Shown here in pieces: positions 1-64,000 of a stretch of DNA of 64,000 bases. The stretch lies in assembly GCF_051903065.1 (NCBI RefSeq), contig NZ_CP178438.1; one strand, given 5' to 3'. How positions within the stretch are numbered: position 1 is the first letter of the stretch; each line of letters begins with the position of its first letter. The translations under genes were made by a program, and so were the position numbers. The DNA is from Escherichia coli. GTDB lineage: Bacteria > Pseudomonadota > Gammaproteobacteria > Enterobacterales > Enterobacteriaceae. The notes beneath the pieces are model-generated. The model ran no database searches. It worked only from the letters and a program-made list of their open reading frames with translations, and was not told the DNA's origin.

Positions 1-995
1 TCGGCTTTCAGTTGTTGATACAGCGGTACGCAGGTGGCTGGCCCCATCAGGTAGTCGATTTCGGTCCACGGCATGCCGAGGTACAGCGATTCGAAAATCG
101 GCCTGGTGCGGTAAGAGACTTTATCGATGCGCACCACGGTCATGTTACGCCCGCCGGAGTAGTGTCCGGTAAACTCACCGAACGGCCCCTCGATTTCGCG
201 TTTACGGCTTTCGATGACCCCTTCGAGGATCACTTCTGAACCCCACGGCACATCAAAACCGGTCAGCGGGGCGGTGGCGATCGGGTACGAGCTTTCACGC
301 AGCGCGCCTGCCATTTCATACTCAGACTGATCGTATTTCAGCGGCGTGGCCCCCATCAGCGTGATGATCGGATCGTTACCGAGCGTGATGGCAATCGGCA
401 GATCTTCACCGCGCTCTTCTGCTTTATGCAGATGCAGGGCGATATCGTGCATCGGCACCGGTTGCAGGCCGAGCTTACGCTTGCCCTTCACTTCCATGCG
501 GTAGATGCCGACGTTCTGCTTGCCGAAGTTATCTGGGTCGAGCGGATCGCGGGAAACCACGCACGCTTTGTCGAGATAGAAACCGCCATCACCGTCGTTT
601 AAACGAAACAGCGGCAGGATATCGAACAGATTAATCTCGTCACCATCGACGGTGTTCTGCGCCCAGGCTGGATTGGCGCGGCGCTCCGGGGCGATCGGGA
701 AGTTATCCCAGCGGCGGATAAACTCATCAATCTGTTTTTTAACCGGGGTGTTTGGCGGCAGGCCCAAGGAAATCGCGTGGTTCTGCCAGGAACCGATGGT
801 ATTCATCGCCACGCGGGCATCGGTAAAACCGCGAATATTATCAAACCACAGCGCCGGTGCACCATCGCCGATACGCCCGGTGGCGTTGGCAGCGGCAGCC
901 AGATCCGGTTCCGCGTTCACCTCTTCGCTGATTTTCAGTAACTGGCCGTGGTCATCAAGCGCCTGTAAAAAGCTGCGTAAATCATCAAATGCCAT
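1..995 (-). CDS. UbiD-family decarboxylase (yclC/ecdC-like), N-terminal part only; gene runs off the window start
   Basis: Minus-strand frame opening at ATG (complement of 993-995) translating MAFDDLRSFLQAL..., a UbiD-like N-terminus. Start overlaps the stop of the upstream ubiX-like gene. Absent from ORF track because there is no stop inside the window. Confidence 0.6.
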   Translation of the reverse strand, partial: MAFDDLRSFLQALDDHGQLLKISEEVNAEPDLAAAANATGRIGDGAPALWFDNIRGFTDARVAMNTIGSWQNHAISLGLPPNTPVKKQIDEFIRRWDNFPIAPERRANPAWAQNTVDGDEINLFDILPLFRLNDGDGGFYLDKACVVSRDPLDPDNFGKQNVGIYRMEVKGKRKLGLQPVPMHDIALHLHKAEERGEDLPIAITLGNDPIITLMGATPLKYDQSEYEMAGALRESSYPIATAPLTGFDVPWGSEVILEGVIESRKREIEGPFGEFTGHYSGGRNMTVVRIDKVSYRTRPIFESLYLGMPWTEIDYLMGPATCVPLYQQLKA

Positions 996-1588
996 TATTC
1001 ATTCTCCTGAGAAAAATTCCGGGCCTGCGGCAATCCTTGCCAGCGCCTGGCGTGGGGATGTTCGAGGCCAAATTGATCCAGCACGCGGGCTACTACATGG
1101 TGGACAATGTCATCTACCGTTTCGGGATGGTTATAAAAGGCAGGCATCGGCGGCACCATCGCCACGCCCATGCGTGAAAGTGCGAGCATATTTTCGAGAT
1201 GGATGGTGCTAAGCGGCATTTCACGCGGCACCAGCACCAGTTTGCGGCCTTCTTTGAGCACGACGTCCGCCGCGCGCCCTACCAGGCCATCAGCGTAACC
1301 AGCGCGGATACCGGCGAGCGTTTTCATACTGCACGGAATAACGATCATGCCGTCGGTACGAAAGGAACCTGAGGAGATGGTCGCCGCCTGATCCGCCGGG
1401 TTATGGCTGAAGTCAGCGAGGGCAGCAACATCGCGGGCGCTGTAAGGCGTTTCCAGTTCAATGGTGGTTTTCGCCCACTTCGACATCACCAGATGAGTCT
1501 CGACATTCGGCATCTCCCGCAGCGCTTGCAGTAATGCCACACCAAGAGGCGCACCGGTAGCCCCTGTCATCCCGACGATCAGTTTCAT
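995..1588 (-). CDS. UbiX/Pad1-family flavin prenyltransferase (pad1/ecdB-like)
   Basis: 197-aa ORF MKLIVGMTGATGA... with the typical UbiX flavoprotein N-terminal motif; paired with the UbiD-like gene downstream. Confidence 0.85.
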   Translation of the reverse strand: MKLIVGMTGATGAPLGVALLQALREMPNVETHLVMSKWAKTTIELETPYSARDVAALADFSHNPADQAATISSGSFRTDGMIVIPCSMKTLAGIRAGYADGLVGRAADVVLKEGRKLVLVPREMPLSTIHLENMLALSRMGVAMVPPMPAFYNHPETVDDIVHHVVARVLDQFGLEHPHARRWQGLPQARNFSQENE

Positions 1589-1734
1589 TGCTTATTCTCT
1601 TAATTGTTCGTATACGAACGTTATTATTAAAATACGCCTCTGTTCTCATCGCGGCAAGCACTGAAAAGTAACAACATCCCCTTCGTCACTGAAAAACCGC
1701 TATGATAGCGGCAGAGAATTAGCCCGGAGTTTAC

Positions 1735-2142
1735 ATGGCGTTACGAAATAAAGCGTTCCATCAGTTACGACAGCTTTTTCAGCAGCACACATCTCGCTGG
1801 CAGCATGAGCTACCTGGCCTGACCAAACCGCAGTACGCGGTGATGCGCGCCATTGCTGATAAGCCTGGTATCGAACAGGTTGCGCTGATGGAAGCAGCAG
1901 TCAGCACCAAAGCAACGCTGGCAGAAATGCTGGCAAGAATGGAGAATCGTGGCTTAGTCAGACGTGATCATGATGCCGCTGACAAGCGGCGTCGCTTTGT
2001 CTGGCTGACTGCCGAAGGAGAAAAGATACTTGCTGCGGCGATACCGATTGGTGACAGCGTGGATGAGGAATTTTTGGGGCGTTTGAGTGCAGAAGAGCAG
2101 GAGCTGTTTGTGCAGCTGGTGCGCAAGATGATGAACACATAG
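1735..2142 (+). CDS. MarR/SlyA-family transcriptional regulator
   Basis: 135-aa ORF, winged-helix MarR-like sequence; divergent from the ubiX-like gene. Confidence 0.8.
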   Translation: MALRNKAFHQLRQLFQQHTSRWQHELPGLTKPQYAVMRAIADKPGIEQVALMEAAVSTKATLAEMLARMENRGLVRRDHDAADKRRRFVWLTAEGEKILAAAIPIGDSVDEEFLGRLSAEEQELFVQLVRKMMNT

Positions 2143-2215
2143 GATGCAAATTGCCGGGTAGGACGCTGACGTGTCTTATCCAGGCGACAAAAACACAAGC
2201 TTCCCAAACAAAAGA

Positions 2216-2248
2216 AAAAGGCCAGCCTCGCTTGAGACTGGCCTTTCT
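2216..2248. terminator. Hairpin between convergent MarR regulator and rpoS; probable bidirectional intrinsic terminator
   Basis: AAAAAGGCCAGCCTCGCTTGAGACTGGCCTTTCT: imperfect 9-10 bp stem flanked by an A-run and a T-rich tract. Confidence 0.5.
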
Positions 2249-2261
2249 GACAGATGCTTAC

Positions 2262-3254
2262 TTACTCGCGGAACAGCGCTTCGATATTCAGCCCCTGCGT
2301 TTGCAGGATTTCGCGCAAACGGCGCAGGCCTTCAACCTGAATCTGGCGAACACGTTCACGGGTGAGGCCAATTTCACGACCTACATCTTCCAGTGTTGCC
2401 GCTTCGTACCCCAGCAAACCGAATCGACGTGCCAGTACTTCACGCTGTTTGGCGTTCAGCTCGAACAGCCATTTGACGATGCTCTGCTTCATATCGTCAT
2501 CTTGCGTGGTATCTTCCGGACCGTTCTCTTTTTCATCGGCCAGGATGTCCAGCAACGCTTTTTCGGAATCACCACCCAGCGGGGTGTCTACCGAGGTAAT
2601 GCGCTCGTTAAGACGAAGCATACGGCTGACGTCATCAACTGGCTTATCCAGTTGCTCTGCGATCTCTTCCGCACTTGGTTCATGGTCCAGCTTATGGGAC
2701 AACTCACGTGCGGTTCGCAGGTAAACGTTCAGCTCCTTTACGATGTGAATCGGCAAACGAATAGTACGGGTTTGGTTCATAATCGCCCGTTCAATCGTCT
2801 GGCGAATCCACCAGGTTGCGTATGTTGAGAAGCGGAAACCACGTTCCGGGTCAAACTTCTCTACCGCGCGGATCAGCCCCAGGTTGCCCTCTTCGATAAG
2901 GTCCAGCAACGCCAGACCACGATTGCCATAACGGCGGGCAATTTTTACCACCAGACGCAAGTTACTCTCGATCATCCGGCGGCGAGAGGCGACATCTCCA
3001 CGCAGTGCGCGACGCGCAAAATAAACTTCTTCTTCGGCCGTTAACAGTGGTGAATAACCAATCTCACCAAGGTAAAGCTGAGTCGCGTCCAACACACGCT
3101 GTGTGGCTCCCTGCGATAACAGTTCCTCTTCGGCCAAATCGTTATCACTGGGTTCCTCTTCTACTAAGGCCTTTTCGTCAAAAACCTCAACTCCGTTCTC
3201 ATCAAATTCCGCATCTTCATTTAAATCATGAACTTTCAGCGTATTCTGACTCAT
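2262..3254 (-). CDS. rpoS: RNA polymerase sigma factor RpoS (sigma-38)
   Basis: Protein [21 protein letters not shown]... through ...[11 protein letters not shown] track extends 12 codons upstream; start placed at the internal ATG (3252-3254). Confidence 0.97.
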
Positions 3255-3316
3255 AAGGTGGCTCCTACCCGTGATCCCTTGACGGAACATTCAAGCAAAA
3301 GCCTGGTTCCGCCGAT

Positions 3317-4456
3317 TTATCGCTGCGGCAAATAACGCAGCGGGTTTACGGATTTCCCCTTGTAACGAATTTCAAAATGCAAGCGTGTTGAACTGGTTCC
3401 GGTGCTACCCATGGTTGCTATTTTTTGCCCCGCCTTCACTTCTTGTTGTTCCCGGACCAGCATTGTGTCGTTATGGGCGTAGGCACTCAGGTAATCATCA
3501 TTATGTTTGATGATAATCAGATTACCGTAGCCGCGCAGCGCGTTACCGGCATAAACAACGCGGCCATCTGCGGTCGCGATAATTGCCTGTCCTTTGCTGC
3601 CTGCGATATCAATCCCCTTGTTGCCCCCCTCAGAAGCGCCAAAGGTTTCGATCACTTTGCCCTCAGTCGGCCAGCGCCAGGTGGAGATAGGCGTACTGGT
3701 TGATGTACTGCTGACAGTCGGCTCGGTTGTGCTTGCTGTTGGTACCGTTACAGGCGCTGTGACCGTGGTCGCAGTTGGCTTGTTGTTCGGCAACATTTTG
3801 TTAGCACTCTGTTCACCCGAAGACTCAGAATACGTAATTGTCGGTTGCGACGCAACAGCAACGGTGGAATTTTGTGCAGGCTTGATCACAACTCCTTGCT
3901 CTGCTGCGTCGGCCTGGGTAATGGCATTTCCGCCAGTGATTGGCGTACCGGAAGCATTCCCCACCTGTAAGGTCTGACCAACGTTCAGCGCGTATGGTGC
4001 CTGAATATTGTTGCGCTGAGCAAGGTCACGGAAATCGTTGCCAGTAATCCAGGCGATATAGAAAAGTGTGTCGCCTTTTTTCACGGTGTATGTACTGCCG
4101 CTATAACTGCCTTTCGGAATGTTCCCATACTGACGGTTATAGACGATGCGTCCGTTTTCCATCTGTACCGGCTGCTGAGCTACTGGCTGCACTGGCTGGA
4201 TTTGCGGTTGTTGAGTAGCCTGAATTTGTGGCTGCTGTACCGGCTGAATTTGCGGTTGCTGCGCTGTAGACGTCGTCCCCATTTTCGGCGGCGGCGTAAT
4301 CAACATACCAGAATTGGTATTTGCAGGCGCATTGCCATTGACGGAACTGACCGGTGCCGGTGGATTTGAAGTGTCAGAACAGCCTGCCAGCCATAGCGAA
4401 ACCAGTGACAAAGCCGCAATGCGGCGAACGGTGAATTTTGGGCTTCCCGCGCTCAT
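3317..4456 (-). CDS. nlpD: Murein hydrolase activator lipoprotein NlpD (LysM + M23 peptidase domains)
   Basis: 379-aa ORF with lipoprotein signal (LAGCS), Gln/Pro-rich repeats, LysM and M23 regions. rpoS promoters are known to lie within this gene. Confidence 0.95.
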
Positions 4457-4595
4457 TTATCCCCCAGGAAAAATTGGTTAATAACCAGTGACATAATTAC
4501 CGTGCAAGGCACCATACTGAACACTGGAAAAGATGTTCACGATACGCTGACCTGCGGCAAAATAACCAGGAAAAATCCAGGTATTTCCTCACGTT

Positions 4596-5957
<1,362 letters not shown>

Positions 5958-5977
<20 letters not shown>

Positions 5978-7007
5978 AATCACCTGTTGTGTTGATAAGT
6001 TCCCTGACAACGCTGGTTGCAAAACTACCCGCCGGAAGCCAGAAACGGATCTCTACGGTGACGTCATCCCACCAGTTCCAGCTTAATTGTTGCGGATACA
6101 GCAGCATCGCTCTGCGCGCGGCTTCAACTTTTTCGCGCACCAGTAAGGTTTGTAATTCAGTTTCTGCGGCGACCGCTGCTTGTTCGAATGCCAACGCTTC
6201 ACGCTGAGTTCCCCATTCGCCACTGCCCGGCAATGCGGCGGTTATCATCAGCTCTTTATCGTTGACGCGACGCTGTAATTCCGCCAGTTCTTCGGTGGTT
6301 GCTACAAACCAGCTACCACGTCCGGCTAATTGTAGCGCATCGCCGTCAACAACTTGATTAACGTCTGCTTTTTTGAGGCGCTCAGCAACAATCTGATTAA
6401 ACAACGCACTGCGGGCTGCCGACAACCAAAAACTCCGTTTATTGCGATCGCGCACCGGAGTATTGGTTTGCGCCCAGCGCAGCGCGCCCTGCAAGTTGCT
6501 ACCGCCAATCCCAAAACGTTGGGCACCGAAGTAGTTCGGTACACCTTTTACGCAAATATCGATCAGACGTTGTTCAACGTCATCGCGATTGCTCACTTCG
6601 CGCAGAACCAGGGTAAAGGCGTTACCTTTCAGCGCCCCTAAACGCAGCTTGCGCTTGTGCCGCGCATACTCCAGCACTTGGCAGCCTTCCAATTGAAAGG
6701 CGCTCAGATCGGGCATTTCCTTGCCCGGCACGCGAGCACATAACCACTGTTCCGTTACAGCATGTTTGTCTTTTTGCCCAGCGAAGCTGACTTCACGGGC
6801 ATGAATTTTCAGGAATTTCGCCAGTGCATCCGCCACAAAACGGGTATTGCAGCCGTTTTTGAGGATTCTAACCAGAATATGCTCACCTTCACCATCAGGC
6901 TCAAAGCCCAAATCTTCCACCACCACAAAGTCTTCCGGATTGGCTTTCAGCAGCCCGGTGCCTTGCGGTTTACCGTGGAGGTAAGTGAGATTATCAAACT
7001 CAATCAT
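5958..7007 (-). CDS. truD: tRNA pseudouridine13 synthase TruD
   Basis: 349-aa [21 protein letters not shown]...; 3' end overlaps surE start. Confidence 0.95.
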
Positions 7008-7483
7008 TTTGTTGCCTTAATGAGTAGCGCCACCGCTTCACAGGCTATCCCTTCCCCACGTCCGGTAAATCCAAGTTTTTCCGTAGTAGTGGCTTTCACG
7101 TTAACATCATCCATATGGCAGCCGAGATCTTCGGCAATAAACACGCGCATTTGTGGAATGTGCGGCAACATCTTCGGTGCCTGAGCGATGATAGTGACAT
7201 CGACGTTGCCAAGGGTATAACCCTTCGCCTGAATACGACGCCAGGCTTCGCGTAGCAGCTCGCGGCTATCGGCACCTTTAAATGCCGGATCGGTATCCGG
7301 GAACAGCTTGCCGATATCCCCCAGCGCCGCCGCGCCAAGCAATGCATCGGTCAACGCATGGAGCGCCACGTCGCCATCAGAATGCGCCAGCAATCCTTTT
7401 TCGTAAGGAATGCGTACGCCACCAATGATAATTGGGCCTTCACCGCCAAAGGCGTGTACGTCAAAACCGTGTCCAATTCGCAT
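7004..7483 (-). CDS. ispF: 2-C-methyl-D-erythritol 2,4-cyclodiphosphate synthase
   Basis: 159-aa [15 protein letters not shown]... Confidence 0.97.
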
Positions 7484-8193
7484 TATGTATTCTCCTGATG
7501 GATGGTTCGGGTGAGGTAAAACTCGGCCAGTGCCAAATCCTCCGGGCGCGTGACTTTAATGTTATCCGCACGGCCTTCGACCAACTGAGGATGGAATCCG
7601 CAATATTCCAGCGCCGAGGCTTCGTCGGTAATAGTCGCGCCTTCATTTAGAGCGCGCGTCAGACAGTCATGTAACAGCTCACGAGGGAAAAATTGCGGCG
7701 TCAGCGCGTGCCATAAGCCGTTGCGATCAACGGTATGAGCAATGGCATTTTTGCCCGGTTCGGCACGTTTCATAGTATCGCGCACTGGTGCTGCTAGGAT
7801 CCCTCCCGTGCGGCTGGTTTCGCTCAACGCCAACAATCGCGCGAGGTCATCCTGATGCAGACAAGGACGAGCGGCGTCATGCACCAATACCCACTGCGCG
7901 TCGCCAGCGGCTTTCAAACCTGCCAGCACGGAATCGGCACGCTCATCACCGCCATCTACAACGGTGATTTGCGGATGATTCGCCAGAGGAAGTTGTGCAA
8001 AACGGCTATCGCCAGGACTTATGGCAATGACGACACGTTTCACCCGGGGATGCGCCAGCAGCGCATGCACCGAGTGTTCAAGAATGGTTTGATTACCGAT
8101 TGAGAGATATTGCTTAGGACATTCCGTTTGCATTCGACGGCCAAATCCGGCCGCCGGAACCACGGCGCAAACATCCAAATGAGTGGTTGCCAT
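7483..8193 (-). CDS. ispD: 2-C-methyl-D-erythritol 4-phosphate cytidylyltransferase
   Basis: 236-aa ORF with [11 protein letters not shown] motif; stop overlaps ispF start. Confidence 0.97.
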
Positions 8194-8211
8194 GTTAATT
8201 CCCGGGCTGAT

Positions 8212-8523
8212 TTATCGATTGTTTTGCCCCGCAGACTGTGCGCGCTTCGACGCGTCAGGTACCAGACGATAAAAAGTTTCGCCCGGCCTGGTCATGCTGA
8301 GTTCATTACGCGCACGCTCTTCGAGCGCCTCCTGGCCGCCATTGAGATCGTCAATTTCGGCAAAAAGTTGATCGTTTCGCGCTTTAAGTTTCGCGTTTGT
8401 AGCTTGCTGTGCCGCCACATCATCATTGACGCGGGTATAGTCATGTATACCGTTCTTACCGAACCACAGCGAATACTGTAGCCAGACCAGAATAGCCAGC
8501 AACAGCAGCGTTAGTTTACCCAT
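8212..8523 (-). CDS. ftsB: Cell division protein FtsB
   Basis: 103-aa [28 protein letters not shown]..., N-terminal TM followed by coiled-coil-like region. Confidence 0.95.
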
Positions 8524-8716
8524 CCTGCCCCCTGAAAAACGGCATCATCATCCCATGCATCCGAAGACGACTCTACATCCTCTGTTGGGGATACCGCGAC
8601 AACGCGGGCAAATGTACCACATTTGTCCATTGTTACGTATACCCAGGGCGTGCAGAACATAATCTCATTATTAGTTACGGTTTGAATTATGAACAGAGGA
8701 GACGAGAAAGTACAAA

Positions 8717-9040
8717 TTAGCCCAGTAGCCACATAAACAGTGCGCCAAACATAATGCCTACTGTCACCAGGGTGAAAACAATACTGTAGCGTAGCTTTCC
8801 GTCCATCAATGAATGCAGCGCAATCCCCACCACTACCGCGACGGGCATCAGCGCCAGAAAGAAAGGCCAGGTGTAGATAAAGAAGAACAGCGTGTTAGAG
8901 CCATAAATCAACATCGGCATCGCCAGCGCAAATAACCAGGAGATAAAACCGACCACGGCACCAGGCAGTGACCATGTGGTTTCTTCATCCTCAGTAAGGC
9001 TGTCGTTATTTGTTAGTGTAATGTTATGGCTATTACGCAT
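8717..9040 (-). CDS. ygbE: Small inner-membrane protein YgbE
   Basis: 107-aa hydrophobic ORF at the conserved position between ftsB and cysC. Confidence 0.8.
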   Translation of the reverse strand: MRNSHNITLTNNDSLTEDEETTWSLPGAVVGFISWLFALAMPMLIYGSNTLFFFIYTWPFFLALMPVAVVVGIALHSLMDGKLRYSIVFTLVTVGIMFGALFMWLLG

Positions 9041-9089
9041 ATTTGATCCTGTTACTTTGACGAACCGGGCATGGAAACCCGGTGGTGTC

Positions 9090-9695
9090 TCAGGATCTGA
9101 TAATATCGTTCTGTCTCAACAGATCTAATAATTGCTGTACCAAATTTGTTACTAATTGTTCACCATTGAGATGAATTTCTGCCGATTCAGGCGCTTCGTA
9201 AACGGAATCTATTCCCGTAAAGTTGCGCAGTTCACCGGCACGCGCTTTCTTATATAAGCCTTTGGGATCGCGGGCTTCGCAAATCGCCAGCGGCGTATCG
9301 ACAAACACTTCGATAAAGCGCCCTTCTCCTACGCGTTCGCGAACCATCTGGCGTTCGGCGCGGTGTGGCGAGATAAATGCGGTCAGCACCACCAGTCCGG
9401 CTTCAACCATCAAATTCGCCACTTCACCGACGCGACGGATATTCTCTTTACGATCGGCATCGCTAAAACCGAGATCGCTGCATAATCCGTGGCGAACATT
9501 ATCGCCATCCAGCAGATACGTACTGACGCCGAGTTTATGTAACGCCTCCTCCAGCGCCCCGGCAACCGTTGATTTACCGGACCCGGAGAGGCCGGTAAAC
9601 CACAGCACTACACCACGATGACCGTGGTGTAGCTCGCGTTGTTGCACAGTGACCGGATGGCTATGCCAGACGACGTTTTCGTCATGCAGCGCCAT
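9090..9695 (-). CDS. cysC: Adenylylsulfate (APS) kinase
   Basis: 201-aa ORF with P-loop GLSGSGKST. Confidence 0.97.
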
Positions 9696-11122
9696 TATTT
9701 ATCCCCCAGCAAATCGCGCGCGCCCCAGTGTGGAAAGTGGCGGCGAACCAGGGCATTCAATTCCAGTTCGAATGCACTAAATTCAGATGGCGCAGCAGTT
9801 GCCTGGCTAACTGGCTCCTGCACCATACCGGCACCTACGGTCACATTGCTCAGGCGATCGATAAAAATCAGCCCACCGGTAACCGGGTTTTGCTGATAAC
9901 GATCTAACACCAGTGGCTCGTCAAAAGTGAGATCCACCAGGCCGATGCCGTTCAGCGGCAGGTTTTCAACTTCGCGTTGGGTAAGGTTATTAATATCAAC
10001 CTGATAACGAATGCCATCAACACGAGCACGCGTCTTCTTACCGGCAATTTTGATGTCATAACTCTGGCCCGGGGAAAGCGGCTGTTCCGCCATCCATACC
10101 ACATCCACCGACGCGCTCTGCACAGCTGGTAACGCTTCGTCTGCCGCCAGCAGCAGATCGCCACGGCTGATGTCGATCTCATCCGTCAGCACCAGGGTGA
10201 TCGCTTCTCCGGCAAAGGCTTCTTCGCGATCACCATCAAAAGTCACGATCCGCGCGACGTTTGATTCCACACCAGAGGGCAGCACTTTTACACGTTGCCC
10301 GACTTCCACGCGACCGGATGCCAGCGTTCCGGCGTAGCCACGAAAATCGAGATTTGGGCGGTTAACGTACTGCACCGGGAAGCGCATTGGCTGGGCATCC
10401 ACCACTCGCTGGATCTCCACGGTTTCCAGCACTTCGAGCAGTGTCGGACCGCTGTACCACGGCATACTTTCACTTTGCGAAGCCACGTTGTCACCTTCCA
10501 GTGCGGAGAGCGGCACAAAGCGGATATCCAGATTACCCGGCAGCTGCCCGGCAAAGGTCAGATAATCTTCACGAATACGGGTGAACGTCTCTTCACTGTA
10601 ATCCACCAGATCCATTTTGTTGATCGCCACGACCAGATGTTTGATCCCCAGCAGCGTGGAGATAAAACTGTGACGACGGGTTTGATCGAGTACGCCTTTA
10701 CGGGCATCGATCAGTAAGATCGCTAGTTCGCATGTCGATGCGCCAGTCGCCATATTGCGGGTGTACTGCTCGTGCCCTGGGGTGTCGGCGATAATAAATT
10801 TACGCTTCTCGGTAGAGAAATAGCGGTAGGCCACATCAATAGTGATGCCCTGTTCGCGCTCAGCTTGCAGGCCGTCCACCAGCAGAGCCAGATCCAGCTT
10901 TTCGCCCTGGGTGCCGTGACGCTTACTGTCGTTATGCAGCGATGAGAGCTGATCTTCATAGATTTGGCGGGTATCGTGCAGCAGACGACCAATCAGGGTA
11001 CTTTTGCCGTCATCGACGCTACCACAGGTCAGAAAACGCAGCAGGCTTTTATGTTGTTGCGCAATCATCCAGGCTTCGACGCCGCCTTCATTGGCGATTT
11101 GTTGTGCAAGTGCGGTGTTCAT
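9695..11122 (-). CDS. cysN: Sulfate adenylyltransferase subunit 1 (GTPase)
   Basis: 475-aa ORF with GTP-binding motifs ([17 protein letters not shown]). Confidence 0.97.
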
Positions 11123-11123
11123 C

Positions 11124-12032
11124 TTAAAAATACCCCTGACGTTTTTTCAGCTCCATGGATCCCGCCTGGTCGCGGTCAATCACGCGGCCCTGACGTTCAC
11201 TGGTGGTGGAAACCAGCATCTCTTCGATGATTTCCGGCAGTGTTTGTGCATTTGACTCCACCGCACCGGTCAGCGGCCAGCAGCCCAGCGTACGGAAACG
11301 CACCATCCGTTTTTTGATCACTTCGCCCGGTTGCAGGTCGATACGGTTGTCATCAATCATCATCAACATACCGTCGCGTTCCAGAACCGGACGTTCCGCA
11401 GCGAGATACAGCGGCACAATGTCGATATTTTCCAGCCAGATGTATTGCCAGATATCCTGCTCGGTCCAGTTAGAGAGCGGGAAGACGCGGATGCTTTCGC
11501 CTTTGTTAATTTGCCCGTTGTAGTTGTGCCACAGCTCCGGGCGCTGATTTTTCGGATCCCAGCGATGGAAGCGGTCACGGAAAGAATAGATTCGCTCTTT
11601 AGCACGGGATTTCTCTTCGTCACGGCGCGCACCACCGAAGGCGGCATCAAAACCGTATTTGTTCAGTGCCTGTTTCAGACCTTCAGTTTTCATAATATCG
11701 GTATGTTTCGCGCTGCCGTGCACGAATGGATTAATCCCCATCGCCACGCCTTCCGGGTTTTTATGCACCAGCAGCTCGCAGCCGTAGGCTTTCGCCGTAC
11801 GATCGCGGAACTCATACATCTCGCGGAATTTCCAGCCGGTATCAACATGCAGCAACGGGAAAGGCAGCGTACCTGGATAAAACGCCTTGCGCGCCAGATG
11901 CAGCATGACGCTGGAATCTTTACCGATAGAGTAGAGCATCACCGGATTTGAAAATTCTGCCGCCACCTCGCGAATAATGTGGATGCTTTCCGCCTCCAGT
12001 TGCCGCAGGTGAGTAAGTCGTTTTTGATCCAT
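11124..12032 (-). CDS. cysD: Sulfate adenylyltransferase subunit 2
   Basis: 302-aa [30 protein letters not shown]..., PAPS-reductase-like fold. Confidence 0.97.
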
Positions 12033-12283
12033 AACCGTTCCTTTGCAATACCGCTATTTTCTTGCCATCAGATGTTTCGACTATAGGGAGCGTAAGAGAA
12101 CGAATGAAATTACCAATTAGAATGAGTAGTTCCTTAACGGAATAACGATTTGGCAAAGCTAATATCAAAAAGTGCTTAAGGCACCGGATTTCGGGCGTTT
12201 AGGAAGATTTGAAATTGTTTTAGCGCAGCGGCAGTTTCATACTATGGCGGTAAAAAAATTTGCATGGTATTTAAGGACTCACT

Positions 12284-13321
12284 ATGTTTTCCGCATTGCG
12301 CCACCGTACCGCTGCCTTGGCGCTCGGCGTATGCTTTATTCTCCCCGTACACGCCTCGTCACCTAAACCTGGCGATTTTGCTAATACTCAGGCACGACAT
12401 ATTGCTACTTTCTTTCCGGGACGCATGACCGGAACTCCTGCAGAAATGTTATCTGCCGATTATATTCGCCAACAGTTTCAGCAAATGGGTTATCGCAGTG
12501 ATATTCGGACATTTAATAGTCGGTATATTTATACCGCCCGCGATAATCGTAAGAGCTGGCATAACGTGACGGGAAGTACGGTGATTGCCGCTCATGAAGG
12601 CAAAGCCCCGCAGCAGATCATCATTATGGCGCATCTGGATACTTACGCCCCGCTGAGCGATGCTGACGCCGATGCCAATCTCGGCGGGCTGACGTTACAA
12701 GGAATGGATGATAACGCCGCAGGTTTAGGTGTCATGCTGGAATTGGCAGAACGCCTGAAAAATACGCCTACCGAGTATGGTATTCGATTTGTGGCGACCA
12801 GCGGCGAAGAGGAAGGGAAATTAGGCGCTGAGAATTTACTCAAGCGGATGAGTGACACCGAAAAGAAAAATACGCTGCTGGTGATTAATCTCGATAACTT
12901 AATTGTTGGCGATAAATTGTATTTCAACAGCGGTGTAAAAACCCCTGAAGCAGTAAGGAAATTAACGCGCGACAGGGCGCTGGCAATTGCGCGTAGTCAT
13001 GGAATTGCCGCAACGACCAATCCGGGTTTGAATAAAAATTATCCGAAAGGCACTGGGTGTTGTAATGACGCAGAAATATTCGACAAAGCGGGCATTGCTG
13101 TACTTTCGGTGGAAGCGACTAACTGGAATCTTGGGAATAAGGATGGTTATCAGCAACGCGCAAAAACACCTGCCTTCCCGGCGGGAAATAGCTGGCATGA
13201 CGTAAGACTGGATAATCAACAACATATTGATAAGGCACTTCCTGGAAGAATAGAACGTCGCTGCCGTGATGTTATGCGGATAATGCTACCGTTGGTGAAG
13301 GAGCTGGCGAAGGCGTCTTGA
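12284..13321 (+). CDS. iap: Alkaline phosphatase isozyme conversion aminopeptidase
   Basis: 345-aa ORF with signal peptide and M28 peptidase-like sequence; sits at the classic iap position next to the CRISPR array. Confidence 0.92.
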   Translation: MFSALRHRTAALALGVCFILPVHASSPKPGDFANTQARHIATFFPGRMTGTPAEMLSADYIRQQFQQMGYRSDIRTFNSRYIYTARDNRKSWHNVTGSTVIAAHEGKAPQQIIIMAHLDTYAPLSDADADANLGGLTLQGMDDNAAGLGVMLELAERLKNTPTEYGIRFVATSGEEEGKLGAENLLKRMSDTEKKNTLLVINLDNLIVGDKLYFNSGVKTPEAVRKLTRDRALAIARSHGIAATTNPGLNKNYPKGTGCCNDAEIFDKAGIAVLSVEATNWNLGNKDGYQQRAKTPAFPAGNSWHDVRLDNQQHIDKALPGRIERRCRDVMRIMLPLVKELAKAS

Positions 13322-13402
13322 TGGGTTGGAAAATGGGAGCTGGGTGTTCTACCGCAGGGGCGGGGAATTCTCAGTGATATCCATCATCGCATCCAGTGCG
13401 CC

Positions 13403-13858
13403 CGGTTTATCCCCGCTGGCGCGGGGAACACGTGTGGCACTCTGCGTCTGGTATTAAATCATTCGGTTTATCCCCGCTGGCGCGGGGAACACCCGCCACG
13501 CCGTGCGCATCAACAGATATACGCAGGTTTATCCCCGCTGGCGCGGGGAACACAAACCGAAACACACGATCAATCCGAATATGAGCGGTTTATCCCCGCT
13601 GGCGCGGGGAACACCGAAAAGGCACCGTGCCGGTGACGTTCAATTCCGGTTTATCCCCGCTGGCGCGGGGAACACCGTTTTCACTCACTGGCAATCTCCG
13701 AGCAGAGCGGTTTATCCCCGCTGGCGCGGGGAACACGTGCGAATACCGTGTAAAAAATTAGTGTTATTCGGTTTATCCCCGCTGGCGCGGGGAACACTCA
13801 CGGTAGCGCCACTGCGCGTCGGTGACGGGCGGTTTATCCCCGCTGGCGCGGGGAACAC
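13403..13858 (-). CRISPR. CRISPR array 1 (type I-E): 8 repeats, 7 spacers of 32 nt
   Basis: 29-bp repeat CGGTTTATCCCCGCTGGCGCGGGGAACAC at 13403, 13464, 13525, 13586, 13647, 13708, 13769, 13830 (61-bp period). Third repeat starts with A. AT-rich leader on the high-coordinate side, so transcription is on the minus strand. Confidence 0.97.
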
Positions 13859-13954
13859 ACTAAGCATACATATCTGTTTTTAAACAAATTTATTCCACAT
13901 CAACAATCTACCAACTAAATTCAAACATTTCCTTATTTTTAAAGAACACATAAC
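13859..13954 (-). promoter_or_regulatory. CRISPR array 1 leader (AT-rich; promoter and integration signals)
   Basis: AT-rich tract between the last repeat and cas2; contains CAATCTACCAAC, also found at similar distance in the leader of array 2. Confidence 0.7.
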
Positions 13955-15164
<1,210 letters not shown>

Positions 15165-15168
<4 letters not shown>

Positions 15169-15815
15169 ACCTCTGCTCCGGGTTTGATCAGCATCAGACC
15201 ACAGCCGAACGCGCGGCTTTTGCCATACCCCTGACTGAGACGTTGCAGAAATAACCCGGGATCGGTGACCGTAAGCATCCCCGTATAATCCACGCTACTG
15301 AACTGGATCAGTTGCCGGGAGTTTTCCCGCCGCAGTTGCTGTTGTCGGTAGGCATCAACCGAGGTATCCAGCAGTGTAAAACCGCTTCTCTCCCCCTGCG
15401 CTGCCAGCCAGTCCAGCGCCGCCTGTTGTTGATGCAACCAGACATCACGCCCTTCCGCCTGTCCCCTCACCTGCCGTTTCGCCTCCATCAGCAGATCGTG
15501 GCGCTTGCCCGCTTTACAAATTGTGGGATTCGCCCGCAGGTTGAAACAAAGGGATTGTCCGGTACGCAGCTCCGGAGCAAATGACCGGCATTCGATAGTG
15601 AAAGTTTCACTTTCCGCCGGGCGTTCCTGCGAGAGGACAAAAAAGCGAAACGCACCCTGAAGTTCCTCCCGACGATAAAGAAATTGCCTTTCTTTGCCGC
15701 CAGGGAAGAGATCCCACAGCCACTGATGCATCACATATTCACCGCGATCCACCAGATGCAGCAACTGCGCAGGCAAAAGCTGAGCGGTATGTAAGGTTAT
15801 TCTTGAGAGGTACAT
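15165..15815 (-). CDS. cas6e: Cas6e (CasE/Cse3) crRNA endoribonuclease
   Basis: Position between cas5 and cas1; C-terminal G-rich loop SRAFGCGLM typical of Cas6e. Start placed at internal ATG (MYLSRITLH...); track ORF extends 46 codons upstream into cas5. Confidence 0.8.
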
Positions 15816-16543
15816 GGTTCCTCCTTGCTGAGCCACGGCCCCTGATTGACGGTGCGTTCCCCAAACAGCCACTGCTGGCGATTTAAAGGAACATCCCGGC
15901 GGCGTAATATTTTGCTCACGACCAGGCCGTCGTGCTCCCCTTCCCACCAGCATTCATCCTGAAGTTTCGGGAGTGAGACTTTCAGGTCGTGGAAATGATC
16001 CTGATACTGTTGGTATGCGTTACGTAAAACATCAGACGCGTTGCCTTCGAGCAGTAACGGCGCAAGTGGTAATGCCAGCGGATGACTTTTTCGCCCCAGA
16101 TAAAGAGGAAAAACTGGATGGCGTAAACCGCCCTGCAACTGTTCGAGGCTGTAAGGCGCATCGGCTGTTGTTGCCACCGCCACCATCCACCAGGCGTCGG
16201 TGTAGTAGTCGCGCCGGGAGATAATCGCGCTCAGAAGATCAGAGTCGCTCAACTCTTCGCGACGGCTGAAATAACGCGCTTTGCGCACCTCTTTTGGCAT
16301 CTGGATCGTGTGATAATCCCGTGCCCAGCGCGGGTTACGGCTGGCGCAAACCACCAGTGAATAGTGGCGATTAAACGCGTTTAAGCGTTCGGTATCATCA
16401 CGCCGAATCCCTACCCCGGCAGCCAGCAGACCCAGCAATGCTGAGCGCGAAGGCAGTTCATGGGTATGACGCACTTCGCCGGGGGCATCGACGCCCCAGG
16501 ATGCCATTGGCCCATGAAGCTGAAAAATCAGATATTGGCTCAT
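15797..16543 (-). CDS. cas5: Cas5e (CasD) Cascade subunit
   Basis: 248-aa ORF MSQYLIFQLHGPMASWG..., Cas5 N-terminal pattern; operon position. Confidence 0.85.
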   Translation of the reverse strand: MSQYLIFQLHGPMASWGVDAPGEVRHTHELPSRSALLGLLAAGVGIRRDDTERLNAFNRHYSLVVCASRNPRWARDYHTIQMPKEVRKARYFSRREELSDSDLLSAIISRRDYYTDAWWMVAVATTADAPYSLEQLQGGLRHPVFPLYLGRKSHPLALPLAPLLLEGNASDVLRNAYQQYQDHFHDLKVSLPKLQDECWWEGEHDGLVVSKILRRRDVPLNRQQWLFGERTVNQGPWLSKEEPCTSQE

Positions 16544-16553
16544 AAGCCGCCCC

Positions 16554-17609
16554 TTACGCGCAGATAAAGTCCAGTACGTCCTTCATGCTTCCCTGTTTGT
16601 TCATCACGTCAAAACTTGCGCATTCAGTCTTCTGTTCGTAGACCGTATTCATGTTTTCGCGAAGCGTTGTAATACGCTGCACCGCCACATCTAACTGACG
16701 GGTACCATTAATGGGTTCATAGAAAGCCGCCGCCAGAGAACGCGGTTGATCAGTGCCTTTTTCCGCCAGCGCCCAGGAGGCGTAGGCACGGCTGGCAAAG
16801 CTATTTTGTTTACCGGTTGGGGAAACTTTAAGCGCGGCTTCCGTAAAAGCGCGTATGGTCTGATTAGCTAACGCTTCGTCACCGCCGAGGTTTTCTACCA
16901 GCAGATCTTTATCAATGCAGATATAGGTGTAGAAAAGTGCTGAACCGAATCCGGTTTCTCCGAGATGCCCGGCACCGGCATCTTCAGAGGCCTGGCGCAA
17001 ATCATCAACGGCGGTGAAAAAATCATCTTCGACAATCGTTTCACTGACACCAAACGCATGCGCGACCTGGCAGGCGGCTTCAACATTAAACTCAGGTTTA
17101 TTCGCCAGCATACGACCAAACATAGCGATATCTACCGCTATACGGTCTTTACGTAACAACGCGAGATCTTCCTCTTTTGGCGCGCGCTTTTCTTCTGCCA
17201 GTTGATGGGCCAGCGCTTTTACGGCGTCAAATTCTGCCGGGCTGATATGAACTAATTGTTCAGTTTCGGCGTTAGTGAGCGGATCTTTTGGTTTTTTGTC
17301 GTTTTTAGCTTTCCCAAGATAATCTGCAATTTTTGCCGCCCATTCGATGGCTTTTTTCTCTTCGATTCCTTTCTCAATCAGGATAGTTGCCGCCTCACGC
17401 GCAATTCGCCCACTGCGAATACCAATATGGCCCGCCAGTGCCTGTTCAAAAAGTGCAGAAGTGCGCCACGCACGTTTCAGACTTTGTGAGGAAACGCGCA
17501 GACGCGTTGCACCACCCAGTACCACAGTTTTTGGCGCACCAGTATCATCACGGTTAAGGTTGGCAGCAGGGTAAGCGGTTAACAAATGAAGCTGAATAAA
17601 TGTTGTCAT
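16554..17609 (-). CDS. cas7: Cas7e (CasC) Cascade backbone subunit
   Basis: 351-aa ORF MTTFIQLHLLTAYPAANLNRDDTGAPK..., Cas7e N-terminal signature. Confidence 0.92.
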   Translation of the reverse strand: MTTFIQLHLLTAYPAANLNRDDTGAPKTVVLGGATRLRVSSQSLKRAWRTSALFEQALAGHIGIRSGRIAREAATILIEKGIEEKKAIEWAAKIADYLGKAKNDKKPKDPLTNAETEQLVHISPAEFDAVKALAHQLAEEKRAPKEEDLALLRKDRIAVDIAMFGRMLANKPEFNVEAACQVAHAFGVSETIVEDDFFTAVDDLRQASEDAGAGHLGETGFGSALFYTYICIDKDLLVENLGGDEALANQTIRAFTEAALKVSPTGKQNSFASRAYASWALAEKGTDQPRSLAAAFYEPINGTRQLDVAVQRITTLRENMNTVYEQKTECASFDVMNKQGSMKDVLDFICA

Positions 17610-17620
17610 GAGATAGTCCT

Positions 17621-18160
17621 TTATTGATTTTGTTCGTTATCGGCGTCGCCAGCCTGGTAATATTCCAGCGCCCAGCGGATACGGATAAATTCGGTTGGCC
17701 GCTGCTGGCGGCGGTGATGATTGAGCAGGTCGTCGCTCTCCTGACACCAGCGGAAAATATCGTCTGCCAAAGAGATAAGATTGACGGAACCGTTTAATAA
17801 TTTGACTGCGCGTCGTAACTGGCGCAGTAATTCATCCGGCGTTTTTACTGCCGACAGGCAAGTAAAACGCCCCTCTGACATTACCGCCGCCAGCTGTGCG
17901 GCAAAAGGCTGCCGTTCATCAATGGCTTTAACATTGGCGGCAACGGCGGCGACCAGTGCCAGTGCGGTAAAACGCCACTCTTGTGCTTCAATTTTCCACA
18001 AAGTGTGGGTCTGCATCAGCAGAGAACGAAACCCTTCTGACAAGCAAACATCATTAACCGTTGTGCTACGCCGCAGACTGGCACGATTGCCGCGTTTAGC
18101 CTGCAACTCTTCGTGCCATTTACGCAGCGTGGCTTTGTGCCCGTCTTTTACAATACTCAT
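17621..18160 (-). CDS. cse2: Cse2 (CasB/Cas11e) Cascade small subunit
   Basis: 179-aa ORF between cse1 and cas7. Confidence 0.85.
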   Translation of the reverse strand: MSIVKDGHKATLRKWHEELQAKRGNRASLRRSTTVNDVCLSEGFRSLLMQTHTLWKIEAQEWRFTALALVAAVAANVKAIDERQPFAAQLAAVMSEGRFTCLSAVKTPDELLRQLRRAVKLLNGSVNLISLADDIFRWCQESDDLLNHHRRQQRPTEFIRIRWALEYYQAGDADNEQNQ

Positions 18161-19725
18161 TCAGCAGCCTCCTGCTTTTTCTCCCTGGCGGCTTTAGCAC
18201 TTTGCTTCTCCGCCGATGTTGTAAAATATTTTTTGCGCGCGGTCATGACGCGTTTTAAATCAACGGGCTCATAAGGATTGGTGAATACACGCTCGTCAAA
18301 ATCCTGACGCGAGAATAACCAAATCTCCTTATTCCATTTGCTGAGTAATTCATCCGCATCCTGACCTTCTTCAATTTGGCGCACTAACCTCAGGAAGCGA
18401 TGCTGAGTTTTGTTCCAGAAGTCGATATCCACAAAACTGAAATCACCCCGTGCACCTTTTGGATCGGAGAACCATGCTTCTTTCAATGCACTCCGTAACA
18501 GACTTAGAATGCGTGAAGCCGTTTGCGCAGCCAGCCGCAGTTTCGGTATCTGGCCTTCTTTTTTATTGAGCAGCAGCGGGAAACGGTGTTCGTACCAACA
18601 GCGGGCTTTCATGTTGTCGAAATCATAGCCAAATCCCCATAGGCCTACTTTTGCCTGCTTGAGACTGCTGGCATTAAAGAGTTTCACCACCAGAGCGGGA
18701 AGTTCCGTATTGTTTTCTGACTTACCCGTTTCGATAAGGCCTAACCAGTCGCGCCAAATTAAACCGCCTGGTTGTGGTTTAACTGAGTAAAACTCGCCAC
18801 CCTCTTTAAGTGGTACACGGTAAGGCGTTAATGGATGCTGCCACATGGCATAATTCGCACCGTAATTTTTGGTCGTCATCAGGCTCAGAAGCGCGTCGTC
18901 CTGCTCACCGCAAATATCGCAGTTGCCGACTGTCGTGGTATTAAAATCAATACGAATACGCCGCGGCATTCCCCAGTACGCCTGGAGTTTATTGACCTGA
19001 TCATCGGTTACCACCGCACCGGCCAGTTCGCTGGTACGCGTCGGGCCAAGCCAGGGGAAAACCAGATCGTCAAATTTTTTGGGTAGCGGTAAGTCGGCTT
19101 CATCCTGCGGCATCACGTTGAGCCACAGTTTGCGCCACAAGGGGGCTTGTTGATTGCCCTGATACTCCTGCAATTCAATCAGAGTCGTCATCGGCCCACC
19201 GCCGCGTAAACCGGTTCGGTAGCCTTTGCCGCCTGACGGTGCATTTAACTGTAGGGAGAACAGAGCTAACGCGGAACAATGAGGGCATACGTGTTCAGTC
19301 ACGCCACGCTTAATAAAGTGGTCTTTATTAAACTTCGTTGTTTGAGCGCCGGGAATCTCAGGCAGTAATGAAGCAACCTGAACTTTATCTCCCGTGAGCG
19401 CCTCGAAATCCTGCATAAATGAAGGGGAATCTGGCCCAAACTGGAAAGCATGTTCTAAAGACAGCAATGCTTCCCGTAGCTTTTCGGCTTCCAGTCCGTC
19501 TTGCCAGATATCATCCCAACGACCATGATTTTTGGGCGCGAAACTGGTTTGTAGTAGCCCCAGTAAAAACTGCCATGCTGCTCCCTGGAGATCTGCTCGT
19601 GGCGCAGCGATATCGACAACATTTTCATCAGCCAGATCGACTGGCGCCAGTTTGCCTGTCGTTCCGTCTTTAAAACGAACGGGCAACCACGGGGTTGTCA
19701 GAAGTGAAAACGAGTTCATACGCAT
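18157..19725 (-). CDS. cse1: Cse1 (CasA/Cas8e) Cascade large subunit
   Basis: 522-aa ORF at head of the Cascade operon; alternative start 2 codons in (MNSFSLL). Confidence 0.88.
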   Translation of the reverse strand: MRMNSFSLLTTPWLPVRFKDGTTGKLAPVDLADENVVDIAAPRADLQGAAWQFLLGLLQTSFAPKNHGRWDDIWQDGLEAEKLREALLSLEHAFQFGPDSPSFMQDFEALTGDKVQVASLLPEIPGAQTTKFNKDHFIKRGVTEHVCPHCSALALFSLQLNAPSGGKGYRTGLRGGGPMTTLIELQEYQGNQQAPLWRKLWLNVMPQDEADLPLPKKFDDLVFPWLGPTRTSELAGAVVTDDQVNKLQAYWGMPRRIRIDFNTTTVGNCDICGEQDDALLSLMTTKNYGANYAMWQHPLTPYRVPLKEGGEFYSVKPQPGGLIWRDWLGLIETGKSENNTELPALVVKLFNASSLKQAKVGLWGFGYDFDNMKARCWYEHRFPLLLNKKEGQIPKLRLAAQTASRILSLLRSALKEAWFSDPKGARGDFSFVDIDFWNKTQHRFLRLVRQIEEGQDADELLSKWNKEIWLFSRQDFDERVFTNPYEPVDLKRVMTARKKYFTTSAEKQSAKAAREKKQEAAE

Positions 19726-20115
19726 CCTCTCGTAGAAAAGACCATCCCTGGTCGGTTGTCCATCACCATATTTTCAGATTTAGTTGGAGACTTAATCTGA
19801 GTCGGATAAAAGAAAAGACGTTGAATGTGATACGAAAATCGAACTTAGTTTGTCGTTTTGAAAGCAGACTTAGCACAAGTTGAAGCAAAAAAATCGACAA
19901 CATCGTAGTCCTCTTCACCGCAGCTTTTCACCGGTCACGAAAATACGCCTTGTAACGGTGTGACTCAACTCCGGATCCGGACATTATTTAAAATCTTTGT
20001 TTCTCATTAACTCATAGCAATTACCCATCTATCATAATCACAATAGCATTGATAAAATAAATCCATTCCCTGATTCTAGGGATTAACCAAGTTAGTGAGA
20101 TACAAAAATTGGTTC

Positions 20116-20144
20116 CTGTTCCCCGCGTCAGCGGGGATAAGCCC
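20116..20144 (+). repeat. Solitary degenerate CRISPR-repeat-like element in the cas3-cse1 intergenic region
   Basis: cTGTTCCCCGCGtCAGCGGGGATAAgCCc is 24/29 identical to the crRNA-sense repeat GAGTTCCCCGCGCCAGCGGGGATAAACCG. Stem CCCCGC/GCGGGG is intact. crRNA sense is on the plus strand, opposite to the cas genes and to both arrays. Confidence 0.75.
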
Positions 20145-20166
20145 TGGCGTCATCCGACGCCAGGGC
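20141..20166 (-). terminator. Strong hairpin 4 nt downstream of cas3 stop (possible cas3 terminator)
   Basis: GCCCTGGCGTC-atcc-GACGCCAGGGC, 11-bp stem; on the cas3 sense strand it is followed by the repeat-derived hairpin and a TTTTTG run. Confidence 0.5.
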
Positions 20167-20169
20167 ATC

Positions 20170-22869
20170 TCAATCAACCTTGCCAATCAATCCTTCCGTA
20201 GCCGAATACCCGCAGCTTTCGTCATCGGTGACTAAAATCACGTTTGCCATCTCCGGATCTTGCCGTTGTTCAATGCACCACTGCCTGAACGCTTCCCCTT
20301 CCAGTAAAGAAAATTCATCCCGATGTTTTTTCCACCAGCTTCGACGCACTCTGGCAACGCTCATTTCCCATGCGTGAGCACCGCTGGCATAAGGCTTCAC
20401 CACACCGTCAATACAGGTAGCCAGCCACAGGGAAACAGACTCTTCAGCCAGACGTGTCGACAGCTTTTCCGGGAGGTAATCGTTGATATTGGCGGCATAG
20501 CCGGGCCTGAAGTTCAGCATAAACTTTTTAGCCATTGCGCGATCGCAGTAATATTTGCCCACTTGCTCCTGCTCGCTGCGGGCAAATCCTTCCGGCATTA
20601 CCACGTCCTCACCGTAGACGGATTCAATAAGAAGCCGGGCTGCGTGTGGCATCTGAATAGCGCCTTGCTCACGCAATACTCGCTGCGTCAGCCAGATTCG
20701 CCCATGATCGGGGTAGACATATGCGCTGTTACGCATCGCACTACCAAACCATTCGTCACCCGGAGAGTCGTCCCAGACGGGGGCCAGAATCAGCAATTCA
20801 GGAGGGGAACGCTCGTCTTTTCCATCACGTTTTAACTGACCATTAATATCACGAATATGCCGTTGTAATCGCCCCGCTCGCTGGATCAGCAAATCAATGG
20901 GGGCCAGGTCGGAGATCATTTCGTCCAGGTCAATATCCACACTTTGCTCAATTACTTGTGTACAAACAATGACTTGAGATGATCTTTTTAAACTACAATT
21001 TTTACCAAAGCGTGCCAGCGTTTCCGTTTCAATTCGCTGGCGATCGCTAAAAGCAAAGCGGCTATGAAAAAGTGAAAGGCTGGAAGCAGGAATGACGCCG
21101 CGGGCAAGTAACTGACGATAAACCTTAATAGCGTCATCGACAGAATTCCGGATCCAGGCGATGCATTTCCCCTGACTTACCGCTGATTCGATACGCGCAA
21201 TACATTCTTGTTCGCTATGAAGCCAACCCACGCTCACGCTACGCTCAACGTCTTTGCGCGTCGCTACCCGGTGCGAATGCACATCGGATTTCGTGACATG
21301 CGTCAGCCAGGGGTAATCATCCTTTTCTAGGAACGGAGCTTCTTGCTGGCCCTCTGTGCCACGCGCAAAGGCGGCGACAAGTTTGTCGCGCTGCTGTTGA
21401 GATAACGTAGCAGAAAGCAAAATGACGCTGTTTCCGCCACGCACCTGTCGCTCAATCAACCCTTCAAGAATGTACGACATGTAAGCGTCACAGGCGTGGA
21501 TCTCATCAGCCAGCAGGATTTTGTTACTCAACCCCAGAAGCCGCAGATTATTATGTTTAAACGGCATCACTGCCATCATCGCCTGATCCAGCGTGCCGAC
21601 GCCAATTTCAGCCAGTAAAGCCTTCTTGTTACTGTCGGCAAACCAGGCTGCACATCCTTGACTGAACGCTTGTTCATCCGGTTCTTCTGACCCGACTAAA
21701 TCACCGGACCAGAGTGATTCATTAAAGCGTTCCATTAATGTACGGGCGCTGTGTGCCAGCACCAGGCTGGGGCGGGATTCTGGCGAAAAGAAAGCAAGCC
21801 AGGTTTTGACCAGCCGATCGTACATGGCATTGGCCGTTGCCATTGTTGGCAGGCCAAAAAACAAACCCTGAGCTTTATTCTCAGCCATCAACCTGTGCGC
21901 CAGGATAAGCGCCGCTTCTGTTTTACCTGCGCCAGTCACATCTTCCAGAATAAATAACTGTGGCCCTGGCTGGCTGATATCCAGATCCAGTACCTTTTGC
22001 TGTAATGGTGTCGGGTGCTCAATAAAAGGAAACAGCGTATTAATTCCGGTGAAAGGTGCGGTTTCTGCTTTTGGAGGAAAGACGGTTAAGGCGTTTTGAG
22101 CCTGAACTAAAGTTTTCTGCCAGTAATCTTTAATATTCATTGTCTGTGCGACGCGTGGAAAAAATCGCGTTGACGAACCCGTCCAGTCTGCGAGTACGAC
22201 TGTTGCAGAGATATACCAGGAAAGTTGTTTTAAAAGTTCAACGCCCTCGTCATCATCCCAGAATGTGGGAATCTCTATGAGCGGAAACAGTGACTTGATT
22301 TCAAGGAGAAAATCTCGTGCGGCAGCTTTGTCTTCAGGCAGGAAATTATCCAGTTCATCAATACGGTCAGGGGGCCGACCATGATGCCCGGTAGTCATGG
22401 GCATCCACATCGCTATTACACGTTTAAGTTTGCGAGTAGAGAGTGAAGAGGCAGGAAGCAATTCTTCGCATTCACTTAAATAATGATGCCACAACCAGTA
22501 GCCCAGCGTTGAATGAGAGATCTTTTCGTAATTCTTTCTTGCGCCTTCCGGAACCTTGAGTTGTGGGTGCAGGTAAAGTTGCTGAAATGAGCGGGCAAAT
22601 TTTCCAATATCGTGCCAGCACAACAACCAGGCGAAAAATTGAGCCGCCTGTTCCTTGTCAGAAATCCCTAATTGACGAAAATAATCAGCCAGCCCGAAGC
22701 AATTTCTTTTAACCATTAAATAGCCCATCGCGGCCACATCCAGCGAATGCCAGCAAAGAAGGTGATAGTCGTCACCCCCTTCTTTCTCGTCGCGTCGGGT
22801 TTTTCCCCAGAAATCAAAGAAAGTCACAATATTTTTATCCTTCAGTAAACTTAAAGGATATTTACGCAT
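20170..22869 (-). CDS. cas3: Cas3 HD-nuclease/helicase
   Basis: 899-aa ORF with N-terminal HD-like region and SF2 helicase motifs (DVTGAGKTEA, DEIH). Confidence 0.93.
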   Translation of the reverse strand: MRKYPLSLLKDKNIVTFFDFWGKTRRDEKEGGDDYHLLCWHSLDVAAMGYLMVKRNCFGLADYFRQLGISDKEQAAQFFAWLLCWHDIGKFARSFQQLYLHPQLKVPEGARKNYEKISHSTLGYWLWHHYLSECEELLPASSLSTRKLKRVIAMWMPMTTGHHGRPPDRIDELDNFLPEDKAAARDFLLEIKSLFPLIEIPTFWDDDEGVELLKQLSWYISATVVLADWTGSSTRFFPRVAQTMNIKDYWQKTLVQAQNALTVFPPKAETAPFTGINTLFPFIEHPTPLQQKVLDLDISQPGPQLFILEDVTGAGKTEAALILAHRLMAENKAQGLFFGLPTMATANAMYDRLVKTWLAFFSPESRPSLVLAHSARTLMERFNESLWSGDLVGSEEPDEQAFSQGCAAWFADSNKKALLAEIGVGTLDQAMMAVMPFKHNNLRLLGLSNKILLADEIHACDAYMSYILEGLIERQVRGGNSVILLSATLSQQQRDKLVAAFARGTEGQQEAPFLEKDDYPWLTHVTKSDVHSHRVATRKDVERSVSVGWLHSEQECIARIESAVSQGKCIAWIRNSVDDAIKVYRQLLARGVIPASSLSLFHSRFAFSDRQRIETETLARFGKNCSLKRSSQVIVCTQVIEQSVDIDLDEMISDLAPIDLLIQRAGRLQRHIRDINGQLKRDGKDERSPPELLILAPVWDDSPGDEWFGSAMRNSAYVYPDHGRIWLTQRVLREQGAIQMPHAARLLIESVYGEDVVMPEGFARSEQEQVGKYYCDRAMAKKFMLNFRPGYAANINDYLPEKLSTRLAEESVSLWLATCIDGVVKPYASGAHAWEMSVARVRRSWWKKHRDEFSLLEGEAFRQWCIEQRQDPEMANVILVTDDESCGYSATEGLIGKVD

Positions 22870-23061
22870 ATTTTAAAAATTATCTGTGATATATATCAGC
22901 CAATAAAACATTTATATTGTGAATAAATTTATGATTTTCATTTGAAATTCATAATAATAAATAGAGACAATATATTCACATAAAAAATATAAATTTAAAA
23001 AAGGGTGCAGGAGACCAAACCATCACAATTCAATACGCGGGGTTTTACCCCCGCGTGGTGG

Positions 23062-23214
23062 CTACTTCTTCGATTCGTAAGCGAGAACAGCCTTAAACTC
23101 CATACCACGTTCTCTGATACTCAACTCACACAACGAGTCACCTACCATCAGCGTGAATCCCAGTACTGTACAACACAGTACGATGATTGCCACAAGGGCA
23201 TATTTTGTCAGCAT
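23062..23214 (-). CDS. Hok/Gef-family type I toxin (HokE-like small membrane peptide)
   Basis: 50-codon ORF not in the track (below size cutoff): [50 protein letters not shown]. Hok signature (TM helix, SLCE, AYE) and a GGGAGG Shine-Dalgarno 7 nt upstream. Location matches the known hokX/sokX locus between cysH and cas3. Confidence 0.75.
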
Positions 23215-23478
23215 GTCTTGCCTCCCTGCAAAGAAGAGACTAACATTCGAATTGCTTAGGTTCGAACGCTGGCCTCAGGTTGATAGAAATATCGCCTGGG
23301 GCTTTTGTCCATCTGGAACCTCGCGAATGCTTAACGCCAGACAGCCTCAAGCACCCAACACCATTCTATACCTGTTAATTCTTCCAGCGGCGTTCACGTT
23401 TAAAATCAGGAATGCTGCTCGCAAAATAAAAACGCCCCCATCATTTCTGACAGAGGCGTTTAATTTATCCGGCAATAT

Positions 23479-24213
23479 TTACCCTTCGTGTAACCCACAT
23501 TCCCTTTTTAAGCCAAAGAAACGCGTTTCTTCTTCAGCCATGCCGGGTTCCCATTTACGGGTTGTATGGGTATCACCAACCGATAAATATCCTTCATCCC
23601 ATAATGGGTGATATTTAAGGCCATGTTTTTGCAGGTACTGATAAATAGTTCGGTTATCCCAGTCGATAATCGGCAGCACTTTAAATACGCCACGCTGAAT
23701 TGCCAGCACCGGTAAATTGGCGCGGCTGCCGGATTGTTCGCGGCGCAGGCCAGCAAACCACGTTTGCGCGTTAAGTTCTTTCAGCGCCCGGTTCATCGGT
23801 TCGACTTTGTTGATGTCATTGTACTTTTCAATGCCTTCAACGCCCTGTTCCCACAGTTTTCCGTAGCGTGCTTCCTGCCAGGCTGCGCTTTCGGTAGCAC
23901 GGTACACTTTCAGGTTGAGCTTGAGTTTGTCCGTTAACTCGTCAATAAAGCGGTAGGTTTCCGGGAACAAGTAACCGGTATCGGTGAGGATCACTGGAAT
24001 ATCCGGGCGAATCTGATTCACCAGATGCAGGCTCACCGCCGCCTGAATGCCGAAGCTGGAAGAAAGCACATATTCACCGGGCAGATTATCCAGCGCCCAG
24101 GCTACGCGGCCTTCAGCGTCCAGTTTTTCCAGTTGGGCGTTAGTTTCTGCCAGCGCCAGAATGCGATCTACCTTCGGCAGTTCGTTCAGGGCGTTTAGAT
24201 CGAGTTTGGGCAT
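23479..24213 (-). CDS. cysH: Phosphoadenosine phosphosulfate (PAPS) reductase
   Basis: Protein [19 protein letters not shown]... through ...ECGLHEG. Start placed at internal ATG (24211-24213); track ORF extends 51 codons upstream. Confidence 0.95.
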
Positions 24214-24234
24214 AGATTCCTCACTGTTTGCCTT

Positions 24235-24270
24235 GCCTGATGCGACGCTCACGCGTCTTATCAGGCCTAC
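24235..24270. repeat. REP (repetitive extragenic palindromic) element between cysI and cysH
   Basis: GCCTGATGCGACGCTCACGCGTCTTATCAGGCCTAC, a classic REP palindrome. Confidence 0.8.
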
Positions 24271-24286
24271 AAGACCGGGCTGATGG

Positions 24287-25999
24287 TTAATCCCACAAAT
24301 CGCGCGCCGGATCGAGCACCGGGCGAATGATGCCCGCACGCACCGTAAAGTCGCCGAAGCCTTCACCCGCTTCGCGCTCTTTCGCCCAGCGCCCTATCAG
24401 TTCATCAAGCGACGCCAGGATTTCCGGCTCGGTGATGTTTTCTTTATACATCCGTGGGATACGTGTCCCAATACGGTTGCCGCCAAGATGCAGGTTGTAG
24501 CGACCCGGCGCTTTACCCACCAGGCCCACTTCCGCCAGCATCGCGCGACCACAACCGTTCGGGCAGCCTGTTACACGCATCACGATATGCTCATCGCTAA
24601 CACCATGTTTCGCCATTAAATTATCGATGTTGTCGATAAAAGACGGTAGGAAACGCTCCGCTTCCGCCATCGCCAGCGGGCAAGTCGGGAACGAGACGCA
24701 GGCCATTGAGTTTTCACGCTGCGGCGTGACGGCATTCATTAACCCGCTCTCTTTGGCGATCTTCTCGATCTTCGCTTTCTCGCTTTCCGGCACACCGGCG
24801 ATGATCAGATTCTGGTTCGCCGTAATGCGGAAATCACCTTTGTGGATCTTCGCGATCTCCAGCAGGCCGGTTTTCAGCGGACGCCCCGGATAATCAAGGA
24901 TGCGACCATTTTCGATAAACAGCGTCAGGTGCCAGTTATCATCAATGCCCTTAACCCAGCCAATACGATCTCCGCGTCCGGTGAACTCATACGGACGGAT
25001 CGGTTCAAATTTGATCCCCGCGCGACGCTCCACTTCCGCTTTAAACGTCTCAACCCCCACGCGCTCCAGCGTGTATTTGGTTTTGGCATTTTTACGATCG
25101 GTTCGGTTACCCCAGTCACGCTGAGTTGTCACGACGGCTTCCGCCACCGCTAGCGTATGCTCTAGCGGCAGATAGCCAAACTCACTCGCGGTGCGGGCGT
25201 AGGTTTTCTTGTTGCCGTGTTCGATGGAAAGCCCACCGCCCACCAACAGGTTAAAGCCCACCAGCTTGCCGTTTTCGGCGATCGCCACGAAGTTCATGTC
25301 GTTGGCGTGCAGATCGATATCGTTCTGTGGCGGGATCACTACCGTGGTTTTGAATTTACGCGGCAGGTAGGTCTGGCCGAGGATCGGTTCTTCATCAGTG
25401 GTGGCGACTTTTTCCTGATCGAGCCAGATCTCCGCATACGCGCGGGTACGCGGCAGCAGATGTTCAGAGATTTTCTTCGCCCATTCATACGCTTCCGCGT
25501 GTAGCTGCGACTCGTAAGGGTTCGAGGTGCAGAGTACGTTACGGTTCATGTCGTTAGCGGTCGCCAGCGCATCAAGACCAACCGAGTGCAGCATCTGGTG
25601 CACCGGTTTGACGTTCTTTTTCAGAATGCCGTGGAACTGAAACGTCTGGCGGTTGGTCAGGCGAATGCTGCCATAGATGGTGTTTTCACCGGCAAATTTG
25701 TCTATCGCCTGCCACTGTTTAGTGGTAATCACCCCACCCGGCAGACGGCAGCGCAACAGCATCGCGTGGCGCGGCTCCAGCTTCTGTTCAGCACGTTCGG
25801 CGCGGATGTCGCGGTCATCCTGCTGATACATGCCGTGGAAGCGGATCAGCAGGAAGTTGTCGCCCTTAAAGCCGCCGGTCAGACCGTCGTTTAAATCTTC
25901 CGCAATGGTGCCGCGCAGGTAGTTGCTTTCAAGCTTCATGCGCTCGGCGTCTGTCAGTTTTCCTTCGACCACTAAAGGCCCTGGATGTTTTTCGCTCAT
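24287..25999 (-). CDS. cysI: Sulfite reductase hemoprotein beta subunit
   Basis: 570-aa ORF with siroheme/4Fe-4S Cys cluster motifs ([27 protein letters not shown]). Confidence 0.97.
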
Positions 26000-27798
26000 T
26001 AGTAGACATCTCGCTGATAACGGCGCTCTACGCGCAGCTCACTTAAAAATTCATCCGCCGCTTCGGTGTCCATACCACCAAATTCGGCAATCACTTCCAG
26101 AAGTGCCTGCTCAACGTCTTTCGCCATGCGATTAGCGTCGCCGCAGACATAAATGTGGGCACCGTCATTGATCCAGCGCCACAGCTCCGCGCCCTGTTCG
26201 CGTAGTTTGTCTTGTACGTAAACTTTTTCTTTTTGATCGCGCGACCAGGCGAGATCGATACGTGTCAGCACACCCTCTTTGACGTAGCGCTGCCACTCCA
26301 CCTGGTAGAGGAAATCTTCCGTAAAATGCGGGTTGCCAAAGAACAGCCAGTTTTTACCCGGTGCTTCATCGGCAGCACGTTGCTGCATAAAGGCGCGGAA
26401 CGGCGCGATACCGGTGCCTGGGCCAATCATAATCACCGGGGTTTCTGGATTGGCTGGTAGGCGGAAGTTATCGTTATGTTCGATAAATACGCGGAGTTCG
26501 CCCTCTTCTTCCACGCGGTCCGCAAGGAAGCTGGAGGCCCCCCCGGCACGGGCGCGGCCTTCCACGTCGTAACGCACCACACCAACGGTGACGTGTACTT
26601 CGTTCTCGACTTCCGCCTGCGAGGAGGCAATGGAATAGAGACGCGGCGTCAGCGGGCGCAGCAGATTAATTAGCGCTTCGGCATCAAGCTGTGCCGGGGA
26701 GAAACGCACCATGTCAACAATCGGCGTCGTCGCGGCGTAATGCTGTAACTTCGCTTTATCGCCCACCAGCGGCAGCAGTGTTTCACTGCGGGTAAGCGTG
26801 GCGTAATTCTCAACAATGTTGGCGGTGTTGACGGTCAGTTCGAAGTGCCACTGTAGCGCTTCGTTCAGAGGCAACGTTTTGCCCTCGACGGTGACAGGTT
26901 CATCGCCTTTCAGCCACAGCAGTTCGACAAGTTCTTTCACCAGTGCCGGATCGTTCTGATACCAGACACCCAGCGCGTCACCCGGCTGGTAACGCAGGCC
27001 CGAGTCACCTAAGTCAATTTCGATATGGCGAACGTCTTTTTCAGAGTTACGCCCGGTAATTTTCTGGTTAACAGAGAGGCTCGCCACCAGCGGCGAGTCT
27101 TTGCTGTACGGGCTGGTGTGGATTTCATTTACCGCGCCAGTAGCGACGGATTGCGAAGGTGCCGCGACAGGCGCACGCGATTTAAGCGCATCAACCACGC
27201 GAGCGCGCCACTCGCTGGCAGCGGTCTGGTATTCAACGTCGGCATCGACACGGTCGAGCAGGCGTTCACCGCCCAGTTCCGCCAGCTTGCTGTCAAAATC
27301 TTTCCCGGACTGGCAGAAAAATTCATAAGAGCTATCGCCGAGGCTAAACACGGCAAATGCGGTGTTTTCCAGCTTCGGCGCTTTTTTGGAGAACAGGAAC
27401 TTATGCAGCGCGACGGCTTCTTCCGGCGGTTCCCCTTCTCCTTGCGTTGACGTCACCACGATAAGCAGTTTTTCGCTGGCGATTTGTTTGAATTTATAGT
27501 CGCCCGCGTTCACCAGCTTAACGTTCAGTTTTGCCGTCAATAAATCATCGCGTAATGCTTCAGCAACCCGGCGCGCATTGCCGGTTTGCGAGGCGGAGAT
27601 AATAGTTATACCCGGCATTTCTGCGGCTGGCGCTGGCGTTGCTGCAAGCGCAGCAGGCTGCTGATTGAGCACGCCCCAGAAATAGCCAGAAACCCAGGCA
27701 AGCTGGGTGGGAGTTAAATCGGTCGTGGCCGCCTGAAGGCGTGCCAGTTGCTCCGGGTTCAACGGAAGCAACGCGGAAGGTGGGACCTGTGTCGTCAT
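25999..27798 (-). CDS. cysJ: Sulfite reductase flavoprotein alpha subunit
   Basis: 599-aa ORF with flavodoxin-like N-domain and FAD/NADPH reductase C-domain. Confidence 0.97.
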
Positions 27799-28113
27799 GC
27801 GTCGTTATGTTCCAGTAAGCAAAGCTGTTTCTGCGCCCTGTCAGCGCCCATAAAACAGAAGAAAAGGTAAGGTTAACGGGGTGAACGGTGTGGATTAAAG
27901 ACGGGATAGCGATAACTAATAACCAAATCGACTAACCTGTTTTAGCAATAGTCTTTAACAACAAAATAGATTAACCAACCTAATGAAAAACAAATGAATT
28001 TAGCCAATCATTAAGATAAATCAGCGATTTTGCGCAACAAAGTCGTTTTAGATAATGCGAAAAAACAGCCTTTCCGGTACTCTACGGCGGTTTTATCGTC
28101 CTGTAGAGAAATT

Positions 28114-28479
28114 ATGATGTCCACCACGTTATTTAAAGATTTCACCTTCGAAGCCGCTCACCGCTTACCACACGTCCCGGAAGGGCATAAATGTGGTCGC
28201 CTGCACGGGCATTCCTTTATGGTGCGACTGGAAATTACCGGGGAAGTCGATCCGCATACGGGCTGGATTATCGATTTCGCTGAACTGAAAGCGGCGTTTA
28301 AGCCAACTTATGAGCGCCTCGATCACCATTATCTCAATGATATTCCAGGTCTGGAAAACCCGACCAGCGAAGTTTTAGCAAAATGGATTTGGGATCAGGT
28401 TAAACCCGTTGTGCCGCTGTTAAGTGCGGTGATGGTAAAAGAAACCTGCACCGCTGGTTGTATCTATCGCGGCGAATGA
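28114..28479 (+). CDS. queD: 6-carboxy-5,6,7,8-tetrahydropterin synthase
   Basis: 121-aa protein [33 protein letters not shown]...; start at ATG 28114. Confidence 0.95.
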
Positions 28480-28556
28480 TAAGAGTGTGTCGGCGGTCAA
28501 TTTCCCTTAAGTAACGCTATGTTAGGGTGTTGTGTTCAGGATATCTGGGGCATGAC

Positions 28557-29828
28557 ATGGAAGACGACTGCGACATTATTATTATTGGTGCCGGTATTGC
28601 AGGCACCGCTTGCGCGTTACGCTGCGCGCGAGCGGGTTTATCCGTTTTGTTACTGGAACGCGCTGAAATCCCCGGCAGCAAAAATCTTTCCGGCGGGCGG
28701 TTATATACCCATGCACTCGCGGAACTCCTCCCTCAGTTTCATCTGACCGCGCCTCTTGAACGACGCATCACTCACGAAAGCCTTTCCCTGTTAACGCCGG
28801 ATGGCGCAACGACGTTTTCCAGCTTACAGCCCGGCGGTGAATCCTGGAGTGTATTACGTGCACGGTTCGATCCGTGGCTGGTTGCCGAAGCCGAAAAAGA
28901 AGGTGTCGAATGTATCCCCGGAGCGACGGTGGATGCACTGTATGAAGAAAACGGCAGAGTGTGTGGTGTCATTTGTGGTGACGATATTCTCCGCGCCCGT
29001 TATGTGGTGCTGGCAGAAGGTGCCAACAGCGTCCTGGCTGAACGTCACGGATTAGTGACTCGTCCTGCTGGCGAAGCGATGGCGTTGGGGATCAAAGAAG
29101 TGCTGTCGCTGGAAACATCCGCTATTGAAGAACGTTTTCATCTGGAGAATAACGAAGGCGCAGCGTTGCTGTTCAGCGGCGGAATCTGTGATGACTTACC
29201 CGGCGGCGCATTTCTTTATACTAATCAACAAACGCTCTCGTTAGGGATTGTTTGCCCGCTCTCTTCCCTTACGCAAAGTCGTGTTCCGGCAAGCGAGCTG
29301 CTGGCTCGCTTTAAAACGCATCCGGCAGTTCGCCCGCTTATCAAAAACACGGAATCACTGGAGTATGGTGCGCATCTGGTGCCAGAAGGTGGCTTGCACA
29401 GTATGCCGGTGCAATACGCCGGTAACGGCTGGCTGCTGGTGGGCGATGCGTTGCGCAGTTGCGTCAATACCGGAATTTCTGTGCGCGGCATGGATACGGC
29501 GCTAACTGGCGCGCAGGCGGCGGCACAAACACTGATAAGCGCCTGCCAGCACTGCGAGCCGCAAAATCTGTTTCCGCTTTATCATCACAACGTAGAGCGC
29601 AGCCTGCTGTGGGATGTTCTACAGCGTTATCAGCATGTTCCGGCGCTTTTGCAACGCCCGGGATGGTACCGTACGTGGCCTGCGTTAATGCAGGATATTT
29701 CCCGCGATTTATGGGATCAGGGTGATAAACCTGTTCCACCGCTGCGCCAGTTACTCTGGCGTCATTTACGTCGTCATGGCTTGTGGCATCTGGCGGGCGA
29801 TGTTATCAGGAGTCTGCGATGTCTGTAG
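28557..29828 (+). CDS. ygcN: FixC-like FAD-dependent oxidoreductase (ETF-quinone oxidoreductase family)
   Basis: N-terminal Rossmann motif IIIIGAGIAGTACAL; start at ATG 28557 (MEDDCD...). Confidence 0.88.
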   Translation: MEDDCDIIIIGAGIAGTACALRCARAGLSVLLLERAEIPGSKNLSGGRLYTHALAELLPQFHLTAPLERRITHESLSLLTPDGATTFSSLQPGGESWSVLRARFDPWLVAEAEKEGVECIPGATVDALYEENGRVCGVICGDDILRARYVVLAEGANSVLAERHGLVTRPAGEAMALGIKEVLSLETSAIEERFHLENNEGAALLFSGGICDDLPGGAFLYTNQQTLSLGIVCPLSSLTQSRVPASELLARFKTHPAVRPLIKNTESLEYGAHLVPEGGLHSMPVQYAGNGWLLVGDALRSCVNTGISVRGMDTALTGAQAAAQTLISACQHCEPQNLFPLYHHNVERSLLWDVLQRYQHVPALLQRPGWYRTWPALMQDISRDLWDQGDKPVPPLRQLLWRHLRRHGLWHLAGDVIRSLRCL

Positions 29829-30079
29829 CCCGTAATCTCTGGCGCGCTGCTGATGCGCCGCACATTGTTCCGGCTGACTCCGTTGAGCGCCAGACGGTAC
29901 AACGGTTGATTAACGCTTGTCCGGCTGGTCTTTTTTCGCTCACACCGGGAGGTGACTTACGCGTTGATTATCACGGCTGCCTGGAGTGTGGCACCTGCCG
30001 TTTGCTGTGCGACGAATCAACACTACAACAGTGGCGCTATCCGCCTTCCGGATTCGGCATCACCTACCGTTTTGGATAA
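29819..30079 (+). CDS. ygcO: FixX-like ferredoxin
   Basis: 86-aa frame MSVARNLW... with Cys cluster (CLECGTCRLLC); overlaps ygcN 3' end. Confidence 0.8.
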   Translation: MSVARNLWRAADAPHIVPADSVERQTVQRLINACPAGLFSLTPGGDLRVDYHGCLECGTCRLLCDESTLQQWRYPPSGFGITYRFG

Positions 30080-30095
30080 ATAATAAGGATAATTT

Positions 30096-30671
30096 ATGCC
30101 CCTCTTACACCTGCTCCGCCAGAATCCGGTGATTGCTGCCGTTAAAGATAATGCCAGCCTGCAACTGGCAATCGATTCTGAATGCCAATTTATTTCCGTG
30201 TTGTACGGCAATATCTGCACCATCAGTAATATCGTTAAAAAGATTAAGAACGCCGGGAAATATGCTTTTATTCATGTTGATTTGCTGGAAGGCGCGTCAA
30301 ATAAAGAAGTCGTTATTCAGTTTTTGAAACTGGTGACCGAGGCGGACGGCATTATCAGTACCAAAGCCTCAATGTTGAAAGCGGCAAGAGCGGAAGGTTT
30401 TTTCTGTATTCATCGCCTGTTTATTGTTGATTCGATTTCGTTTCACAACATTGATAAGCAAGTTGCGCAATCGAATCCGGATTGTATTGAGATCCTGCCA
30501 GGCTGCATGCCCAAAGTGCTGGGCTGGGTGACGGAAAAAATCCGCCAACCGCTGATTGCTGGCGGGCTGGTATGCGATGAAGAAGATGCGCGTAATGCGA
30601 TTAACGCGGGTGTCGTGGCGCTTTCCACCACGAATACTGGGGTCTGGACGTTAGCGAAAAAATTGCTTTGA
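30096..30671 (+). CDS. ygcP: GlpP-family glycerol-3-phosphate-responsive antiterminator-like protein
   Basis: 191-aa ORF MPLLHLLRQNPVIAAVKDNASLQ..., GlpP-like N-terminus. Confidence 0.85.
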   Translation: MPLLHLLRQNPVIAAVKDNASLQLAIDSECQFISVLYGNICTISNIVKKIKNAGKYAFIHVDLLEGASNKEVVIQFLKLVTEADGIISTKASMLKAARAEGFFCIHRLFIVDSISFHNIDKQVAQSNPDCIEILPGCMPKVLGWVTEKIRQPLIAGGLVCDEEDARNAINAGVVALSTTNTGVWTLAKKLL

Positions 30672-30703
30672 CGGAATAATCGTAACGAATTGAATTTGTG
30701 TCA

Positions 30704-30775
30704 TTTGTAGGCTGCACGCCACATCCGACATTCAGCGCCTGATGCGACGCTTGACGCGTCTTATCAGGCCTACAA
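30704..30775. repeat. REP elements between ygcP and ygcQ
   Basis: GTAGGCTGCACGCC... and GCCTGATGCGACGCTTGACGCGTCTTATCAGGCCTAC. Confidence 0.75.
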
Positions 30776-30817
30776 GTCCCCAGGCCAGAACCGTAGGCAG
30801 GATCATCCGGCAACACG

Positions 30818-31678
30818 TTATTGGCAATCTGCGTGAATGTTTGTCACCAGTGCCTCCAGCACCACTTTCCAGTCATCAACCACGCCAACATCTGCCTGTG
30901 AAAATACCGCTGCGCTGGCGTCATGATTAATCGCCACCACAAACTTGCTATTGCATACGCCCGCCATTAACGCTGCTGCGCCAGAAGCGCCAACAACAAT
31001 ACACACCTCAGGTGCCAGCAGATGTCCGGAAATACCAATCACTTTTTCAGCATCAACGCCACCGTTCATCACTCGCGCCCGACTGTAGCCCACTTCGGCT
31101 CCCAGCTTTTCTGCCAGCATAGCGATTTCCTGGTTATCTGCCACTCCGCCCTGCCCCACCACCAGCACCCATCTGGCCTCAGCTAATGGGTCGCGAGTAA
31201 CATTTTTCAGATCCTCTGTGCTAACCAGCCAGTCGGGAAGCGCACCTGGGACTATGTTCAGTTGCTGCATACCAGAGGGCAACGTGGCATTTTTATCTGT
31301 TCCCGCCTGGCGCGCCAGGGAAAGACATAGCGGGCGTTTTTCTGTTTGCAGCGTCGCCGTTAGCGCATTTCCCCAGTGGGATTTGCGCACGCTTACGGTT
31401 GGAATATCTAACGAAGTCACCTGGCAGATGCTTGCACCATGTAAACGCCAGGCCAGCCGGGTCGACAGTTCATCGCCAAACGTTCCCGGCGGAAAGAGAA
31501 CAACGTTCGCAGGCGTTCGCTGCCACTGTTCCACCAGCGCATCCAGCACCTGTTCCACCACTACGGGCTGTGGTTCTATTTGCCAGTGCGCCAGGGTACA
31601 ACCGCTGAAATCCTGCGCCGCCAGCCAGCCCGCTAATGCGGCATTATCCTGATTTATTGTCACAATTGCGATATTCAT
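30818..31678 (-). CDS. ygcQ: Electron transfer flavoprotein alpha-subunit-like protein (FixB-like)
   Basis: Frame MNIAIVTINQDN...; start at ATG complement 31676-31678 overlapping ygcR stop (ATGA). Confidence 0.85.
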   Translation of the reverse strand: MNIAIVTINQDNAALAGWLAAQDFSGCTLAHWQIEPQPVVVEQVLDALVEQWQRTPANVVLFPPGTFGDELSTRLAWRLHGASICQVTSLDIPTVSVRKSHWGNALTATLQTEKRPLCLSLARQAGTDKNATLPSGMQQLNIVPGALPDWLVSTEDLKNVTRDPLAEARWVLVVGQGGVADNQEIAMLAEKLGAEVGYSRARVMNGGVDAEKVIGISGHLLAPEVCIVVGASGAAALMAGVCNSKFVVAINHDASAAVFSQADVGVVDDWKVVLEALVTNIHADCQ

Positions 31679-32460
31679 GGCTGCATCCTTTGGCGTAAAT
31701 AGTCCTGCCATAGCTTTTGCGCTTTTTCTGCTACCGTTTGCCCATCAATCAGCGTCGCTCCGCGTCGTTGCTCTGCTCTTGCCAGTTGCAGACACTGCAT
31801 CGCTGGCAATTCGGCAGCAACAGTTTTACGGATAATTTCCGCTTTCCCCGCAGCCATTCGCTGGCGCATTCCCGGTACTGGCAAGGCCACTTCACCGCAC
31901 TGGCGCACGGCAATCACCGCAGGCAAGCGAATCCGACAACAGCGCAGCCCATGTTCAGTACGCTGTTCGAGGGTGATAAACGGCGCGTCGAGAGTGAAAC
32001 GCTCCACCTGGGTGAAGCAGGGCCAGCCCAGCATTTCCGCCAGCAAAAATGGCGTTTGCCCATTCTGCCCTTCGCTGCTTTGGCAGCCGGTAATTATCAG
32101 ATCCAGCGGATTCTGACGCTGCCATTCGGCAATATGGCGAGCGACAAATTCCGACGCAAAGCGCAGATCTGCCGCCGTCTCCAGCAATACAGCTTCCTCA
32201 AACCCAAGAGCCATGAGATAGCGCAGCCAGTGTAACGCCCGTTCATCCCCCATGCTCAACGCGGTTAAAGACATCGGCGTACCGTTTTTTCTCTGCGCCA
32301 ACAGTAGCGCGGCGGCAGCCTGTTCATCAGCACCGAGTAAACTTCGCAGTAGCGAAACATCCGGTCCGCTATTACCCTGAGCCGCCGCCTGCCACTCTTT
32401 TTCCGCCAGCATTCCGGCATCCGGTTCGGCTTTAAACGCTAACAGAATGTTCATTCGCAC
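31675..32460 (-). CDS. ygcR: Electron transfer flavoprotein beta-subunit-like protein (FixA-like)
   Basis: 261-aa ORF M(RM)NILLAFKAEPDAG... Confidence 0.85.
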   Translation of the reverse strand: MRMNILLAFKAEPDAGMLAEKEWQAAAQGNSGPDVSLLRSLLGADEQAAAALLLAQRKNGTPMSLTALSMGDERALHWLRYLMALGFEEAVLLETAADLRFASEFVARHIAEWQRQNPLDLIITGCQSSEGQNGQTPFLLAEMLGWPCFTQVERFTLDAPFITLEQRTEHGLRCCRIRLPAVIAVRQCGEVALPVPGMRQRMAAGKAEIIRKTVAAELPAMQCLQLARAEQRRGATLIDGQTVAEKAQKLWQDYLRQRMQP

Positions 32461-33769
32461 CTCCTACATTTCCCGCCGCCACCAGCGGGAGGGCTTTGGT
32501 TTCTGGTGCCCATAGCCAGGTCACAACAAAACCAACCAACAACACTGCCGCCAGGAGCAATAAGGAGACTTGCATTCCCCACTGCGCCAGCACCCACGGC
32601 AGCAGGCCAGTACTTACCGCCGCCCCCAACCGACTCATGGCGGTGGCAAAACCGACGCCCAGCGAGCGAATGTCAGTAGGAAAACTTTCCGCAGGCAAAA
32701 TGCCCACCAGATTACTGACTGCCGAAATGGTGGTGCTGAAGAGAACAAAAAGCAGCAGCGTTAATGAACTGCCGGAAGGCAAACAGGCCATCACTACCAG
32801 CGTTGCCGCCAGCAGCAAAAAACTTCCCAGCAAAAATTTGCGATGTGCCAGCAGGTGCGTCAGAACTAATCCCAGCAGCGCGCCCACAATTAACAATGCA
32901 TTAAGCATCAGGCTGGCAGTCAGCGCATCTTCCAGACCAATAGTCTGGGCGATAGTTGGCAGCCAGGTATAAATCACAAACCATGGGATTACGAGGCAGA
33001 CAAAGAAGACGCTGTTAAACGCCGTGCGCCGCCAGTAACGCGAAGAGAACAAGGTTTTGATGTGTTTATGGGTCGCCGTTACCACTTCATCGCCCAGTAA
33101 AACATGGGGACCAAAATAGCGATGCACGATAGCGTGAGCTTCTGCAAAACGCCCCTGGCGCAGTAGCCAGCGTGGCGATTCTGGCGTTCCCCAGCGTAAT
33201 AACGTAATCAACAACGCGGGCAGAGCTGCCGATGCCAGCAGCCAGCGCCAGGCCTCCGGGCTTTCGCTAATAAAGTGATGTCCGGCAATACTTGCTAACA
33301 CATAGCCTACGGTCCACACCACGCTGAATGCGCCCAGCAAAACACCGCGATGGCGGCGCGGGGAAAATTCAGCCAGCAAGGTGTGACCTACTGAGTAATC
33401 GCCTCCCAGACCAATGCCGATCAAAATGCGCAGTCCAATAAGATGCTCTGGCGTGGTGGCAAAAAATTGCAGGAACGAAGCGAGCGTAATCAGCAAAAAG
33501 CTGAAGGTGAAGATTTTTTGCCGACCAATATGGTCGGAGATCCACCCAAGAACCAGGCTGCCAAGAAACAAACCAAGGAGCGCCGAGCCGCCGATCATTC
33601 CCGCCATAAACGGCGTCAGTTGCATGGCGGGCGTAAGTTGAATAATGGCGTAACCAATGACGCCGAGAACATAACCGTCGGTCAGGTGTGCGCCGAAAGT
33701 GAGCGCAGCAATTCGACAGTGAAAACGGTTAAGCGGTAAATCATCCATTCGCACCGGTGAAGTGTTCAT
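32432..33769 (-). CDS. ygcS: MFS-family transporter (sugar-porter-like)
   Basis: 445-aa frame from MNTSPVRMDDL... with multiple TM segments and the MFS PESPRWL motif; RBS AAGGGG upstream of ATG 33769. Confidence 0.85.
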   Translation of the reverse strand: MNTSPVRMDDLPLNRFHCRIAALTFGAHLTDGYVLGVIGYAIIQLTPAMQLTPFMAGMIGGSALLGLFLGSLVLGWISDHIGRQKIFTFSFLLITLASFLQFFATTPEHLIGLRILIGIGLGGDYSVGHTLLAEFSPRRHRGVLLGAFSVVWTVGYVLASIAGHHFISESPEAWRWLLASAALPALLITLLRWGTPESPRWLLRQGRFAEAHAIVHRYFGPHVLLGDEVVTATHKHIKTLFSSRYWRRTAFNSVFFVCLVIPWFVIYTWLPTIAQTIGLEDALTASLMLNALLIVGALLGLVLTHLLAHRKFLLGSFLLLAATLVVMACLPSGSSLTLLLFVLFSTTISAVSNLVGILPAESFPTDIRSLGVGFATAMSRLGAAVSTGLLPWVLAQWGMQVSLLLLAAVLLVGFVVTWLWAPETKALPLVAAGNVGGANEHSVSV

Positions 33770-33862
33770 CTTTACCCCTTCATTGTCCGGTAATAAGAAC
33801 GGCTTCTCGCCTGAGAAGCCGAAAAGGCAACGCCCCATCATCGCGGAACGCTGCCTGACACA

Positions 33863-35317
33863 TTATTTTTCAATCGGATAGATAGTACCCGTATTCATAA
33901 TGCCGTTAGGATCGAATTGCTTTTTCAGCCCTTCCAGCAACGCCCACGCGCTGCCGTGTTCCAGCTTGCTCCAGTGAACGCGATGTTTACCAATGCCGTG
34001 GTGGTGCACCATCGAACCGCCGAGGCGAATGGTTTCTTCGCAGATGATTTTGTTGAGCGGATTGTGGTACTTGTCGATTTCCTCTTCCGGCTTACAGTCA
34101 ACAACGTTGTAGTCATAGACGAAGTACATGTTTGTGCCGTTCTGATAGCTATGAGAGGAGTGACCGCCCAGCATAGTGATGTCGTCGGCGTGCGGGAACT
34201 CGGTACGAATACGGTTAATAACGCTTTCGTAGATTTCGTGGATGCAGCTCCAGCAGCCGGACACTTCAGTGGTAAAGCCCATGTTGCCGGTTTTGAGGAT
34301 TTGCACACGTTCGGCAGCCACTTTATCCGGTCCCCAGTTCAGGTTGTTAAACCAGGTTTCGATCAGTTTGCTGTCCACGCGCTGGCACTGCGGGTAGCGG
34401 GCAACGATTTCCGCAATCCCTTCGCCCGTCGCCTTCGCAATGCGAGGGTTACCTTCAGCCATAAAGATCAGCACACATTTTCCGTCGGCAAAATGGGTGA
34501 AGTGTTGGGTGCCATCTTCAGCGTCATACAAACGAGCGATCGACGGACGATACCCTTCCACCATGATTTCACGCAGGATGTTGAAGCCGGTTTTCATGTC
34601 TTCCAGGATATAGCCGTAGAAGAGGTTGTTTTTCGGGGTGAATTTAAAGATTTTCACTGTTACTTCAGTGATATAGCACAATGCACCTTCGTTGCCGATG
34701 ATGATGTGACGAATGTCCGGGCCAGCCGCGCGGCGTGGCACGTTTTTAATACGTGTGACGGTGCCATCAGCCAATACGGCTTCCAGACCAACGACCATAT
34801 CTTCGATTGCGCCGTAGAGTGTGGAGAACTGCCCGATACTGCGGGTTGCTACCAGGCCGCCCATCTGCGCCAGCGGCTTTGACTGCGGAGAATGCCCAGT
34901 GGTGTAACCTTTTTCACGCAACGCGTTTTCCAGCACCTCCAGCGGAACGCCACATTGCGCCGTCGCCTGCATATTCTCAATATCAATATTAATGATTTGA
35001 TTCATGGCGGAACCGTCGAGCACCACCGAGTTTTCTACAACAGTTTCCAGCCCACCTTCGGTGGCGGAAGCACCGGTACGCGGCACACCGTTAATTTTGT
35101 GCGCATTCATAAAATTCAGCACACGGGAGACTTGTTCTGTGGAACCGAGTTTTACGACCGCAGCCGGAATCGGCAAAGTATAAATACCATGAATATCCGG
35201 AAATTTACGAAAACGGTCAATACTGTTCTTCTTTAATACTGTTTCATCGGTAATTACGCGATCTGCACCAACAATTTCCTTTAGCTGGTCGACAATCGCT
35301 GCGCGAGATAAAGACAT
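33863..35317 (-). CDS. ygcU: FAD-linked oxidase (alkyl-DHAP-synthase/D-lactate-dehydrogenase fold)
   Basis: 484-aa ORF. Confidence 0.85.
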   Translation of the reverse strand: MSLSRAAIVDQLKEIVGADRVITDETVLKKNSIDRFRKFPDIHGIYTLPIPAAVVKLGSTEQVSRVLNFMNAHKINGVPRTGASATEGGLETVVENSVVLDGSAMNQIINIDIENMQATAQCGVPLEVLENALREKGYTTGHSPQSKPLAQMGGLVATRSIGQFSTLYGAIEDMVVGLEAVLADGTVTRIKNVPRRAAGPDIRHIIIGNEGALCYITEVTVKIFKFTPKNNLFYGYILEDMKTGFNILREIMVEGYRPSIARLYDAEDGTQHFTHFADGKCVLIFMAEGNPRIAKATGEGIAEIVARYPQCQRVDSKLIETWFNNLNWGPDKVAAERVQILKTGNMGFTTEVSGCWSCIHEIYESVINRIRTEFPHADDITMLGGHSSHSYQNGTNMYFVYDYNVVDCKPEEEIDKYHNPLNKIICEETIRLGGSMVHHHGIGKHRVHWSKLEHGSAWALLEGLKKQFDPNGIMNTGTIYPIEK

Positions 35318-35386
35318 AGTAATTCCTTCCTGATAATAAAAATGGAATAATCATTAATAAGAGAAAACAGAAACCACCGTTATGGG

Positions 35387-36172
35387 TTAGCGCACTAAAT
35401 AACCGCCATCAACCACTAATAAATGCCCGTTGACATAATTCGATGCCGGACTTGCGAGGAATACGGCTGCGCCCATTAAATCCTGAGTATCGCCCCAACG
35501 GTTTGCTGGAATATGATCAAGAACGCGCTGATTGGTTTCTGGATTACTGCGTGTCGCCAGCGTAATATCTGTTGCATAATAGCCAGGGGCGATACCATTT
35601 ACCTGAATATTATATTGACCTAGTTCATCACAATAAGCTTTGGTGAACCCGGCAAGAGCATGTTTAGTGGCAGAATATGCAGGTGACCATTGTCCACCTA
35701 AGTAAGAGAACAATGAACAGATATTAATGATTTTACCGCTTTTCTGCGGGATCATAATTTTTGCTGCTTCGTAGCTTAACTCAAATGCGGCGGTCAGGTT
35801 CACATCAATCATTGGATCCCAGTCGGCACGACCGAAGTCCAGCACCTTATTCAGCTTACAAATACCGGCATTGTTAACCAGAATATCGACGGTACCGAAA
35901 CGTTCGCAACAGGCGGCGATTATCTTCTGCGGCGCGCCTTCTGCGGTGATATCCACCTGCATGAAGTCCACCTCAACACCCTGTTTTTCAATCATTTCCT
36001 TTGTTTCGCCGTTATCTTTGACAAAACTTGGAATAAAGACATTTGCGCCTGCTTTGGCCAACGCCATGGCAAATGCCTGGCCTAAACCGCTATTCCCGCC
36101 GGTAACAATTGCGGTTTTACCTTTCAGGGAGAAAAAATCCATTGAGAACGCATTGAGAGATTCGATTGACAT
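35387..36172 (-). CDS. ygcW: Short-chain dehydrogenase/reductase (SDR)
   Basis: Frame MSIESLNAFSMDFFSLKGKTAIVTGGNSGLGQ... (TGxxxGxG); start at ATG complement 36170-36172. Confidence 0.85.
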   Translation of the reverse strand: MSIESLNAFSMDFFSLKGKTAIVTGGNSGLGQAFAMALAKAGANVFIPSFVKDNGETKEMIEKQGVEVDFMQVDITAEGAPQKIIAACCERFGTVDILVNNAGICKLNKVLDFGRADWDPMIDVNLTAAFELSYEAAKIMIPQKSGKIINICSLFSYLGGQWSPAYSATKHALAGFTKAYCDELGQYNIQVNGIAPGYYATDITLATRSNPETNQRVLDHIPANRWGDTQDLMGAAVFLASPASNYVNGHLLVVDGGYLVR

Positions 36173-36490
36173 AGTTAGCTCCAATTTCCGTAAGGCAAAA
36201 AAAAAGAAAGGTAACTTCCCCCGCAAGAGGGAAGTTACCTTTCTCATTATCTCTGGTAACTGGAGATAATTTTTAGCATAAGGGCATAACTGCTAATGTG
36301 ATCGTAATCACAGTGTAATATTCGTATTGTCAAATAATTTTAAAAAGCAGAAGCGTGATTACTCTCACACAACACCTCTGCTTTCCATGTTATTTATTAT
36401 TTCAATTACTAGAGACCTGAGAAAAGTAATCCACCTGAAAGGGCGGCTTACTTTTCTCTTTTTTTTGTCTATTACAAATGGGAATACGAT

Positions 36491-37768
36491 ATGCAACACA
36501 ACTCATATCGCCGTTGGATAACCCTCGCGATAATTAGTTTTAGCGGCGGCGTTAGTTTCGACCTGGCTTATTTACGTTATATTTATCAAATTCCCATGGC
36601 GAAATTTATGGGATTCAGCAATACCGAGATAGGTTTAATAATGAGTACCTTTGGTATTGCAGCTATTATTCTTTATGCCCCCAGCGGCGTTATTGCTGAT
36701 AAATTCTCACATCGCAAAATGATTACTTCCGCGATGATCATTACCGGATTACTGGGTCTGTTAATGGCAACGTATCCACCGCTGTGGGTAATGCTCTGTA
36801 TTCAGGTCGCCTTTGCGATAACGACGATTTTAATGCTGTGGTCGGTGTCGATTAAAGCCGCATCGTTGCTTGGCGATCATAGCGAGCAAGGGAAAATTAT
36901 GGGCTGGATGGAAGGGCTGCGCGGCGTCGGTGTAATGTCGCTGGCGGTGTTTACCATGTGGGTCTTTTCTCGCTTTGCACCGGATGACAGCGCTAGCCTG
37001 AAAACGGTCATAATTATCTACAGTGTGGTTTACATCTTGTTGGGGATTCTGTGCTGGTTTTTTGTTAGCGATAACAACAACCTGTGCAGTGCCAATAACG
37101 AAGAAAAACAGTCATTCCAGCTTAGCGACATCCTGGCCGTTTTGCGCATCAGCACCACCTGGTATTGCAGCATGGTGATTTTTGGCGTCTTCACCATCTA
37201 CGCCATTCTGAGTTACTCCACCAACTATCTGACCGAAATGTATGGCATGTCGCTGGTGGCGGCGAGCTACATGGGGATTGTGATCAACAAAATCTTCCGC
37301 GCGCTGTGCGGCCCACTTGGCGGCATTATCACCACCTACAGTAAAGTGAAATCCCCTACCCGCGTGATCCAAATCCTTTCCGTACTCGGCCTGCTGGCGT
37401 TAACTGCCCTGCTCGTCACGAACTCTAACCCGCAATCGGTCGCGATGGGGATTGGCCTGATTTTACTGCTGGGATTCACCTGTTACGCCTCACGCGGGCT
37501 GTACTGGGCCTGCCCTGGCGAAGCGAGAACACCGTCTTACATTATGGGCACCACGGTAGGTATTTGTTCGGTGATTGGATTCCTGCCGGATGTCTTCGTT
37601 TACCCGATTATCGGCCACTGGCAGGACACCCTGCCCGCAGCAGAAGCCTACCGCAACATGTGGCTGATGGGCATGGCGGCGCTTGCCATGGTGATTGTCT
37701 TTACCTTTTTGCTGTTCCAAAAAATTCGTACTGCTGATATCGCCCCCACAACGGCTAACAGCAAGTAA
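36491..37768 (+). CDS. yqcE: MFS-family transporter
   Basis: 425-aa polytopic membrane ORF. Confidence 0.85.
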   Translation: MQHNSYRRWITLAIISFSGGVSFDLAYLRYIYQIPMAKFMGFSNTEIGLIMSTFGIAAIILYAPSGVIADKFSHRKMITSAMIITGLLGLLMATYPPLWVMLCIQVAFAITTILMLWSVSIKAASLLGDHSEQGKIMGWMEGLRGVGVMSLAVFTMWVFSRFAPDDSASLKTVIIIYSVVYILLGILCWFFVSDNNNLCSANNEEKQSFQLSDILAVLRISTTWYCSMVIFGVFTIYAILSYSTNYLTEMYGMSLVAASYMGIVINKIFRALCGPLGGIITTYSKVKSPTRVIQILSVLGLLALTALLVTNSNPQSVAMGIGLILLLGFTCYASRGLYWACPGEARTPSYIMGTTVGICSVIGFLPDVFVYPIIGHWQDTLPAAEAYRNMWLMGMAALAMVIVFTFLLFQKIRTADIAPTTANSK

Positions 37769-37794
37769 GCCAGAAAAATTACAGGAGAAAAATC

Positions 37795-39273
37795 ATGTCG
37801 AAGAAATACATCATAGGGATTGATGGCGGAAGTCAGAGCACAAAAGTGGTGATGTACGATCTGGAAGGTAACGTGGTTTGCGAAGGCAAAGGTTTATTGC
37901 AGCCGATGCACACGCCAGATGCCGATACCGCAGAACATCCTGACGACGATTTATGGGCATCATTATGTTTTGCCGGTCACGATTTGATGAGTCAGTTTGC
38001 CGGGAATAAAGAAGATATTGTCGGTATTGGTCTGGGATCCATCCGTTGCTGCCGTGCGTTATTGAAAGCCGATGGCACGCCAGCTGCGCCATTGATTAGC
38101 TGGCAGGATGCACGCGTAACGCGTCCCTACGAACACACTAATCCTGACGTGGCATATGTCACCTCTTTTTCGGGTTATCTAACGCATCGCTTAACCGGCG
38201 AGTTTAAAGACAATATCGCCAACTATTTTGGTCAGTGGCCAGTGGATTATAAGAGCTGGGCATGGAGCGAAGATGCTGCGGTAATGGAGAAGTTTAATAT
38301 CCCTCGTCATATGCTGTTTGATGTGCAAATGCCTGGCACCGTCCTCGGACATATCACACCACAAGCCGCACTGGCGACACATTTCCCGGCAGGGCTGCCG
38401 GTTGTTTGTACCACCAGTGATAAACCGGTAGAAGCTCTGGGAGCCGGATTACTGGATGATGAAACGGCGGTGATTTCTCTTGGCACCTACATCGCGCTGA
38501 TGATGAACGGTAAAGCACTGCCGAAAGATCCGGTGGCGTACTGGCCGATTATGTCTTCTATACCGGAAACATTGCTGTATGAAGGGTACGGTATCCGTAA
38601 AGGCATGTGGACGGTGAGCTGGCTACGCGACATGTTAGGCGAGTCGTTAATTCAGGATGCCAAAGCACAGGATCTTTCACCGGAAGATTTGCTCAACAAA
38701 AAAGCTTCTTGTGTGCCGCCTGGCTGTAATGGTCTGATGACGGTGCTGGACTGGCTGACCAACCCGTGGGAACCCTACAAACGTGGGATTATGATCGGCT
38801 TTGATTCCAGCATGGATTACACATGGATATATCGTTCGATACTGGAAAGCGTGGCGCTGACGCTGAAGAACAATTACGACAATATGTGTAATGAAATGAA
38901 TCACTTTGCAAAGCATGTGATCATTACTGGCGGCGGTTCGAACAGCGATCTATTTATGCAAATTTTTGCCGACGTGTTCAACCTTCCGGCACGCCGTAAC
39001 GCCATTAACGGTTGTGCAAGTCTGGGGGCAGCGATCAATACGGCGGTAGGTCTGGGGCTATACCCGGATTACGCAACGGCTGTCGACAAAATGGTTCGCG
39101 TGAAAGATATCTTTATGCCTGTTGAGAGCAATGCCAAACGCTACGACGCGATGAATAAAGGTATTTTCAAAGCCCTAACCAAACATACTGATGTGATCCT
39201 GAAAAAATCGTATGAAGTGATGCATGGGGAATTGGGGAATGCGGATTCGATCCAGAGCTGGTCGAATGCGTAA
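37795..39273 (+). CDS. ygcE: FGGY-family carbohydrate kinase
   Basis: 492-aa ORF MSKKYIIGIDGGSQSTKVVMYD..., FGGY kinase N-terminus. Confidence 0.88.
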   Translation: MSKKYIIGIDGGSQSTKVVMYDLEGNVVCEGKGLLQPMHTPDADTAEHPDDDLWASLCFAGHDLMSQFAGNKEDIVGIGLGSIRCCRALLKADGTPAAPLISWQDARVTRPYEHTNPDVAYVTSFSGYLTHRLTGEFKDNIANYFGQWPVDYKSWAWSEDAAVMEKFNIPRHMLFDVQMPGTVLGHITPQAALATHFPAGLPVVCTTSDKPVEALGAGLLDDETAVISLGTYIALMMNGKALPKDPVAYWPIMSSIPETLLYEGYGIRKGMWTVSWLRDMLGESLIQDAKAQDLSPEDLLNKKASCVPPGCNGLMTVLDWLTNPWEPYKRGIMIGFDSSMDYTWIYRSILESVALTLKNNYDNMCNEMNHFAKHVIITGGGSNSDLFMQIFADVFNLPARRNAINGCASLGAAINTAVGLGLYPDYATAVDKMVRVKDIFMPVESNAKRYDAMNKGIFKALTKHTDVILKKSYEVMHGELGNADSIQSWSNA

Positions 39274-39319
39274 GTGAGGAAGACCGGGCGGGAAACTGCC
39301 CGGCCTGAACATACCTGAA

Positions 39320-39458
39320 TGGTTATCCCCGCTGGCGCGGGGAACATAAGTTCGACAACTTAAAAAATGATAACAAGTCCGGTTTATCCCCGCTGATGCA
39401 GGGAACATAATAAAAACTTTAACTAGTTCGGTTTATCCCTGTTTTTACAAGGAATATT
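39320..39458 (-). CRISPR. Decayed CRISPR remnant: three degenerate type I-E repeats with irregular spacing
   Basis: tGGTT-ATCCCCGCTGGCGCGGGGAACAT (39320-39347), CGGTTTATCCCCGCTGATGCAGGGAACAT (39380-39408), CGGTTTATCCCTGTTTTTACAAGGAATAT (39430-39458); intervening segments 32 and 21 nt. Confidence 0.8.
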
Positions 39459-39519
39459 AACTACACTCGATGTCTTTAGAATAAAAGACAATACGAATCG
39501 CACTTTATCAATTTTCACT

Positions 39520-40576
39520 GGCTTTGTTGAATAAATCGAACTTTTGCTGAGTTGAAGGATCAGATCACGTATCTTCCCGACAACGCAGACCGTTCCGTGG
39601 CAAAGCAAAAGTTCAAAATCACCAACTGGCCCACCTACAATAAAGCCCTCATCAACCGTGGCTCCATAACTTTCTGGCTGGATGATGAAGCTATTCAGGC
39701 CTGGTATGAGTCAGCAACACCTTCTTCACGAGGCAGACCTCAGCGCTATTCTGACCTTGCCATCACGACTGTGCTGGTCATTAAACGCGTATTCAGGCTG
39801 ACCCTGCGCGCTGCGCAGGGCTTTATTGATTCCATTTTTTCTCTGATGAACGTTCCGCTACGCTGCCCGGATTACAGCTGTGTCAGCAGGCGGGCAAAGT
39901 CGGTTAATGTCAGTTTCAAAACGCCCACCCGGGGTGAAATCGCACACCTGGTAATTGATTCCACCGGGCTGAAGGTCTTCGGTGAAGGCGAGTGGAAAGT
40001 CAAAAAGCATGGCCAGGAACGCCGCCGTATCTGGCGTAAGCTGCATCTCGCCGTTGACAGTAAAACACATGAAATCATCTGCGCTGACCTGTCGCTGAAC
40101 AACGTTACGGACTCAGAGGCCTTCCCCGGGTTAATCCGGCAAACCCACCGGAAAATCAGGTCAGCCGCCGCCGATGGCGCTTACGATACCCGGCTATGTC
40201 ACGATGAACTGCGGCGTAAGAAAATCAGCGCGCTTATCCCTCCCCGAAAAGGTGCGGGTTACTGGCCCGGTGAATATGCAGACCGTAACCGTGCAGTGGC
40301 TAATCAGCGAATGACCGGGAGTAATGCGCGGTGGAAATGGACAACAGATTACAACCGTCGCTCGATAGCGGAAACGGCGATGTACCGGGTAAAACAGCTG
40401 TTCGGGGGTTCACTGACACTGCGTGACTACGATGGTCAGGTTGCAGAGGCTATGGCCCTGGTACGAGCGCTGAACAAAATGACGAAAGCAGGTATGCCTG
40501 AAAGCGTGCGTATTGCCTGAAAACACAACCCGCTACGGGGGAGACTTACCCGAAATCTGATTTATTCAACAAAGCC
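39520..40576 (+). mobile_element. IS903-family (IS5 superfamily) insertion sequence, 1057 bp, intact, with 9-bp target site duplication
   Basis: 18-bp terminal inverted repeats GGCTTTGTTGAATAAATC at 39520-39537 and (reverse complement) 40559-40576. Direct repeat ATTTTCACT at 39511-39519 and 40577-40585. One transposase ORF spans the element. Confidence 0.93.
39597..40520 (+). CDS. IS903-family DDE transposase
   Basis: Open frame from 39552 (TTG) in the track; likely start GTG 39597, giving ~307 aa. Start assignment is uncertain. Confidence 0.85.
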   Translation: MAKQKFKITNWPTYNKALINRGSITFWLDDEAIQAWYESATPSSRGRPQRYSDLAITTVLVIKRVFRLTLRAAQGFIDSIFSLMNVPLRCPDYSCVSRRAKSVNVSFKTPTRGEIAHLVIDSTGLKVFGEGEWKVKKHGQERRRIWRKLHLAVDSKTHEIICADLSLNNVTDSEAFPGLIRQTHRKIRSAAADGAYDTRLCHDELRRKKISALIPPRKGAGYWPGEYADRNRAVANQRMTGSNARWKWTTDYNRRSIAETAMYRVKQLFGGSLTLRDYDGQVAEAMALVRALNKMTKAGMPESVRIA

Positions 40577-40976
40577 ATTTTCACTTAAAGTATGAACAGG
40601 ATATCTTTATTCATAAGAACTATTCATCAACAGCGTATAGAGGCGGTTATGTAAAACCACTCATTAGCCTCAAAACAAAGACAAATTTCCAGATTTATTA
40701 CTTAATCAATGAATAACAAGCTTAAAAAATACACTGTTATTCTAAAGAAAAAATTAACAGGCATTAATTAATATTAAAAAAATAATATATTAAAATTTCT
40801 TAACGGTTTAAGGATTATACAAATAACACTTTGATTAAATTTGATTTTTTGTATCGATAATTGTGAACTTATCTGGCATGGGGAACTATTTTGAACATGA
40901 GGTGTTACGTGGATATGTTGCTTATTACAAGTACAGCTAATATAAAAACTTGAGAAAGAGATAACGGGTTATATGG

Positions 40977-41554
40977 TGGTTTATCCCCGCTGGCGCGGGG
41001 AACTCGTACTGACGGATAAAAATAATACCTTTTGCGGCGGTTTATCCCCGCTGGCGCGGGGAACTCGTCAACGTTTTTCATGTGGGCATGAGTTGGGGCG
41101 GTTTATCCCCGCTGGCGCGGGGAACTCTATTCGGCCTCGTGCTGGTCGTGACAAAATACCGGTTTATCCCCGCTAGCGCGGGGAACTCTGGCGATATTGC
41201 CTACCGCAACAAAGAAAATACGGTTTATCCCCGCTAGCGCGGGGAACTCATCCACGAATCCAGTGCAAATGAGTTTGTTGGCGGTTTATCCCCGCTAGCG
41301 CGGGGAACTCATTGTGACTACCACCGATAACCCCGCAACCACCGGTTTATCCCCGCTAGCGCGGGGAACTCCTGCATTCGCCTGCGGTTATCAGATCGCT
41401 AAACGGTTTATCCCCGCTAGCGCGGGGAACTCGCTGCCATTACTTCCCGCCAGCGTTGCTCTGGCGGTTTATCCCCGCTAGCGCGGGGAACTCGCAGAGA
41501 ATCGTTCGATTGCCCCTACATCTTCCGGTTTATCCCCGCTGGCGCGGGGAACTC
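40977..41554 (-). CRISPR. CRISPR array 2 (type I-E): 10 repeats, 9 spacers of 32 nt
   Basis: 29-bp repeat CGGTTTATCCCCGCTGGCGCGGGGAACTC at 40977, 41038, 41099, 41160, 41221, 41282, 41343, 41404, 41465, 41526. Repeats 4-9 have CTAGCGC instead of CTGGCGC; repeat 1 starts with T. Leader on the high-coordinate side. Confidence 0.97.
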
Positions 41555-41700
41555 TCTAAACATAACCTATTATTAATTAATGATTTTTTAAGCCAGTCAC
41601 AATCTACCAACTTTACAGTATCACACAAACAACACATCCATTATGTTAAAGAGCGCTTAATCCATTGATTAAAAAGGTAAATATTTAAAATAACTCTATA
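41555..41700 (-). promoter_or_regulatory. CRISPR array 2 leader (AT-rich)
   Basis: AT-rich; contains CAATCTACCAAC about 45-58 nt from the first repeat as in leader 1, and a second similar copy AAAATCTACCAAAC further out. Confidence 0.65.
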
Positions 41701-41892
41701 CAAACTAAAATCTACCAAACTTTACCGCAATAATTTTCACTCCAACGAAAAATTAACGCCACAGAATTTGTAGAGAATGATAATGATTAGTCCAGGATGG
41801 GCAAAATGGAGGTTTTTCAGAGGCGACAAAGAATATAAATGAGTAGAAGTCTTTACAGGTTCCACCCATTTATAACGCTTATAAAAGTTTAA

Positions 41893-42564
41893 TCAGGCAA
41901 TATTTAGATATTTATGTGTTTGCATCGACAAACGCCAATTACGCGCAATGCAGATTTCAATGCACAATCGTGTGGCATCATCCTTTTGGCTAATCGGCTG
42001 CAGTGCAATGACTCGCGGTTTATCATCGGTCAGCGTTGCCAATAGTTCATCCAGTGCTTCAATATCGCGTACGCGCCCCACTGGATGCTTGATTTCGTTG
42101 GCTCGCTCCAGTGCCTGTGACAACACTTCATAGCCGCCGCGCATGTTCAGCTTTGGCGATACGGTAACCCAGGTATTCGGTGTGCAGCGTACCTCATGAG
42201 TACCACTGGTTTCGATCTGGCAGCTAAAACCGTTCTTTTCGAGCAGATCAGTCAGTGGTAGCAAATCATGAATGCAAGGCTCACCACCCGTAATCACCAC
42301 ATGCCGCGCGGTGTATCCCTGGCGACTAATGACAGCCAACAAGTCTTCACTGCTCGCCGCCCCCCACTTATCACTCTCTTTGGTCTTCGCCAGAATGCTG
42401 AAAAGGGAGACTTCCCGATCCTCAAGCTTTTCCCAGGTGTGTTTGGTGTCGCACCAGGCACAGCCAACCGGGCATCCCTGTAAACGAATAAAAATGGCGG
42501 GGACGCCGGTAAAGTAACCCTCACCTTGCAGGGTCTGGAACATCTCGTTAATCGGGTACTGCAT
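41893..42564 (-). CDS. queE: 7-carboxy-7-deazaguanine synthase (radical SAM)
   Basis: 223-aa ORF MQYPINEMFQTLQGEGYFTGVPAIFIRLQGCPVGCAWCDTK... Confidence 0.95.
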   Translation of the reverse strand: MQYPINEMFQTLQGEGYFTGVPAIFIRLQGCPVGCAWCDTKHTWEKLEDREVSLFSILAKTKESDKWGAASSEDLLAVISRQGYTARHVVITGGEPCIHDLLPLTDLLEKNGFSCQIETSGTHEVRCTPNTWVTVSPKLNMRGGYEVLSQALERANEIKHPVGRVRDIEALDELLATLTDDKPRVIALQPISQKDDATRLCIEICIARNWRLSMQTHKYLNIA

Positions 42565-42736
42565 AGCATTCTCTGTGAAGTGGATAATTGTTAATTATTG
42601 CAGATCCTGCCACAACAATCATGTCTTATTAACATTCTGTTACAGGCAGGCTTATGGCAAAAAGTGGATTAGATCATAAAGAATAAAATGAAGCAGTGTA
42701 TTATGTTTTAAGGAATTAATTAAAAGGGATTTAAAC

Positions 42737-43339
42737 ATGCTCAGAATATGCATCGTAATTATATTTATTTTCAATTTATCAGGCTGTGGATATAACGATA
42801 TTCAAACCTATGATGAGCAGGTTAACGCCTCCTGGTCTGAGGTATTAAATCAATATCAACGTCGCGCCGATCTTATTCCTAATCTTGTCGCCAGTATTAA
42901 AGGTTATTCCAACCATGAAAAAGACGTTTTGGAAGCCGTAACATTGGCTCGTAGCCAGGCTAATCGCGCCAGCAGCGATCTTCAGCAAGCTCCCGGAGAT
43001 GCACAAAAATTACAAGCCTGGCAACAGGCCCAGGCGCAGGTGACTCGCACTCTCGGTCAGTTAACGATAATTAGTGAGCGTTACCCTGAGTTAAAGGCTC
43101 AAGAGCTCTATCAAAACTTAATGGTACAGCTCGAAGGAAGTGAAAATAGAATTGCCGTTGCGCGAGGAAGATATATTAAAGCCATTGAACAATATAATGT
43201 CACTATCCGCAAATTCCCCGCTGTATTAACCGCAAAGGTCATGGATTACACACCAAAGAAAAATTATTTGCCGGATGATGTCACCGCAGTAAGTAAAGCC
43301 CCAACAATAGATTTTAGCCAGAATGCTAATGCTCATTAA
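42737..43339 (+). CDS. LemA-family lipoprotein
   Basis: 200-aa ORF with lipobox-like signal (FNLSGCG) followed by LemA-like helical region (WSEVLNQYQRRADLIPNLV...). Confidence 0.8.
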   Translation: MLRICIVIIFIFNLSGCGYNDIQTYDEQVNASWSEVLNQYQRRADLIPNLVASIKGYSNHEKDVLEAVTLARSQANRASSDLQQAPGDAQKLQAWQQAQAQVTRTLGQLTIISERYPELKAQELYQNLMVQLEGSENRIAVARGRYIKAIEQYNVTIRKFPAVLTAKVMDYTPKKNYLPDDVTAVSKAPTIDFSQNANAH

Positions 43340-43352
43340 GCGGGGAACTTCT

Positions 43353-44246
43353 ATGCGAAATTTTATCTTCCTTATGGCTTTCTTCTGTTCATCTGTGTTT
43401 GCCACACAAATTCCAGTACCTGAATCCCCCAAGTATGTGAATGACTTAACCGGCACATTAACAAACAGCGAAGTAAACACCCTGACCAACCAGATTAAAG
43501 CCCTGACGCAAAAAAACCACGCACAGTTGGTCGTGTTAGTGGTTGATACAACAGGCGATGAAACCATCGAGCAGTACGCAACGCGGGTATTCGATAGCTG
43601 GAAACCGGGTGATAAAGACCGCGATGATGGCGTTCTACTGTTAGTCGCCTGGCAGGATCATACCGTGCGTATTGAAATCGGTTACGGGCTGGAAGGTATT
43701 ATTACGGATGCACAGTCCGGGAAAATTATTCGCAACAGTATTATTCCTGCATTTAAAAAAGGCGACCTGGCTGGCGGTTTACAAAAGGGGATCAGCGATA
43801 TTGAAAGTCGTCTTACGGGGAATAATTTAGCAACGATAACACCGACCGATCACCCTTTGCCCTTTAGCGGTTGGTGGGCATTGTTAGTCTGGGCGATAGT
43901 ACTGACATTTATTTCTGCCAGAGGATATATCAAAACGCTGGGAGTAATTTGCTTCGCAGCTATTGTACTGGCCTTTGTTTTACCTATAGCAGGCTTCAGC
44001 GGAAGCTGGGGAGTACTCGCAACATTACTCTGCTTCGCCACACCGTTCCTGGCTGTCGCCATCGCTTTTACCCCCTTCGGCAAAAAAGTTCGGGATTTGA
44101 TGCGTGATGTCAACCAGCCATCACGCCATACAAGAAGCAATTCTTCCTCCCACTATTCATCATCGTCATCCTCTTCATTCAACAATGACAATTTCAGCGG
44201 TGGTGGCGGTTCATCTGGTGGCGGTGGCGCTTCCGGGCGCTGGTAA
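43353..44246 (+). CDS. TPM-domain membrane protein (YgcG-like), paralog 1
   Basis: Start at ATG 43353 (MRNFIFLMAFFCSSVFA signal peptide); TPM-like domain (DLTGTL..., VVLVVDTTGDETIEQYATRVFDSW), 2-3 TM helices, Ser-rich then Gly-rich tail ending GGGGSSGGGGASGRW. Confidence 0.8.
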   Translation: MRNFIFLMAFFCSSVFATQIPVPESPKYVNDLTGTLTNSEVNTLTNQIKALTQKNHAQLVVLVVDTTGDETIEQYATRVFDSWKPGDKDRDDGVLLLVAWQDHTVRIEIGYGLEGIITDAQSGKIIRNSIIPAFKKGDLAGGLQKGISDIESRLTGNNLATITPTDHPLPFSGWWALLVWAIVLTFISARGYIKTLGVICFAAIVLAFVLPIAGFSGSWGVLATLLCFATPFLAVAIAFTPFGKKVRDLMRDVNQPSRHTRSNSSSHYSSSSSSSFNNDNFSGGGGSSGGGGASGRW

Positions 44247-44260
44247 CAAAAGGAATTGAT

Positions 44261-45409
44261 ATGCGTATTTTTCTCTTACTTCTGATGCTATGCAGTTTTC
44301 AGGTATTCGCTGAACGATTGCCTTCAGTGAATGACTTAACCGGGACATTAACGACAGAAGAACAAAGTGTTTTAAATCAACAATTAAAGACTCTCGAGCA
44401 GCAAAACCACTTCCAGGTGGCCGTGTTAGTTACGCCAACCACAGGGGGCAAAAACATTAAACTTGCAGCCTCGCAGAGCTACGGGTTATATCACTGGAAA
44501 CCCATTGGAGAGAAGCGATACGGCGAAGGTATCTTAATTCTCGTCGTTTGGCCGGAAGGGCTGGCGTCAATGAAGATTGGACATGGACTGGAAGAGATGT
44601 TGCCGCCGGAACAAGCTGCGCAAATTGTTCGTTACCATATGCAGCCAGAATTCGAAAAAAACAATCTCTTTGCTGGATTAACGGGCGGAATTGAAAGCAT
44701 CGCACAGTTTACCCATATCAAAGCGAACCTTAGCCCTTTGGATGCTTTAGCCAATCATCTGTTTGCTAATCCGCAACGTTCGCTGCCATGTCTTGCCTGG
44801 ACACTGCTGATGATCGTTGCCATCGTTGTCCTCTGGCGATTTGCCAGCCGCCCACGGCGTGGCATATGGATGATATCGATGATTACCCCTATGGTCTGGT
44901 TTTTCTCCTTTCAGGACGATGTCATCATTCGGCGGGTATCGGTCGTTTGTTTTAGTTTATTGTTAGCAACAACCTGCAAGCAGCGTCTCGCGGTAGTTTT
45001 TAATATGTGCCGCGTATTTCCTATGATGCTGACCCCAAAAAATAAAAACTCTAAAGTGAAAAAACAAAAGAAGACTCCGCAGGTTCGTGAATCAGGACGA
45101 AATTCATTGTTTGTCGTGATGCTAATAATTATTGTGGGATGGTGCCTGGTGTTCGCCAGTAATAAAAATATTGCATTCATCTCAACAATTATTGGGTTAA
45201 TTGATCATTTTATCGGCCCAATAACCATTGCTGGCATCGTTCTGCTGATCATTGTGGCCAAATTTACTGGCAATCTTAAGCTGGGGTCAGGAGAAAAAAG
45301 CAACAGGAAAACGGGGAATCGTAATGCTCACTCTCGCTCTTCGTCGAGAAATTCTTTCCGCGGTGGTGGCGGTTCTTCAGGAGGCGGCGGTTCATCCGGC
45401 CGTTGGTGA
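44261..45409 (+). CDS. TPM-domain membrane protein, paralog 2 (divergent, extended membrane region)
   Basis: 382-aa ORF MRIFLLLLMLCSFQVFA...; same architecture with additional TM segments and a Lys-rich insert; tail GGGGSSGGGGSSGRW. Confidence 0.75.
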   Translation: MRIFLLLLMLCSFQVFAERLPSVNDLTGTLTTEEQSVLNQQLKTLEQQNHFQVAVLVTPTTGGKNIKLAASQSYGLYHWKPIGEKRYGEGILILVVWPEGLASMKIGHGLEEMLPPEQAAQIVRYHMQPEFEKNNLFAGLTGGIESIAQFTHIKANLSPLDALANHLFANPQRSLPCLAWTLLMIVAIVVLWRFASRPRRGIWMISMITPMVWFFSFQDDVIIRRVSVVCFSLLLATTCKQRLAVVFNMCRVFPMMLTPKNKNSKVKKQKKTPQVRESGRNSLFVVMLIIIVGWCLVFASNKNIAFISTIIGLIDHFIGPITIAGIVLLIIVAKFTGNLKLGSGEKSNRKTGNRNAHSRSSSRNSFRGGGGSSGGGGSSGRW

Positions 45410-45414
45410 TCGTA

Positions 45415-46308
45415 ATGCGCTTAATCTTTATTCTATTCACTTTGTGGTGCCTTCCTGGGCTTGCCCAGCAAATTGCTGTGCCGGAACTGCGCCAACAGGT
45501 GACCGATATTACTGGTACGTTAAGCACTTCTGAACAACAATCACTGACACAGCAACTGCAGGATATTACACATAAAACACGGGCGCAGGTCGCTGTATTA
45601 GTAGTGCCGTCCACCGGAGACGATTCCATTGAACAATATGCAACACGCGTTTTTGATAGCTGGAAACTGGGAGATAAGCAGAGAAACGATGGTATTTTAC
45701 TTCTGGTTGCCTGGGAGGATCATGCTGTTCGTATTGAGGTTGGCTACGGGCTGGAAGGGATGGTTACCGACCTGCAAGCGGCGAAAATTATCAGGGATAT
45801 ATTGATCCCTGCCTTCAAAAGTGATGACCTGATGGGTGGATTAACACTGGCAAGCGAAAATATCGGCGCGCTTCTGTTGAATGGTGAATTATCGGAAGAC
45901 AAGGGGGATTATTACAGTATCAATCCCCCTATTCCATTATCGCTTGCTGTAATTATATTGCTGGCGGTACTTTCATATTTTATTGTTTTTACCGATCCGT
46001 CGAATTTACCCTGGATCACTCTCACTGGCGCCATTTACGGGATGGTATTCCTCTATGTTGCCGAGCCAGGACCATGGACCAATTTAATCGTTGCCTGCGG
46101 TATGTTAACACCTTTTGCGATCGTGACGCTGGTTATTTTTTGGCTTATCGTTAATAAAAAGCTACGCGCCAAATACAAAAAACTCAGTAAAGAAAGAGCT
46201 TCAAGAAAAGGTTCTTCTTCATCCTCTTCCGGTGGAGGCTCAAGTGGCGGCGGATTTAGCGGCGGGGGCGGTTCTTCTGGCGGTGGCGGCGCGTCCGGTC
46301 GCTGGTAA
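45415..46308 (+). CDS. TPM-domain membrane protein, paralog 3
   Basis: Start at ATG 45415 (MRLIFILFTLWCLPGLA); close to paralog 1 in the TPM domain (VAVLVVPSTGDDSIEQYATRVFDSWK); tail GGGGSSGGGGASGRW. Confidence 0.8.
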   Translation: MRLIFILFTLWCLPGLAQQIAVPELRQQVTDITGTLSTSEQQSLTQQLQDITHKTRAQVAVLVVPSTGDDSIEQYATRVFDSWKLGDKQRNDGILLLVAWEDHAVRIEVGYGLEGMVTDLQAAKIIRDILIPAFKSDDLMGGLTLASENIGALLLNGELSEDKGDYYSINPPIPLSLAVIILLAVLSYFIVFTDPSNLPWITLTGAIYGMVFLYVAEPGPWTNLIVACGMLTPFAIVTLVIFWLIVNKKLRAKYKKLSKERASRKGSSSSSSGGGSSGGGFSGGGGSSGGGGASGRW

Positions 46309-46312
46309 CTCA

Positions 46313-46350
46313 ACCATAAAAAACGCCAGCCCGGAGGCTGGCATTTTTAA
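46313..46350. terminator. Bidirectional intrinsic terminator between the TPM operon and eno
   Basis: AAAAAACGCCAGCCCGGAGGCTGGCATTTTTAAA: GC-rich hairpin flanked by an A-run and a T-run. Confidence 0.7.
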
Positions 46351-46367
46351 ATCAGATAAAGTCAGTC

Positions 46368-47681
<1,314 letters not shown>

Positions 47682-47753
47682 TCACTAGTTAAACTGAAAC
47701 TCCAGACAAACAACGCGTACCCAGGGTACGCGTTGCCGTTCTAACTTTTTTAC

Positions 47754-49406
<1,653 letters not shown>

Positions 49407-49618
49407 TTAGGTTGAAAAGACGATGGAATAACCAGGACGGGAAAGCAGTATACCCGAACATGACCTGTGCCACAAACTTTCATTATCCCTCCTCTTCGCC
49501 AGCGCACTATTGAAATCAGGAGTGAGAAAATAGCCCCTTTGGGGTAAATGTTTTTGACGCAAATCAAGCGCTTGTCATTTAAAAAATGACACAAATGGCG
49601 CTTGACCGCGTAATTCCC

Positions 49619-50410
49619 TTAGAGATCAATTTCCTGCCGTTTTACCTGTTGCCAGACTTCTTCCATTGTTTCGAGGTCAACACCTGTCATTTCCAGTCCA
49701 CGCGCGGCAACAATACGCTCCACTTCGCGAAAACGACGCTCGAATTTTTCGTTCGCTTTTTGCAATGCGATTTCTGCTTTCGTCCCTAAATGGCGAGCCA
49801 GATTAACCGTGGCAAACAGCAGGTCGCCCATTTCCTCCTCCAGTTTAGCCTGGTCGATAACAGCCTGCCGTGCCTCGTACATCACCTCGTCGATCTCTTC
49901 GTAGACTTTATCGACTACCGGACCAAGCGTCGTCCAGTCGAAGCCAACGTTGGCGCAACGTTTCTGGATTTTTTGCGCACGCATTAAAGCCGGTAAACTA
50001 CGAGGAATATCGTCCAGCGCCGAATGCTGCGCTTTCTGCGCGCGCTCTTCGGTTTTGATTTGCTCCCAACGGGCAAGCACTTCACTACTGTTTTCGGCAG
50101 AACTGTCAGCAAAAACATGCGGATGGCGACGCTCTAATTTATCGCTAATAGCAGCGCAAATATCATTAAAGTCAAAGCGCCCTTCTTCCTGAGCCATTTG
50201 CGCGTAAAACACCACCTGGAATAGCAGATCGCCCAGTTCACCGCGCAGATCGTCAAAATCTTCACGGGCGATGGCGTCCAGCACTTCGTAGGTTTCTTCA
50301 AGGGTGTAAGGCGCAATGGTGGCAAATGTCTGCTCTTTATCCCACGGGCAGCCGTTTTCCGGATCGCGCAGGCGCTGCATAATAGTGAGCAAACGGTCGA
50401 TTTGATTCAT
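49619..50410 (-). CDS. mazG: Nucleoside triphosphate pyrophosphohydrolase MazG
   Basis: 263-aa ORF. Confidence 0.95.
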   Translation of the reverse strand: MNQIDRLLTIMQRLRDPENGCPWDKEQTFATIAPYTLEETYEVLDAIAREDFDDLRGELGDLLFQVVFYAQMAQEEGRFDFNDICAAISDKLERRHPHVFADSSAENSSEVLARWEQIKTEERAQKAQHSALDDIPRSLPALMRAQKIQKRCANVGFDWTTLGPVVDKVYEEIDEVMYEARQAVIDQAKLEEEMGDLLFATVNLARHLGTKAEIALQKANEKFERRFREVERIVAARGLEMTGVDLETMEEVWQQVKRQEIDL

Positions 50411-50480
50411 TAGAATGTCCTGAAAATTGCGGGTCCGTCAGGTGGAAACCTGTGACCAGAATAGAAGTGAGTTAGTAACA

Positions 50481-50816
50481 CTACCCAATCAGTACGTTAA
50501 TTTTGGCTTTAATGAGTTGTAATTCCTCTGGGGCAACCGTTCCTTTCTTCGTTGCTCCTCTTGCCCGCCAGGCGATACTTTTTACCTGATCAGCTAACGC
50601 TACGCCATCACGTTCCTGACCGGATAAAACAACTTCGAACGGATATCCTTTTGATTGCGTTGTACAAGGAACACACAGACACATACCTGTTTTGTTGTTG
50701 TACATGAACGGACTCAGGACAACAGCCGGACGATGTCCGGCTTGCTCGCTACCTTTTGTCGGGTCAAAATCAACCCAAATCAGATCGCCCATATCGGGTA
50801 CGTATCGGCTTACCAT
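50481..50816 (-). CDS. mazF: Type II toxin MazF (mRNA interferase)
   Basis: 111-aa [39 protein letters not shown]... Confidence 0.97.
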   Translation of the reverse strand: MVSRYVPDMGDLIWVDFDPTKGSEQAGHRPAVVLSPFMYNNKTGMCLCVPCTTQSKGYPFEVVLSGQERDGVALADQVKSIAWRARGATKKGTVAPEELQLIKAKINVLIG

Positions 50817-51064
50817 TACCAGACTTCCTTATCTTTCGGCTCTCCCCAGTCGATATTCTCGTGGAGGTTTTCCGGCGTGATGTCGTTGACCAGTTCAGCA
50901 AGCGTAAATACGGGCTCTTTACGCACTGGCTCAATAATTAATTTGCCATCCACCAGGTCAATCTTCACTTCATCATCAATATTCAGATTGAGCGCCTGCA
51001 TTAACGTAGCCGGGATCCGCACCGCCGGTGAATTTCCCCAACGCTTTACGCTACTGTGGATCAT
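50816..51064 (-). CDS. mazE: Type II antitoxin MazE
   Basis: 82-aa [30 protein letters not shown]...; stop overlaps mazF start. Confidence 0.97.
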
Positions 51065-51087
51065 AACCCTTTCCTCAAACCGCTATC

Positions 51088-51128
51088 ATATGTAGATACA
51101 GTATATATCAATCTACATTGTAGATACG
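51088..51128 (-). promoter_or_regulatory. mazEF promoter/operator region with palindromic repeats
   Basis: ATGTAGATACAGTATATATCAATCTACATTGTAGATAC: TGTAGAT / ATCTACA inverted repeats just upstream of mazE. Confidence 0.45.
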
Positions 51129-51141
51129 AGCAAGTTTCGGC

Positions 51142-53376
51142 CTAACTCCCGTGCAACCGACGCGCGTCGATAACATCCGGCACCTGGTTCAGTTTACCCA
51201 GCACGCGACCCAGCACTTGCAGGTTGTAAATCTCAATGGTCATGTCGATGGTCGCCAGTTGCTGTTTGGTGTCGCTACGGCTGGCAACGCCAAGCACGTT
51301 CACTTTCTCATTGGCGAGAATGGTCGTGATATCACGTAACAACCCACTACGATCATTAGCCACCACGCGGACCACCAGCGAATATCCGGCGGAGTAGCTC
51401 TCGCCCCATACCGCGTCAACAATGCGTTCTGGCGCATGGGAGCGCAGTTCCGCCAGTTGTTCGCAATCGGCGCGGTGTACTGAAATACCGCGTCCCTGGG
51501 TAATGAAGCCGACAATCTCATCTCCAGGAATCGGCTGGCAGCAGCGCGCGATGTGGTGCATCAGGTTACCGACACCTTCAACCACCACACGACCGTTATC
51601 TTTACTGCGGTTTTGCGGCGTGTAGCTTTTTTGCTGAAGTTGCTTCAGCGCGGCGGCGTCCTGCTCTTCGGCACTCGGCTTATTAAATTGCGATTGCAGG
51701 AAGTTCACCATCTGATTGAGACGGATATCCCCGCCACCAATCGCCGCCAGCAACTCGTCGACATCATTGAAGTTGTAACGCGGCAGCAGATGTTTTTCTG
51801 CTTCTTTCAGGCTGATCCCCAGATGTTCCAGCTCGTCGTCAAGGATTTGCCGCCCAGCCAGAATGTTTTTGTCACGGTCCTGTTTACGGAACCAGGCGTG
51901 AATTTTCGAACGCCCACGGCTGGTTGTGACGTAACCGAGGTTTGGGTTTAACCAGTCACGGCTGGGGTTCGGCTGTTTCTGGGTGATAATTTCAATCTGG
52001 TCGCCCATTTGCAGCTGGTAGGTGAACGGCACAATGCGCCCGCCAATTTTTGCCCCGATGCAGCGGTGTCCGACATCACTGTGGATGTGGTAAGCGAAGT
52101 CCAGCGGCGTTGATCCCGCAGGCAAATCAACGACATCACCTTTCGGCGTAAAGACATACACCCGGTCGTCAAACACCTGACTACGTACTTCGTCGAGCAT
52201 TTCGCCGGAATCAGCCATCTCTTCCTGCCACGCAATCAGTTTACGCAGCCAGGCAATCCGGTCTTCATGTCCCGAACGTGCGCCGCCAGCAGCCGCGCCC
52301 TCTTTATATTTCCAGTGCGCAGCAACACCCAACTCTGCATCTTCATGCATCTGTTTGGTGCGGATTTGGATCTCAACGGTTTTTCCACCCGGCCCCAGAA
52401 CCACGGTATGAATAGACTGATAACCGTTTGGTTTCGGGTTAGCGACGTAATCGTCAAACTCATCCGGCAGGTGGCGATAGTGAGTGTGCACTATCCCCAG
52501 TGCGGCATAACAATCCTGTAAACGCTCGGCGACAATACGTACCGCACGCACATCAAACAGCTCATCGAAGGCGAGGTTCTTTTTCTGCATTTTGCGCCAG
52601 ATGCTGTAGATGTGTTTCGGACGACCATACACTTCAGCTTTAACGCCTTCAGCTTTCATCTCAGCGCGCAGATGACCGACAAACTCTTCGATATAGTGTT
52701 CGCGGTCGAGACGGCGTTCATGCAACAGTTTTGCGATGCGTTTGTATTCGGTCGGGTGGAGATAACGGAAGCAGTAATCTTCCAGCTCCCATTTCAGTTG
52801 CCCAATCCCAAGACGGTTTGCCAACGGCGCGTAGATATTGGTGCACTCTTTTGCCGCCAGTACGCGTTCATCTTCCGGCGCATCTTTTACTTCACGCAGA
52901 TGAGCAATACGCTCCGCCAGTTTGATGACCACGCAGCGAAAATCATCGACCATCGCCAATAACATCCGGCGAACGTTATCGACCTGTTCGGAGGAAACAG
53001 AATCAGTGTGCGTCGCTTTCAGCTGGCGGATCGCCGCCATATCACGCACGCCGTGAATAAGGTTAACGACCGACTTACCGACGCTCTCACGCAGCACATC
53101 TTCGCTGACTACGTTGGCATCGGCCAGAGGGAACAGCAGCGCCGCCCGCAGCGTGTCAATATCCATACTTAATGTCGAGAGGATCTCCACCATCTCAACA
53201 CCACGCCACAATAACAGACTGGCATCCGGATGCCCCTGCGTCTGCTGCAGACAATACGCCCAGGTTTCGGCTAAGCACTCACACGACTTCTGGCTGGTAA
53301 TACCCAGACTTGCGATCCATTTTTCCGGATCAAATTCACCAGCCTTATTGATATGTGCACTTCTTACCGCAACCAT
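51142..53376 (-). CDS. relA: GTP pyrophosphokinase ((p)ppGpp synthetase I)
   Basis: 744-aa ORF. Confidence 0.98.
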   Translation of the reverse strand: MVAVRSAHINKAGEFDPEKWIASLGITSQKSCECLAETWAYCLQQTQGHPDASLLLWRGVEMVEILSTLSMDIDTLRAALLFPLADANVVSEDVLRESVGKSVVNLIHGVRDMAAIRQLKATHTDSVSSEQVDNVRRMLLAMVDDFRCVVIKLAERIAHLREVKDAPEDERVLAAKECTNIYAPLANRLGIGQLKWELEDYCFRYLHPTEYKRIAKLLHERRLDREHYIEEFVGHLRAEMKAEGVKAEVYGRPKHIYSIWRKMQKKNLAFDELFDVRAVRIVAERLQDCYAALGIVHTHYRHLPDEFDDYVANPKPNGYQSIHTVVLGPGGKTVEIQIRTKQMHEDAELGVAAHWKYKEGAAAGGARSGHEDRIAWLRKLIAWQEEMADSGEMLDEVRSQVFDDRVYVFTPKGDVVDLPAGSTPLDFAYHIHSDVGHRCIGAKIGGRIVPFTYQLQMGDQIEIITQKQPNPSRDWLNPNLGYVTTSRGRSKIHAWFRKQDRDKNILAGRQILDDELEHLGISLKEAEKHLLPRYNFNDVDELLAAIGGGDIRLNQMVNFLQSQFNKPSAEEQDAAALKQLQQKSYTPQNRSKDNGRVVVEGVGNLMHHIARCCQPIPGDEIVGFITQGRGISVHRADCEQLAELRSHAPERIVDAVWGESYSAGYSLVVRVVANDRSGLLRDITTILANEKVNVLGVASRSDTKQQLATIDMTIEIYNLQVLGRVLGKLNQVPDVIDARRLHGS

Positions 53377-53423
53377 CGTCCTCTCCTTTAGGGACCAGAC
53401 CTGCCGAAATCGGCAAATCGTAA

Positions 53424-54725
53424 CTATTTAACGCGCGAGAAAAGTACCATCGATTCCAGATGTCCCGTGTGTGGGAACATATCCAGCATCGCCAGTCGCG
53501 CAATGGTATATCCTGCTTTTAATAACGCTTCGCTATCCCGAGCCAGCGTTGCAGGGTTACAGGATACATAAACTATACGAATAGGTTCCAGTTTTATAAT
53601 TTGCTGCATAACACCTGCGGCACCTGCTCGCGCCGGGTCCAGCAACACTTTATCGAAGCCGTTTTTCGCCCACGGCTGCTTTGTGACATCTTCTTCAAGA
53701 TTTTCGTGATAAAACGTCACATTCTGTAAGCCATTAAGACGCGCATTCTGCTGGCCTTTTTCCACCAGCGCCGGAACACCTTCTACACCCACGACACTGG
53801 CTGCTTGTGTCGCCAATGGCAGTGTAAAGTTGCCCATACCGCAGAACAGATCCAGTACGCGATCTTCAGGTTGCACATCCAGCCATTCCAACGCACGCGC
53901 TTCCATTTTTTGGTTCACACCCGCATTGACCTGAATAAAATCGCGCGGGCTAAAAGTTAAGCGCAACCCGTTTGAGTCATACCAGGGCATCTCACCAGAG
54001 ACGGTTTCGAGTATCTCACTATCGGGGGCGAGATACAGATCCAGGCCTTCAGAATGCGAAAAGCGTTCCAGTTTTTCGCGATCTGCCGAACTTAGCGGTG
54101 CGGTATGGCGCAAAATCATCAGCGTGCCGCTGGTTGCCTGTACTAGTTCAACATGACCAAGATGGCGCATAGCTTGTAAGCTGCCCAGGCATGCCCTGAC
54201 TTTGGGCAGCAATGCTTCAAGTTGGGGCACTAAAATGGGGCATTGTTTAACGTCGACAATGTCACTGGAGCCCGCTTTGCGAAACCCCATCTGAAGTTGC
54301 TGTGTTTTCGGTAAGTAGTTCAGACTTAAACGCGCGCGACGGCGATAGCCCCAGGGAACATCGGCGATCACTTCAGAGACTTCGTGTTTCATTAATCGGG
54401 CGAGTGCCGCACTTTTGCTTCGCTGCTGTAAATCCACGCTGGCGTGTTGTTGCTGACAGCCGCCGCATACGCCAAAATGAGGACAGCGTGGCGTTTCGCG
54501 TTCCGGGCTATCGCTTAACCGGCGTACGACTTTAGCGCGGGCATACTGTTTTTTATCTTCAGTAACAGTAACTTCCGCGTTTTCCTGCGGCAATAATCCG
54601 GGGATAAATAGCGTTTTGCCGTTATGTCGCGCCACGCCCTGACCAAAAGAGTCGAGGTCGTTGACTGAAACGGTTATGATCTGACGCGTCGTCGTGCGTC
54701 GTTTTGCAGAGTAGAATTGCGCCAT
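53424..54725 (-). CDS. rlmD: 23S rRNA (uracil1939-C5)-methyltransferase
   Basis: 433-aa ORF with TRAM and SAM-MTase regions and Fe-S Cys motif ([11 protein letters not shown]). Confidence 0.95.
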
Positions 54726-54781
54726 TGGCGAGACTTTCTCAATTTAACAGTGTGACCTTAATTGTCCCATAACGGAACTCC

Positions 54782-57538
54782 ATGACCAACTACAGCCTGC
54801 GCGCACGCATGATGATTCTGATCCTGGCACCGACCGTCCTTATTGGTTTATTGCTGAGTATCTTTTTCGTCGTGCATCGCTATAACGACTTGCAGCGTCA
54901 ACTGGAAGATGCCGGTGCCAGCATTATTGAGCCGCTTGCAGTTTCTACTGAATATGGCATGAGCCTGCAAAATCGCGAATCTATCGGTCAGTTAATAAGC
55001 GTACTGCATCGTCGCCATTCCGATATTGTTCGCGCGATTTCGGTTTATGATGAAAATAACCGGCTCTTTGTCACCTCCAATTTTCATCTTGATCCCTCAT
55101 CAATGCAGCTCGGCAGCAACGTGCCGTTTCCTCGCCAGCTCACTGTCACTCGTGACGGCGATATTATGATCCTCCGCACGCCGATTATTTCTGAGAGTTA
55201 CTCCCCCGACGAATCGCCCAGTAGCGATGCCAAAAATAGTCAAAATATGCTGGGATATATTGCGCTGGAGCTGGATCTTAAATCGGTTCGCTTGCAGCAA
55301 TATAAAGAGATCTTTATTTCCAGCGTGATGATGCTGTTTTGTATCGGCATTGCGCTTATTTTTGGCTGGCGCTTAATGCGCGATGTAACCGGTCCGATTC
55401 GCAACATGGTGAATACCGTCGACCGCATCCGTCGCGGGCAACTCGACAGCCGGGTGGAAGGATTTATGCTCGGCGAGCTGGATATGCTGAAAAACGGTAT
55501 CAACTCGATGGCAATGTCGCTGGCTGCTTATCACGAAGAGATGCAGCACAATATCGACCAGGCGACGTCCGATCTGCGTGAAACGCTGGAGCAGATGGAA
55601 ATTCAGAACGTTGAGTTGGATCTGGCGAAAAAGCGCGCCCAGGAAGCGGCGCGTATTAAATCCGAGTTTCTGGCAAATATGTCACACGAGCTGCGTACAC
55701 CACTGAATGGTGTTATTGGCTTTACCCGCCTGACGCTGAAAACAGAATTAACACCAACGCAGCGCGATCACCTGAATACGATTGAACGTTCGGCAAATAA
55801 TTTGCTGGCAATTATTAATGATGTTCTCGACTTCTCGAAACTGGAAGCAGGTAAGCTGATTCTGGAAAGTATTCCATTCCCACTACGCAGCACACTGGAT
55901 GAAGTCGTTACTCTGCTGGCACATTCTTCTCACGATAAAGGGTTGGAATTGACGCTCAATATTAAAAGCGACGTGCCTGATAACGTGATCGGCGACCCAC
56001 TGCGATTACAGCAAATCATCACTAACCTGGTGGGGAATGCAATTAAATTCACCGAGAATGGCAACATTGATATTCTGGTAGAAAAACGTGCGCTGAGTAA
56101 TACCAAAGTGCAGATTGAAGTGCAGATTCGGGATACCGGCATTGGTATTCCTGAACGCGATCAATCGCGCTTATTCCAGGCCTTCCGACAGGCTGATGCC
56201 AGTATTTCCCGCCGTCATGGTGGCACCGGGCTGGGGCTGGTGATTACACAAAAACTGGTTAATGAAATGGGCGGCGATATTTCGTTCCATAGCCAGCCGA
56301 ATCGCGGTTCAACTTTCTGGTTCCACATTAATCTCGATCTGAACCCGAACATTATTATTGAAGGGCCATCCACCCAGTGCCTCGCCGGTAAACGCCTGGC
56401 CTATGTCGAACCAAACTCCGCAGCAGCGCAATGCACGCTGGATATTTTAAGTGAAACGCCGCTGGAAGTGGTTTATAGCCCAACGTTCTCCGCGCTGCCT
56501 CCCGCGCATTACGACATGATGTTGTTAGGCATCGCGGTGACCTTCCGCGAGCCGTTAACAATGCAACATGAGCGATTAGCGAAAGCGGTATCGATGACCG
56601 ATTTCCTGATGCTGGCACTTCCTTGCCATGCACAAGTCAATGCTGAAAAACTCAAGCAAGATGGTATCGGCGCGTGTCTGCTGAAACCATTAACACCTAC
56701 GCGCCTGCTGCCTGCCCTGACGGAATTTTGTCATCACAAACAAAACACGCTTTTGCCTGTAACCGATGAAAGTAAGCTGGCAATGACAGTCATGGCGGTT
56801 GATGACAACCCCGCTAACCTGAAACTTATCGGCGCATTGCTGGAAGATATGGTGCAACATGTGGAACTTTGCGATAGCGGGCATCAGGCGGTTGAACGGG
56901 CGAAACAGATGCCGTTCGATTTGATCTTAATGGATATTCAAATGCCTGACATGGATGGCATTCGGGCCTGCGAGCTCATCCACCAGCTCCCCCATCAGCA
57001 ACAAACGCCGGTTATCGCGGTAACGGCGCATGCAATGGCCGGGCAAAAAGAGAAGCTGCTTGGCGCAGGGATGAGCGATTATCTGGCGAAACCGATTGAA
57101 GAAGAGCGATTGCATAATTTGTTGTTGCGCTACAAGCCTGGCAGCGGTATTTCGTCTCGCGTCGTGACGCCCGAAGTCAACGAAATTGTGGTGAACCCGA
57201 ATGCGACCCTCGACTGGCAACTGGCACTACGCCAGGCAGCAGGAAAAACCGATTTAGCGCGCGATATGCTGCAAATGTTACTCGATTTCCTGCCTGAAGT
57301 TCGCAACAAAGTTGAGGAACAGCTGGTTGGAGAAAACCCGGAAGGCCTGGTTGATTTGATTCATAAACTGCATGGCAGTTGCGGCTATAGCGGTGTGCCG
57401 CGTATGAAGAATCTCTGCCAACTGATCGAACAACAGCTACGTAGCGGTACTAAAGAAGAAGATTTGGAGCCGGAGCTGCTGGAACTGTTGGACGAGATGG
57501 ATAATGTCGCGCGCGAAGCCAGCAAAATTCTCGGGTAA
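54782..57538 (+). CDS. barA: Hybrid sensor histidine kinase BarA
   Basis: 918-aa ORF with TM/HAMP, HisKA H-box (SHELRTPLN), HATPase, receiver and HPt domains. Confidence 0.97.
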
Positions 57539-57612
57539 CGGACGTCTTGTCGAGTAGCAATCGGCTTTTTATGACGCTGGTTTCAGATTGGTGACAAAGT
57601 GCCTGTGTTTAT

Positions 57613-57708
57613 GCCGGATGCGGCGTTAACGCCTTATCCGGCCTACAAAACCAATTAAATTCAATAAATTAAAAAGCATGTAGGCCTGATAAGCGTAGCG
57701 CATCAGGC
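57613..57708. repeat. Two REP elements between barA and gudD
   Basis: GCCGGATGCGGCGTTAACGCCTTATCCGGCCTAC (57613-57646) and GTAGGCCTGATAAGCGTAGCGCATCAGGC (57680-57708). Confidence 0.75.
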
Positions 57709-57732
57709 AATTTTGTGTTTGGCATCAGTCTC

Positions 57733-57768
57733 AAACCGGCTCCAGATAGAGCCGGTTTTGGTTTTTTG
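57733..57768 (+). terminator. Intrinsic terminator (hairpin + T-run) downstream of barA, adjacent to gudD 3' end
   Basis: AAACCGGCTCCAGATAGAGCCGGTTTTGGTTTTTTGT. Confidence 0.6.
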
Positions 57769-57770
57769 TC

Positions 57771-59111
57771 TTAACGCACCATGCACGGGCGCTTATTATC
57801 GAACGTCCAGCCAGGAATCAGATACTGCATTCCCATCGCATCGTCACGCGCGCCAAGCCCGTGTTTCTGATACAGCTCATGGGCTTTCATCACTTGATCC
57901 ATATCGATTTCTACACCCAGCCCCGGTTTTTCTGGCACCTGTACCAGCCCGCCTTTGATCTCAAACGGTTCTTTGGTCAGGCGCTGATTGCCTTCCTGCC
58001 AAATCCAGTGCGTATCAATAGCAGTAATTTTACCCGGTGCAGCGGCGGCAACATGGGTAAACATCGCCAGGGAAATATCGAAGTGGTTGTTAGAGTGTGA
58101 ACCCCAGGTCAGGCCAAATTCATGGCACATTTGCGCCACACGTACCGAACCTTGCATCGTCCAGAAATGCGGATCCGCCAGCGGGATATCAACGGATTGT
58201 AACGAGAGCGTATGGCCCATCTGCCGCCAGTCGGTGGCGATCATATTGGTTGCAGTCGGCAGGCCAGTCGCGCGACGGAACTCTGCCATCACTTCACGCC
58301 CGGAGAAACCTTGCTCCGCACCACACGGATCTTCTGCATAAGCCAGCGAACCTTTCAGGTATTTACCAATTTTAATCGCTTCGTTCAGCGACCAGGCACC
58401 GTTAGGATCGAGCGTAATACGCGCCTGCGGGAAGCGTTGCGCCAGTGCCACAATAGACTCGGCCTCTTCTTCCCCGGCCAGTACACCGCCTTTCAGTTTG
58501 AAATCGTTGAAGCCATATTTTTCATACGCCGCTTCCGCCAGGCGCACCACCGCATCCGGCGTCATCGCTTCTTCATGACGCAGGCGATACCAGTCGCATG
58601 AGTCATCCGGCTGGCTTTGATACGGCAGCGGTGTGGCTTTGCGATTACCGACGAAGAACAGATAACCGAGCATTTCGACTTCGCTACGCTGTTGACCATC
58701 GCCCAGCAGCGATGCCACGTTAACCCCCAGATGCTGCCCCAGCAGATCCAGCATTGCCGCTTCTATCCCGGTAACTACATGAATAGTGGTACGCAAATCA
58801 AATGTCTGCAAACCGCGCCCGCCGGCATCACGATCGGCAAAAGTATTACGCACCAGCGTCAGAACGTTTTTGTATTCACCCAGCGTTTTACCCACTACCA
58901 GCGGAATCGCATCTTCCAGCGTTTTACGGATTTTCTCGCCGCCGGGAATTTCCCCTACGCCAGTGTGACCAGAATTATCTTTGATAATCACAATATTACG
59001 CGTGAAGAACGGTGCGTGTGCACCACTCAGATTCATCAGCATACTGTCATGGCCCGCCACCGGGATGACCTTCATTTCAGTAACAACAGGCGTCGTAAAT
59101 TGAGAACTCAT
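57771..59111 (-). CDS. gudD: Glucarate dehydratase
   Basis: Protein [32 protein letters not shown]...; start placed at ATG complement 59109-59111. Confidence 0.95.
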
Positions 59112-59131
59112 ATTTATGTCCTTTTTCAGAA

Positions 59132-60472
59132 TCAATGACGGCCGAAAACGGGACGTTTACGGTCAAAGGTCCAGCCGGGGATCAGGTACTGCATCGGGCC
59201 TGCGTCGTTACGCGCACCGCCAGGCAGACGTTTATAGGCCTCATGTGCCTTTTGTACCTGTTCCCAGTCCAGTTCCACGCCCAGACCGGGCGCATCAGGA
59301 ACGGCAATTTTTCCGTTTTTAATCTCCAGCGGATTTTGGGTCAGGCGACAATCGCCCTCCTGCCAAATCCAGTGGGTATCGATAGCGGTAGGATTACCCG
59401 GTGCCGCCGCGCCCACATGGGTAAACATCGCCAGAGAGATATCGAAATGGTTGTTGGAATGGCAGCCCCAGGTCAGCCCCCAGTCGTCGCAAAGCTGCGC
59501 CACGCGGACTGCACCGGAAAGCGTCCAGAAGTGCGGATCGGCAAGTGGAATATCTACCGCATTGAGCATCACCGCATGGCCCATTTCGCGCCAGTTGGTG
59601 GCGATCATATTAGTCGCGACGGGCAAGCCGGTCGCCCGCCGAAACTCCGCCATCACTTCACGTCCGGAGAAGCCCTGTTCTGCGCCGCATGGATCTTCGG
59701 CATAGGTAAGAACATCATTCAGCCCTTTGCATAAAGAAATGGCTTCATCAAGCAGCCAGGCACCGTTGGGATCAACGGTAATCCGCGCATCCGGGAAGCT
59801 TTTCTTCAATGCACGAACAGTGTCGATTTCTTGCTCGCCAGGTAACACGCCGCCCTTAAGTTTGAAATCTTTAAAGCCATAGCGATCCTGTGAGGCTTCC
59901 GCCAGACGCACAACGGCTTCGCTGTTCATCGCTTTCTGATGTCGCAACTGATACCACTCATGGTTGCCCGGCGTATTTTCCAGATAAGGAAGATCGGTTT
60001 TAGTCCGATCACCGATATAAAACAGATAACCGAGGACGGTGATAGCATCGCGTTGCTTGCCTGGCCCTAACAGTTCGCAGACCGGAACATTCAGCGCCTT
60101 ACCTAGCAGGTCAAGCAAGGCGGCTTCCAGCGCCGCCACGGCGTTAACGCGCAATTCAAAGGTCCAGGCCCCTTTACCGAAGGTATCAAAATCGGCGGCC
60201 TGATTACCTTTATGCACCTGCTGAACCACTTTATTCAGGCGCGCAACTTCCTGGCCCAGCACCATCGGAATAGCTTCGACCAGTGTTTGATAAATCACCT
60301 CTCCGCCCGGCGCTTCACCAATGCCGGTATGCCCGGCATTATCGGTGAGTACCACGATATTGCGGGTGAAGTATGCGTTATGCGCACCACCAATATTGAG
60401 CAACATGCTGTCATGTCCGGCGACCGGAATGACTTTCATATCAGTAATAACAGGACTGGATTGTGTCGTCAT
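59132..60472 (-). CDS. gudX: Glucarate dehydratase-related protein (enolase superfamily paralog)
   Basis: 446-aa [34 protein letters not shown]..., paralogous to gudD. Confidence 0.93.
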
Positions 60473-60473
60473 C

Positions 60474-61826
60474 TTATTGCCCCGCGACAGGTTTCAGCTC
60501 GATACGCTTGATATCGCCCACCAGCACCAGGTAGCTCAGTACCGCGATTAAGGCATGAACACCAACATAAATCAGCGCCCCATTAAAGGAGCCAGTCGTG
60601 CCAACGATATAACCAATTGCGATTGGCGTGACGATGCCAGAAATGTTACCGAACATGTTGAACAGGCCACCGGAAAGACCGCTGATCTCTTTTGGCGCGG
60701 TATCTGCCATTACTGCCCAACCCAGCGCCCCAATGCCCTTACCGAAGAAGGCCAGCGCCATAAAGCCGATGATCATCCACTCAACGTTGACGTAGTTGCA
60801 GAACACCATCACCATCGACAGCAACATGCCCATTACGATCGGTGTTTTACGCGCAATGTTCAGCGATCCCGTGCGGCGCATCAGCCAGTCGGAAATAATC
60901 CCACCCAGCACACCGCCGATAAAACCGCAAACCGCCGGAACGGAAGCCACAAAGCCCGCTTTCAGAATCGACATCCCACGCGCCTGCACCAGATAAACCG
61001 GAAACCAGGTAATGAAAAAGTAAGTCAGGGCGTTGATACAGTACTGACCGATATAAACGCCGATCATCATCCGTGACCCGAGCAGCTGTTTGATCTGCCC
61101 CCACTTCACGCTGAACGGCACTTTAACTTTGGTGTTTTGCTGATCCATATTGATCAGCGCGCCACCCGCGGCGATGTACTCCAGCTCTTTCTGATTTACC
61201 CCCGGATGTTGATTTGGCTCGTGGATGACTTTCAACCAGATAAAGCTGATGACAATCCCCAGACCGCCCATAAAGAAGAAGACGTGTGACCAGCCCACTT
61301 CATGCGTCAGCCAGCCCATAATCGGCGCGAAGATCACCGTTGCGAAGTATTGAGCGGAGTTAAAAATCGACACCGCCGTTCCCCTTTCCTGCGCCGGAAA
61401 CCAGGCCGCAACAATGCGACTGTTGCCGGGGAAAGATGGCGCTTCAGCAAGCCCGACCAGGAAGCGCAGCGTAAACAGGGCAACGATAATGCCGAATCCA
61501 CTAAAGATATCGACGAAGCCTTGCAGCAAGGTAAACATCGACCAGATAAAGATCGACCAGAAGTAGACGCGTTTTGAACCAAAACGATCCAGCAACCAAC
61601 CACCAGGGATCTGCCCGATAACATAAGCCCATGAGAAGGCAGAGAACACATAACCCATTCCCACGGGATCAAGGCCGATATCTTTGGCCATTTCCGAACC
61701 GGCAATAGAAAGCGTAGCGCGGTCGCCGTAGTTGAAGGATGTGACGATAAACAACATCACCACTATCCAGTAACGAGCATTCGTGCGTTTTTCCACACTG
61801 CTCGCAGCCTGACTTAAAGAACTCAT
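60474..61826 (-). CDS. gudP: Glucarate/galactarate MFS transporter
   Basis: 450-aa polytopic ORF. Confidence 0.93.
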
Positions 61827-62260
61827 TGTTGCACTCCTGAAAATTCGCGTTAGCCACGCTCACTCTGGACTGCGACATCGCCAGGAAATCAGAGGTGACG
61901 TAGGGTGTTTTTTGCCGTTTTTATAGGTTGTTCGCCGAATACGGCGCGTGTTTATATCTGGCAATAGCAGTATAAAAAGCGCGCCATAGCGGCTCACCGT
62001 GCAACAACACAACATTAATGCGTTCAATGAGGCCCGATTTTGGCATTAGCCCTGGACGGTGGAATCCACTTCACGGAAATGAAAACAAGAACAAGAAAGG
62101 AAGGGTTAAAACGAAGAAATAAAGAAGAGTATGAAATGGATCGCTTGACTCCAGGCAAACGCCAGTAAAAATCCGCGCTATGAAGCAGTTTTTACTGGCA
62201 TTTGCCTGAAAAGATTCGATTCAGCACCGCTAAAACGACATTTACCGCTCGCTGAACATA

Positions 62261-62710
62261 TCAGGACAACAGCGTGCCCCACTGTTCGACCCACGGATTT
62301 GATTCCGTTTCCGGTTCCGGGTTCTCACTGGCGTCAATCAACAGCATTTCGCCAACCCGCTGAGCGCTCTGTTCCTGCAACAAGGCATCGAACTGTTTGC
62401 CGCCATTGCAGAAATTCACATAACTACTGTCGCCGAGCGCAATCACGCCATAACGCAGATTCGGCTGGAAGCCCAGACTATCTTTGATTCCCTGAAAGAG
62501 CGGCACAATGCTATCAGGAAGGTCGCCCTGCCCGGTCGTGGACGTAACCACCAGAACATACTTATCCTGATAGGGCAGCCAGTCGCTTAATTCAGGATCT
62601 TCAAATACCGTTGCTTTGTGGCCCTGTGCGGTCAGAATTGCTTCTGCTTCTTCCGCCACTAACAGCGAATTTCCGTACATGGTGCCGACAAAAATACCAA
62701 TTTCCGCCAT
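62261..62710 (-). CDS. yqcA: Flavodoxin-like protein YqcA
   Basis: 149-aa [26 protein letters not shown]... Confidence 0.9.
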
Positions 62711-62727
62711 ACCGTTTTCTCCCTGGA

Positions 62728-63510
62728 TTAGGAACTTATCTCTCCATCCTGACCTGATGGCGCACTGAACTCAACCCTTTCATTTTCAGGAAGCAGACCG
62801 CGCCAGCCAAATTGTGATAACGCCTGCATCCAGGTGTCGTCCAGGCCCGCGTGAATAGTCAGCGGCTCGCCAGTAAAAGGATGCGTCAATGACAACTGAC
62901 TGGCATGCAGCATTAACCGCTGAAGACCAAAATGCTCAGCACCGCTGCGATTCTGGCGTAAATCGCCATGTTTGCTATCGCCAATAATCGGATGACGCAA
63001 ATGGGCAAGATGTCGGCGAAGCTGATGTTTGCGTCCGGTTTTCGGCTCCAGTTCCACCAGGCCGTAGCGCGTGGTCGGGTAACGTCCGGTCGCTACCGGC
63101 ATTTCTACGGTCGCCAGACCGCGATAATGCGTCACTGCTGGCTGCGGGCCTTTATCTTCGCGGGCAAATTTATCAGCGATTTTGTCCAGTTCTTCCACCA
63201 GTGGATAATCCAGCACCGCTTCTTCCATCAACCAGCCGCGCACAATCGCATGGTAACGTTTCTGGATTTGGTGCTGTTCAAACTGTTGTGCCAGCAGCCG
63301 TCCGGCCTCGCTGGATAATCCCATCAACAACACACCAGAAGTTGGTCGGTCCAGACGATGAGCAGTAAAAACATGCTGTCCTATCTGGTCACGCACGGTT
63401 TGCATGACCACTACTTTCTCGTCGCGATCCAGCCAGCTGCGGTGAACCAGCCAGCCGGAGGGTTTATTTACCGCAACCAGCCATTCATCCTGATAGAGTA
63501 TTTCCAGCAT
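62728..63510 (-). CDS. truC: tRNA pseudouridine65 synthase
   Basis: 260-aa ORF with RluA-family motif ([12 protein letters not shown]). Confidence 0.93.
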
Positions 63511-63839
63511 TAGCTCGCATCATCCGCAAAAAGAGCATCCAGTTTTTCCAACTCAGCCAGAATAAGCGCGCGTTGCGGATGGTCCGTCGCCAGCGCCATT
63601 TCATAATAGGGAGCAACGGCAAAAGCGCCCGGTAACGGCTGGTTGTTATTTAACAAATCGTGCATTCGCGGGATCAGCACCCACTGCAACCACTCCAGTG
63701 GTTCCATGGTGTCCATAAAGAACGGTTGGGTACTATTAAATTGATGCGGCTGGGGTACATCGTTTCGCCAGTGCTGATGTTCACGCAGTAACGCTTCAAG
63801 CGCCTGCAACTGGAGACGAACGCGGTCATGAGTGGTCAT
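63510..63839 (-). CDS. yqcC: DUF446-family protein YqcC
   Basis: 109-aa ORF; stop overlaps truC start. Confidence 0.85.
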   Translation of the reverse strand: MTTHDRVRLQLQALEALLREHQHWRNDVPQPHQFNSTQPFFMDTMEPLEWLQWVLIPRMHDLLNNNQPLPGAFAVAPYYEMALATDHPQRALILAELEKLDALFADDAS

Positions 63840-63882
63840 AAAGCAACCTCAATAAGAAAAACTGCCGCGAAGGATAGCAGGA

Positions 63883-64000
63883 ATAAAAAAAGGGAGCACT
63901 GTATTCACAGTGCTCCCGGTTCGTTTCGCAGCATTCCAGCTACATTTGTTGCTCCCTGCTCATCCTTGACAACTTTTCCTCTGGCCTTGCGGCCAATCGT
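63883..64000 (-). ncRNA. csrB: 3' portion of the CsrA-sequestering sRNA CsrB (continues beyond window end)
   Basis: Minus strand reads ...CAAGGATGAGCAGGGAGCAACAAATGTAGCTGGAATGCTGCGAAACGAACC followed by terminator GGGAGCACTGTGAATACAGTGCTCCC + T-run; GGA-containing motifs and the expected position next to yqcC. Confidence 0.8.

Follow-up and report, generated by a model that had tools for sequence, protein, structure and literature searches.

Assignment of the rpoS-adjacent segment of an Escherichia coli genome to the hosA-vdcBCD hydroxyarylic acid decarboxylase cassette, a very probable match

The mutS-rpoS interval of E. coli O157:H7 and EPEC contains the genes pad1 (ecdB), yclC (ecdC), yclD (ecdD) and hosA (labelled 'slyA'), an arrangement referred to as "pattern I" and spread across several phylogroups (Ewers et al. 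2014, PMC4209514). This pattern was first described by LeClerc 1999 and Herbelin 2000, as cited in later papers; the mosaic region is a textbook case, in use for E. coli typing since 1999-2000. The decarboxylase genes, named here vdcBCD, are also found as ecdBCD, kpdBCD or pad1-yclC-yclD. Decarboxylation activity was published for the VdcCD enzymes of Sedimentibacter and Bacillus: VdcC requires VdcD and prFMN, its substrates are vanillate and 4-hydroxybenzoate (4-HBA), and two CXXC zinc motifs were described in VdcD (PMC8379154). According to the HosA literature (Roy and Ranjan 2016, through later papers that cite it), HosA represses the hydroxyarylic acid decarboxylase operon and its own gene from a site located downstream of the transcription start, 4-HBA lifts this repression, and induction of the operon by 4-HBA is reported for E. 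coli UMN026. Binding of 4-HBA by UMN026 HosA was measured by EMSA and ITC (KD 4.74 uM), and Asp110 was named as the ligand residue. Structures are solved and functions published for the decarboxylase, the cofactor synthase and the regulator.

We analyzed a 64,000-nucleotide stretch of E. coli DNA (the window), of which positions 1-2142 contain a truncated vdcC (-), vdcB (-) and hosA (+), with rpoS (-) adjoining (Table 1). These genes very probably constitute hosA-vdcBCD, the system by which Enterobacteriaceae decarboxylate hydroxyarylic acids non-oxidatively and reversibly, and they lie where this system normally does, between rpoS and mutS. The matches to the corresponding families, with strong scores on long open reading frames, are far beyond chance. 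The cassette beside rpoS is nevertheless ordinary, since about 44% of the complete E. coli genomes carry it and the operon is well studied with all its components already characterised; the main value of the locus is a correct annotation, with little significance beyond.

Table 1. Features of the hosA-vdcBCD locus and of the adjoining rpoS gene
Feature	Position	Strand	Description
vdcC, 5' two-thirds (= ecdC, kpdC, yclC)	1..995	-	UbiD-family prFMN-dependent 4-hydroxybenzoate/vanillate decarboxylase catalytic subunit
TAATG junction	993..997	-	vdcB stop TAA 997..995 and vdcC ATG 995..993, one base in common
vdcB (= ecdB, kpdB, pad1)	995..1588	-	UbiX-family flavin prenyltransferase, 197-aa ORF; first gene of the operon
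HosA operator	1606..1619		GTTCGTATACGAAC, perfectly palindromic over 14 bp, located 17 nt before the vdcB start codon
Predicted sigma-70 promoter of vdcBCD	1629..1657	-	-35 TTGCCG 1657..1652, 17-nt spacer, -10 TATTTT 1634..1629
Second palindrome	1697..1711		CCGCTAT-G-ATAGCGG, 7+7 inverted repeat
hosA (formerly mis-annotated 'slyA' or kpdR)	1735..2142	+	135 aa, MarR-family repressor of the operon
REP-like imperfect hairpin	2151..2187		past the hosA stop and before the rpoS terminator; cassette-specific sequence
rpoS intrinsic terminator	2215..2248	-	terminator scan
rpoS	2262..3254	-	intact, 330 aa, tail-to-tail (convergent) with hosA

The polymorphic segment between mutS and rpoS

The right-hand side of the segment is bounded by rpoS, whose product scores 604.6 bits on the NCBIfam RpoS equivalog (cutoff 394) and is annotated as WP_000081550.1 in a locus identical across the region. 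The gene is separated from the hosA stop by 119 bp. The rpoS terminator forms the edge of the polymorphic segment, because in megablast the similarity to cassette-less genomes begins at position 2209 or 2216. A K-12-type genome has in common with positions 1-2261 only the last 46 bases (2216-2261, i.e. the rpoS terminator); the K-12 junction reads TTTTATT / GTGCACAG / AAAAGGCCAGCC, and ygbI-ygbN stand there in place of the cassette. The hairpin between hosA and the terminator, which may resemble REP elements, lies in a strongly folding stretch (-43.2 kcal/mol for 2143-2261, z = -4.6). No known RNA element is involved, since the search of the whole window with Rfam at gathering thresholds returned nothing within 1-3300.

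On the left side vdcC is cut by the edge of the window, and its last 144 codons and the whole of vdcD were read from near-identical genomes only. Three genomes match the first 25 kb of the window (1-25000) at 100.0%; for one of them, 23CRST027, the base-by-base comparison over these 25 kb gave a single mismatch, and across the window the differences are SNPs and an IS5-family insertion near 39.5 kb. In the two matching genomes that were inspected vdcC (475 aa), vdcD, pphB and mutS are all intact, and the flank of the matching genomes reads mutS-pphB-vdcD-vdcC with none of the K-12 ygb genes. Judged from these genomes, the strain would carry the short O157:H7-type "pattern I", mutS-pphB-vdcDCB-hosA-rpoS, its own left flank being presumably the same as theirs. 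The two outcomes that the earlier note had named as contrary to its reading, a K-12-type arrangement to the left or an interruption of the UbiD-like frame, were thus not encountered in the matching genomes.

The cassette is present in 2379 of the 5426 complete E. coli genomes (~44%) and absent from 56%. Among the 5426 genomes, the junction with pphB, as in this strain type, occurs in 804 and that with ygbN, which next to vdcD would mean pattern IV, in 1602. Carriers of the cassette have many origins, such as meat, river water and faeces (commensal isolates). The claim of a polymorphic content that departs from K-12 is thus borne out. The further claim, that this content helps to place the lineage, holds in part: the strain is neither of the K-12/A-type (pattern II) nor of the B2-type (pattern III) rpoS-flank arrangement, but the cassette is a coarse marker only, pattern I occurring in several phylogroups.

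The same segment had been described as variable island content; the comparison between genera shows that it is not an island acquired by this lineage. The rpoS-hosA-BCD arrangement is found in 46 of the 80 sampled species loci (Citrobacter, Klebsiella, Enterobacter, Kluyvera, Kosakonia and others), and hosA, the operator and BCD stay together as one unit in 74 species loci that reach as far as Vibrio and Shewanella, VdcC retaining 88-99% amino-acid identity over this range. A horizontally acquired genomic island was considered and rejected: a search of the 16-kb locus for tRNA genes gave none, hence no tRNA-linked integration site, no integrase stands among the annotated genes of the locus, the GC content of the cassette is 55.6%, that of mutS 56% and that of the whole window 51%, and related genera possess the same cassette. 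The idea that the E. coli cassette came from a mobile plasmid was likewise discarded, the "plasmid" matches of VdcC being records of 4.8-4.9 Mb, i.e. chromosomes filed as plasmids. The E. coli cassette is on chromosomes only; genuinely plasmid-borne copies of VdcC occur in Pantoea, Rahnella and Chimaeribacter, where the plasmids are megaplasmids. Because the cassette lies beside rpoS in many genera of Enterobacteriaceae, it is an ancestral occupant of the site, lost in the K-12 and B2 lineages. That K-12 represents the deleted state of the site is the one point that the comparative data add. Within E. coli the synonymous divergence is 0.16-0.22 for vdcC and 0.03-0.12 for rpoS.

The HosA regulator and its operator

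The product of hosA matches the Pfam MarR model with 44 bits (cutoff 24.6; E-value 2e-11) and is identical at 129 of 135 positions (95.6%), over its full length, to PDB 8AGA, "Transcriptional regulator HosA". Asp110 is kept; the substitutions are S20A, G28D, M52I, D78E, I98V and V126M (residue of the window first, that of 8AGA second). A designation as SlyA was rejected, the score on the NF002926 SlyA equivalog being 29.2 bits for a cutoff of 120 and SlyA structures matching HosA at only about 1e-7. The earlier note had proposed a MarR/SlyA-family regulator: MarR stands, SlyA does not, and the gene commonly labelled 'slyA' at this locus is hosA. It also had the gene divergent from the decarboxylase genes, as is the case (hosA on the + strand, the operon on the - strand) across an intergenic region of 146 bp.

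This region contains GTTCGTATACGAAC, a perfect 7+7 inverted repeat, which is found with the same flanks in the HosA binding-site oligonucleotides of table S1 of PMC6261655. We searched for the operator across species as GTTCG-N4-CGAAC, allowing at most one mismatch in the core. It is kept in 74 of the 74 species loci tested, preceding the first gene of the operon by 14-73 nt and mostly by 15-25 nt. The best candidate for a further HosA site between hosA and vdcB in E. coli, TTTCAGTGACGAAG, has three core mismatches and was rejected. With the same operator and the ligand residue, HosA of this strain would respond to 4-hydroxybenzoate by analogy with its characterised homologues.

The predicted promoter of vdcBCD matches 8 of the 12 consensus positions, and in the cross-genus alignment cTTGcc and GTAtttt/GTAgttt are conserved columns. 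A consensus sigma-70 scan of positions 900-2400 yielded no promoter that reached the threshold. With the predicted promoter, transcription would begin immediately before the operator, which agrees with the published location of the HosA site. At the second palindrome a ctatcatagcgg block is conserved across genera, and a -10-like TATGAT (1701-1706) is contained in this palindrome, 29 nt ahead of the hosA start codon; the palindrome probably belongs to the hosA promoter.

The best placed of the alternatives, though a very unlikely one, is that HosA is mainly a regulator of virulence and motility, horizontally acquired by pathogenic E. coli, the decarboxylase genes being incidental neighbours. 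An EPEC hosA mutant is reported in the literature to have lower flagellin and motility, a preprint argues that hosA was horizontally acquired from Shigella, and the old 'slyA' annotation tied the gene to virulence (Ewers et al. 2014, PMC4209514). But the unit that travels as one block through the 74 species loci includes the operator placed before the operon, its position beside rpoS in 46 of 80 loci argues for vertical inheritance, and the cassette is carried by 44% of the complete E. coli genomes, whose many origins are given above. Moreover the ligand of HosA is the operon's own substrate. A repressor of the decarboxylase operon remains the preferred reading of hosA.

The decarboxylase genes and their product

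VdcB matches the Pfam Flavoprotein model (1.9e-44) and the NCBIfam models VdcB (312.2 bits, cutoff 290) and UbiX-family (257.4, cutoff 188). It is identical at 196 of 197 positions to PDB 1SBZ, Pad1 of O157:H7, an entry deposited under the title "Probable aromatic acid decarboxylase". From these matches VdcB would make the prFMN cofactor of VdcC. At the junction of the two genes the operon strand reads ...GAA TAA TGG (longer stretch: TCAGGAGAATGAATAATGGCATTTG), and an AGGAG Shine-Dalgarno sequence lies within the 3' end of vdcB, ahead of the vdcC start. The overlap of one base between stop and start probably couples the translation of vdcB and vdcC.

The vdcC frame runs from its ATG (995..993) to the left edge of the window, 331 codons with no stop, i.e. 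codons 1-331 of 475. This fragment matches the Pfam models UbiD (1.5e-54) and UbiD_N (2.5e-14). On the NCBIfam VdcC model, of which it covers positions 2-327 of 467, it obtains 536.9 bits, below the cutoff of 650 only because the gene is cut by the edge of the window. We took the full-length gene from the locus of 23CRST027, whose 4001-base overlap with the window shows no difference; the 475-aa product of this gene reaches 787.8 bits. A full-length alignment with ShVdcC (PDB 7AE4) was obtained at 7.9e-160, and the motifs NVGIYR (161), MHDIA (182), EYEMAG (225) and EGPFGEF (269) are conserved with this enzyme. The catalytic Glu-Arg-Glu of UbiD and the prFMN- and metal-binding motifs are present in the part of VdcC encoded by the window. 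The role of each residue in these motifs follows from established knowledge on Fdc1 and UbiD. Between E. coli alleles the pN/pS of vdcC is 0.015-0.021, which indicates strong purifying selection on this gene.

The earlier note had anticipated both a ubiX-like gene overlapping a UbiD-family decarboxylase gene, as the VdcB and VdcC scores and the shared base of TAATG establish, and a remaining subunit gene to the left. The latter is vdcD, which follows vdcC in the three matching genomes: an ORF of 78 aa that starts 10 nt past vdcC, scores 121.2 bits on the VdcD model (cutoff 30) and carries CPRC and CQHC. Its proposal of an aromatic acid decarboxylase system regulated by the MarR protein agrees with experimental results published for near-identical genes, the published operator being unchanged in the window.

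The pair could also be read as a spare UbiX/UbiD of the ubiquinone pathway, decarboxylating 3-polyprenyl-4-hydroxybenzoate and not free phenolic acids. VdcB and VdcC are members of the UbiX and UbiD superfamilies, 4-HBA serves both as inducer and as precursor of the ubiquinone ring, and a substitution of VdcB for UbiX is plausible since its product would be the same cofactor. This reading is highly improbable: full-length VdcC obtains 174.6 bits with the 4-hydroxy-3-polyprenylbenzoate decarboxylase equivalog (NF008175, cutoff 788) against 787.8 with the VdcC model, its companion VdcD occurs specifically with the phenolic acid enzymes, and the 56% of E. coli genomes that lack the cassette all make ubiquinone. 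It is extraordinarily improbable that the physiological direction is carboxylation, with CO2 fixed onto phenol or catechols in the anaerobic gut, for although the enzyme family is described as reversible in the literature, HosA senses the acid (4-HBA) and not phenol, no kinase/phosphatase partner of the phenylphosphate carboxylase type is present, and the phenyl_P alpha and beta models are far below their cutoffs.

For a decarboxylase of free phenolic acids, the following sequence of events can be proposed. VdcB would prenylate reduced FMN to prFMN; VdcC, tightly bound to its small zinc-ribbon subunit VdcD, would use this cofactor to convert 4-hydroxybenzoate to phenol and vanillate to guaiacol, two conversions of which the strain is probably capable as judged from its genes. 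HosA, as a MarR-type dimer, would bind GTTCGTATACGAAC and block transcription from the operon promoter. The binding of 4-hydroxybenzoate would release HosA from the operator, and the enzyme would thus be made only when the substrate accumulates. Parabens, plant phenolics and lignin breakdown products are sources of 4-hydroxybenzoate and vanillate.

Comparison with known systems

Among the systems compared are VdcCD of Sedimentibacter hydroxybenzoicus and BsdBCD/YclBCD of Bacillus subtilis (PDB 7AE4, 7AE5, 7AE7). They have the same B-C-D logic, with a UbiD-type C subunit and a zinc-ribbon D subunit, but the sequence identity is moderate, and the divergent MarR repressor with its operator is a feature of the enterobacterial operon.

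KpdBCD of Klebsiella and EcdBCD of Enterobacter cloacae are orthologues that also lie beside rpoS, with 96-97% identity for VdcC and 87-90% for VdcB. Both have been used with AroY in muconate engineering. In contrast to E. coli, Klebsiella, Enterobacter and Kluyvera have a second, distal operator-like site adjoining the -35, and some of their loci have ~2.6 kb extra between rpoS and hosA. We tentatively consider a scenario, possible but rather unlikely, in which hosA-vdcBCD ancestrally occupied the rpoS-mutS interval, E. coli, Citrobacter and Salmonella came down to one operator by loss of the distal site, and the E. coli alleles of the cassette are older than those of rpoS or were imported by recombination. 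If this were true, the number of operators would set genus-specific induction thresholds or the autoregulation of hosA.

The HosA proteins of UPEC UMN026 and EPEC E2348/69 (PDB 8AGA and six further entries) have the same length of 135 aa and an identical 14-bp operator, and six positions differ between the crystallised EPEC HosA and that of this strain.

The O157:H7 locus has the same gene order, orientation, junctions and flank (mutS-pphB-D-C-B-hosA-rpoS) and 97.9% DNA identity with positions 1-2261 of the window. The protein identities are 474/475 for VdcC, 196/197 for VdcB, 78/78 for VdcD and 130/135 for HosA. A TOBE-domain gene between fhlA and ygbA, present in this strain type and absent from the O157:H7 locus, places the strain outside the O157:H7 lineage itself. 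For the cassette, the difference from O157:H7 is at the level of alleles only.

Genes and products of the cassette

ORF, Pfam and NCBIfam analyses confirmed in every detail the three genes described by the earlier note: a MarR regulator, a UbiX-like protein and a UbiD-family decarboxylase with a stop/start overlap. At this overlap (GAA-TAA-TGG on the operon strand) the vdcB stop and the vdcC ATG have one base in common, and AGGAG lies a few bases upstream. The vdcB-hosA intergenic region is 146 bp long, and 119 bp separate the hosA end from the rpoS stop codon.

Features of the window (nucleotide positions)
Feature	Position	Strand or orientation	Description
vdcC, 5' part	ATG 995..993 to window edge	minus	open frame, 331 codons, without stop
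vdcB	995..1588	minus	197-aa ORF directly upstream of vdcC
HosA operator	1606-1619		perfect 14-bp palindrome GTTCGTATACGAAC, 17 nt upstream of vdcB ATG
Putative weak sigma-70 promoter	1657..1629	minus	TTGCCG, 17 nt, TATTTT; upstream of palindrome
hosA	1735..2142	opposite to vdcBC	MarR-family, 135 aa
REP-like hairpin	2151-2187		between hosA stop and rpoS terminator
rpoS	2262..3254	convergent with hosA	intact, 330 aa; RpoS equivalog 604.6 bits (cutoff 394)
Type I-E CRISPR-Cas	13404-13856, about 13955-22869, 39320-41552		
CRISPR array 1	13404-13856		8 repeats
cas2 to cas3	about 13955-22869		mapped from 23CRST027 annotation
Hok/Gef-family gene	about 23062-23214		with sok; mapped from 23CRST027 annotation
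sok antisense RNA	23199-23356		Rfam RF01794, 111.7 bits; between cas3 and cysH
Isolated CRISPR repeat	39320-39345		single
IS5-family transposase ORF	39552-40520		357.4 bits (cutoff 140); between isolated repeat and array 2
CRISPR array 2	40978-41552		10 repeats
CsrB sRNA, 3' part	63882-64000		Rfam RF00018, 135.7 bits; cut by right window edge

The encoded part of VdcC matches Pfam UbiD (1.5e-54) and UbiD_N, and scores 536.9 bits with the NCBIfam model "non-oxidative hydroxyarylic acid decarboxylases subunit C" (VdcC; profile positions 2-327 of 467). The vdcB product passes both the VdcB model (312.2 bits, cutoff 290) and the UbiX-family model (257.4, cutoff 188); it is identical at 196 of 197 residues to PDB 1SBZ, which we take to be the structure of Pad1 from E. 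coli O157:H7. In a full-length alignment the MarR protein shares 129 of 135 residues with "Transcriptional regulator HosA" (PDB 8AGA, plus six other entries). Its identity as SlyA was rejected (SlyA model 29.2 bits, cutoff 120); the old "slyA" label is thus a misnomer.

Three complete E. coli genomes (23CRST027, 23CRST031 and ECNB21-M121) match the first 25 kb at 100.0%. No base differs in the 4001-base overlap of the window with the 23CRST027 locus, and the base-by-base comparison with this genome gives one mismatch within these 25 kb, with a second SNP and an IS5-family insertion farther right. As none of the three equals the window exactly, we infer the strain's own left flank from these very close relatives. 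The two inspected have the order mutS, pphB, vdcD (78 aa), vdcC (475 aa), vdcB, hosA, rpoS. In these relatives the extension to the left that the earlier note had proposed finds the remaining subunit gene, an intact UbiD-like frame and pphB adjoining vdcD, i.e. no K-12-type arrangement. In a matching genome full-length VdcC scores 787.8 bits (cutoff 650) and VdcD 121.2 (cutoff 30); CPRC and CQHC in VdcD are the two CXXC zinc-ribbon motifs published for this subunit (PMC8379154).

Distribution and origin of the cassette

Positions 1-2261 are whole in 2379 of 5426 complete E. coli genomes; the remaining genomes have only the last ~50 bases, the rpoS terminator, in common. The mutS-rpoS arrangements were named patterns I-IV by Ewers et al. 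2014 (PMC4209514) and traced there to LeClerc 1999, Herbelin 2000, and Culham and Wood 2000. Pattern I, that of this strain type and O157:H7, is pphB-vdcDCB-hosA-rpoS (804 genomes with a pphB-vdcD junction), and pattern IV (EPEC type) is pphB-ygbI..ygbN-vdcDCB-hosA-rpoS (1602 genomes with a ygbN-vdcD junction). Pattern II (K-12) reads pphB-ygbI..ygbN-rpoS; in pattern III (B2), genes for a metallo-hydrolase and a flavodoxin separate ygbN from rpoS. Compared with pattern IV, the junction in K-12 shows a clean deletion: ygbN terminator, 8 bases, rpoS terminator. The region is therefore polymorphic and unlike K-12, as the earlier note had stated. Its suggestion that the content helps to place the lineage holds in part: the cassette is a coarse marker that rules out patterns II and III, yet the pattern I genomes are spread across several phylogroups (Ewers et al. 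2014, PMC4209514).

Degraded arrangements with IS91 were also found. In one E. coli genome (NZ_CP074859.1; 11674-13816 of the extracted locus) ygbN, vdcD and a remnant of vdcC stand beside rpoS together with an IS91-family transposase, and another copy of this IS91 interrupts iap and cas3. The REP-like hairpin is absent from K-12; a sequence resembling it, TTGCCGAATGTGACGCTGACGCGTCTATCCGG, follows the flavodoxin gene at the corresponding position of a B2-type locus (L003, about 13880-13915).

One genome per species was scanned with full-length VdcC and the neighbour genes were then located by tblastn, giving 80 loci. In 46 of them the layout is precisely that of the window, nlpD-rpoS and then divergent hosA with B-C-D, in genera including Citrobacter, Klebsiella, Enterobacter, Kluyvera, Leclercia, Kosakonia, Atlantibacter, Franconibacter, Pseudocitrobacter and Mangrovibacter; in five (Salmonella enterica subsp. 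arizonae and diarizonae, Phytobacter) the cassette is inverted beside rpoS. mutS lies less than 6 kb away in 47 species loci, often straight after vdcD, pphB occurs in five, and tblastn placed ygbN in none of the 80. A tRNA scan of the 16-kb locus found no tRNA, its annotated genes include no integrase, and the GC content (55.6%, vs 56% for mutS) reveals no compositional anomaly. The cassette is confined to chromosomes in E. coli; where it is plasmid-borne, the carriers are megaplasmids of Pantoea, Rahnella and Chimaeribacter. Taken together, the synteny across species, the lack of tRNA, integrase or GC anomaly and the chromosomal location argue that the cassette is the ancestral occupant of the interval and that the K-12 and B2 states are losses. 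The acquisition of hosA from Shigella, put forward in a recent preprint, is not supported by this evidence.

VdcC keeps 88-99% amino-acid identity between E. coli and species as distant as Vibrio salinus and Shewanella mangrovi, and it was at least as conserved as MutS where one locus contained both genes. Within E. coli vdcC is more divergent at synonymous sites (0.06-0.22) than adjacent rpoS (0.009-0.12), in line with the mosaic, recombinant history known for the region.

Other loci of the window and of the closest genome

The alignment with 23CRST027 breaks at about 39520, which suggests that this genome is without the IS5-family insertion; in the window the insertion probably splits a CRISPR leader or array. 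Downstream of queE, 23CRST027 carries a LemA gene followed by three TPM-domain genes, one annotated as a truncated pseudogene (L009 38750-42321; NZ_AP045789.1 3327749-3331320, window coordinates being shifted there by the IS5 insertion). This suggests a local duplication or rearrangement.

Regulation and function of the decarboxylase

Published work on near-identical genes shows that HosA represses its own gene as well as the non-oxidative hydroxyarylic acid decarboxylase operon, and that binding of 4-hydroxybenzoate frees HosA from a palindrome located downstream of the transcription start (EMSA; ITC KD 4.74 uM). The palindrome and its flanks are the same as the published HosA binding-site oligonucleotides (PMC6261655). 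With this site unchanged in the window, the earlier note's reading of an aromatic acid decarboxylase under MarR control is borne out. With no more than one mismatch in the core, GTTCG-N4-CGAAC is conserved ahead of the first operon gene in all 74 species loci examined, those of Vibrio and Shewanella included; the distance to that gene is 14-73 nt, in most cases 15-25 nt. The putative vdcB promoter falls below threshold in a consensus sigma-70 scan; its blocks are conserved across genera.

Comparison of intergenic regions with window 1589-1734 showed a second operator-like site, e.g. GATCGTGTACGAAC, in half of the species loci (37 of 74). This site stands ~57-70 bp farther upstream than the proximal operator, and in Klebsiella, Enterobacter, Kluyvera and Leclercia it adjoins the predicted -35. 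E. coli, whose intergenic region is ~25 bp shorter, has the proximal operator alone, as do Citrobacter and Salmonella.

The VdcC-VdcD complex decarboxylates vanillate and 4-hydroxybenzoate, and VdcC has no activity unless VdcD and prFMN are present (PMC8379154), the prenylated flavin coming from B proteins. In 11 of 80 species loci (L044, L058, L059, L067, L071, L072, L078, L079, L084, L086 and L088) vdcB is missing and hosA is directly upstream of vdcC; these must use another UbiX for prFMN. The low pN/pS of vdcC among E. coli alleles (0.015-0.021) indicates that the gene is kept by selection where retained. Carboxylation as the physiological direction is unlikely, because the ligand sensed by HosA is the acid. 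A backup role of VdcBC in ubiquinone synthesis is likewise unlikely, since VdcC reaches only 174.6 bits with the UbiD equivalog (cutoff 788) and the cassette is missing in 56% of E. coli genomes. A mainly virulence or motility role of HosA is at odds with how tightly environmental and plant-associated genera conserve the hosA-operator-BCD unit. The earlier note's observation is correct, and its interpretation as a MarR-regulated decarboxylase is supported.

The E. coli decarboxylase aligns end to end (7.9e-160) with the crystallised Sedimentibacter vanillate/4-hydroxybenzoate decarboxylase VdcC (PDB 7AE4), and NVGIYR, MHDIA, EYEMAG and EGPFGEF, all within the window-encoded part, are common to both. 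The polymorphism of the region (1999-2014), the Pad1 structure, the function and structures of HosA and the VdcCD mechanism were already known in detail. What is modestly new comes from the comparative scan alone: one versus two operators, the eleven loci without the B gene, and the unusually high conservation of VdcC (88-99% amino-acid identity).

What the first reader, a model, noticed from the sequence alone, without database searches (positions are those of the whole stretch)
13403..13858. The two CRISPR arrays of one I-E system use repeat variants differing at one position (..GGGGAACAC vs ..GGGGAACTC)
All 8 repeats of array 1 end AACAC; all 10 of array 2 end AACTC. In crRNA sense this is GUG versus GAG at the 5' side of the 3' hairpin handle. 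Both arrays share orientation (leaders on the high-coordinate side) and a leader motif. Uniform within-array difference means the arrays are maintained independently; it may affect Cas6e processing or Cas1-Cas2 integration fidelity. The 7 + 9 spacers are an untested record of past invaders and possible self-targets.
Basis: seen in the sequence. Interest (0 to 1): 0.4.

Follow-up and report, generated by a model that had tools for sequence, protein, structure and literature searches.

The report
Known A/T repeat variants, E. coli CRISPR
The two CRISPR arrays of this E. coli chromosome do differ at one repeat base, but this is the long-described "CRISPR-A / CRISPR-T" polymorphism, which persists because each array copies its own first repeat, and published tests found no functional effect.

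Summary
All 8 repeats at 13403-13858 end AACAC and all 10 at 40977-41554 end AACTC. The window is E. coli: array 1 is CRISPR2.1 (iap-cas2) and array 2 is CRISPR2.3 (ygcE-queE), served by one complete O157-type (E1/cas-EO) type I-E operon.

The difference is the published CRISPR-A/CRISPR-T dimorphism (consensus GWGTTCCCCGCGCCAGCGGGGATAAACCG). Yosef 2012 used exactly this base as a label. They showed that each new repeat is copied from the array's leader-proximal repeat, which explains the uniformity within each array.

In 5,426 complete genomes:
- The A-type leader of CRISPR2.1 carries an A repeat in 1,088 exact junctions and a T repeat in none.
- CRISPR2.3 is T-type in at least 1,198 genomes and A-type in at least 2,457.
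- K-12 shows the mirror image (T at 2.1, A at 2.3).
- E1 strains occur with either state at 2.3.

So the base marks array lineage. K-12 experiments (Swarts 2012, Yosef 2012) show both variants acquire spacers and confer interference equally.

Three spacers match prophages with CAT, CAT and CTT flanks, the E1 signature, in both arrays. I found no self-targets.

Verdict: already known, low interest.

The parts
12284..13321 (+). iap, the conserved left flank of the CRISPR-I locus
   Evidence: Annotated in the colinear genome NZ_AP045789.1, which is 99.995% identical over window 1-39519 with the same coordinates.
13342..13370 (-). Degenerate terminal repeat of CRISPR2.1 plus a fixed pseudo-spacer (13371-13402)
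   Evidence: 19 of 29 bases match the repeat in exact 61-nt register, p about 5e-6. The same sequence is present in K-12. The pseudo-spacer matches other E. coli chromosomes.
13403..13858 (-). CRISPR2.1 array: 8 repeats, all A-type (..AACAC on +, GUG.. in crRNA), and 7 spacers of 32 nt. Transcribed leftward from the leader.
   Evidence: Annotated as CRISPR in identical genomes.
13859..13954 (-). Leader 2.1 of type A (L1), with the conserved motif ACAATCTACCAAC
   Evidence: Alignment with K-12 leaders. The junction with an A repeat is exact in 1,088 genomes; the junction with a T repeat is exact in none.
13955..15168 (-). cas2e (13955-14248) and cas1e (14245-15168), the spacer integrase
   Evidence: Intact ORFs. 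NCBIfam TIGR01873 and TIGR03638 score above cutoff. Cas1 is 84% identical to K-12 Cas1.
15165..19719 (-). Cascade genes: cas6e (15165-15815), cas5e (15797-16543), cas7e (16554-17609), casB (17621-18160), casA (18157-19719)
   Evidence: Intact ORFs. All pass the NCBIfam I-E equivalog cutoffs. Cas6e is 28% identical to K-12 CasE, which marks the O157-type E1 variant.
20170..22869 (-). cas3 helicase-nuclease
   Evidence: 899-aa ORF. Cas3 HD and core domains score above cutoff.
23062..23214 (-). hok/gef toxin gene between cas3 and cysH, a marker of non-K-12 (non-E2) arrangements
   Evidence: Annotation of the colinear genome. Almendros 2014 report hok/sok in all strains except those carrying E2.
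39319..39441 (-). CRISPR2.2 remnant: two degenerate repeats ending AACAT and a truncated third
   Evidence: The same structure is present in K-12.
39520..40576 (+). IS903-like insertion sequence (1,057 bp) with a 9-bp target duplication ATTTTCACT. It lies between CRISPR2.2 and CRISPR2.3 and is not part of the CRISPR system.
   Evidence: Absent from the otherwise identical NZ_AP045789.1. 322-aa transposase ORF at 39552-40520. Multicopy on chromosomes and plasmids. The IS903 name is from my own knowledge of its size and target duplication.
40977..41554 (-). CRISPR2.3 array: 10 repeats, all T-type (..AACTC on +, GAG.. in crRNA), and 9 spacers. Repeats 4-9 (41160-41493) also carry the loop variant TAGC.
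41555..41700 (-). Leader 2.3, nearly identical to the K-12 leader 2.3 and sharing the motif ACAATCTACCAAC
41893..42564 (-). queE (ygcF), the conserved right flank of the CRISPR-II locus

Best explanation
The window carries the standard E. coli type I-E locus of the O157-type (E1 / cas-EO) variant. CRISPR2.1 sits next to iap and cas2. The orphan array CRISPR2.3 sits 27 kb away next to queE. The one-base difference (AACAC vs AACTC on the + strand, GUG vs GAG at position 2 of the repeat in crRNA) is the described CRISPR-A / CRISPR-T polymorphism.

Each array is uniform because Cas1-Cas2 integrates a new spacer at the leader-repeat junction and the new repeat is templated by that array's own leader-proximal repeat. 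Whatever base sits in repeat #1 is therefore inherited by every later repeat of that array and never crosses to the other array.

At CRISPR2.1 the A base travels with the A-type leader and the E1 cas module. At CRISPR2.3 the base is a marker of that array's own lineage: T in this strain, A in K-12 and many others.

The base is unpaired, lies outside the Cas6e hairpin, and is functionally neutral as far as it has been tested.

Shown here: the anatomy, the population distribution and the flanking motifs (PAMs) of protospacers. Taken from the literature: templating from repeat #1 and equal function in K-12. Inferred: neutrality with the E1 proteins of this strain.
For: Anatomy and identity:
- iap, array, leader and cas2-cas1-cas6e-cas5e-cas7e-casB-casA-cas3, then hok and cysH, and further on ygcE, CRISPR2.2, CRISPR2.3 and queE.

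Published naming and consensus:
- Diez-Villasenor 2013, PMC3737337: consensus ..AACWC. CRISPR-A co-occurs with leader-A and cas-EO; CRISPR-T co-occurs with leader-T and cas-EK.
- Swarts 2012 give the consensus GWGTTCC...

Mechanism of uniformity:
- Yosef 2012, PMC3384332: GAG/GTG labels in both orders, 10 of 10 clones copied repeat #1.

- Leader-A junction with an A repeat is exact in 1,088 genomes; with a T repeat in 0.
- CRISPR2.3 junction is exact T in 510 + 688 genomes and exact A in 2,457.
- Arrays parsed in 14 strains. Eight E1 strains including the window have A at 2.1 and T at 2.3.
- E1 strain GE3 has A at 2.1 and T,A x25 at 2.3.
- K-12 and B27 (E2) have T at 2.1 and T,A.. at 2.3.
- E2 strain Combat11I9 has T x10 at 2.3 and shares its oldest spacer with the window.

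Functional neutrality:
- Both variants acquire spacers and interfere equally in K-12, and Cas1-Cas2 process both repeats.
- The centroid hairpin and its energy are identical for both variants.

Both arrays were loaded by the same E1-type adaptation machinery:
- Protospacer flanks are CAT for array-1 spacer 3, and CAT and CTT for array-2 spacers 2 and 3.
- CAT is used by cas-EO but was not detected for K-12 Cas1-Cas2.
Against: - Six consecutive internal repeats of array 2 carry the loop variant TAGC, yet the leader-proximal repeat is TGGC. Pure copying of repeat #1 cannot give this order without a reversion or a recombination event.
- Strain 21EVA has the mosaic T,A,A,T,T,T at CRISPR2.3. Switches of the A/T base therefore do occur, by a route not identified here.
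- Diez-Villasenor 2013 saw 7 anomalous insertions out of 18 when K-12 Cas1-Cas2 were combined with a CRISPR-A/leader-A cassette. They attribute this to the leader, but the repeat base was not separated from the leader in that experiment.
- No direct test exists for E1 Cas6e or E1 Cas1-Cas2 on T versus A repeats.
- The census classifies only exact 61-nt junctions. About 790 of 4,446 genomes remain unclassified.
Confidence: 0.9

Rival explanations
1. Functional specialisation. The base at repeat position 2 changes how the E1-type Cas6e/Cascade or Cas1-Cas2 treat the two arrays (processing yield, loading, integration accuracy or array choice). The split of A at CRISPR2.1 and T at CRISPR2.3 would then be maintained by selection.
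For: - Eight E1 strains including the window show the same A/T split, and K-12 shows the mirror image.
- Anomalous insertions occurred with a mismatched CRISPR-A/leader-A cassette and K-12 Cas1-Cas2.
- E1 Cas6e is only 28% identical to K-12 CasE, so K-12 results need not transfer.
Against: - The sample was partly chosen for similarity to the window.
- E1 strain GE3 has 25 A-type repeats at CRISPR2.3, and E2 strain Combat11I9 has T-type in both arrays. No combination is excluded.
- K-12 experiments show equal acquisition and interference from A and T arrays.
- The base is unpaired and outside the hairpin.
- Both arrays hold spacers with E1-type flanking motifs.
Confidence: 0.06
2. Historical imprint of the cas variant. 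New repeats take A when the E1 integrase is active and T when the K-12-type E2 integrase is active. The T-type CRISPR2.3 array would then be a relic of a period when this lineage carried an E2 system.
For: - At CRISPR2.1 the association is absolute in the classified genomes: A with leader-A, exact T junctions 0.
- The E2 strain 21EVA has its newest three CRISPR2.3 repeats as T after two A.
Against: - Yosef 2012 showed that the new repeat takes the base of repeat #1 whichever label is placed there, with K-12 Cas1-Cas2.
- K-12 and B27 (E2) have A-type CRISPR2.3 arrays.
- Array-2 spacer 2 in the window has a CAT flank, which K-12-type Cas1-Cas2 did not use.
- GE3 (E1) has A at CRISPR2.3, whereas the window (E1) has T.
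Confidence: 0.03
3. Assembly or sequencing artefact, or a chance pattern.
For: None found.
Against: - Array 1 is identical in three independent complete genomes.
- All nine array-2 spacers and the T-type repeats recur in NZ_CP083585.1 and NZ_AP045789.1.
- The same states are found in thousands of genomes.
- An 8/8 versus 10/10 split has probability about 2e-5 under independence.
Confidence: 0.01

Closest known systems
E. coli CRISPR-A / CRISPR-T repeat variants of the type I-E (CRISPR2) arrays (Diez-Villasenor et al. 2010/2013; Yosef et al. 2012; Swarts et al. 2012)
   Same: The base is the same (penultimate base on the + strand, position 2 in crRNA sense) and the two alleles are the same. The loci are the same (iap-cas2 and ygcE-queE). 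CRISPR-A is linked to leader-A and the O157-type cas genes at CRISPR2.1.
   Different: Nothing essential. The main text of the papers I read states the association only for CRISPR2.1. The distribution at CRISPR2.3 found here (T in at least 1,198 genomes, A in at least 2,457, either state with either cas variant) is an added description, not a new phenomenon.
E. coli K-12 MG1655 CRISPR-Cas I-E (E2 / cas-EK variant)
   Same: The gene order, flanking genes, CRISPR2.2 remnant, leader 2.3 and 29-nt repeat / 32-nt spacer architecture are the same. The oldest CRISPR2.3 repeat, TGGTTTAT..AACTC, is the same.
   Different: The repeat bases are a mirror image: K-12 has T at CRISPR2.1 and A at CRISPR2.3. 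The leader 2.1 differs. Cas6e is 28% and Cas1 84% identical. K-12 lacks an annotated hok gene and uses only the CTT flank for acquisition.
E. coli O157:H7-type I-E system (E1 / cas-EO; Almendros et al. 2014 arrangement with L1 leader and hok/sok)
   Same: It shares leader-A, CRISPR-A repeats at CRISPR2.1, hok between cas3 and cysH, cas gene sizes and the CWT protospacer flanks.
   Different: The spacer content differs. This strain also has an IS903-like element upstream of CRISPR2.3 and a loop-variant block inside CRISPR2.3.

Membership tests
[quoted passage not shown] | Full cas3-cse1-cse2-cas7-cas5-cas6e-cas1-cas2 gene set | tested here: met
   Eight intact ORFs at 13955-22869 on the - strand. 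Each reaches the NCBIfam I-E model cutoff; Cas3 does so through its HD and core domain models.
[quoted passage not shown] | 29-nt partially palindromic repeats with 32-nt spacers (61-nt period) and an AT-rich leader on the cas2 side | tested here: met
   A 7-bp stem with a 4-nt loop is predicted. Leaders are aligned.
[quoted passage not shown] | Protospacers flanked by the I-E motif (5'-protospacer-C-WT-3', i.e. an AWG PAM), with the C incorporated as the first base of the next repeat | tested here: met
   Three protospacers in prophages have flanks C-AT, C-AT and C-TT. Only 3 of 16 spacers had detectable targets.
[quoted passage not shown] | crRNA production and interference activity | not testable with these tools
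   No expression data are available. E. coli I-E systems are reported to be silenced under laboratory growth (papers read).
CRISPR-A / leader-A / cas-EO (E1) variant at CRISPR2.1 | Repeats end ..AACAC and adjoin the A-type leader | tested here: met
   All 8 repeats are A-type. The exact 61-nt junction is shared with 1,088 genomes, and no genome has a T repeat on this leader.
CRISPR-A / leader-A / cas-EO (E1) variant at CRISPR2.1 | cas genes of the non-K-12 variant with hok/sok next to cas3 | tested here: met
   Cas6e is 28% and Cas1 84% identical to K-12. cas1 is 97-100% identical (nucleotide) to the E1 strains compared. hok is annotated at 23062-23214 in the colinear genome.
CRISPR-T repeat variant (at CRISPR2.3) | Repeats end ..AACTC and adjoin leader 2.3 between ygcE and queE | tested here: met
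   All 10 repeats are T-type. The exact junction is shared with 510 genomes, and 688 more carry it with a 1-nt leader variant.
First-repeat templating of new repeats (mechanism behind within-array uniformity) | A new repeat always carries the sequence of the leader-proximal repeat | tested here: inconclusive
   Shown experimentally by Yosef 2012. The A/T base is uniform in both window arrays, which is consistent. The TAGC loop block, with a TGGC leader-proximal repeat, does not fit without an extra event.

The most novel reading that the evidence does not exclude
The base at repeat position 2 might not be fully neutral for the O157-type (E1) proteins. The mosaics seen in some strains (T,A,A,T,T,T in 21EVA; a block of loop-variant repeats followed by a wild-type leader-proximal repeat in this window) might reflect a repeat-correcting or array-to-array conversion process during adaptation, rather than ordinary mutation or recombination between strains. 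That would mean repeats are not always simple copies of repeat #1.
Probability: 0.05. Interest if true: 0.45.

Novelty: already known. Interest (0 to 1): 0.1.

Why it matters
It matters little. The polymorphism has been described since 2010, was named in 2013, and has already served as an experimental label to establish how repeats are duplicated. Its practical value is as a typing marker. A at CRISPR2.1 identifies the O157-type cas/leader module. The base at CRISPR2.3 marks the lineage of that array independently of the cas genes.

The spacer content adds a small, ordinary data point to the picture that E. coli I-E spacers target temperate phages. A functional difference for the E1 proteins would affect how orphan arrays are used, but current evidence points to neutrality.

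Tried and rejected
- I first took the T-type CRISPR2.3 array to be a rare state, because the exact window junction occurred in 510 genomes against 2,457 for the A version. I rejected this after finding that many T-type arrays carry a leader SNP (TGTAAAC), which adds 688 genomes.
- I then considered a strict pairing of the E1 system with T at CRISPR2.3, since 8 of 8 sampled E1 strains showed it. I rejected this too: GE3 is a complete E1 strain with 25 A-type repeats there, and Combat11I9 is E2 with T-type repeats.
- I considered that T repeats record acquisition by a K-12-type integrase. A CAT flank in the T array and the published templating experiment rule this out.
- The plasmid database gave no real spacer targets. 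The only hits were the fixed pseudo-spacer, in three chromosome-sized records and one 293-kb record filed as plasmids.
- Rfam gave no match over array 1 at gathering thresholds.
- PMC3506596 turned out to concern the I-F system and was not useful.
- Most arrays were therefore read with the DNA search or get_sequence rather than parsed by script.

Full report
**What is there.** The pattern CGGTTTATCCCCGCTGGCGCGGGGAACNC occurs 18 times on the + strand, against 0 expected by chance. Eight copies at 13403-13858 all end AACAC. Ten copies at 40977-41554 all end AACTC. The period is 61 nt and all 16 spacers are 32 nt.

**Where it is.** The window is an E. coli chromosome segment. It is 99.995% identical and colinear over its first 39.5 kb with strain 23CRST027.
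- Array 1 lies between iap (12284-13321) and cas2e. It is followed by a complete, intact type I-E operon: cas2e, cas1e, cas6e, cas5e, cas7e, casB, casA and cas3 at 13955-22869 on the - strand. All eight proteins pass NCBIfam I-E cutoffs.
- After the operon come a hok toxin gene and cysH.
- Array 2 lies 27 kb away, between ygcE and queE.
- In the nomenclature of Diez-Villasenor and Mojica these are CRISPR2.1 and CRISPR2.3.
- The decayed CRISPR2.2 mini-array is also present at 39319-39441.
- Both leaders are on the high-coordinate side and share the invariant motif ACAAyCyACCAAC with both K-12 leaders.

**Which cas variant.** Window Cas1 is 84% identical and Cas6e only 28% identical to the K-12 proteins. 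The 2.1 leader differs from the K-12 leader, and hok is present. These are the marks of the major, O157-type variant, called cas-EO or E1. K-12 carries the minor E2 variant.

**The one-base difference is a described polymorphism.**
- Diez-Villasenor et al. [quoted passage not shown] - Swarts et al. 2012 give the consensus GWGTTCCCCGCGCCAGCGGGGATAAACCG.
- Yosef et al. 2012 describe it as a 1-nt difference at position 2.

**Why each array is uniform.** Yosef et al. used exactly this base as a genetic label in two-repeat arrays, in both orders. In 10 of 10 expanded clones the new repeat carried the label of repeat #1. [quoted passage not shown] Within-array uniformity and between-array independence follow directly.

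**Population picture obtained here.** I used 61-nt queries (last repeat plus 32 nt of leader) against 5,426 complete E. coli genomes. For a query of this length only a perfect match falls in the band of 99% identity or more.

| Junction queried | Genomes with an exact match |
|---|---|
| CRISPR2.1 leader-A with an A repeat | 1,088 |
| CRISPR2.1 leader-A with a T repeat | 0 (best full-length hits 98.4%) |
| CRISPR2.3 leader with a T repeat, leader TCTAAAC | 510 |
| CRISPR2.3 leader with a T repeat, leader TGTAAAC | 688 |
| CRISPR2.3 leader with an A repeat | 2,457 |

About 790 genomes with a CRISPR2.3 leader remain unclassified.

I also read whole arrays in 14 strains. Bases are listed from the leader-distal end to the leader.

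| Strain(s) | cas variant | CRISPR2.1 | CRISPR2.3 |
|---|---|---|---|
| Window and seven other strains | E1 | all A | all T |
| GE3 | E1 | A x10 | T, A x25 |
| K-12 MG1655 | E2 | A, T x12 | T, A x6 |
| B27 | E2 | T x11 | T, A x8 |
| 21EVA | E2 | T x2 | T,A,A,T,T,T |
| Combat11I9 | E2 | A, T x14 | T x10 |
| S43 | none | A x5 | A x8 |

Combat11I9 shares its oldest CRISPR2.3 spacer with the window. The base at CRISPR2.1 therefore travels with the leader-cas module. The base at CRISPR2.3 marks that array's own lineage and occurs in either state with either cas variant. This agrees with the conclusion of Almendros et al. 2014 that the two loci evolve separately. The window's combination is one of the common configurations, and K-12 happens to show the mirror image.

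**Function.**
- In crRNA sense the base is position 2 of the repeat, 3 nt 5' of the 7-bp stem that Cas6e recognises. It is unpaired, and the centroid fold and its energy are the same for both variants.
- In K-12, whose arrays are T and A, Swarts et al. found new spacers in 67% of plasmid-cured clone types (PIMs) at CRISPR2.1 and 74% at CRISPR2.3. Retransformation efficiency did not differ between the loci.
- Yosef et al. state that Cas1 and Cas2 efficiently process both repeats.
- Two caveats remain. The strongly diverged E1 Cas6e of this strain has not been tested. Diez-Villasenor et al. saw 7 anomalous insertions of 18 when a CRISPR-A/leader-A cassette was paired with K-12 Cas1-Cas2, an effect they assign to the leader.

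**Spacers.** I searched 16 spacers plus the fixed pseudo-spacer against phage and plasmid records, and the 16 spacers against the E. coli genomes.
- Array-2 spacer 2 (41067-41098) matches 33 of 33 bases in an ImmA/IrrE gene of Escherichia phage vB_EcoM-705R4 and in many prophages.
- Array-2 spacer 3 (41128-41159) matches the neighbouring gene of the same prophage, 846 bp away on the same strand.
- Array-1 spacer 3 (13554-13585) matches a prophage major capsid gene, 33 of 33 in strain SE11 and 31 of 33 in three phage records.
- The flanks are C-AT, C-TT and C-AT respectively. CAT is used by the O157-type adaptation proteins and was not detected for K-12. Both the A array and the T array were therefore loaded by E1-type machinery.
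- No real plasmid targets were found.
- I found no self-targets in the window at up to 8 mismatches.
- The strain carrying all nine array-2 spacers, ECNB21-M121, shows only two matching places. I infer these are its two arrays.
- Close relatives differ from the window only by internal repeat-spacer units and share the same leader-proximal spacer. There is thus no sign of recent acquisition.
- Prophage targeting fits Dion et al. 2024.

**Details that the copying model explains or does not explain.** The odd first bases of two repeats (A at 13525, T at 40977) fit the published finding that this base is carried in with the spacer from the flanking motif. Not explained: repeats 4-9 of array 2 carry the loop variant TAGC while the leader-proximal repeat is TGGC. 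This needs a reversion or a recombination event at repeat #1. Combat11I9 has the same loop variant in its six newest repeats, with different spacers.

**Verdict.** The phenomenon is already known, mechanistically explained and apparently neutral. Interest is low.

Noticed in passing
window 41160-41493 (six repeats) versus 41526-41554: Six consecutive internal repeats of CRISPR2.3 carry a loop variant (GCTAGCG; C-to-U at loop position 3 in the crRNA), but the leader-proximal repeat is wild type. Copying from repeat #1 cannot produce this order without a reversion or recombination. The E2 strain Combat11I9 (L013 32028-32360) has the same variant in its six newest repeats, with different spacers.
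   Followed up: partly
window 39520-40576: A 1,057-bp IS903-like element lies between CRISPR2.2 and CRISPR2.3. It has a 9-bp target duplication (ATTTTCACT), terminal inverted repeats (GGCTTTGTTGAATAAATC..) and a 322-aa transposase ORF at 39552-40520. It is absent from the otherwise near-identical genomes 23CRST027 and ECNB21-M121.
   Followed up: partly
window 39319-39441: CRISPR2.2 remnant: two degenerate repeats ending AACAT and a truncated third. It has the same structure as in K-12.
   Followed up: yes
window 13342-13402: A degenerate terminal repeat (19 of 29 bases in register) plus a fixed pseudo-spacer sits between iap and the first good repeat. It is conserved in K-12.
   Followed up: yes
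window 41067-41159 (array-2 spacers 2 and 3); L015 61-939: Two adjacent spacers target the same prophage, 846 bp apart on the same strand (an ImmA/IrrE gene and the next gene), with CAT and CTT flanks. This is the pattern expected from primed adaptation. The prophage is common in ST131 and other lineages.
   Followed up: partly
window 13525 and 40977: The first base of the 29-nt repeat is A and T here instead of C. This fits the published finding that this base comes in with the spacer from the flanking motif, which implies non-canonical flanks for the adjoining spacers.
   Followed up: partly
L004 1564-1897 (strain 21EVA, K-12-type cas with a casB pseudogene): The CRISPR2.3 array is a mosaic at the A/T base: T,A,A,T,T,T from the distal end to the leader. 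Switches in both directions therefore occur in nature. The cause (mutation in repeat #1 or recombination) was not resolved.
   Followed up: no
window 15165-15815 versus K-12 casE: Cas6e of the two E. coli I-E variants is only 28% identical while Cas1 is 84% identical, yet both variants serve almost identical repeats.
   Followed up: partly
window 1-2142 and 42700-46300: The flanking gene content differs from K-12, according to the annotation of the colinear genome. Hydroxyarylic acid decarboxylase subunits and a MarR regulator lie beside rpoS. LemA/TPM-domain genes lie downstream of queE in place of yqcG-ygcG.
   Followed up: no
L014 30713-31106 (strain FDAARGOS_1371): Seven CRISPR2.1 repeats carry GATTTAT instead of GGTTTAT, and an ISVsa5 element separates the array from cas2. 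This is another example of a repeat SNP propagated along an array.
   Followed up: no

Follow-up and report, generated by a model that had tools for sequence, protein, structure and literature searches.

The window, by which we mean the whole 64-kb stretch of DNA that was analysed, holds a complete CRISPR-Cas locus of type I-E from Escherichia coli, with two arrays, both transcribed on the minus strand. By increasing coordinate, array 1 is followed by the minus-strand cas operon in the order cas2e, cas1e, cas6e, cas5e, cas7e, cse2, cse1 and cas3. The features that frame the two leaders are as follows.

12284-13321, plus strand: iap, which precedes array 1
13403-13858, minus strand: CRISPR array 1, 8 regular 29-nt repeats with a 61-nt period
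13830-13858, minus strand: leader-proximal (right-hand) repeat of array 1
13859-13954, minus strand: leader 1, non-coding, from the first repeat to the cas2 stop codon
13955-13957, minus strand: cas2 stop codon
13955-14248, minus strand: cas2e
14245-15168, minus strand: cas1e
40977-41554, minus strand: CRISPR array 2, 10 repeats, on the queE side
41526-41554, minus strand: leader-proximal (right-hand) repeat of array 2

Array orientation follows from adjacency to cas2 and from the homologous leaders of K-12 and BL21; the leader of array 2 is the queE-side leader found in both of those strains. When 5426 complete E. coli genomes were searched with the two leaders as queries, matches with at least 80% query coverage turned up in 2705/5426 for leader 1 and in 4552/5426 for leader 2. 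The window has a non-K-12 E. coli variant of the cas operon, whose cas2 leader region shares 80% identity with the K-12-type leader. The closest solved relatives of its Cas1 are the E. coli K-12 Cas1 chains in PDB entries including 5VVJ and 5WFE; the alignment covers 304 residues and shows few substitutions.

The repeats differ both between and within the arrays. At the leader-side end, the first repeat reads GTGTTCCCC in array 1 (13830-13858) versus GAGTTCCCC in array 2 (41526-41554), and in reference strains the first repeat starts with GAG in K-12 CRISPR-1 and with GTG in the BL21 queE-side array. Within array 2, six consecutive internal repeats (41160-41500) carry CGCTAGCG, while the leader-proximal repeat (41526-41554) and the three leader-distal repeats (40977-41134) carry CGCTGGCG. 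This arrangement is odd if each new repeat is a copy of the first, a hint that recombination took place or that the first repeat mutated and then reverted.

Our analysis centred on a short sequence shared by the two leaders. The 12-mer CAATCTACCAAC, which reads GTTGGTAGATTG on the transcribed strand, occurs with 0 mismatches at just two places in the 64 kb, 13904-13915 and 41600-41611, against a chance expectation of ~0.008 exact occurrences (64 kb, both strands). The leader-proximal repeats end at 13858 and 41554, and the gap between motif and first repeat is exactly 45 nt in leader 1 and in leader 2, which places the motif at -46 to -57 (negative positions are counted upstream, starting where leader and repeat join). 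It lies within a 14-nt block, AGTTGGTAGATTGT (-58 to -45), that is 100% identical between the leaders, compared with 21/45 identical positions (47%) in the rest of the first 60 nt. The initial annotation, which had marked out 13859-13954, exactly the non-coding leader between first repeat and cas2 stop codon, had reported a motif common to both leaders in otherwise different surroundings, and both statements are borne out. It had also described a similar distance of 45-58 nt; the idea of a fixed distance stands, but the range is the motif's own span, and the distance itself is identical in the two leaders (45 nt) rather than variable. The position, sequence, invariant spacing and cross-species conservation (below) of this element are direct observations. 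Its parts and the neighbouring proximal site for IHF are placed as follows.

13904-13915, minus strand: motif GTTGGTAGATTG in leader 1, leader positions -57 to -46 (corresponding to CBS2, see below)
13908-13912, minus strand: GGTAG core in leader 1, -54 to -50, containing the integrase anchoring site (-53 to -50)
41600-41611, minus strand: motif GTTGGTAGATTG in leader 2, leader positions -57 to -46
41604-41608, minus strand: GGTAG core in leader 2
13867-13893, minus strand: proximal IHF-site region of leader 1, -9 to -35, position from the literature
13867-13879, minus strand: proximal IHF core AAACAGATATGTA in leader 1, -21 to -9
41563-41589, minus strand: proximal IHF-site region of leader 2, -9 to -35, position from the literature
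41563-41575, minus strand: proximal IHF core TAATAATAGGTTA in leader 2, -21 to -9, matching the consensus at 7/9 positions

This position is that of an element already defined by mutagenesis. Yoganand et al. 2017 scanned the E. coli leader upstream of its IHF site in 12-bp blocks, and the block at -46 to -57, named CBS2, was the sole one whose mutation abolished acquisition in vivo; the same mutation also abolished the Cas1-2/IHF supershift and the in vitro integration product (PMC5224486). The defect was already seen when just the central 4 bp (-50 to -53) were changed, and these were named the integrase anchoring site (IAS), with the core given as GTGG, the sequence of the K-12 CRISPR-1 leader that was mutagenised (PMC5224486). 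Two further sources state that, once IHF bends the leader, elements lying some 50 bp upstream, at -50 to -55, come to touch Cas1 within the I-E integration complex, and the same element is termed the "upstream motif" or "upstream binding site" of that complex (PMC10011333; bioRxiv 10.1101/2023.05.26.542337).

The window 12-mer coincides with CBS2 base for base in position (-46 to -57), and the critical core at -50 to -53 (or -55) falls within it in both leaders. A structural study by Wright et al. 2017 reportedly lies behind the contact of the I-E upstream motif with Cas1. The setting is also the expected one: the motif sits in an I-E leader upstream of the leader-proximal repeat, with 29-nt repeats at a 61-nt period and a full I-E cas set adjacent. 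The core reads GTAG here, and across species the consensus is T-T/C-G-G-T-R-G-A. The K-12 CRISPR-1 leader resembles the window leaders in being an E. coli type I-E leader with the motif at -46 to -57, the core at -50 to -55 and, separating motif from repeat, an IHF site (-9 to -35); its sequence, GTTGGTGGGTTG with core GTGG, differs from the GTTGGTAGATTG with core GTAG that is present in the two window leaders. The A/G change falls on the degenerate position of the cross-species GGTRG, and in BL21 the 12-mer of the queE-side leader is the same as here, GTTGGTAGATTG. An IHF site between motif and repeat is likewise present, though its consensus match is just 6-7/9 at -21 to -9 in the window leaders. 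We consider it highly probable that the shared motif is the known type I-E upstream leader motif (CBS2/IAS) that docks Cas1-Cas2. On this reading the partner of the motif is Cas1-Cas2, and IHF acts beside it.

The initial annotation had suggested alignment of I-E leaders from many strains as a check, and we carried this out across species. Using Cas2 alignment we fetched 80 cas2e loci from different species (L003-L082), identified the first repeat on the downstream side of cas2 and superimposed the leaders, ungapped, with the leader-repeat junction as common anchor. A candidate leader was obtained for 75 cas2-adjacent loci; in 6 of them the true first repeat had been overlooked, so that the "leader" included a repeat, and their removal left 69. 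The core is kept at the same position throughout this set. Counted together with the window, K-12 and BL21 leaders, 59/73 have GGTRG exactly at -54 to -50, 3 further leaders have it offset by 1 nt, and all others have GGT at that place. Among the 69 leaders from other species, G-53 is invariant (69/69), G-54 and T-52 are each found in 66/69, position -51 is A or G in 66/69 (33 A, 33 G), and G-50 is found in 57/69. The conserved core extends to TTGGTRGAT, while the full 12-mer is mismatch-free in six close relatives only.

A weighted information profile of these leaders peaks at -56 to -50, at -18 to -16 together with T-10, along an A-tract at -35 to -31, and at TTAG (-5 to -2); positions -36 to -44 are almost without information. 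The peaks at -18 to -16 and T-10 correspond to the WATCAA...TTR core of an IHF site, and the best IHF-like core lies at -21 to -9 in 52/69 leaders. One of the fetched loci (L004) has a proximal core identical to that of leader 1, AAACAGATATGTA, scoring 6/9 against the IHF consensus as leader 1 does. The IHF site of I-E leaders has been placed at -9 to -35 (PMC10011333, PMC5224486), and the columns conserved across species (C-18, A-17, T-10, A-9 and the A-tract at -35 to -31) fit an IHF site there. Cas2-adjacent I-E leaders (L003-L082) also fall into two main length classes, with the first repeat 84 or 96 nt after the stop codon.

The obvious candidate put forward in the initial annotation was an IHF-type site, and it had called for a comparison with the IHF consensus. 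Read on its bottom strand, the motif (AATCTACCAACTA) matches the consensus WATCAANNNNTTR at 7/9 specified positions, equal to the accepted proximal site. However, scores of 7/9 are common in these AT-rich leaders, and the conserved positions are not those specified by IHF: in this register the two most conserved bases, G-54 and G-53, land in the NNNN spacer of the consensus, and the consensus A (A5) opposite -51 needs a top-strand T, seen in 3/69 leaders, where 66/69 have A or G. The site of IHF lies instead at -9 to -35, where the profile has C-18, A-17, T-10 and the A-tract, and CBS2 mutants are still bound by IHF, with a marginal effect on binding and none on IHF-induced bending (PMC5224486). 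We rejected an IHF site as the identity of the motif on this conservation register and on the behaviour of the mutants, and regard it as extremely improbable. A role in transcription, as an extended -10 element (TGgTAGATT) or start-site region of the pre-crRNA promoter, was the other option raised. TGGTAGATT does resemble the extended -10 sequence TGnTATAAT, and the K-12 CRISPR-1 transcript is reported to start ~50 nt upstream of the first repeat; against this, for CRISPR-2 the reported start is ~95 nt upstream of the repeat, so that the motif lies within the transcript (PMC10011333), and the CBS2 defect is reproduced in vitro with purified proteins and without transcription (PMC5224486). Sigma-70 and terminator scans of both leaders returned no promoter using the motif hexamer, the nearest hit being a terminator-like palindrome at the end of cas2. 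Position 2 of a -10 element is its most conserved base, yet that position of the hexamer (-51) is A in 33/69 leaders and G in 33/69, and K-12 CRISPR-1 has TGGGTT at the hexamer. A promoter element is thus very unlikely, although the motif may have an additional secondary role in transcription.

Mere common descent of two paralogous leaders could also leave an identical stretch that has no function, and the two leaders are indeed homologous along their length. The identity of the motif nonetheless stands far above that background (100% over the 14-nt block versus 47% for the rest of the first 60 nt), the core is found at the same position in ~70 species with diverged flanks, and its mutation abolishes acquisition (PMC5224486), all of which leaves descent without function a probability close to negligible. 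What remains of the original proposal, a protein-binding site for polarised integration or promoter function, is its first half: an integration site, at the CBS2 position, required in K-12 and with a core conserved in ~70 species, whereas a conserved promoter role is unsupported.

With the motif read as the CBS2/IAS element, the mechanism would be the one described in the literature, with which the geometry here is consistent. IHF would bind the AT-rich site at -9 to -35 and bend the leader sharply, in a U-turn, and the bend would fold the GGTRG core (about -50 to -55) back onto Cas1-Cas2 at the junction and first repeat. This second contact and the leader-repeat junction would together form a docking surface at the leader-proximal repeat alone, for which reason new spacers would enter there (polarised integration). 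By analogy with the K-12 CRISPR-1 leader, on which the published work was done and whose core is GTGG rather than GTAG, the motif in the window would be required for acquisition, act independently of IHF binding and contact Cas1; the Cas1 variant of the window presumably uses it in the same way.

Comparable architectures are known in other systems. In the type I-F leader of Pseudomonas aeruginosa, two IHF sites and two inverted-repeat motifs are folded onto Cas1-2/3 (bioRxiv 10.1101/2023.05.26.542337). As in I-E, IHF-driven folding presents upstream leader motifs to the integrase and motif spacing is critical; unlike I-E, the motifs, the spacings and the integrase (a Cas2/3 fusion) are different, and there are two IHF bends over ~150 bp. 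The E. coli I-E leader is described in the same source as having one IHF site and one motif ~50 bp upstream (bioRxiv 10.1101/2023.05.26.542337). A parallel has also been drawn with the lambda attP intasome (PMC5224486), in which IHF bends and arm-type Int sites likewise let a host bending protein bring a distant site to the core-bound recombinase; the recombinase and its sites are unrelated to those of I-E, so that the likeness is one of mechanism and not of family membership.

Upstream of the known motif, both leaders carry a distal perfect match to the IHF consensus (AATCAATRRGTTA), which in cas2-adjacent leaders spans the cas2 stop codon (ENQ*). The alignment of leader 1 with leader 2 extends beyond the motif into this region, and each leader has a perfect WATCAANNNNTTR there. 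The related second copy further out in leader 2, AAAATCTACCAAAC at 41707-41720, is present as the initial annotation had said, and a second GGTRG also occurs in leader 1: GGTGG in leader 1, within the Pro-Val-Asp codons 80-82 of cas2, and GGTAG in leader 2, both exactly 46 nt upstream of the distal IHF consensus.

13951-13963, minus strand: distal perfect IHF consensus AATCAATAGGTTA of leader 1, -105 to -93, spanning the cas2 stop codon
14005-14009, minus strand: second GGTGG, in cas2 codons 80-82 (P-V-D), 46 nt upstream of the distal IHF consensus
41658-41670, minus strand: distal perfect IHF consensus AATCAATGGATTA of leader 2, -116 to -104, where there is no cas2 gene
41707-41720, minus strand: related second copy AAAATCTACCAAAC in leader 2
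41712-41716, minus strand: GGTAG within that copy, -162 to -158, 46 nt upstream of the distal IHF consensus

The distal IHF consensus scores at least 8/9 in 55/69 leaders, at -93 in 35 and at -105 in 11. The 12-nt difference between the two length classes falls between this consensus and the proximal GGTRG, and the distance from GGTRG to the repeat is constant. The non-coding bases after the stop codon that complete the distal consensus are conserved as well (T+2 97%, T+3 91% and A+4 81% in 58 species). Synonymous constraint within cas2 was assessed in 58 genes with GC3 from 0.20 to 0.76 and is strong at codons 80-82. CCG encodes Pro80 in 52/58 genes, compared with 32% of the gene's other Pro codons, and GTG or GTA (GTR) encodes Val81 in 56/57, compared with 46% at other Val codons; when 27 conserved four-fold sites are ranked by third-position entropy, Pro80 comes lowest and Val81 third from the bottom. 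The bases so constrained read GGTRG, and their A/G degeneracy is that of the proximal motif.

A terminator-like palindrome, CCTGTTGATAATCAATAGG (13954-13972, minus strand), shares bases with the distal IHF consensus where cas2 ends. We considered a conserved RNA or DNA hairpin at the cas2 stop and rejected it: by eye, the left arm varies between species, with no compensating change in the conserved AATCAA arm, and conservation of the hairpin is unlikely.

Leader 2 has the same distal elements in a place without cas2. Its distal part (41612-41740) aligns to the 3′ end of cas2 plus leader 1 with a DNA alignment score of 53 versus 24 +/- 4 for shuffled sequences. A tblastn search of Cas2 against leader 2 gave an insignificant match only, ungapped and colinear, of VDFSLYRVILNIYLFNQ against 18 protein letters, = 7, so that the homology of leader 2 to cas2 is drawn from the DNA alignment. 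On this alignment, distal leader 2 resembles a cas2 3′ end that has decayed except for three preserved islands (GGTRGATTT, the IHF consensus and TCTTTAA), and its second motif copy is the positional homologue of cas2 codons 80-82. In strain FDAARGOS_1276, which has the most divergent E. coli leader 2, the distal motif is GGTGG and its flanks are changed. Scanning metagenomes for leader-repeat junctions gave four orphan leaders from outside E. coli that have no cas2 (L117, L173, L184 and L187). All four have a perfect IHF consensus, at -93, -104 or -105, and 3/4 have GGTR 45-46 nt upstream of it, with CGTAG in the fourth; the chance of at least 3/4 having GGTR there is ~1e-4 when shared ancestry is ignored. 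Orphan leaders of other lineages thus largely keep the pair of GGTRG and distal IHF consensus, which suggests a second module.

One possible arrangement, which we put forward tentatively and regard as doubtful, is that the I-E leader of Enterobacterales and relatives is bipartite, with the known module (GGTRG at -54 plus IHF at -21) joined by a distal module (IHF consensus at the cas2 stop plus GGTRG 46 nt upstream). Because 60 bp of leader suffices for acquisition with overexpressed Cas1-Cas2 (PMC5224486), the distal module is not essential under such expression. According to bioRxiv 10.1101/2023.05.26.542337, multiple IHF sites have been reported for "some I-E leaders". Our literature searches for a second IHF site in I-E leaders and for details of the Pcrispr1 promoter returned nothing usable. 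The leader survey of Santiago-Frangos et al. 2021 probably covers such multiple IHF sites already. The distal module is therefore treated here as a side observation and not as a discovery. If functional, it could fold the leader onto Cas1-Cas2 a second time, in the manner of type I-F, or modulate adaptation under native expression. The I-E leader would then be more like that of I-F, the cas2 reading frame would encode part of the recognition site for adaptation, and the "minimal leader" of 60 bp that is standard in E. coli recording and acquisition work would be incomplete.

The proximal motif is an element already known, and its recovery here is a rediscovery, in which the correct functional element was found from raw sequence alone. 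It explains why new spacers enter I-E arrays at the leader end only, as has been known since 2016-2017. The value of the result is confirmation: the element holds, at an invariant position, in a non-K-12 E. coli cas variant and in ~70 other species.

Follow-up and report, generated by a model that had tools for sequence, protein, structure and literature searches.

Escherichia coli's type I-E CRISPR-Cas system is a textbook system, and its regulation is usually told via H-NS, LeuO, and CRP only. In a 64-kb stretch of E. coli DNA (hereafter the window), repeat-like sequence lies between cas3 and casA, which raises the question of what this element is for. The first-pass annotation had offered three readings: a relic of an old array, a cas3 terminator, or a regulatory RNA. 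From its sequence, the element is very probably a creR gene, a degenerate two-repeat mini-CRISPR for a type I-E Cas-regulating crRNA-like RNA. CreR-type genes were described in 2023, as a prediction in E. coli K-12 and with validation in Salmonella enterica, and the window allele is a rare allele of this already described CreR self-repression switch. With CreR-type RNAs, the CRISPR effector senses its own free concentration: expression is low when Cascade is idle and goes up with plentiful guides or with an anti-CRISPR that sequesters the complex.

A degenerate two-repeat mini-CRISPR lies between cas3 and casA

The element is bordered by casA (18157..19725, − strand; RefSeq start at 19719) and by cas3 (20170..22869, − strand). 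A degenerate two-repeat mini-CRISPR was read from the + strand at window positions 20064-20144, consisting of a first repeat (psiR1), a 26-nt pseudo-spacer (psiS), and a second repeat (psiR2). It is in crRNA sense on the + strand and convergent with cas3, opposite to the cas genes and the two arrays, all of which are − strand; its inverted orientation, claimed in the first-pass annotation, was read directly.

The second repeat, psiR2 (CTGTTCCCCGCGTCAGCGGGGATAAGCCC; 20116..20144, + strand), is near-intact. Compared with the locus repeat GTGTTCCCCGCGCCAGCGGGGATAAACCG, it is identical at 25 of 29 positions, with mismatches at positions 1, 13, 26, and 29; the annotation had located this degenerate repeat correctly and miscounted the identity as 24/29. 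As also claimed there, the stem is intact and the loop is altered (GCCA to GTCA in DNA). The first 21 nt are 19/21 identical to the repeat, and the predicted fold is a 7-bp stem with the loop GUCA. A search with the 27-nt repeat core at up to 3 mismatches found only the true arrays and psiR2, with 0 matches expected by chance.

The first repeat, psiR1 (20064..20089, + strand), was assigned from sequence and fold. The annotation had noticed a weaker repeat-like palindrome here, which proved to be a real 6-bp hairpin and is now placed at 20064-20089. The 3′ end of psiR1, GGGATTAACCA, is identical to GGGATAAACCG at 9 of 11 positions. Its last 8 nt, AUUAACCA (20082-20089), are the counterpart of the crRNA 5′ handle AUAAACCG, with 6/8 identity. 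The hairpin (UCCCUG-AUUC-UAGGGA, 20067-20082) has a 6-bp stem and a 4-nt loop; the stem is 1 bp shorter than that of the locus repeat, and the folding energy is −7.3 kcal/mol versus −15.1 kcal/mol. Because this hairpin is shorter and much weaker than that of a true repeat, Cas6e cleavage at psiR1 is no certainty. The decay of the two repeats is asymmetric: psiR1 keeps the 5′-handle nucleotides and the cleavage-site hairpin, and psiR2 keeps the hairpin and the 3′ handle.

The segment between the repeats, psiS (AGTTAGTGAGATACAAAAATTGGTTC; 20090..20115, + strand), had been described as a spacer-like segment of 25 nt; it is spacer-like, and its length is 26 nt. Its guide part comprises positions 1-21 (20090-20110), and the flank at its PAM position is CCA, which is no PAM. 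Its counterpart in the N3-type allele measures exactly 32 nt, 6 nt more than psiS of the window allele. Given that 32 nt is the canonical I-E spacer length, the layout of pseudo-repeat, pseudo-spacer, and pseudo-repeat suggested earlier was no over-reading.

An adaptive CRISPR array was considered and rejected: the repeats are degenerate and unequal, each allele has exactly one pseudo-spacer in all its strains, and the element is inverted relative to both arrays. Rfam covariance models gave zero matches at E ≤ 1 over positions 19700-20250. Elsewhere, the only matches at the gathering score in the window were sok and CsrB.

The pseudo-spacer partly matches a PAM-flanked site upstream of casA

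The inter-repeat segment was aligned with the cas promoter regions, a check that the first-pass annotation had proposed, and an ATG-flanked partial match was found. The target protospacer (AGTTAATGAGAAACAAAGATTTTAAA; 19987..20012, − strand, read 20012 → 19987) is preceded directly on its 5′ side by the PAM 5′-ATG-3′ (20013..20015) on the non-target (−) strand. ATG is a functional type I-E PAM. The target is on the casA-sense strand, 77 nt upstream of the pseudo-spacer and 262-287 nt upstream of the casA start, inside the cas3-casA spacer region.

Positions 1-21 of psiS match the target except at 6, 12, and 18, so all 18 pairing positions are identical. The three mismatches are at the bases that Cascade flips out, and the chance that 3/3 mismatches fall on sixth positions is 1/1330. 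Positions 22-26 are unmatched, leaving the PAM-distal end unpaired. Among sites with a functional PAM, the observed match run is 21; for the spacer region, 20,000 dinucleotide shuffles gave a run of 12 at best, and no other site in the whole window exceeds 9.

A GC-rich hairpin marks the junction of the probable creR and cas3

An 11-bp GC-rich hairpin with the loop ATCC (20141..20166, −23.8 kcal/mol) shares 4 nt with the end of psiR2 and reaches to 3 nt from the cas3 stop codon (20170-20172). This hairpin beside the cas3 stop had been reported in the first-pass annotation, and the pairing of G20141-C20151 with G20156-C20166 bears it out. The hairpin is single-copy in the window even at 3 mismatches, and E. 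coli genomes have it at the cas3-casA locus only; a dispersed extragenic palindrome (REP-like) was therefore rejected.

Seen from the − strand, two strong consecutive hairpins follow from 3 nt after the cas3 stop, and psiR2 and the GC hairpin could be only a cas3 terminator or a stabilizer of the mRNA 3′ end, with the repeat as raw material and no guide role. Occurrence of the GC hairpin is confined to loci in which creR and cas3 are directly adjacent; in Salmonella houtenae, where the two are apart, psiR2 is followed by no such hairpin. At the corresponding junction of K-12 there is an unrelated hairpin of 9 bp. Moreover, the GC hairpin contains one compensatory pair in the TUM14771 allele (C-G to A-U), and one broken intermediate was seen in 06-00048. 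However, neither hairpin has a U-tract on either strand (after the GC hairpin come CAUCUCAA, + strand, and CUUAUCCC, − strand), and scanning for terminators gave no terminator-like site there, so an intrinsic (Rho-independent) terminator was rejected. A terminator would also leave psiR1, the spacer-length segment, the PAM-flanked match, and the guide/target covariation described below unexplained, and in S. houtenae psiR1, psiS, and psiR2 are kept far from the cas3 end. A role of the hairpin at the junction is compatible with the creR reading and already part of it. We consider it quite improbable that the element has the 3′-end role only. What stands of the terminator reading is that the GC hairpin appears to be a structure of the convergent creR/cas3 junction, not a canonical terminator.

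Guide and target change together among related alleles

Six further alleles were found, each with its own psiS and a nearby AAG- or ATG-flanked, seed-anchored partial target. They are those of strain 135/BEC1, N3/GF43/06-00048, TUM14771, the metagenomic L018, K-12, and S. houtenae; the first four are E. coli or E. coli-like. Each of the seven alleles has a private guide/target pair, and the remaining spacer region is unalignable. The motif GGGAT[A/T][A/G]ACC[A/G] is common to psiR1 of all E. coli-type alleles, with the stem sequence varying.

Conservation of the stem in related loci had been named as a check, and the stems of psiR1 and psiR2 are kept through compensatory changes. In strain 135, T20077C changes a G-U pair of the psiR1 stem to G-C, and in strains 135 and BEC1 the psiR2 stem pair 20126/20131 is changed from C-G to U-A. 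Formal stem covariation was thin, at 2 compensatory pairs in 6 sequences, a value that 41 of 500 shuffles reach, in a small sample of alleles, some of them related by descent. The guide behaves likewise: between the window and strain 135 alleles, position 15 changes from A to T jointly in guide and target, and in the L018 allele both have C instead of T at position 3. Within positions 1-21 the target has two more changes, at 6 and 18. None of the five substitutions inside creR breaks a pair, each being compensatory, pairing-preserving, or unpaired. For a sister allele of 96% identity, the substitutions in creR and the paired target are all compensated, structure-preserving, or at flipped-out or unpaired positions.

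These data also bear on the relic reading, by which an old or inverted array has decayed and lost its function, the guide-target similarity being a leftover of local duplication. Such decay would fit the strong degeneration of psiR1, and some type III mini-arrays were judged to be degraded repeats (Shmakov et al., 2023; PMC10120712). It would also fit the lack of the element in most E. coli loci of the same cas type; creR is missing from about 2,424 E. coli genomes of that type, indicating that it is dispensable. On the other hand, the match carries a functional PAM and a 6-nt periodicity of mismatches, seven alleles keep private guide/target pairs amid an unalignable spacer region, guide and target covary, and stem changes are compensatory. 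Alleles also differ in whether guide and target share a strand, and this excludes a hairpin or a duplication as the common feature. The relic reading is thus unsupported, and we regard it as very improbable. In contrast, the PAM-flanked match, together with the compensatory changes that keep the stems and the spacer/target pairing, supports the regulatory-RNA reading, which the first-pass annotation had marked as an inference.

Promoter-like elements and leader ORFs

A casA-direction sigma-70 promoter was predicted inside or beside the target protospacer (TTAATG, 20010-20005, 16-nt spacing, AATAAT, 19988-19983; 19983..20010, − strand). The strain 135, N3, and L018 alleles have an AAYAAT −10-like hexamer at the corresponding position; the L018 promoter-like element (ATGACA-17-AATAAT) scores 10/12 and is in the same register as the predicted window promoter. 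In every E. coli-type allele, casA-direction promoter-like elements overlap or adjoin the target. Two creR promoters were also predicted within 20007..20058 (+ strand). The first, TTAACT-17-TATCAT (20007-20035), has its −35 element overlapping the target; the second has the extended −10 TGATAAAAT (20050-20058) about 6 nt before psiR1, and reading by eye gave an extended −10-like TGnTAWAMW shortly before psiR1 for the N3 and TUM14771 alleles as well. All these promoters are consensus predictions, and shuffled sequence gives about as many promoter-like sites. Given that the target is 262-287 nt from the casA start, direct promoter occlusion would need a 5′ UTR of about 250 nt.

The leader of the window allele contains an ORF of 46 aa with a hydrophobic N-terminus (19903..19763, Shine-Dalgarno AGAGGA), and the L018 allele has a 49-aa ORF at the same place (Shine-Dalgarno AGGAGG), which gene callers predicted on more than 24 contigs. 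Between two alleles the leader is near-invariant, with 2 differences in 250 nt versus 3.6-5.7% in flanking coding DNA. These observations would fit creR as the antitoxin half of a CreTA-like addiction module, in which the 250-nt leader, transcribed from the repressed promoter, encodes a toxic small RNA or peptide such as the 46-aa ORF, and loss or inhibition of Cascade then harms the cell; other subtypes are known to have CreTA and a protein toxin repressed by CRISPR. However, the two ORFs are without mutual similarity and their leaders do not align, the N3 allele has no comparable ORF, and zero NCBIfam or PADLOC matches were obtained for the leader ORFs. ORFs of such size are expected by chance in AT-rich DNA, and the invariant leader is also explicable as a recombination block. 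The chance that the window element is such an antitoxin appears very slim.

A proposed mechanism of self-repression

For the window allele we infer that creR is expressed, processed by Cas6e, and active in repression. Judging from the promoter-like sites, transcription of the + strand would start just upstream of psiR1 and run toward the 3′ end of cas3. The conserved geometry suggests that Cas6e cleaves both psiR1 and psiR2 at the hairpin base; the cut in psiR2 would be expected after G20136, giving a 21-nt 3′ handle. The predicted mature RNA (20082-20136, about 55 nt) would then consist of the handle AUUAACCA, the 26-nt guide, and the 21-nt hairpin handle, and the GC hairpin, as a structure of the convergent creR/cas3 transcript junction, would lie outside it.

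Cascade loaded with this RNA would recognize the ATG PAM at 20015-20013 and form an R-loop over 20012-19992. Published I-E biophysics suggests that, with positions 22-26 unpaired and 6 nt missing from the guide, the R-loop would fail to lock and would not recruit Cas3, so that binding would occur without cleavage. Of the predicted promoters, the bound complex would cover the −35/spacer part of the casA-direction one and the −35 element of one creR promoter; through this coverage the Cascade operon, and perhaps creR too, would be repressed. By analogy with the validated CreR of S. enterica I-E, a negative feedback loop reporting the level of free Cascade may result.

A broader and speculative picture, which we hold rather unlikely, is that the cas3-casA spacer region of E. 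coli and its relatives is a swappable regulatory cassette, with at least five guide/target "key-and-lock" alleles that differ in guide specificity, and a creR-less 97-bp form, at one locus. Guide and target would outpace the flanking genes, always in step, possibly under pressure from phage CreR mimics. Since the window psiS lost exactly 6 nt, it might program a Cascade that lacks one Cas7 and serves for binding without cleavage alone, and some leaders may encode a toxic peptide, making a I-E CreTA.

Relation to known Cas-regulating RNAs

The CreR of S. enterica ATCC 51960 I-E represses its casA promoter 8.6-fold via E. coli Cascade, and an excess of crRNA or AcrIE8 relieves this repression (Liu et al., bioRxiv 10.1101/2023.03.10.532045). 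The S. enterica element and the window allele are both degenerate mini-CRISPRs upstream of casA, in which psiR1 keeps the 8-nt 5′ handle and psiR2 the 3′ handle, the guide partly matches a PAM-flanked site upstream of casA, and no associated toxin is known. However, the guides differ (TAGATACAGTCTTAA... versus AGTTAGTGAGATAC...). In S. enterica 15 consecutive nt are matched next to an AAG PAM about 140 bp from casA, whereas in the window 21 nt with mismatches at 6, 12, and 18 are matched next to an ATG PAM 262-287 bp from casA. The 26-nt pseudo-spacer is also unlike that of S. enterica, and repression there is experimental, whereas for the window allele it is predicted.

In CreTA of Haloarcula hispanica I-B and related toxin-antitoxin RNA pairs, as far as they are outlined in bioRxiv 10.1101/2023.03.10.532045, a degenerate mini-CRISPR RNA similarly guides Cascade to a partly matching promoter; binding there leaves the DNA uncut and couples the expression of cas genes to the availability of Cascade. 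The difference, within that outline, is that a toxin gene is under the repressed promoter, and in the leader of the window allele no convincing toxin was found. The I-F1 mini-array of Pseudomonas aeruginosa is likewise beside cas3, with a shorter-than-normal spacer and mismatches at 6 and 12, and differs in subtype, repeats, host, and PAM (CC). The I-F1 mini-array was experimentally validated, and Cascade and mini-array RNA suffice for repression there, with Cas3 being dispensable (Shmakov et al., 2023; PMC10120712). Phage Cracr arrays have the CreR architecture and a 24-nt pseudo-spacer and target the casA promoters of Salmonella I-E, but they are phage-borne and turned against the host (bioRxiv 10.1101/2024.10.29.618823). 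A viral sequence search found no viral copies with the guide or target of the window allele.

The discovery is incremental, because publications of 2023 already reported both the mechanism and its occurrence in I-E loci of E. coli and Salmonella; earlier publication of the element class (K-12, Salmonella I-E) lowers the novelty of the reading, not its correctness. What the window adds is a natural E. coli lineage with a well-preserved creR allele, arguably cleaner than that of K-12 (18/18 pairing positions). Given that several divergent guide/target versions are found at one locus within one species, they provide a natural series for tests. The series could address the orthogonality of CreR alleles, the pairing extent that separates repression from self-cleavage or priming, and phage mimics as a driver of diversification.

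In E. coli a mini-array between cas3 and cas8e with an AAG-flanked target at Pcas was predicted (Shmakov et al., 2023; PMC10120712), and the AAG-flanked, seed-anchored target near Pcas of K-12 was found again in our own analysis. An "anti-Pcas" promoter giving a 150-200-nt transcript toward cas3 was mapped in K-12 (Pul et al., 2010, as cited in PMC7074321 and PMC10011333). The K-12 mini-array and the window allele share the species, the locus, the position just after the cas3 stop, convergent with cas3, and a strong hairpin next at the junction, but their sequences are unrelated and their cas genes are of different lineages. In K-12, psiR1 is the better kept repeat and psiR2 is almost unrecognizable, whereas the window allele shows the reverse; the K-12 guide/target match, with mismatches at 6, 9, and 17, is weaker than that of the window. 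Among 5,426 complete E. coli genomes, the K-12 type is common (1,133), whereas the family of the window allele is rare, being present in 16 genomes, 6 of which (6/5,426) carry the window allele itself.

Anatomy of the Element Between cas3 and casA

The window contains iap, a CRISPR array, cas2-cas1-cas6e-cas5-cas7-casB-casA, cas3, hok/sok and cysHIJ. All of its cas genes, including casA (18157-19725) and cas3 (20170-22869), are carried by the minus strand, as are the CRISPR arrays at 13403-13856 and 40977-41552, which share the repeat GTGTTCCCCGCGCCAGCGGGGATAAACCG. The region of interest is 100% identical to E. coli strain 23CRST027. A degenerate mini-CRISPR, hereafter creR, lies on the plus strand between cas3 and casA and consists of two pseudo-repeats, psiR1 and psiR2, separated by a pseudo-spacer, the guide.

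The first-pass annotation had described psiR2 (20116-20144, plus strand; CTGTTCCCCGCGTCAGCGGGGATAAGCCC) as identical to the locus repeat at 24 of 29 positions. The likeness held, but a recount gave 25/29. Its stem is intact and the loop alone is altered (GCCA to GUCA), as had been stated. In the 64 kb, psiR2 is the sole site outside the arrays with three or fewer mismatches to the repeat core, while none is expected by chance. A weaker repeat-like palindrome suspected upstream was borne out as psiR1 (20064-20089, plus strand), both by a handle-side match, in which it retains GGGATTAACCA (9/11 versus GGGATAAACCG), and by its fold. The psiR1 hairpin, with a 6-bp stem and a 4-nt loop, has the geometry of the real repeat hairpin, one pair fewer and weaker. 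The segment between the pseudo-repeats was also present, but it measures 26 nt (20090-20115) and not 25 nt. Folding confirmed the proposed 11-bp-stem GC hairpin at 20141-20166 (-23.8 kcal/mol), which shares the last four bases of psiR2 and terminates 3 nt short of the cas3 stop. Direct checking of the sequence recovered every feature that the annotation had described.

A second degenerate repeat pair, GTTCCCCGCGCCAGCGGGGATAACCAT and GTTCCCTGCATCAGCGGGGATAAACCG, was observed 61 bp apart at 39319-39406, about 1.6 kb from the array at 40977-41552. From its sequence this pair looks like a decayed array remnant, in contrast to creR. The creR region matched no Rfam family at gathering or E-value thresholds. 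Between cas3 and cysH, Rfam identified the sok antitoxin RNA from hok/sok (23199-23356), and at the edge of the window the 3′ portion of CsrB (63882-64000).

The Guide Matches a PAM-Flanked Site Upstream of casA

A relic, a terminator and a regulatory RNA had all been offered as readings of the element. The comparison proposed for the last of these, of the inter-repeat segment against the cas promoters for seed-only matches beside a type I-E PAM, was run on both strands and gave one standout site. The target (minus strand, 20012 to 19987; AGTTAATGAGAAACAAAGATTTTAAA) aligns to the guide AGTTAGTGAGATACAAAAATTGGTTC and is directly preceded by ATG (minus strand, 20015-20013), one of the interference-proficient I-E PAMs in published surveys. 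Guide and target are identical over positions 1-21 except at 6, 12 and 18, and mismatched at 22-26. Because every sixth guide base is flipped out and unpaired in published Cascade structures, 18/18 pairing positions within guide 1-21 match. A match this unusually clean is mildly new.

Among 20,000 dinucleotide-preserving shuffles of the spacer region, runs beside a functional PAM reached at most 12, whereas the real match spans 1-21. The runner-up guide match in the real 64-kb window was 9 nt and had no PAM; no second guide target was found within that window. The cas3 promoter was rejected as a target, with guide matches of at most 7 nt in 22870-23200 and in the rest of 13-24 kb. At the guide's own locus the PAM position reads CCA, as expected for self-avoidance.

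Divergent Alleles Carry Private Guides and Targets

The window-type spacer region was present in 6 of 5,426 complete E. coli genomes. psiR2 with the GC hairpin was common to 16, which fall into three mutually unalignable spacer-region types: window, N3 and TUM14771. A metagenome scan, queried with psiR2 plus the start of the hairpin, yielded a fourth type, L018 (on more than 24 contigs), and one N3-type copy, the other matches (4/6) being genuine arrays of another I-E repeat family. What the four types conserve is the 3′ end of psiR1, the opening few bases of the guide, psiR2, the hairpin and a short block adjoining the target; the remainder of the spacer region has diverged past alignment.

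Each type carries a private guide and a private PAM-flanked, seed-anchored target in its own spacer region. The N3 allele, with a guide of exactly 32 nt, has an AAG PAM and a match over 1-17 barring 6 and 12. The TUM14771 allele has AAG and a match over 1-14 barring 12, with its target on the guide's own strand, and the L018 allele has ATG and a 20/27 match. K-12 shows the same arrangement with an AAG-flanked target, its cas genes and spacer region being unrelated in sequence. The S. enterica subsp. houtenae target is AAG-flanked with mismatches at 10, 12 and 18. A simple hairpin between guide and target, in RNA or in DNA, was rejected as the conserved feature because the target lies on the guide's strand in some alleles and on the opposite strand in others. 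The stem conservation sought by the annotation in related E. coli and Salmonella loci was observed, psiR2 occurring in all four types and a like psiR2 in S. houtenae. In the houtenae locus (L024, ATCC BAA-1581, 8547-12566), cas3 is inverted relative to cse1 with a RelE/Xre toxin-antitoxin pair inserted between them, and creR lies within the 712 bp upstream of cse1; the locus is on a whole-genome contig catalogued in a phage collection. In E. coli TUM14771 (L003), the example of the third allele, cas3 is a frameshifted pseudogene, and creR and its target are intact.

A version of the window allele at 96% identity is found in strains 135 and BEC1-S17-ESBL-09, with three substitutions in the 21-nt paired part of the target. 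Two of these fall at the non-pairing positions 6 and 18, and the third, A to T at position 15, is mirrored by the same change at guide position 15 (20104). None of the five differences inside creR disrupts pairing: besides 20104, a double difference at 20126/20131 turns C-G into U-A in the psiR2 stem, 20077 turns G-U into G-C in the psiR1 stem, and 20117 lies in an unpaired flank. Between the window type and L018, guide position 3 changes from T to C and the target changes likewise. In the GC hairpin, TUM14771 shows a single compensatory pair and 06-00048 a single broken intermediate. Formal stem pair counts were modest (reached by 41/500 shuffles) because only six distinct sequences were available, and the guide/target covariation, as read from these alleles, was weighted more heavily.

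Only 2 positions of the casA leader, the 250-nt stretch between target and casA (19726-19975), distinguish the window allele from the strain 135 allele (L015, L016). In the same comparison the divergence is 5.7% in the adjacent casA coding DNA, 3.6% in cas3 and 10.2% in the target/promoter stretch. The near-invariant leader would reflect either strong constraint or a recombination block. It contains a 46-aa ORF (19903..19763, minus strand) with an AGAGGA Shine-Dalgarno and a hydrophobic N-terminus (MLSIFLLQLVLSLLSKRQ…). In the same place the L018 leader has a 49-aa ORF (protein P0001) with AGGAGG, predicted by gene callers on more than 24 contigs. The two ORFs showed no mutual similarity, no family match and no counterpart in the N3 allele, and the idea of a small ORF or toxin in the leader was dropped for want of comparative support.

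The GC Hairpin at the creR/cas3 Junction

The reading of the GC hairpin as a canonical intrinsic terminator did not stand, the U-tract being absent after it on both strands. Searches of the window and of complete E. coli genomes led us to reject a dispersed repeat. The hairpin accompanies psiR2 in all four E. coli-type alleles, where creR abuts the cas3 stop. K-12 has a 9-bp hairpin at its creR/cas3 junction, unrelated to this one. The GC hairpin is absent from S. houtenae, in which creR lies away from cas3, both after psiR2 and after the cas3 stop. Because it is present only where creR abuts cas3, we read it with moderate confidence as a structure of the convergent creR/cas3 junction, probably outside the mature regulatory RNA. 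It may act as a 3′-end stabiliser or a read-through barrier.

Another terminator-like hairpin with a T-run (GACCAGGGATGGTC TTTTCT; 19740-19753, minus strand) lies directly upstream of the casA ribosome-binding site and is kept in loci with a short 97-bp spacer, where it would fall between cas3 and casA. It might function as an attenuator or weakly terminate cas3.

Predicted Promoters Around the Target

A consensus scan predicted a casA-direction promoter-like element inside the target (minus strand, 20010-19983; TTAATG-16-AATAAT) and two candidate creR promoters on the plus strand, although shuffles give similar numbers of such sites. Candidate 1 (20007-20035; TTAACT-17-TATCAT) has a -35 that overlaps the target, and candidate 2 (20050-20058) is an extended -10, TGATAAAAT, just before psiR1. 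In the same register as the window's casA-direction element, the scan found ATGACA-17-AATAAT (10/12) in L018. Strain 135 and N3 have an AAYAAT hexamer at the equivalent place, and in TUM14771 the PAM overlaps a TTTACA -35. If the casA promoter is as predicted, the casA mRNA leader would be about 250 nt. The position of the K-12 Pcas start site was not found in the open literature consulted.

Among seven contigs of the L018 allele (L037-L042 versus L018; alignment A4 columns 290-296), the only variation in about 530 bp was three bases at the PAM-distal target end, which create a perfect TATAAT on the casA-sense strand in 5/7. Promoter strength appears, from these sequences, to be what varies.

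Relation to Known CreR Elements and a Proposed Mechanism

About 19% of bacterial I-E loci contain mini-arrays, which typically occupy long spacer regions between cas3 and cas8e, run in the direction opposite to cas3 and have partial, PAM-flanked targets at the promoter of cas8e that mismatch at sixth positions (Shmakov et al., PMC10120712). The same study illustrated an E. coli locus and validated an I-F1 mini-array experimentally. Liu et al. (bioRxiv 10.1101/2023.03.10.532045) coined the name CreR, validated a Salmonella I-E example and included K-12 'creA' in their plasmid list. The S. enterica I-E CreR repressed its own casA promoter 8.6-fold via E. coli Cascade; repression was abolished by seed mutation and relieved by crRNA excess or AcrIE8 (10.1101/2023.03.10.532045). 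A transcript of 150-200 nt runs toward cas3 from the K-12 'anti-Pcas' promoter (Pul et al., 2010, as cited in PMC7074321 and PMC10011333).

The window element has every sequence-level defining feature of this family, the casA promoter at its target being a predicted one. The kind of element is already described, and ours is another allele. Its guide differs from the validated Salmonella CreR guide and from the K-12 guide; the former was not found in the single Salmonella locus examined, which carries its own allele. Anatomy, match, match statistics, conservation and covariation were established directly. Since the S. enterica I-E CreR and the I-F1 mini-array are validated and the K-12 'anti-Pcas' transcript is reported, we infer transcription, processing, binding without cleavage and repression.

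The element is most likely a creR gene that is transcribed, processed and loaded, and that represses the casA promoter. Transcription would run toward cas3, and Cas6e would cleave at both hairpins to release a crRNA-like RNA of about 55 nt (20082-20136). Loaded into Cascade, this RNA would direct the complex to the ATG-flanked site. With pairing ending at position 21 and a guide shortened by 6 nt, the R-loop formed there is expected to stay unlocked and to recruit no Cas3, so that binding would occur without cleavage. The shortening corresponds to one Cas7 unit's worth and is mildly new. Once bound, Cascade would obstruct the casA promoter, and possibly that of creR itself, and thereby feed back negatively on its own synthesis.

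Phage mimics of Salmonella I-E CreR alleles were reported in a later preprint (10.1101/2024.10.29.618823). For our element, BLAST against phage records gave only true CRISPR repeats. In viral contigs, one pattern scan gave 7 matches, none preceded by the repeat-handle GGGAT, and a second gave 5, none with repeat-like flanks. They were rejected as mimics and treated as chance in AT-rich DNA, and no viral mimic of the window allele was found in the phage records and viral contigs scanned.

Presence, Absence and Possible Origin of creR

A creR-less form of the same cas lineage, with a 97-bp cas3-casA spacer and no GC hairpin, was found in 2,424/5,426 complete E. coli genomes, and the K-12-type creR region in 1,133/5,426. 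The locus is therefore polymorphic for the presence, absence and type of creR. In the 97-bp form (L006-L009: E. coli O157:H7, O104:H4, ETEC and others), CCTGTCGCAGG occupies the place of creR. The coexistence, within one species, of this creR-less form and a series of divergent guide/target cassettes is mildly new.

A search of genome contigs with the Cas3 C-terminus returned five loci (Escherichia sp., E. albertii, Klebsiella indica, Phytobacter ursingii and a mis-binned MAG). Their cas3-casA spacers measure 12-150 bp, too short to accommodate creR; the element is absent, and these loci are uninformative on its conservation. In the MAG, labelled Collinsella sp. (Actinomycetota; L011), the Cas3 C-terminus is 96% identical to the window protein and lies beside a casA-like ORF; the contig is most likely mis-binned Escherichia DNA.

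Where psiR2 departs from the E. coli repeat, it is identical to GTTTCCCCCGCGTCAGCGGGGATAGGCCC, a repeat that belongs to a different I-E family and makes up long, genuine arrays on metagenome contigs (L019-L022), and the TUM14771 psiR2 (…GTCAGCGGGGATAGGCCC) is closer still. The creR cassette may come from a lineage with this repeat, or the resemblance may be a coincidence.

Follow-up and report, generated by a model that had tools for sequence, protein, structure and literature searches.

Does the interval between cysH and cas3 in this Escherichia coli genome hold a complete type I toxin-antitoxin module, and if it does, how could the toxin be translated? The question is raised by a short open reading frame on the minus strand of a 64,000-nucleotide stretch of contig NZ_CP178438.1 (assembly GCF_051903065.1), referred to here as the window, in which a first-pass annotation made from the sequence alone had seen an intact toxin gene of the Hok family. 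We are confident that this is the hokX (HokG)/sokX type I toxin-antitoxin locus on the E. coli chromosome; within the hok/sok family its nearest relative is hokE. The module is already catalogued: it is annotated, named and partly characterised, and it is not new. [quoted passage not shown]

Table 1. Features of the hokX/sokX locus, in window coordinates.
Feature	Position	Strand	Description and basis
hok toxin ORF (hokX = hokG)	23062..23214	-	ATG start, 50 codons encoding 50 aa; from the ORF list
hok Shine-Dalgarno box GGGAGG	23221..23226	-	6 bases 5' of the hok ATG; direct sequence reading
Inferred full-length hok mRNA	22997..23356	-	~360 nt; 5' end at Rfam model position 1, 3' end at the T6 run after fbi
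Candidate hok promoter -10 box TAGAAT	23363..23368	-	Ends 6 bases before the inferred +1; direct reading
tac element GGGUGCUU	23349..23356	-	mRNA 5' end; pairs with fbi in the full-length minimum free energy (MFE) fold
ucb element GCCCCAGG	23295..23304	-	Pairs with the GAGG box (CCUGAGG) in the full-length MFE fold
GAGG box	23273..23276	-	Counterpart of the hokB/hokC mok Shine-Dalgarno; leader alignment with hokB, hokC and hokE
sokT hairpin	23236..23276	-	Predicted, formed only after 3' trimming; 9-nt loop CCUAAGCAA (23260-23252)
12-codon upstream ORF	23208..23246	-	AUG at 23246, UGA at 23210-23208 overlapping the hok start (AUGCUGA); candidate mok substitute
3' UTR hairpin CGCGGGG-GUAAAA-CCCCGCG	23036..23055	-	In the MFE structure and in the homologue consensus fold
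fbi element GGUCUC-CU-GCACCC	23003..23016	-	Complementary to the mRNA 5' end; followed by T6 (23002-22997)
SokX antisense RNA gene	23254..23312	+	59 nt; 57/59 identical to annotated K-12 sokX b4701 (2 mismatches)
Sok promoter	23218..23246	+	-35 TTGCCT (23218-23223), 17-nt spacer, -10 TAACAT (23241-23246); by geometry
UACG motif, Tyr46 codon	23076..23079	-	A at 23078; TadA-type A-to-I editing context; the only TACG in the ORF

The open frame encodes a known Hok-family peptide

A profile search matched the ORF peptide to the Pfam family HOK_GEF (PF01848) over the entire model (positions 1-42 of 42, E=6.3e-10). Published criteria drawn from 1264 Hok peptides list residues that are conserved in more than 80% of them (M1, C16, T18, L30, C31, E32 and E41 in logo numbering), and further require Y or C at position 48, followed by GAA; the ORF peptide carries all of these at a two-residue offset, as M1, C14, T16, L28, C29, E30, E39 and Y46-E47 (UAC GAA). 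Against the HokA equivalog model NCBIfam NF007290 the peptide scored 53 bits, below the curated cut-off of 89 bits, and with only 24 of 50 residues identical to K-12 HokA, an identity as HokA was ruled out.

RefSeq calls the same peptide WP_000956458.1, “Hok/Gef family protein,” and it recurs in O157, O55:H7, ST131 and many further strains. An exact-sequence look-up placed it on at least 1000 contigs, and returned the names “protein HokE” and “Putative protein HokG” (UniProt HOKG_ECO57). The 611-base intergenic query is 100% identical to strain 23CRST027, where WP_000956458.1 also lies between cysH and cas3. The locus has been described more than once: one paper finds hok and sokX adjoining cysH in 90% of 237 uropathogenic strains, the rest having sokX only in the manner of K-12; a second names the locus hokX, first noted in E. 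coli B and intact in strain NRG857c; a third enters hokX/sokX in a gene inventory. The position beside the CRISPR-Cas region is likewise part of published descriptions.

The first-pass annotation was right about the frame, its start and translation and the GGGAGG box, and its statements that the peptide belongs to the Hok/Gef family, is closest to HokE and sits at the hokX/sokX position agree with the profile match, with the comparison to the K-12 paralogues and with the SokX gene found here. The novelty that it implied did not survive, the gene being annotated in RefSeq, named in UniProt and tested in the literature. The probability that the frame is open by chance in an intergenic region is negligible: a frame of such short length could arise in this way, but this one has matches in Pfam, Rfam, RefSeq and UniProt, is conserved across genera and shows a low dN/dS (see below).

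Distribution of hokX and its loss in K-12

Of 5426 complete E. coli genomes, 4215 carry the ORF together with its 3' UTR (coverage of at least 80%), always on the chromosome; no plasmid copy was found among the E. coli records of this set. The exact 65-nt leader allele of the window, with its sokT loop CCUAAGCAA, is carried by 571 of the 5426 genomes, and other strains show the loop variant CCCAAACAA or a loop shorter by one base.

E. coli K-12 MG1655 can be aligned with the window from cysH over the entire leader and through the hok ATG, after which divergence is complete: a 5-codon stub (MCISL) replaces the toxin ORF, the K-12-type cas3 follows, and the K-12 annotation at the locus consists of sokX (b4701) alone. 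This bears out what the first-pass annotation had said of a nonfunctional hok in K-12. The reference strain, having lost the toxin ORF, is thus the exception, and pipelines based on K-12 annotation will miss hokX. The breakpoint on the cas3 side falls at window position 23212, directly after the hok ATG (~3501 of the K-12 locus), and the Cas3 proteins are divergent variants, of 899 aa in the window and 888 aa in K-12.

In BL21, a derivative of E. coli B, homology stops just past the 3' hairpin, where an IS421-family element begins, and fbi is lost. This arrangement is seen at locus positions 218-1675 of BL21-AI, equivalent to window position ~23036. In the E. coli B lineage the cas genes are also gone at the IS421-family element, and the hok ORF is intact (allele C15F).

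Two groups of matches were set aside. Many of the hits from scanning the genome collection with a 17-base pattern lay in distant phyla and were ignored as unrelated chance matches, and records labelled Pseudocitrobacter were not counted as an independent genus, their cysH being E. coli-like (98-100% identical at the protein level). On the Pseudocitrobacter-labelled contigs (L024 and L046), CysH and Cas3 or Iap share 81-100% identity with their counterparts in the window, which suggests misassigned or contaminating E. coli contigs, or a very recent transfer.

The hok mRNA and its predicted fold

Rfam family RF01794, which is named “sok” and in practice describes the hok mRNA leader, matches the 158 bases at 23199..23356 (-) over its full model length, scoring 111.7 bits where the gathering cut-off is 59 (E=3e-26). 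At the other end of the inferred transcript, homology to other strains, including those without cas genes, stops at the T6 run. The candidate TAGAAT box is kept in the Escherichia, Citrobacter and Klebsiella copies, and the sequence 5' of the box diverges; no good -35 box was seen upstream of TAGAAT, and a promoter scan did not flag a hok promoter. A strong terminator-like hairpin after cysH (23430-23461, -) separates cysH transcription from the hok unit, and sub-threshold Rfam matches to ctRNA_p42d and Spot 42 at 23421-23521 are simply this cysH terminator hairpin. Elsewhere in the window, the small RNA CsrB is represented by its 3' part at 63882-64000 (-) (Rfam RF00018, 135.7 bits), cut by the window end.

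The 360-nt transcript is predicted to fold with a minimum free energy of -130.6 kcal/mol (z=-4.2 relative to shuffled sequences). Nucleotides 1-6 (GGGUGC) pair with nucleotides 349-354 (GCACCC, 23008-23003) and those from nucleotide 9 onward with GGUCUC, bringing tac and fbi together; the Rfam consensus gives tac a different partner, AAGC-CCC, i.e., ucb. In the same full-length fold the sokT bases, which form the Sok-target region, are paired with the 3' region (nucleotides 328-339). When 35-55 nt are cut from the 3' end in silico, the sokT hairpin emerges with its loop facing the 5' tail of SokX, and tac is predicted to pair with nearby sequence instead. A closed-to-open switch on 3' trimming has been described for the hok mRNA of plasmid R1, and the predicted folds of truncated hokX mRNA reproduce a switch of the R1 type.

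When 16 homologues from Escherichia, Citrobacter and Klebsiella are folded to a consensus, both the tac/fbi and the ucb/GAGG helices are kept, with 10 compensatory pairs. The sequences had been trimmed on GGGTGC and GCACCC, so the tac/fbi core is no independent test, and GCACCC is present in all 16 full-length copies of the consensus fold, the other copies having been dropped before that step.

All three of the elements that the first-pass annotation had proposed to look for by folding the minus-strand transcript, fbi, tac and ucb, are present in the predicted 360-nt structure. It had also pointed to a GC hairpin downstream of the ORF as compatible with fold-back. The hairpin exists, at 23055-23036 and not at the 23046-23058 first given, and the fold-back element is not this hairpin but fbi, GGUCUC..GCACCC at 23016-23003.

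SokX and its promoter

An antisense Sok RNA had been anticipated around the 5' end of the toxin gene, and SokX is encoded there on the plus strand. Its predicted fold, with a single-stranded 5' tail, a terminator hairpin and a U tract, is like those of SokB, SokC and SokE. The plus-strand promoter that should drive it fits by geometry, the Sok +1 lying 8 bases past the -10 box relative to the annotated sokX start, and it agrees with only 8 of 12 consensus positions, for which reason the automatic scan left it unreported. That scan reported neither the Sok nor the hok promoter, and both were placed by homology and geometry instead. Bases 23228-23246, which lie outside the search pattern, are invariant in 16 of 16 aligned sequences. 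The GGGAGG box belongs to a block that is invariant among the homologues sampled and is partly fixed by the search pattern itself.

The canonical mok start is missing

In hokB and hokC the mok AUG stands 7-8 nt past the GAGG box and 8-10 nt inside the Sok 5' end, and in plasmid R1 the mok AUG is likewise 7-8 nt past the GAGG box. Leader alignment shows UCG in the window where hokB, hokC and the Klebsiella homologues have the mok AUG, and no start codon (AUG, GUG or UUG) was found in range after the GAGG box of the window or of any other Escherichia or Citrobacter copy sampled. The canonical mok frame, starting 7-8 nt past GAGG and translated through the hok start region, is therefore absent from the window, and the overlapping mok that the first-pass annotation expected alongside Sok is not there in that form. 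The Klebsiella homologues have an ATG 7 nt past the GAGG box, in frame with hok and opening a 67-codon Mok-Hok frame, where the Citrobacter and Escherichia copies have UCG or an equivalent non-start triplet. These homologues with a mok AUG come from the Klebsiella oxytoca group (loci L042, L048, L049 and L052) and are located elsewhere in the genome.

The R1 mok gene is reported to have 70 codons, starting at nucleotides 116-118; mutations in its start codon abolish toxicity, and its translation is needed only up to the hok initiation region. Since translation as far as the hok initiation region is all that R1 mok has to provide, the 12-codon upstream ORF, which overlaps the hok start, could in principle serve as mok. 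It is found in 16 of the 16 copies compared, with stop variants of UGA to UAA. A clear Shine-Dalgarno box is lacking in front of it, and its AUG is complementary to the Sok -10 box, which could by itself explain why the AUG is conserved.

Two other frames were considered as mok and rejected. The ORF from the AUG at 23312 varies in length with the allele (6, 18, 23 or 34 codons), and this AUG is missing in the Citrobacter and Klebsiella copies, despite a good GAGG box 6 nt upstream. An N-terminal extension in frame with hok, of the kind seen in mokC, is open back to the TGA at 23277-23275 and holds no start codon.

Selection on the toxin and evidence of expression

The loss of the mok AUG might have uncoupled hok and left a translationally silent relic, in which the mRNA and SokX are made and the peptide never is, the open frame surviving only through its short length and the close kinship of the strains. 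The canonical mok AUG occurs in no Escherichia or Citrobacter copy sampled, the R1 start-codon mutations show what its loss can do to Hok toxicity, and wild-type chromosomal hok loci are reported to be inactive in killing assays (for hokA, hokB and hokC, no post-segregational killing was seen), all of which is what such a relic would predict. The pattern of substitution argues the other way. Among 11 E. coli strains, 9 hok codons are polymorphic and these yield one amino-acid change (C15F), with pairwise dN/dS of 0-0.18; between the Escherichia and Citrobacter copies, both of which lack the mok AUG, dN/dS is 0.07-0.08 at a pS of ~0.5. All of the residues conserved in the Hok family are kept, and the GGGAGG box and the upstream ORF ending on the hok AUG are invariant. 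We therefore consider a silent relic improbable; judged from the sequences, dN/dS values of 0-0.18 indicate that the peptide is still made despite the missing mok AUG.

Published data bear on expression and toxicity. In a study of ten uropathogenic clinical isolates, A-to-I editing of hokG was seen in 10 of 10, at 10-37%, and the validation primers of that study match the window exactly (23193-23212 and 23053-23072). Editing at A23078 would turn Tyr46 into Cys, a change that has been described in other Hok peptides; in HokB, editing gates toxicity. An EDL933 ribosome-profiling table lists reads over ‘sok_15/sokX’, which are not decisive on translation. In a toxicity screen available as a preprint, the identical peptide is construct 46_982 (LRP171); 42 of 45 constructs were toxic, and 46_982 is not one of the three named as non-toxic; the HokX peptide is therefore probably toxic on forced expression.

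Because the canonical mok start has been lost, yet strong purifying selection persists, we tentatively suggest that the lineage formed by hokX/hokG of Escherichia and Citrobacter together with hokE may use another translational gate, either termination-reinitiation at the mini-ORF or mok-independent initiation at GGGAGG. We hold this to be possible rather than likely; if true, either gate would be a variation on the mok-dependent scheme of the textbooks.

Relation to cas3 and the CRISPR-Cas region

One could also imagine a functional tie between hokX/sokX and the type I-E CRISPR-Cas system next to it, in which the toxin-antitoxin would, for instance, guard cas3 or act as an addiction module for it. 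What invites this idea is adjacency and shared orientation only: hokX sits between cysH and cas3, on the same strand as cas3, and ~128 bases separate the hok 3' end from the cas3 ATG downstream. The distribution does not follow the cas genes, however, as strains without cas genes retain hok beside cysH and iap, and K-12 keeps cas3 without the hok ORF. Neither cysH nor cas3 was found near the Citrobacter and Klebsiella homologues in the surrounding sequence examined, and a published survey places hok near defence systems in 12% of cases against 9.4% expected at random, i.e., with no enrichment. On this distribution we rejected a functional CRISPR-Cas link, which we regard as highly improbable, and the adjacency of hokX and cas3 looks incidental. 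The first-pass annotation had called such a link conjecture, and nothing in our analysis supports it.

Some features of the CRISPR-Cas region itself were recorded. The window holds type I-E CRISPR arrays at 13405-13856 (8 repeats, on the cas2/iap side), 39321-39406 (2 degenerate repeats) and 40979-41552 (10 repeats), the last of which mixes two repeat variants, CGCTGGCG (four copies) and CGCTAGCG (six copies). A solitary CRISPR-repeat-like sequence, GCTTATCCCCGCTGACGCGGGGAAC, with 2 mismatches to the type I-E repeat core, is located at 20118-20142 (-), just past the cas3 stop codon and after a perfect 10-bp hairpin (CCCTGGCGTC-GGAT-GACGCCAGGG, ~20146-20169). It lies on the cas-sense strand, in the orientation opposite to that of crRNA repeats. 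The identical strain 23CRST027 carries it as well; the K-12 cas3-casA spacer does not.

A working model for hokX/sokX

By analogy with R1, the full-length hok mRNA would be an inert store, with tac paired to fbi and ucb lying over GAGG. Slow trimming from the 3' end would render the mRNA translatable and able to bind Sok. As long as SokX is being made, the duplex of SokX and hok mRNA would be destroyed; should SokX fall, Hok would be translated and would damage the inner membrane. With no canonical mok start, hok may be translated directly from the strong GGGAGG box, or its translation may be coupled to the 12-codon upstream ORF.

Comparison with known systems

The locus is the same gene as the hokX/sokX (HokG) described next to cysH, its peptide being identical to WP_000956458.1 and HOKG_ECO57, and it shows no difference of substance from hokX/sokX of other E. 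coli, which have the same flanks, cysH on one side and cas3 or iap on the other. The hokB/mokB/sokB and hokC/mokC/sokC loci of K-12 share its leader architecture and the size (57-59 nt) and shape of the Sok RNA; unlike hokX, they have an annotated mok, and the hokX peptide is only 16-19/50 identical to theirs.

With R1 hok/sok, hokX has in common a peptide of the Hok family, an antisense Sok directed against the leader, the tac/fbi fold-back, the ucb element over the GAGG box and a structural switch after 3' trimming, which for hokX is predicted. It differs from R1 in having no start codon at the place equivalent to that of R1 mok and in being chromosomal, and the two peptides share 21 of 52 aligned positions.

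The closest paralogue is hokE/sokE of K-12, with 39 of 50 residues identical and a common MLTKYAL N-terminus, at a chromosomal site that differs from that of hokX. Neither hokX nor hokE has an AUG past the GAGG box or its equivalent, and both carry one at the same point of the 3' arm of the sokT hairpin. The hokE AUG lies 12 codons before hok and in its frame, whereas the hokX spacer is 4 nt shorter, so that the frame ends instead at the UGA overlapping the hok AUG.
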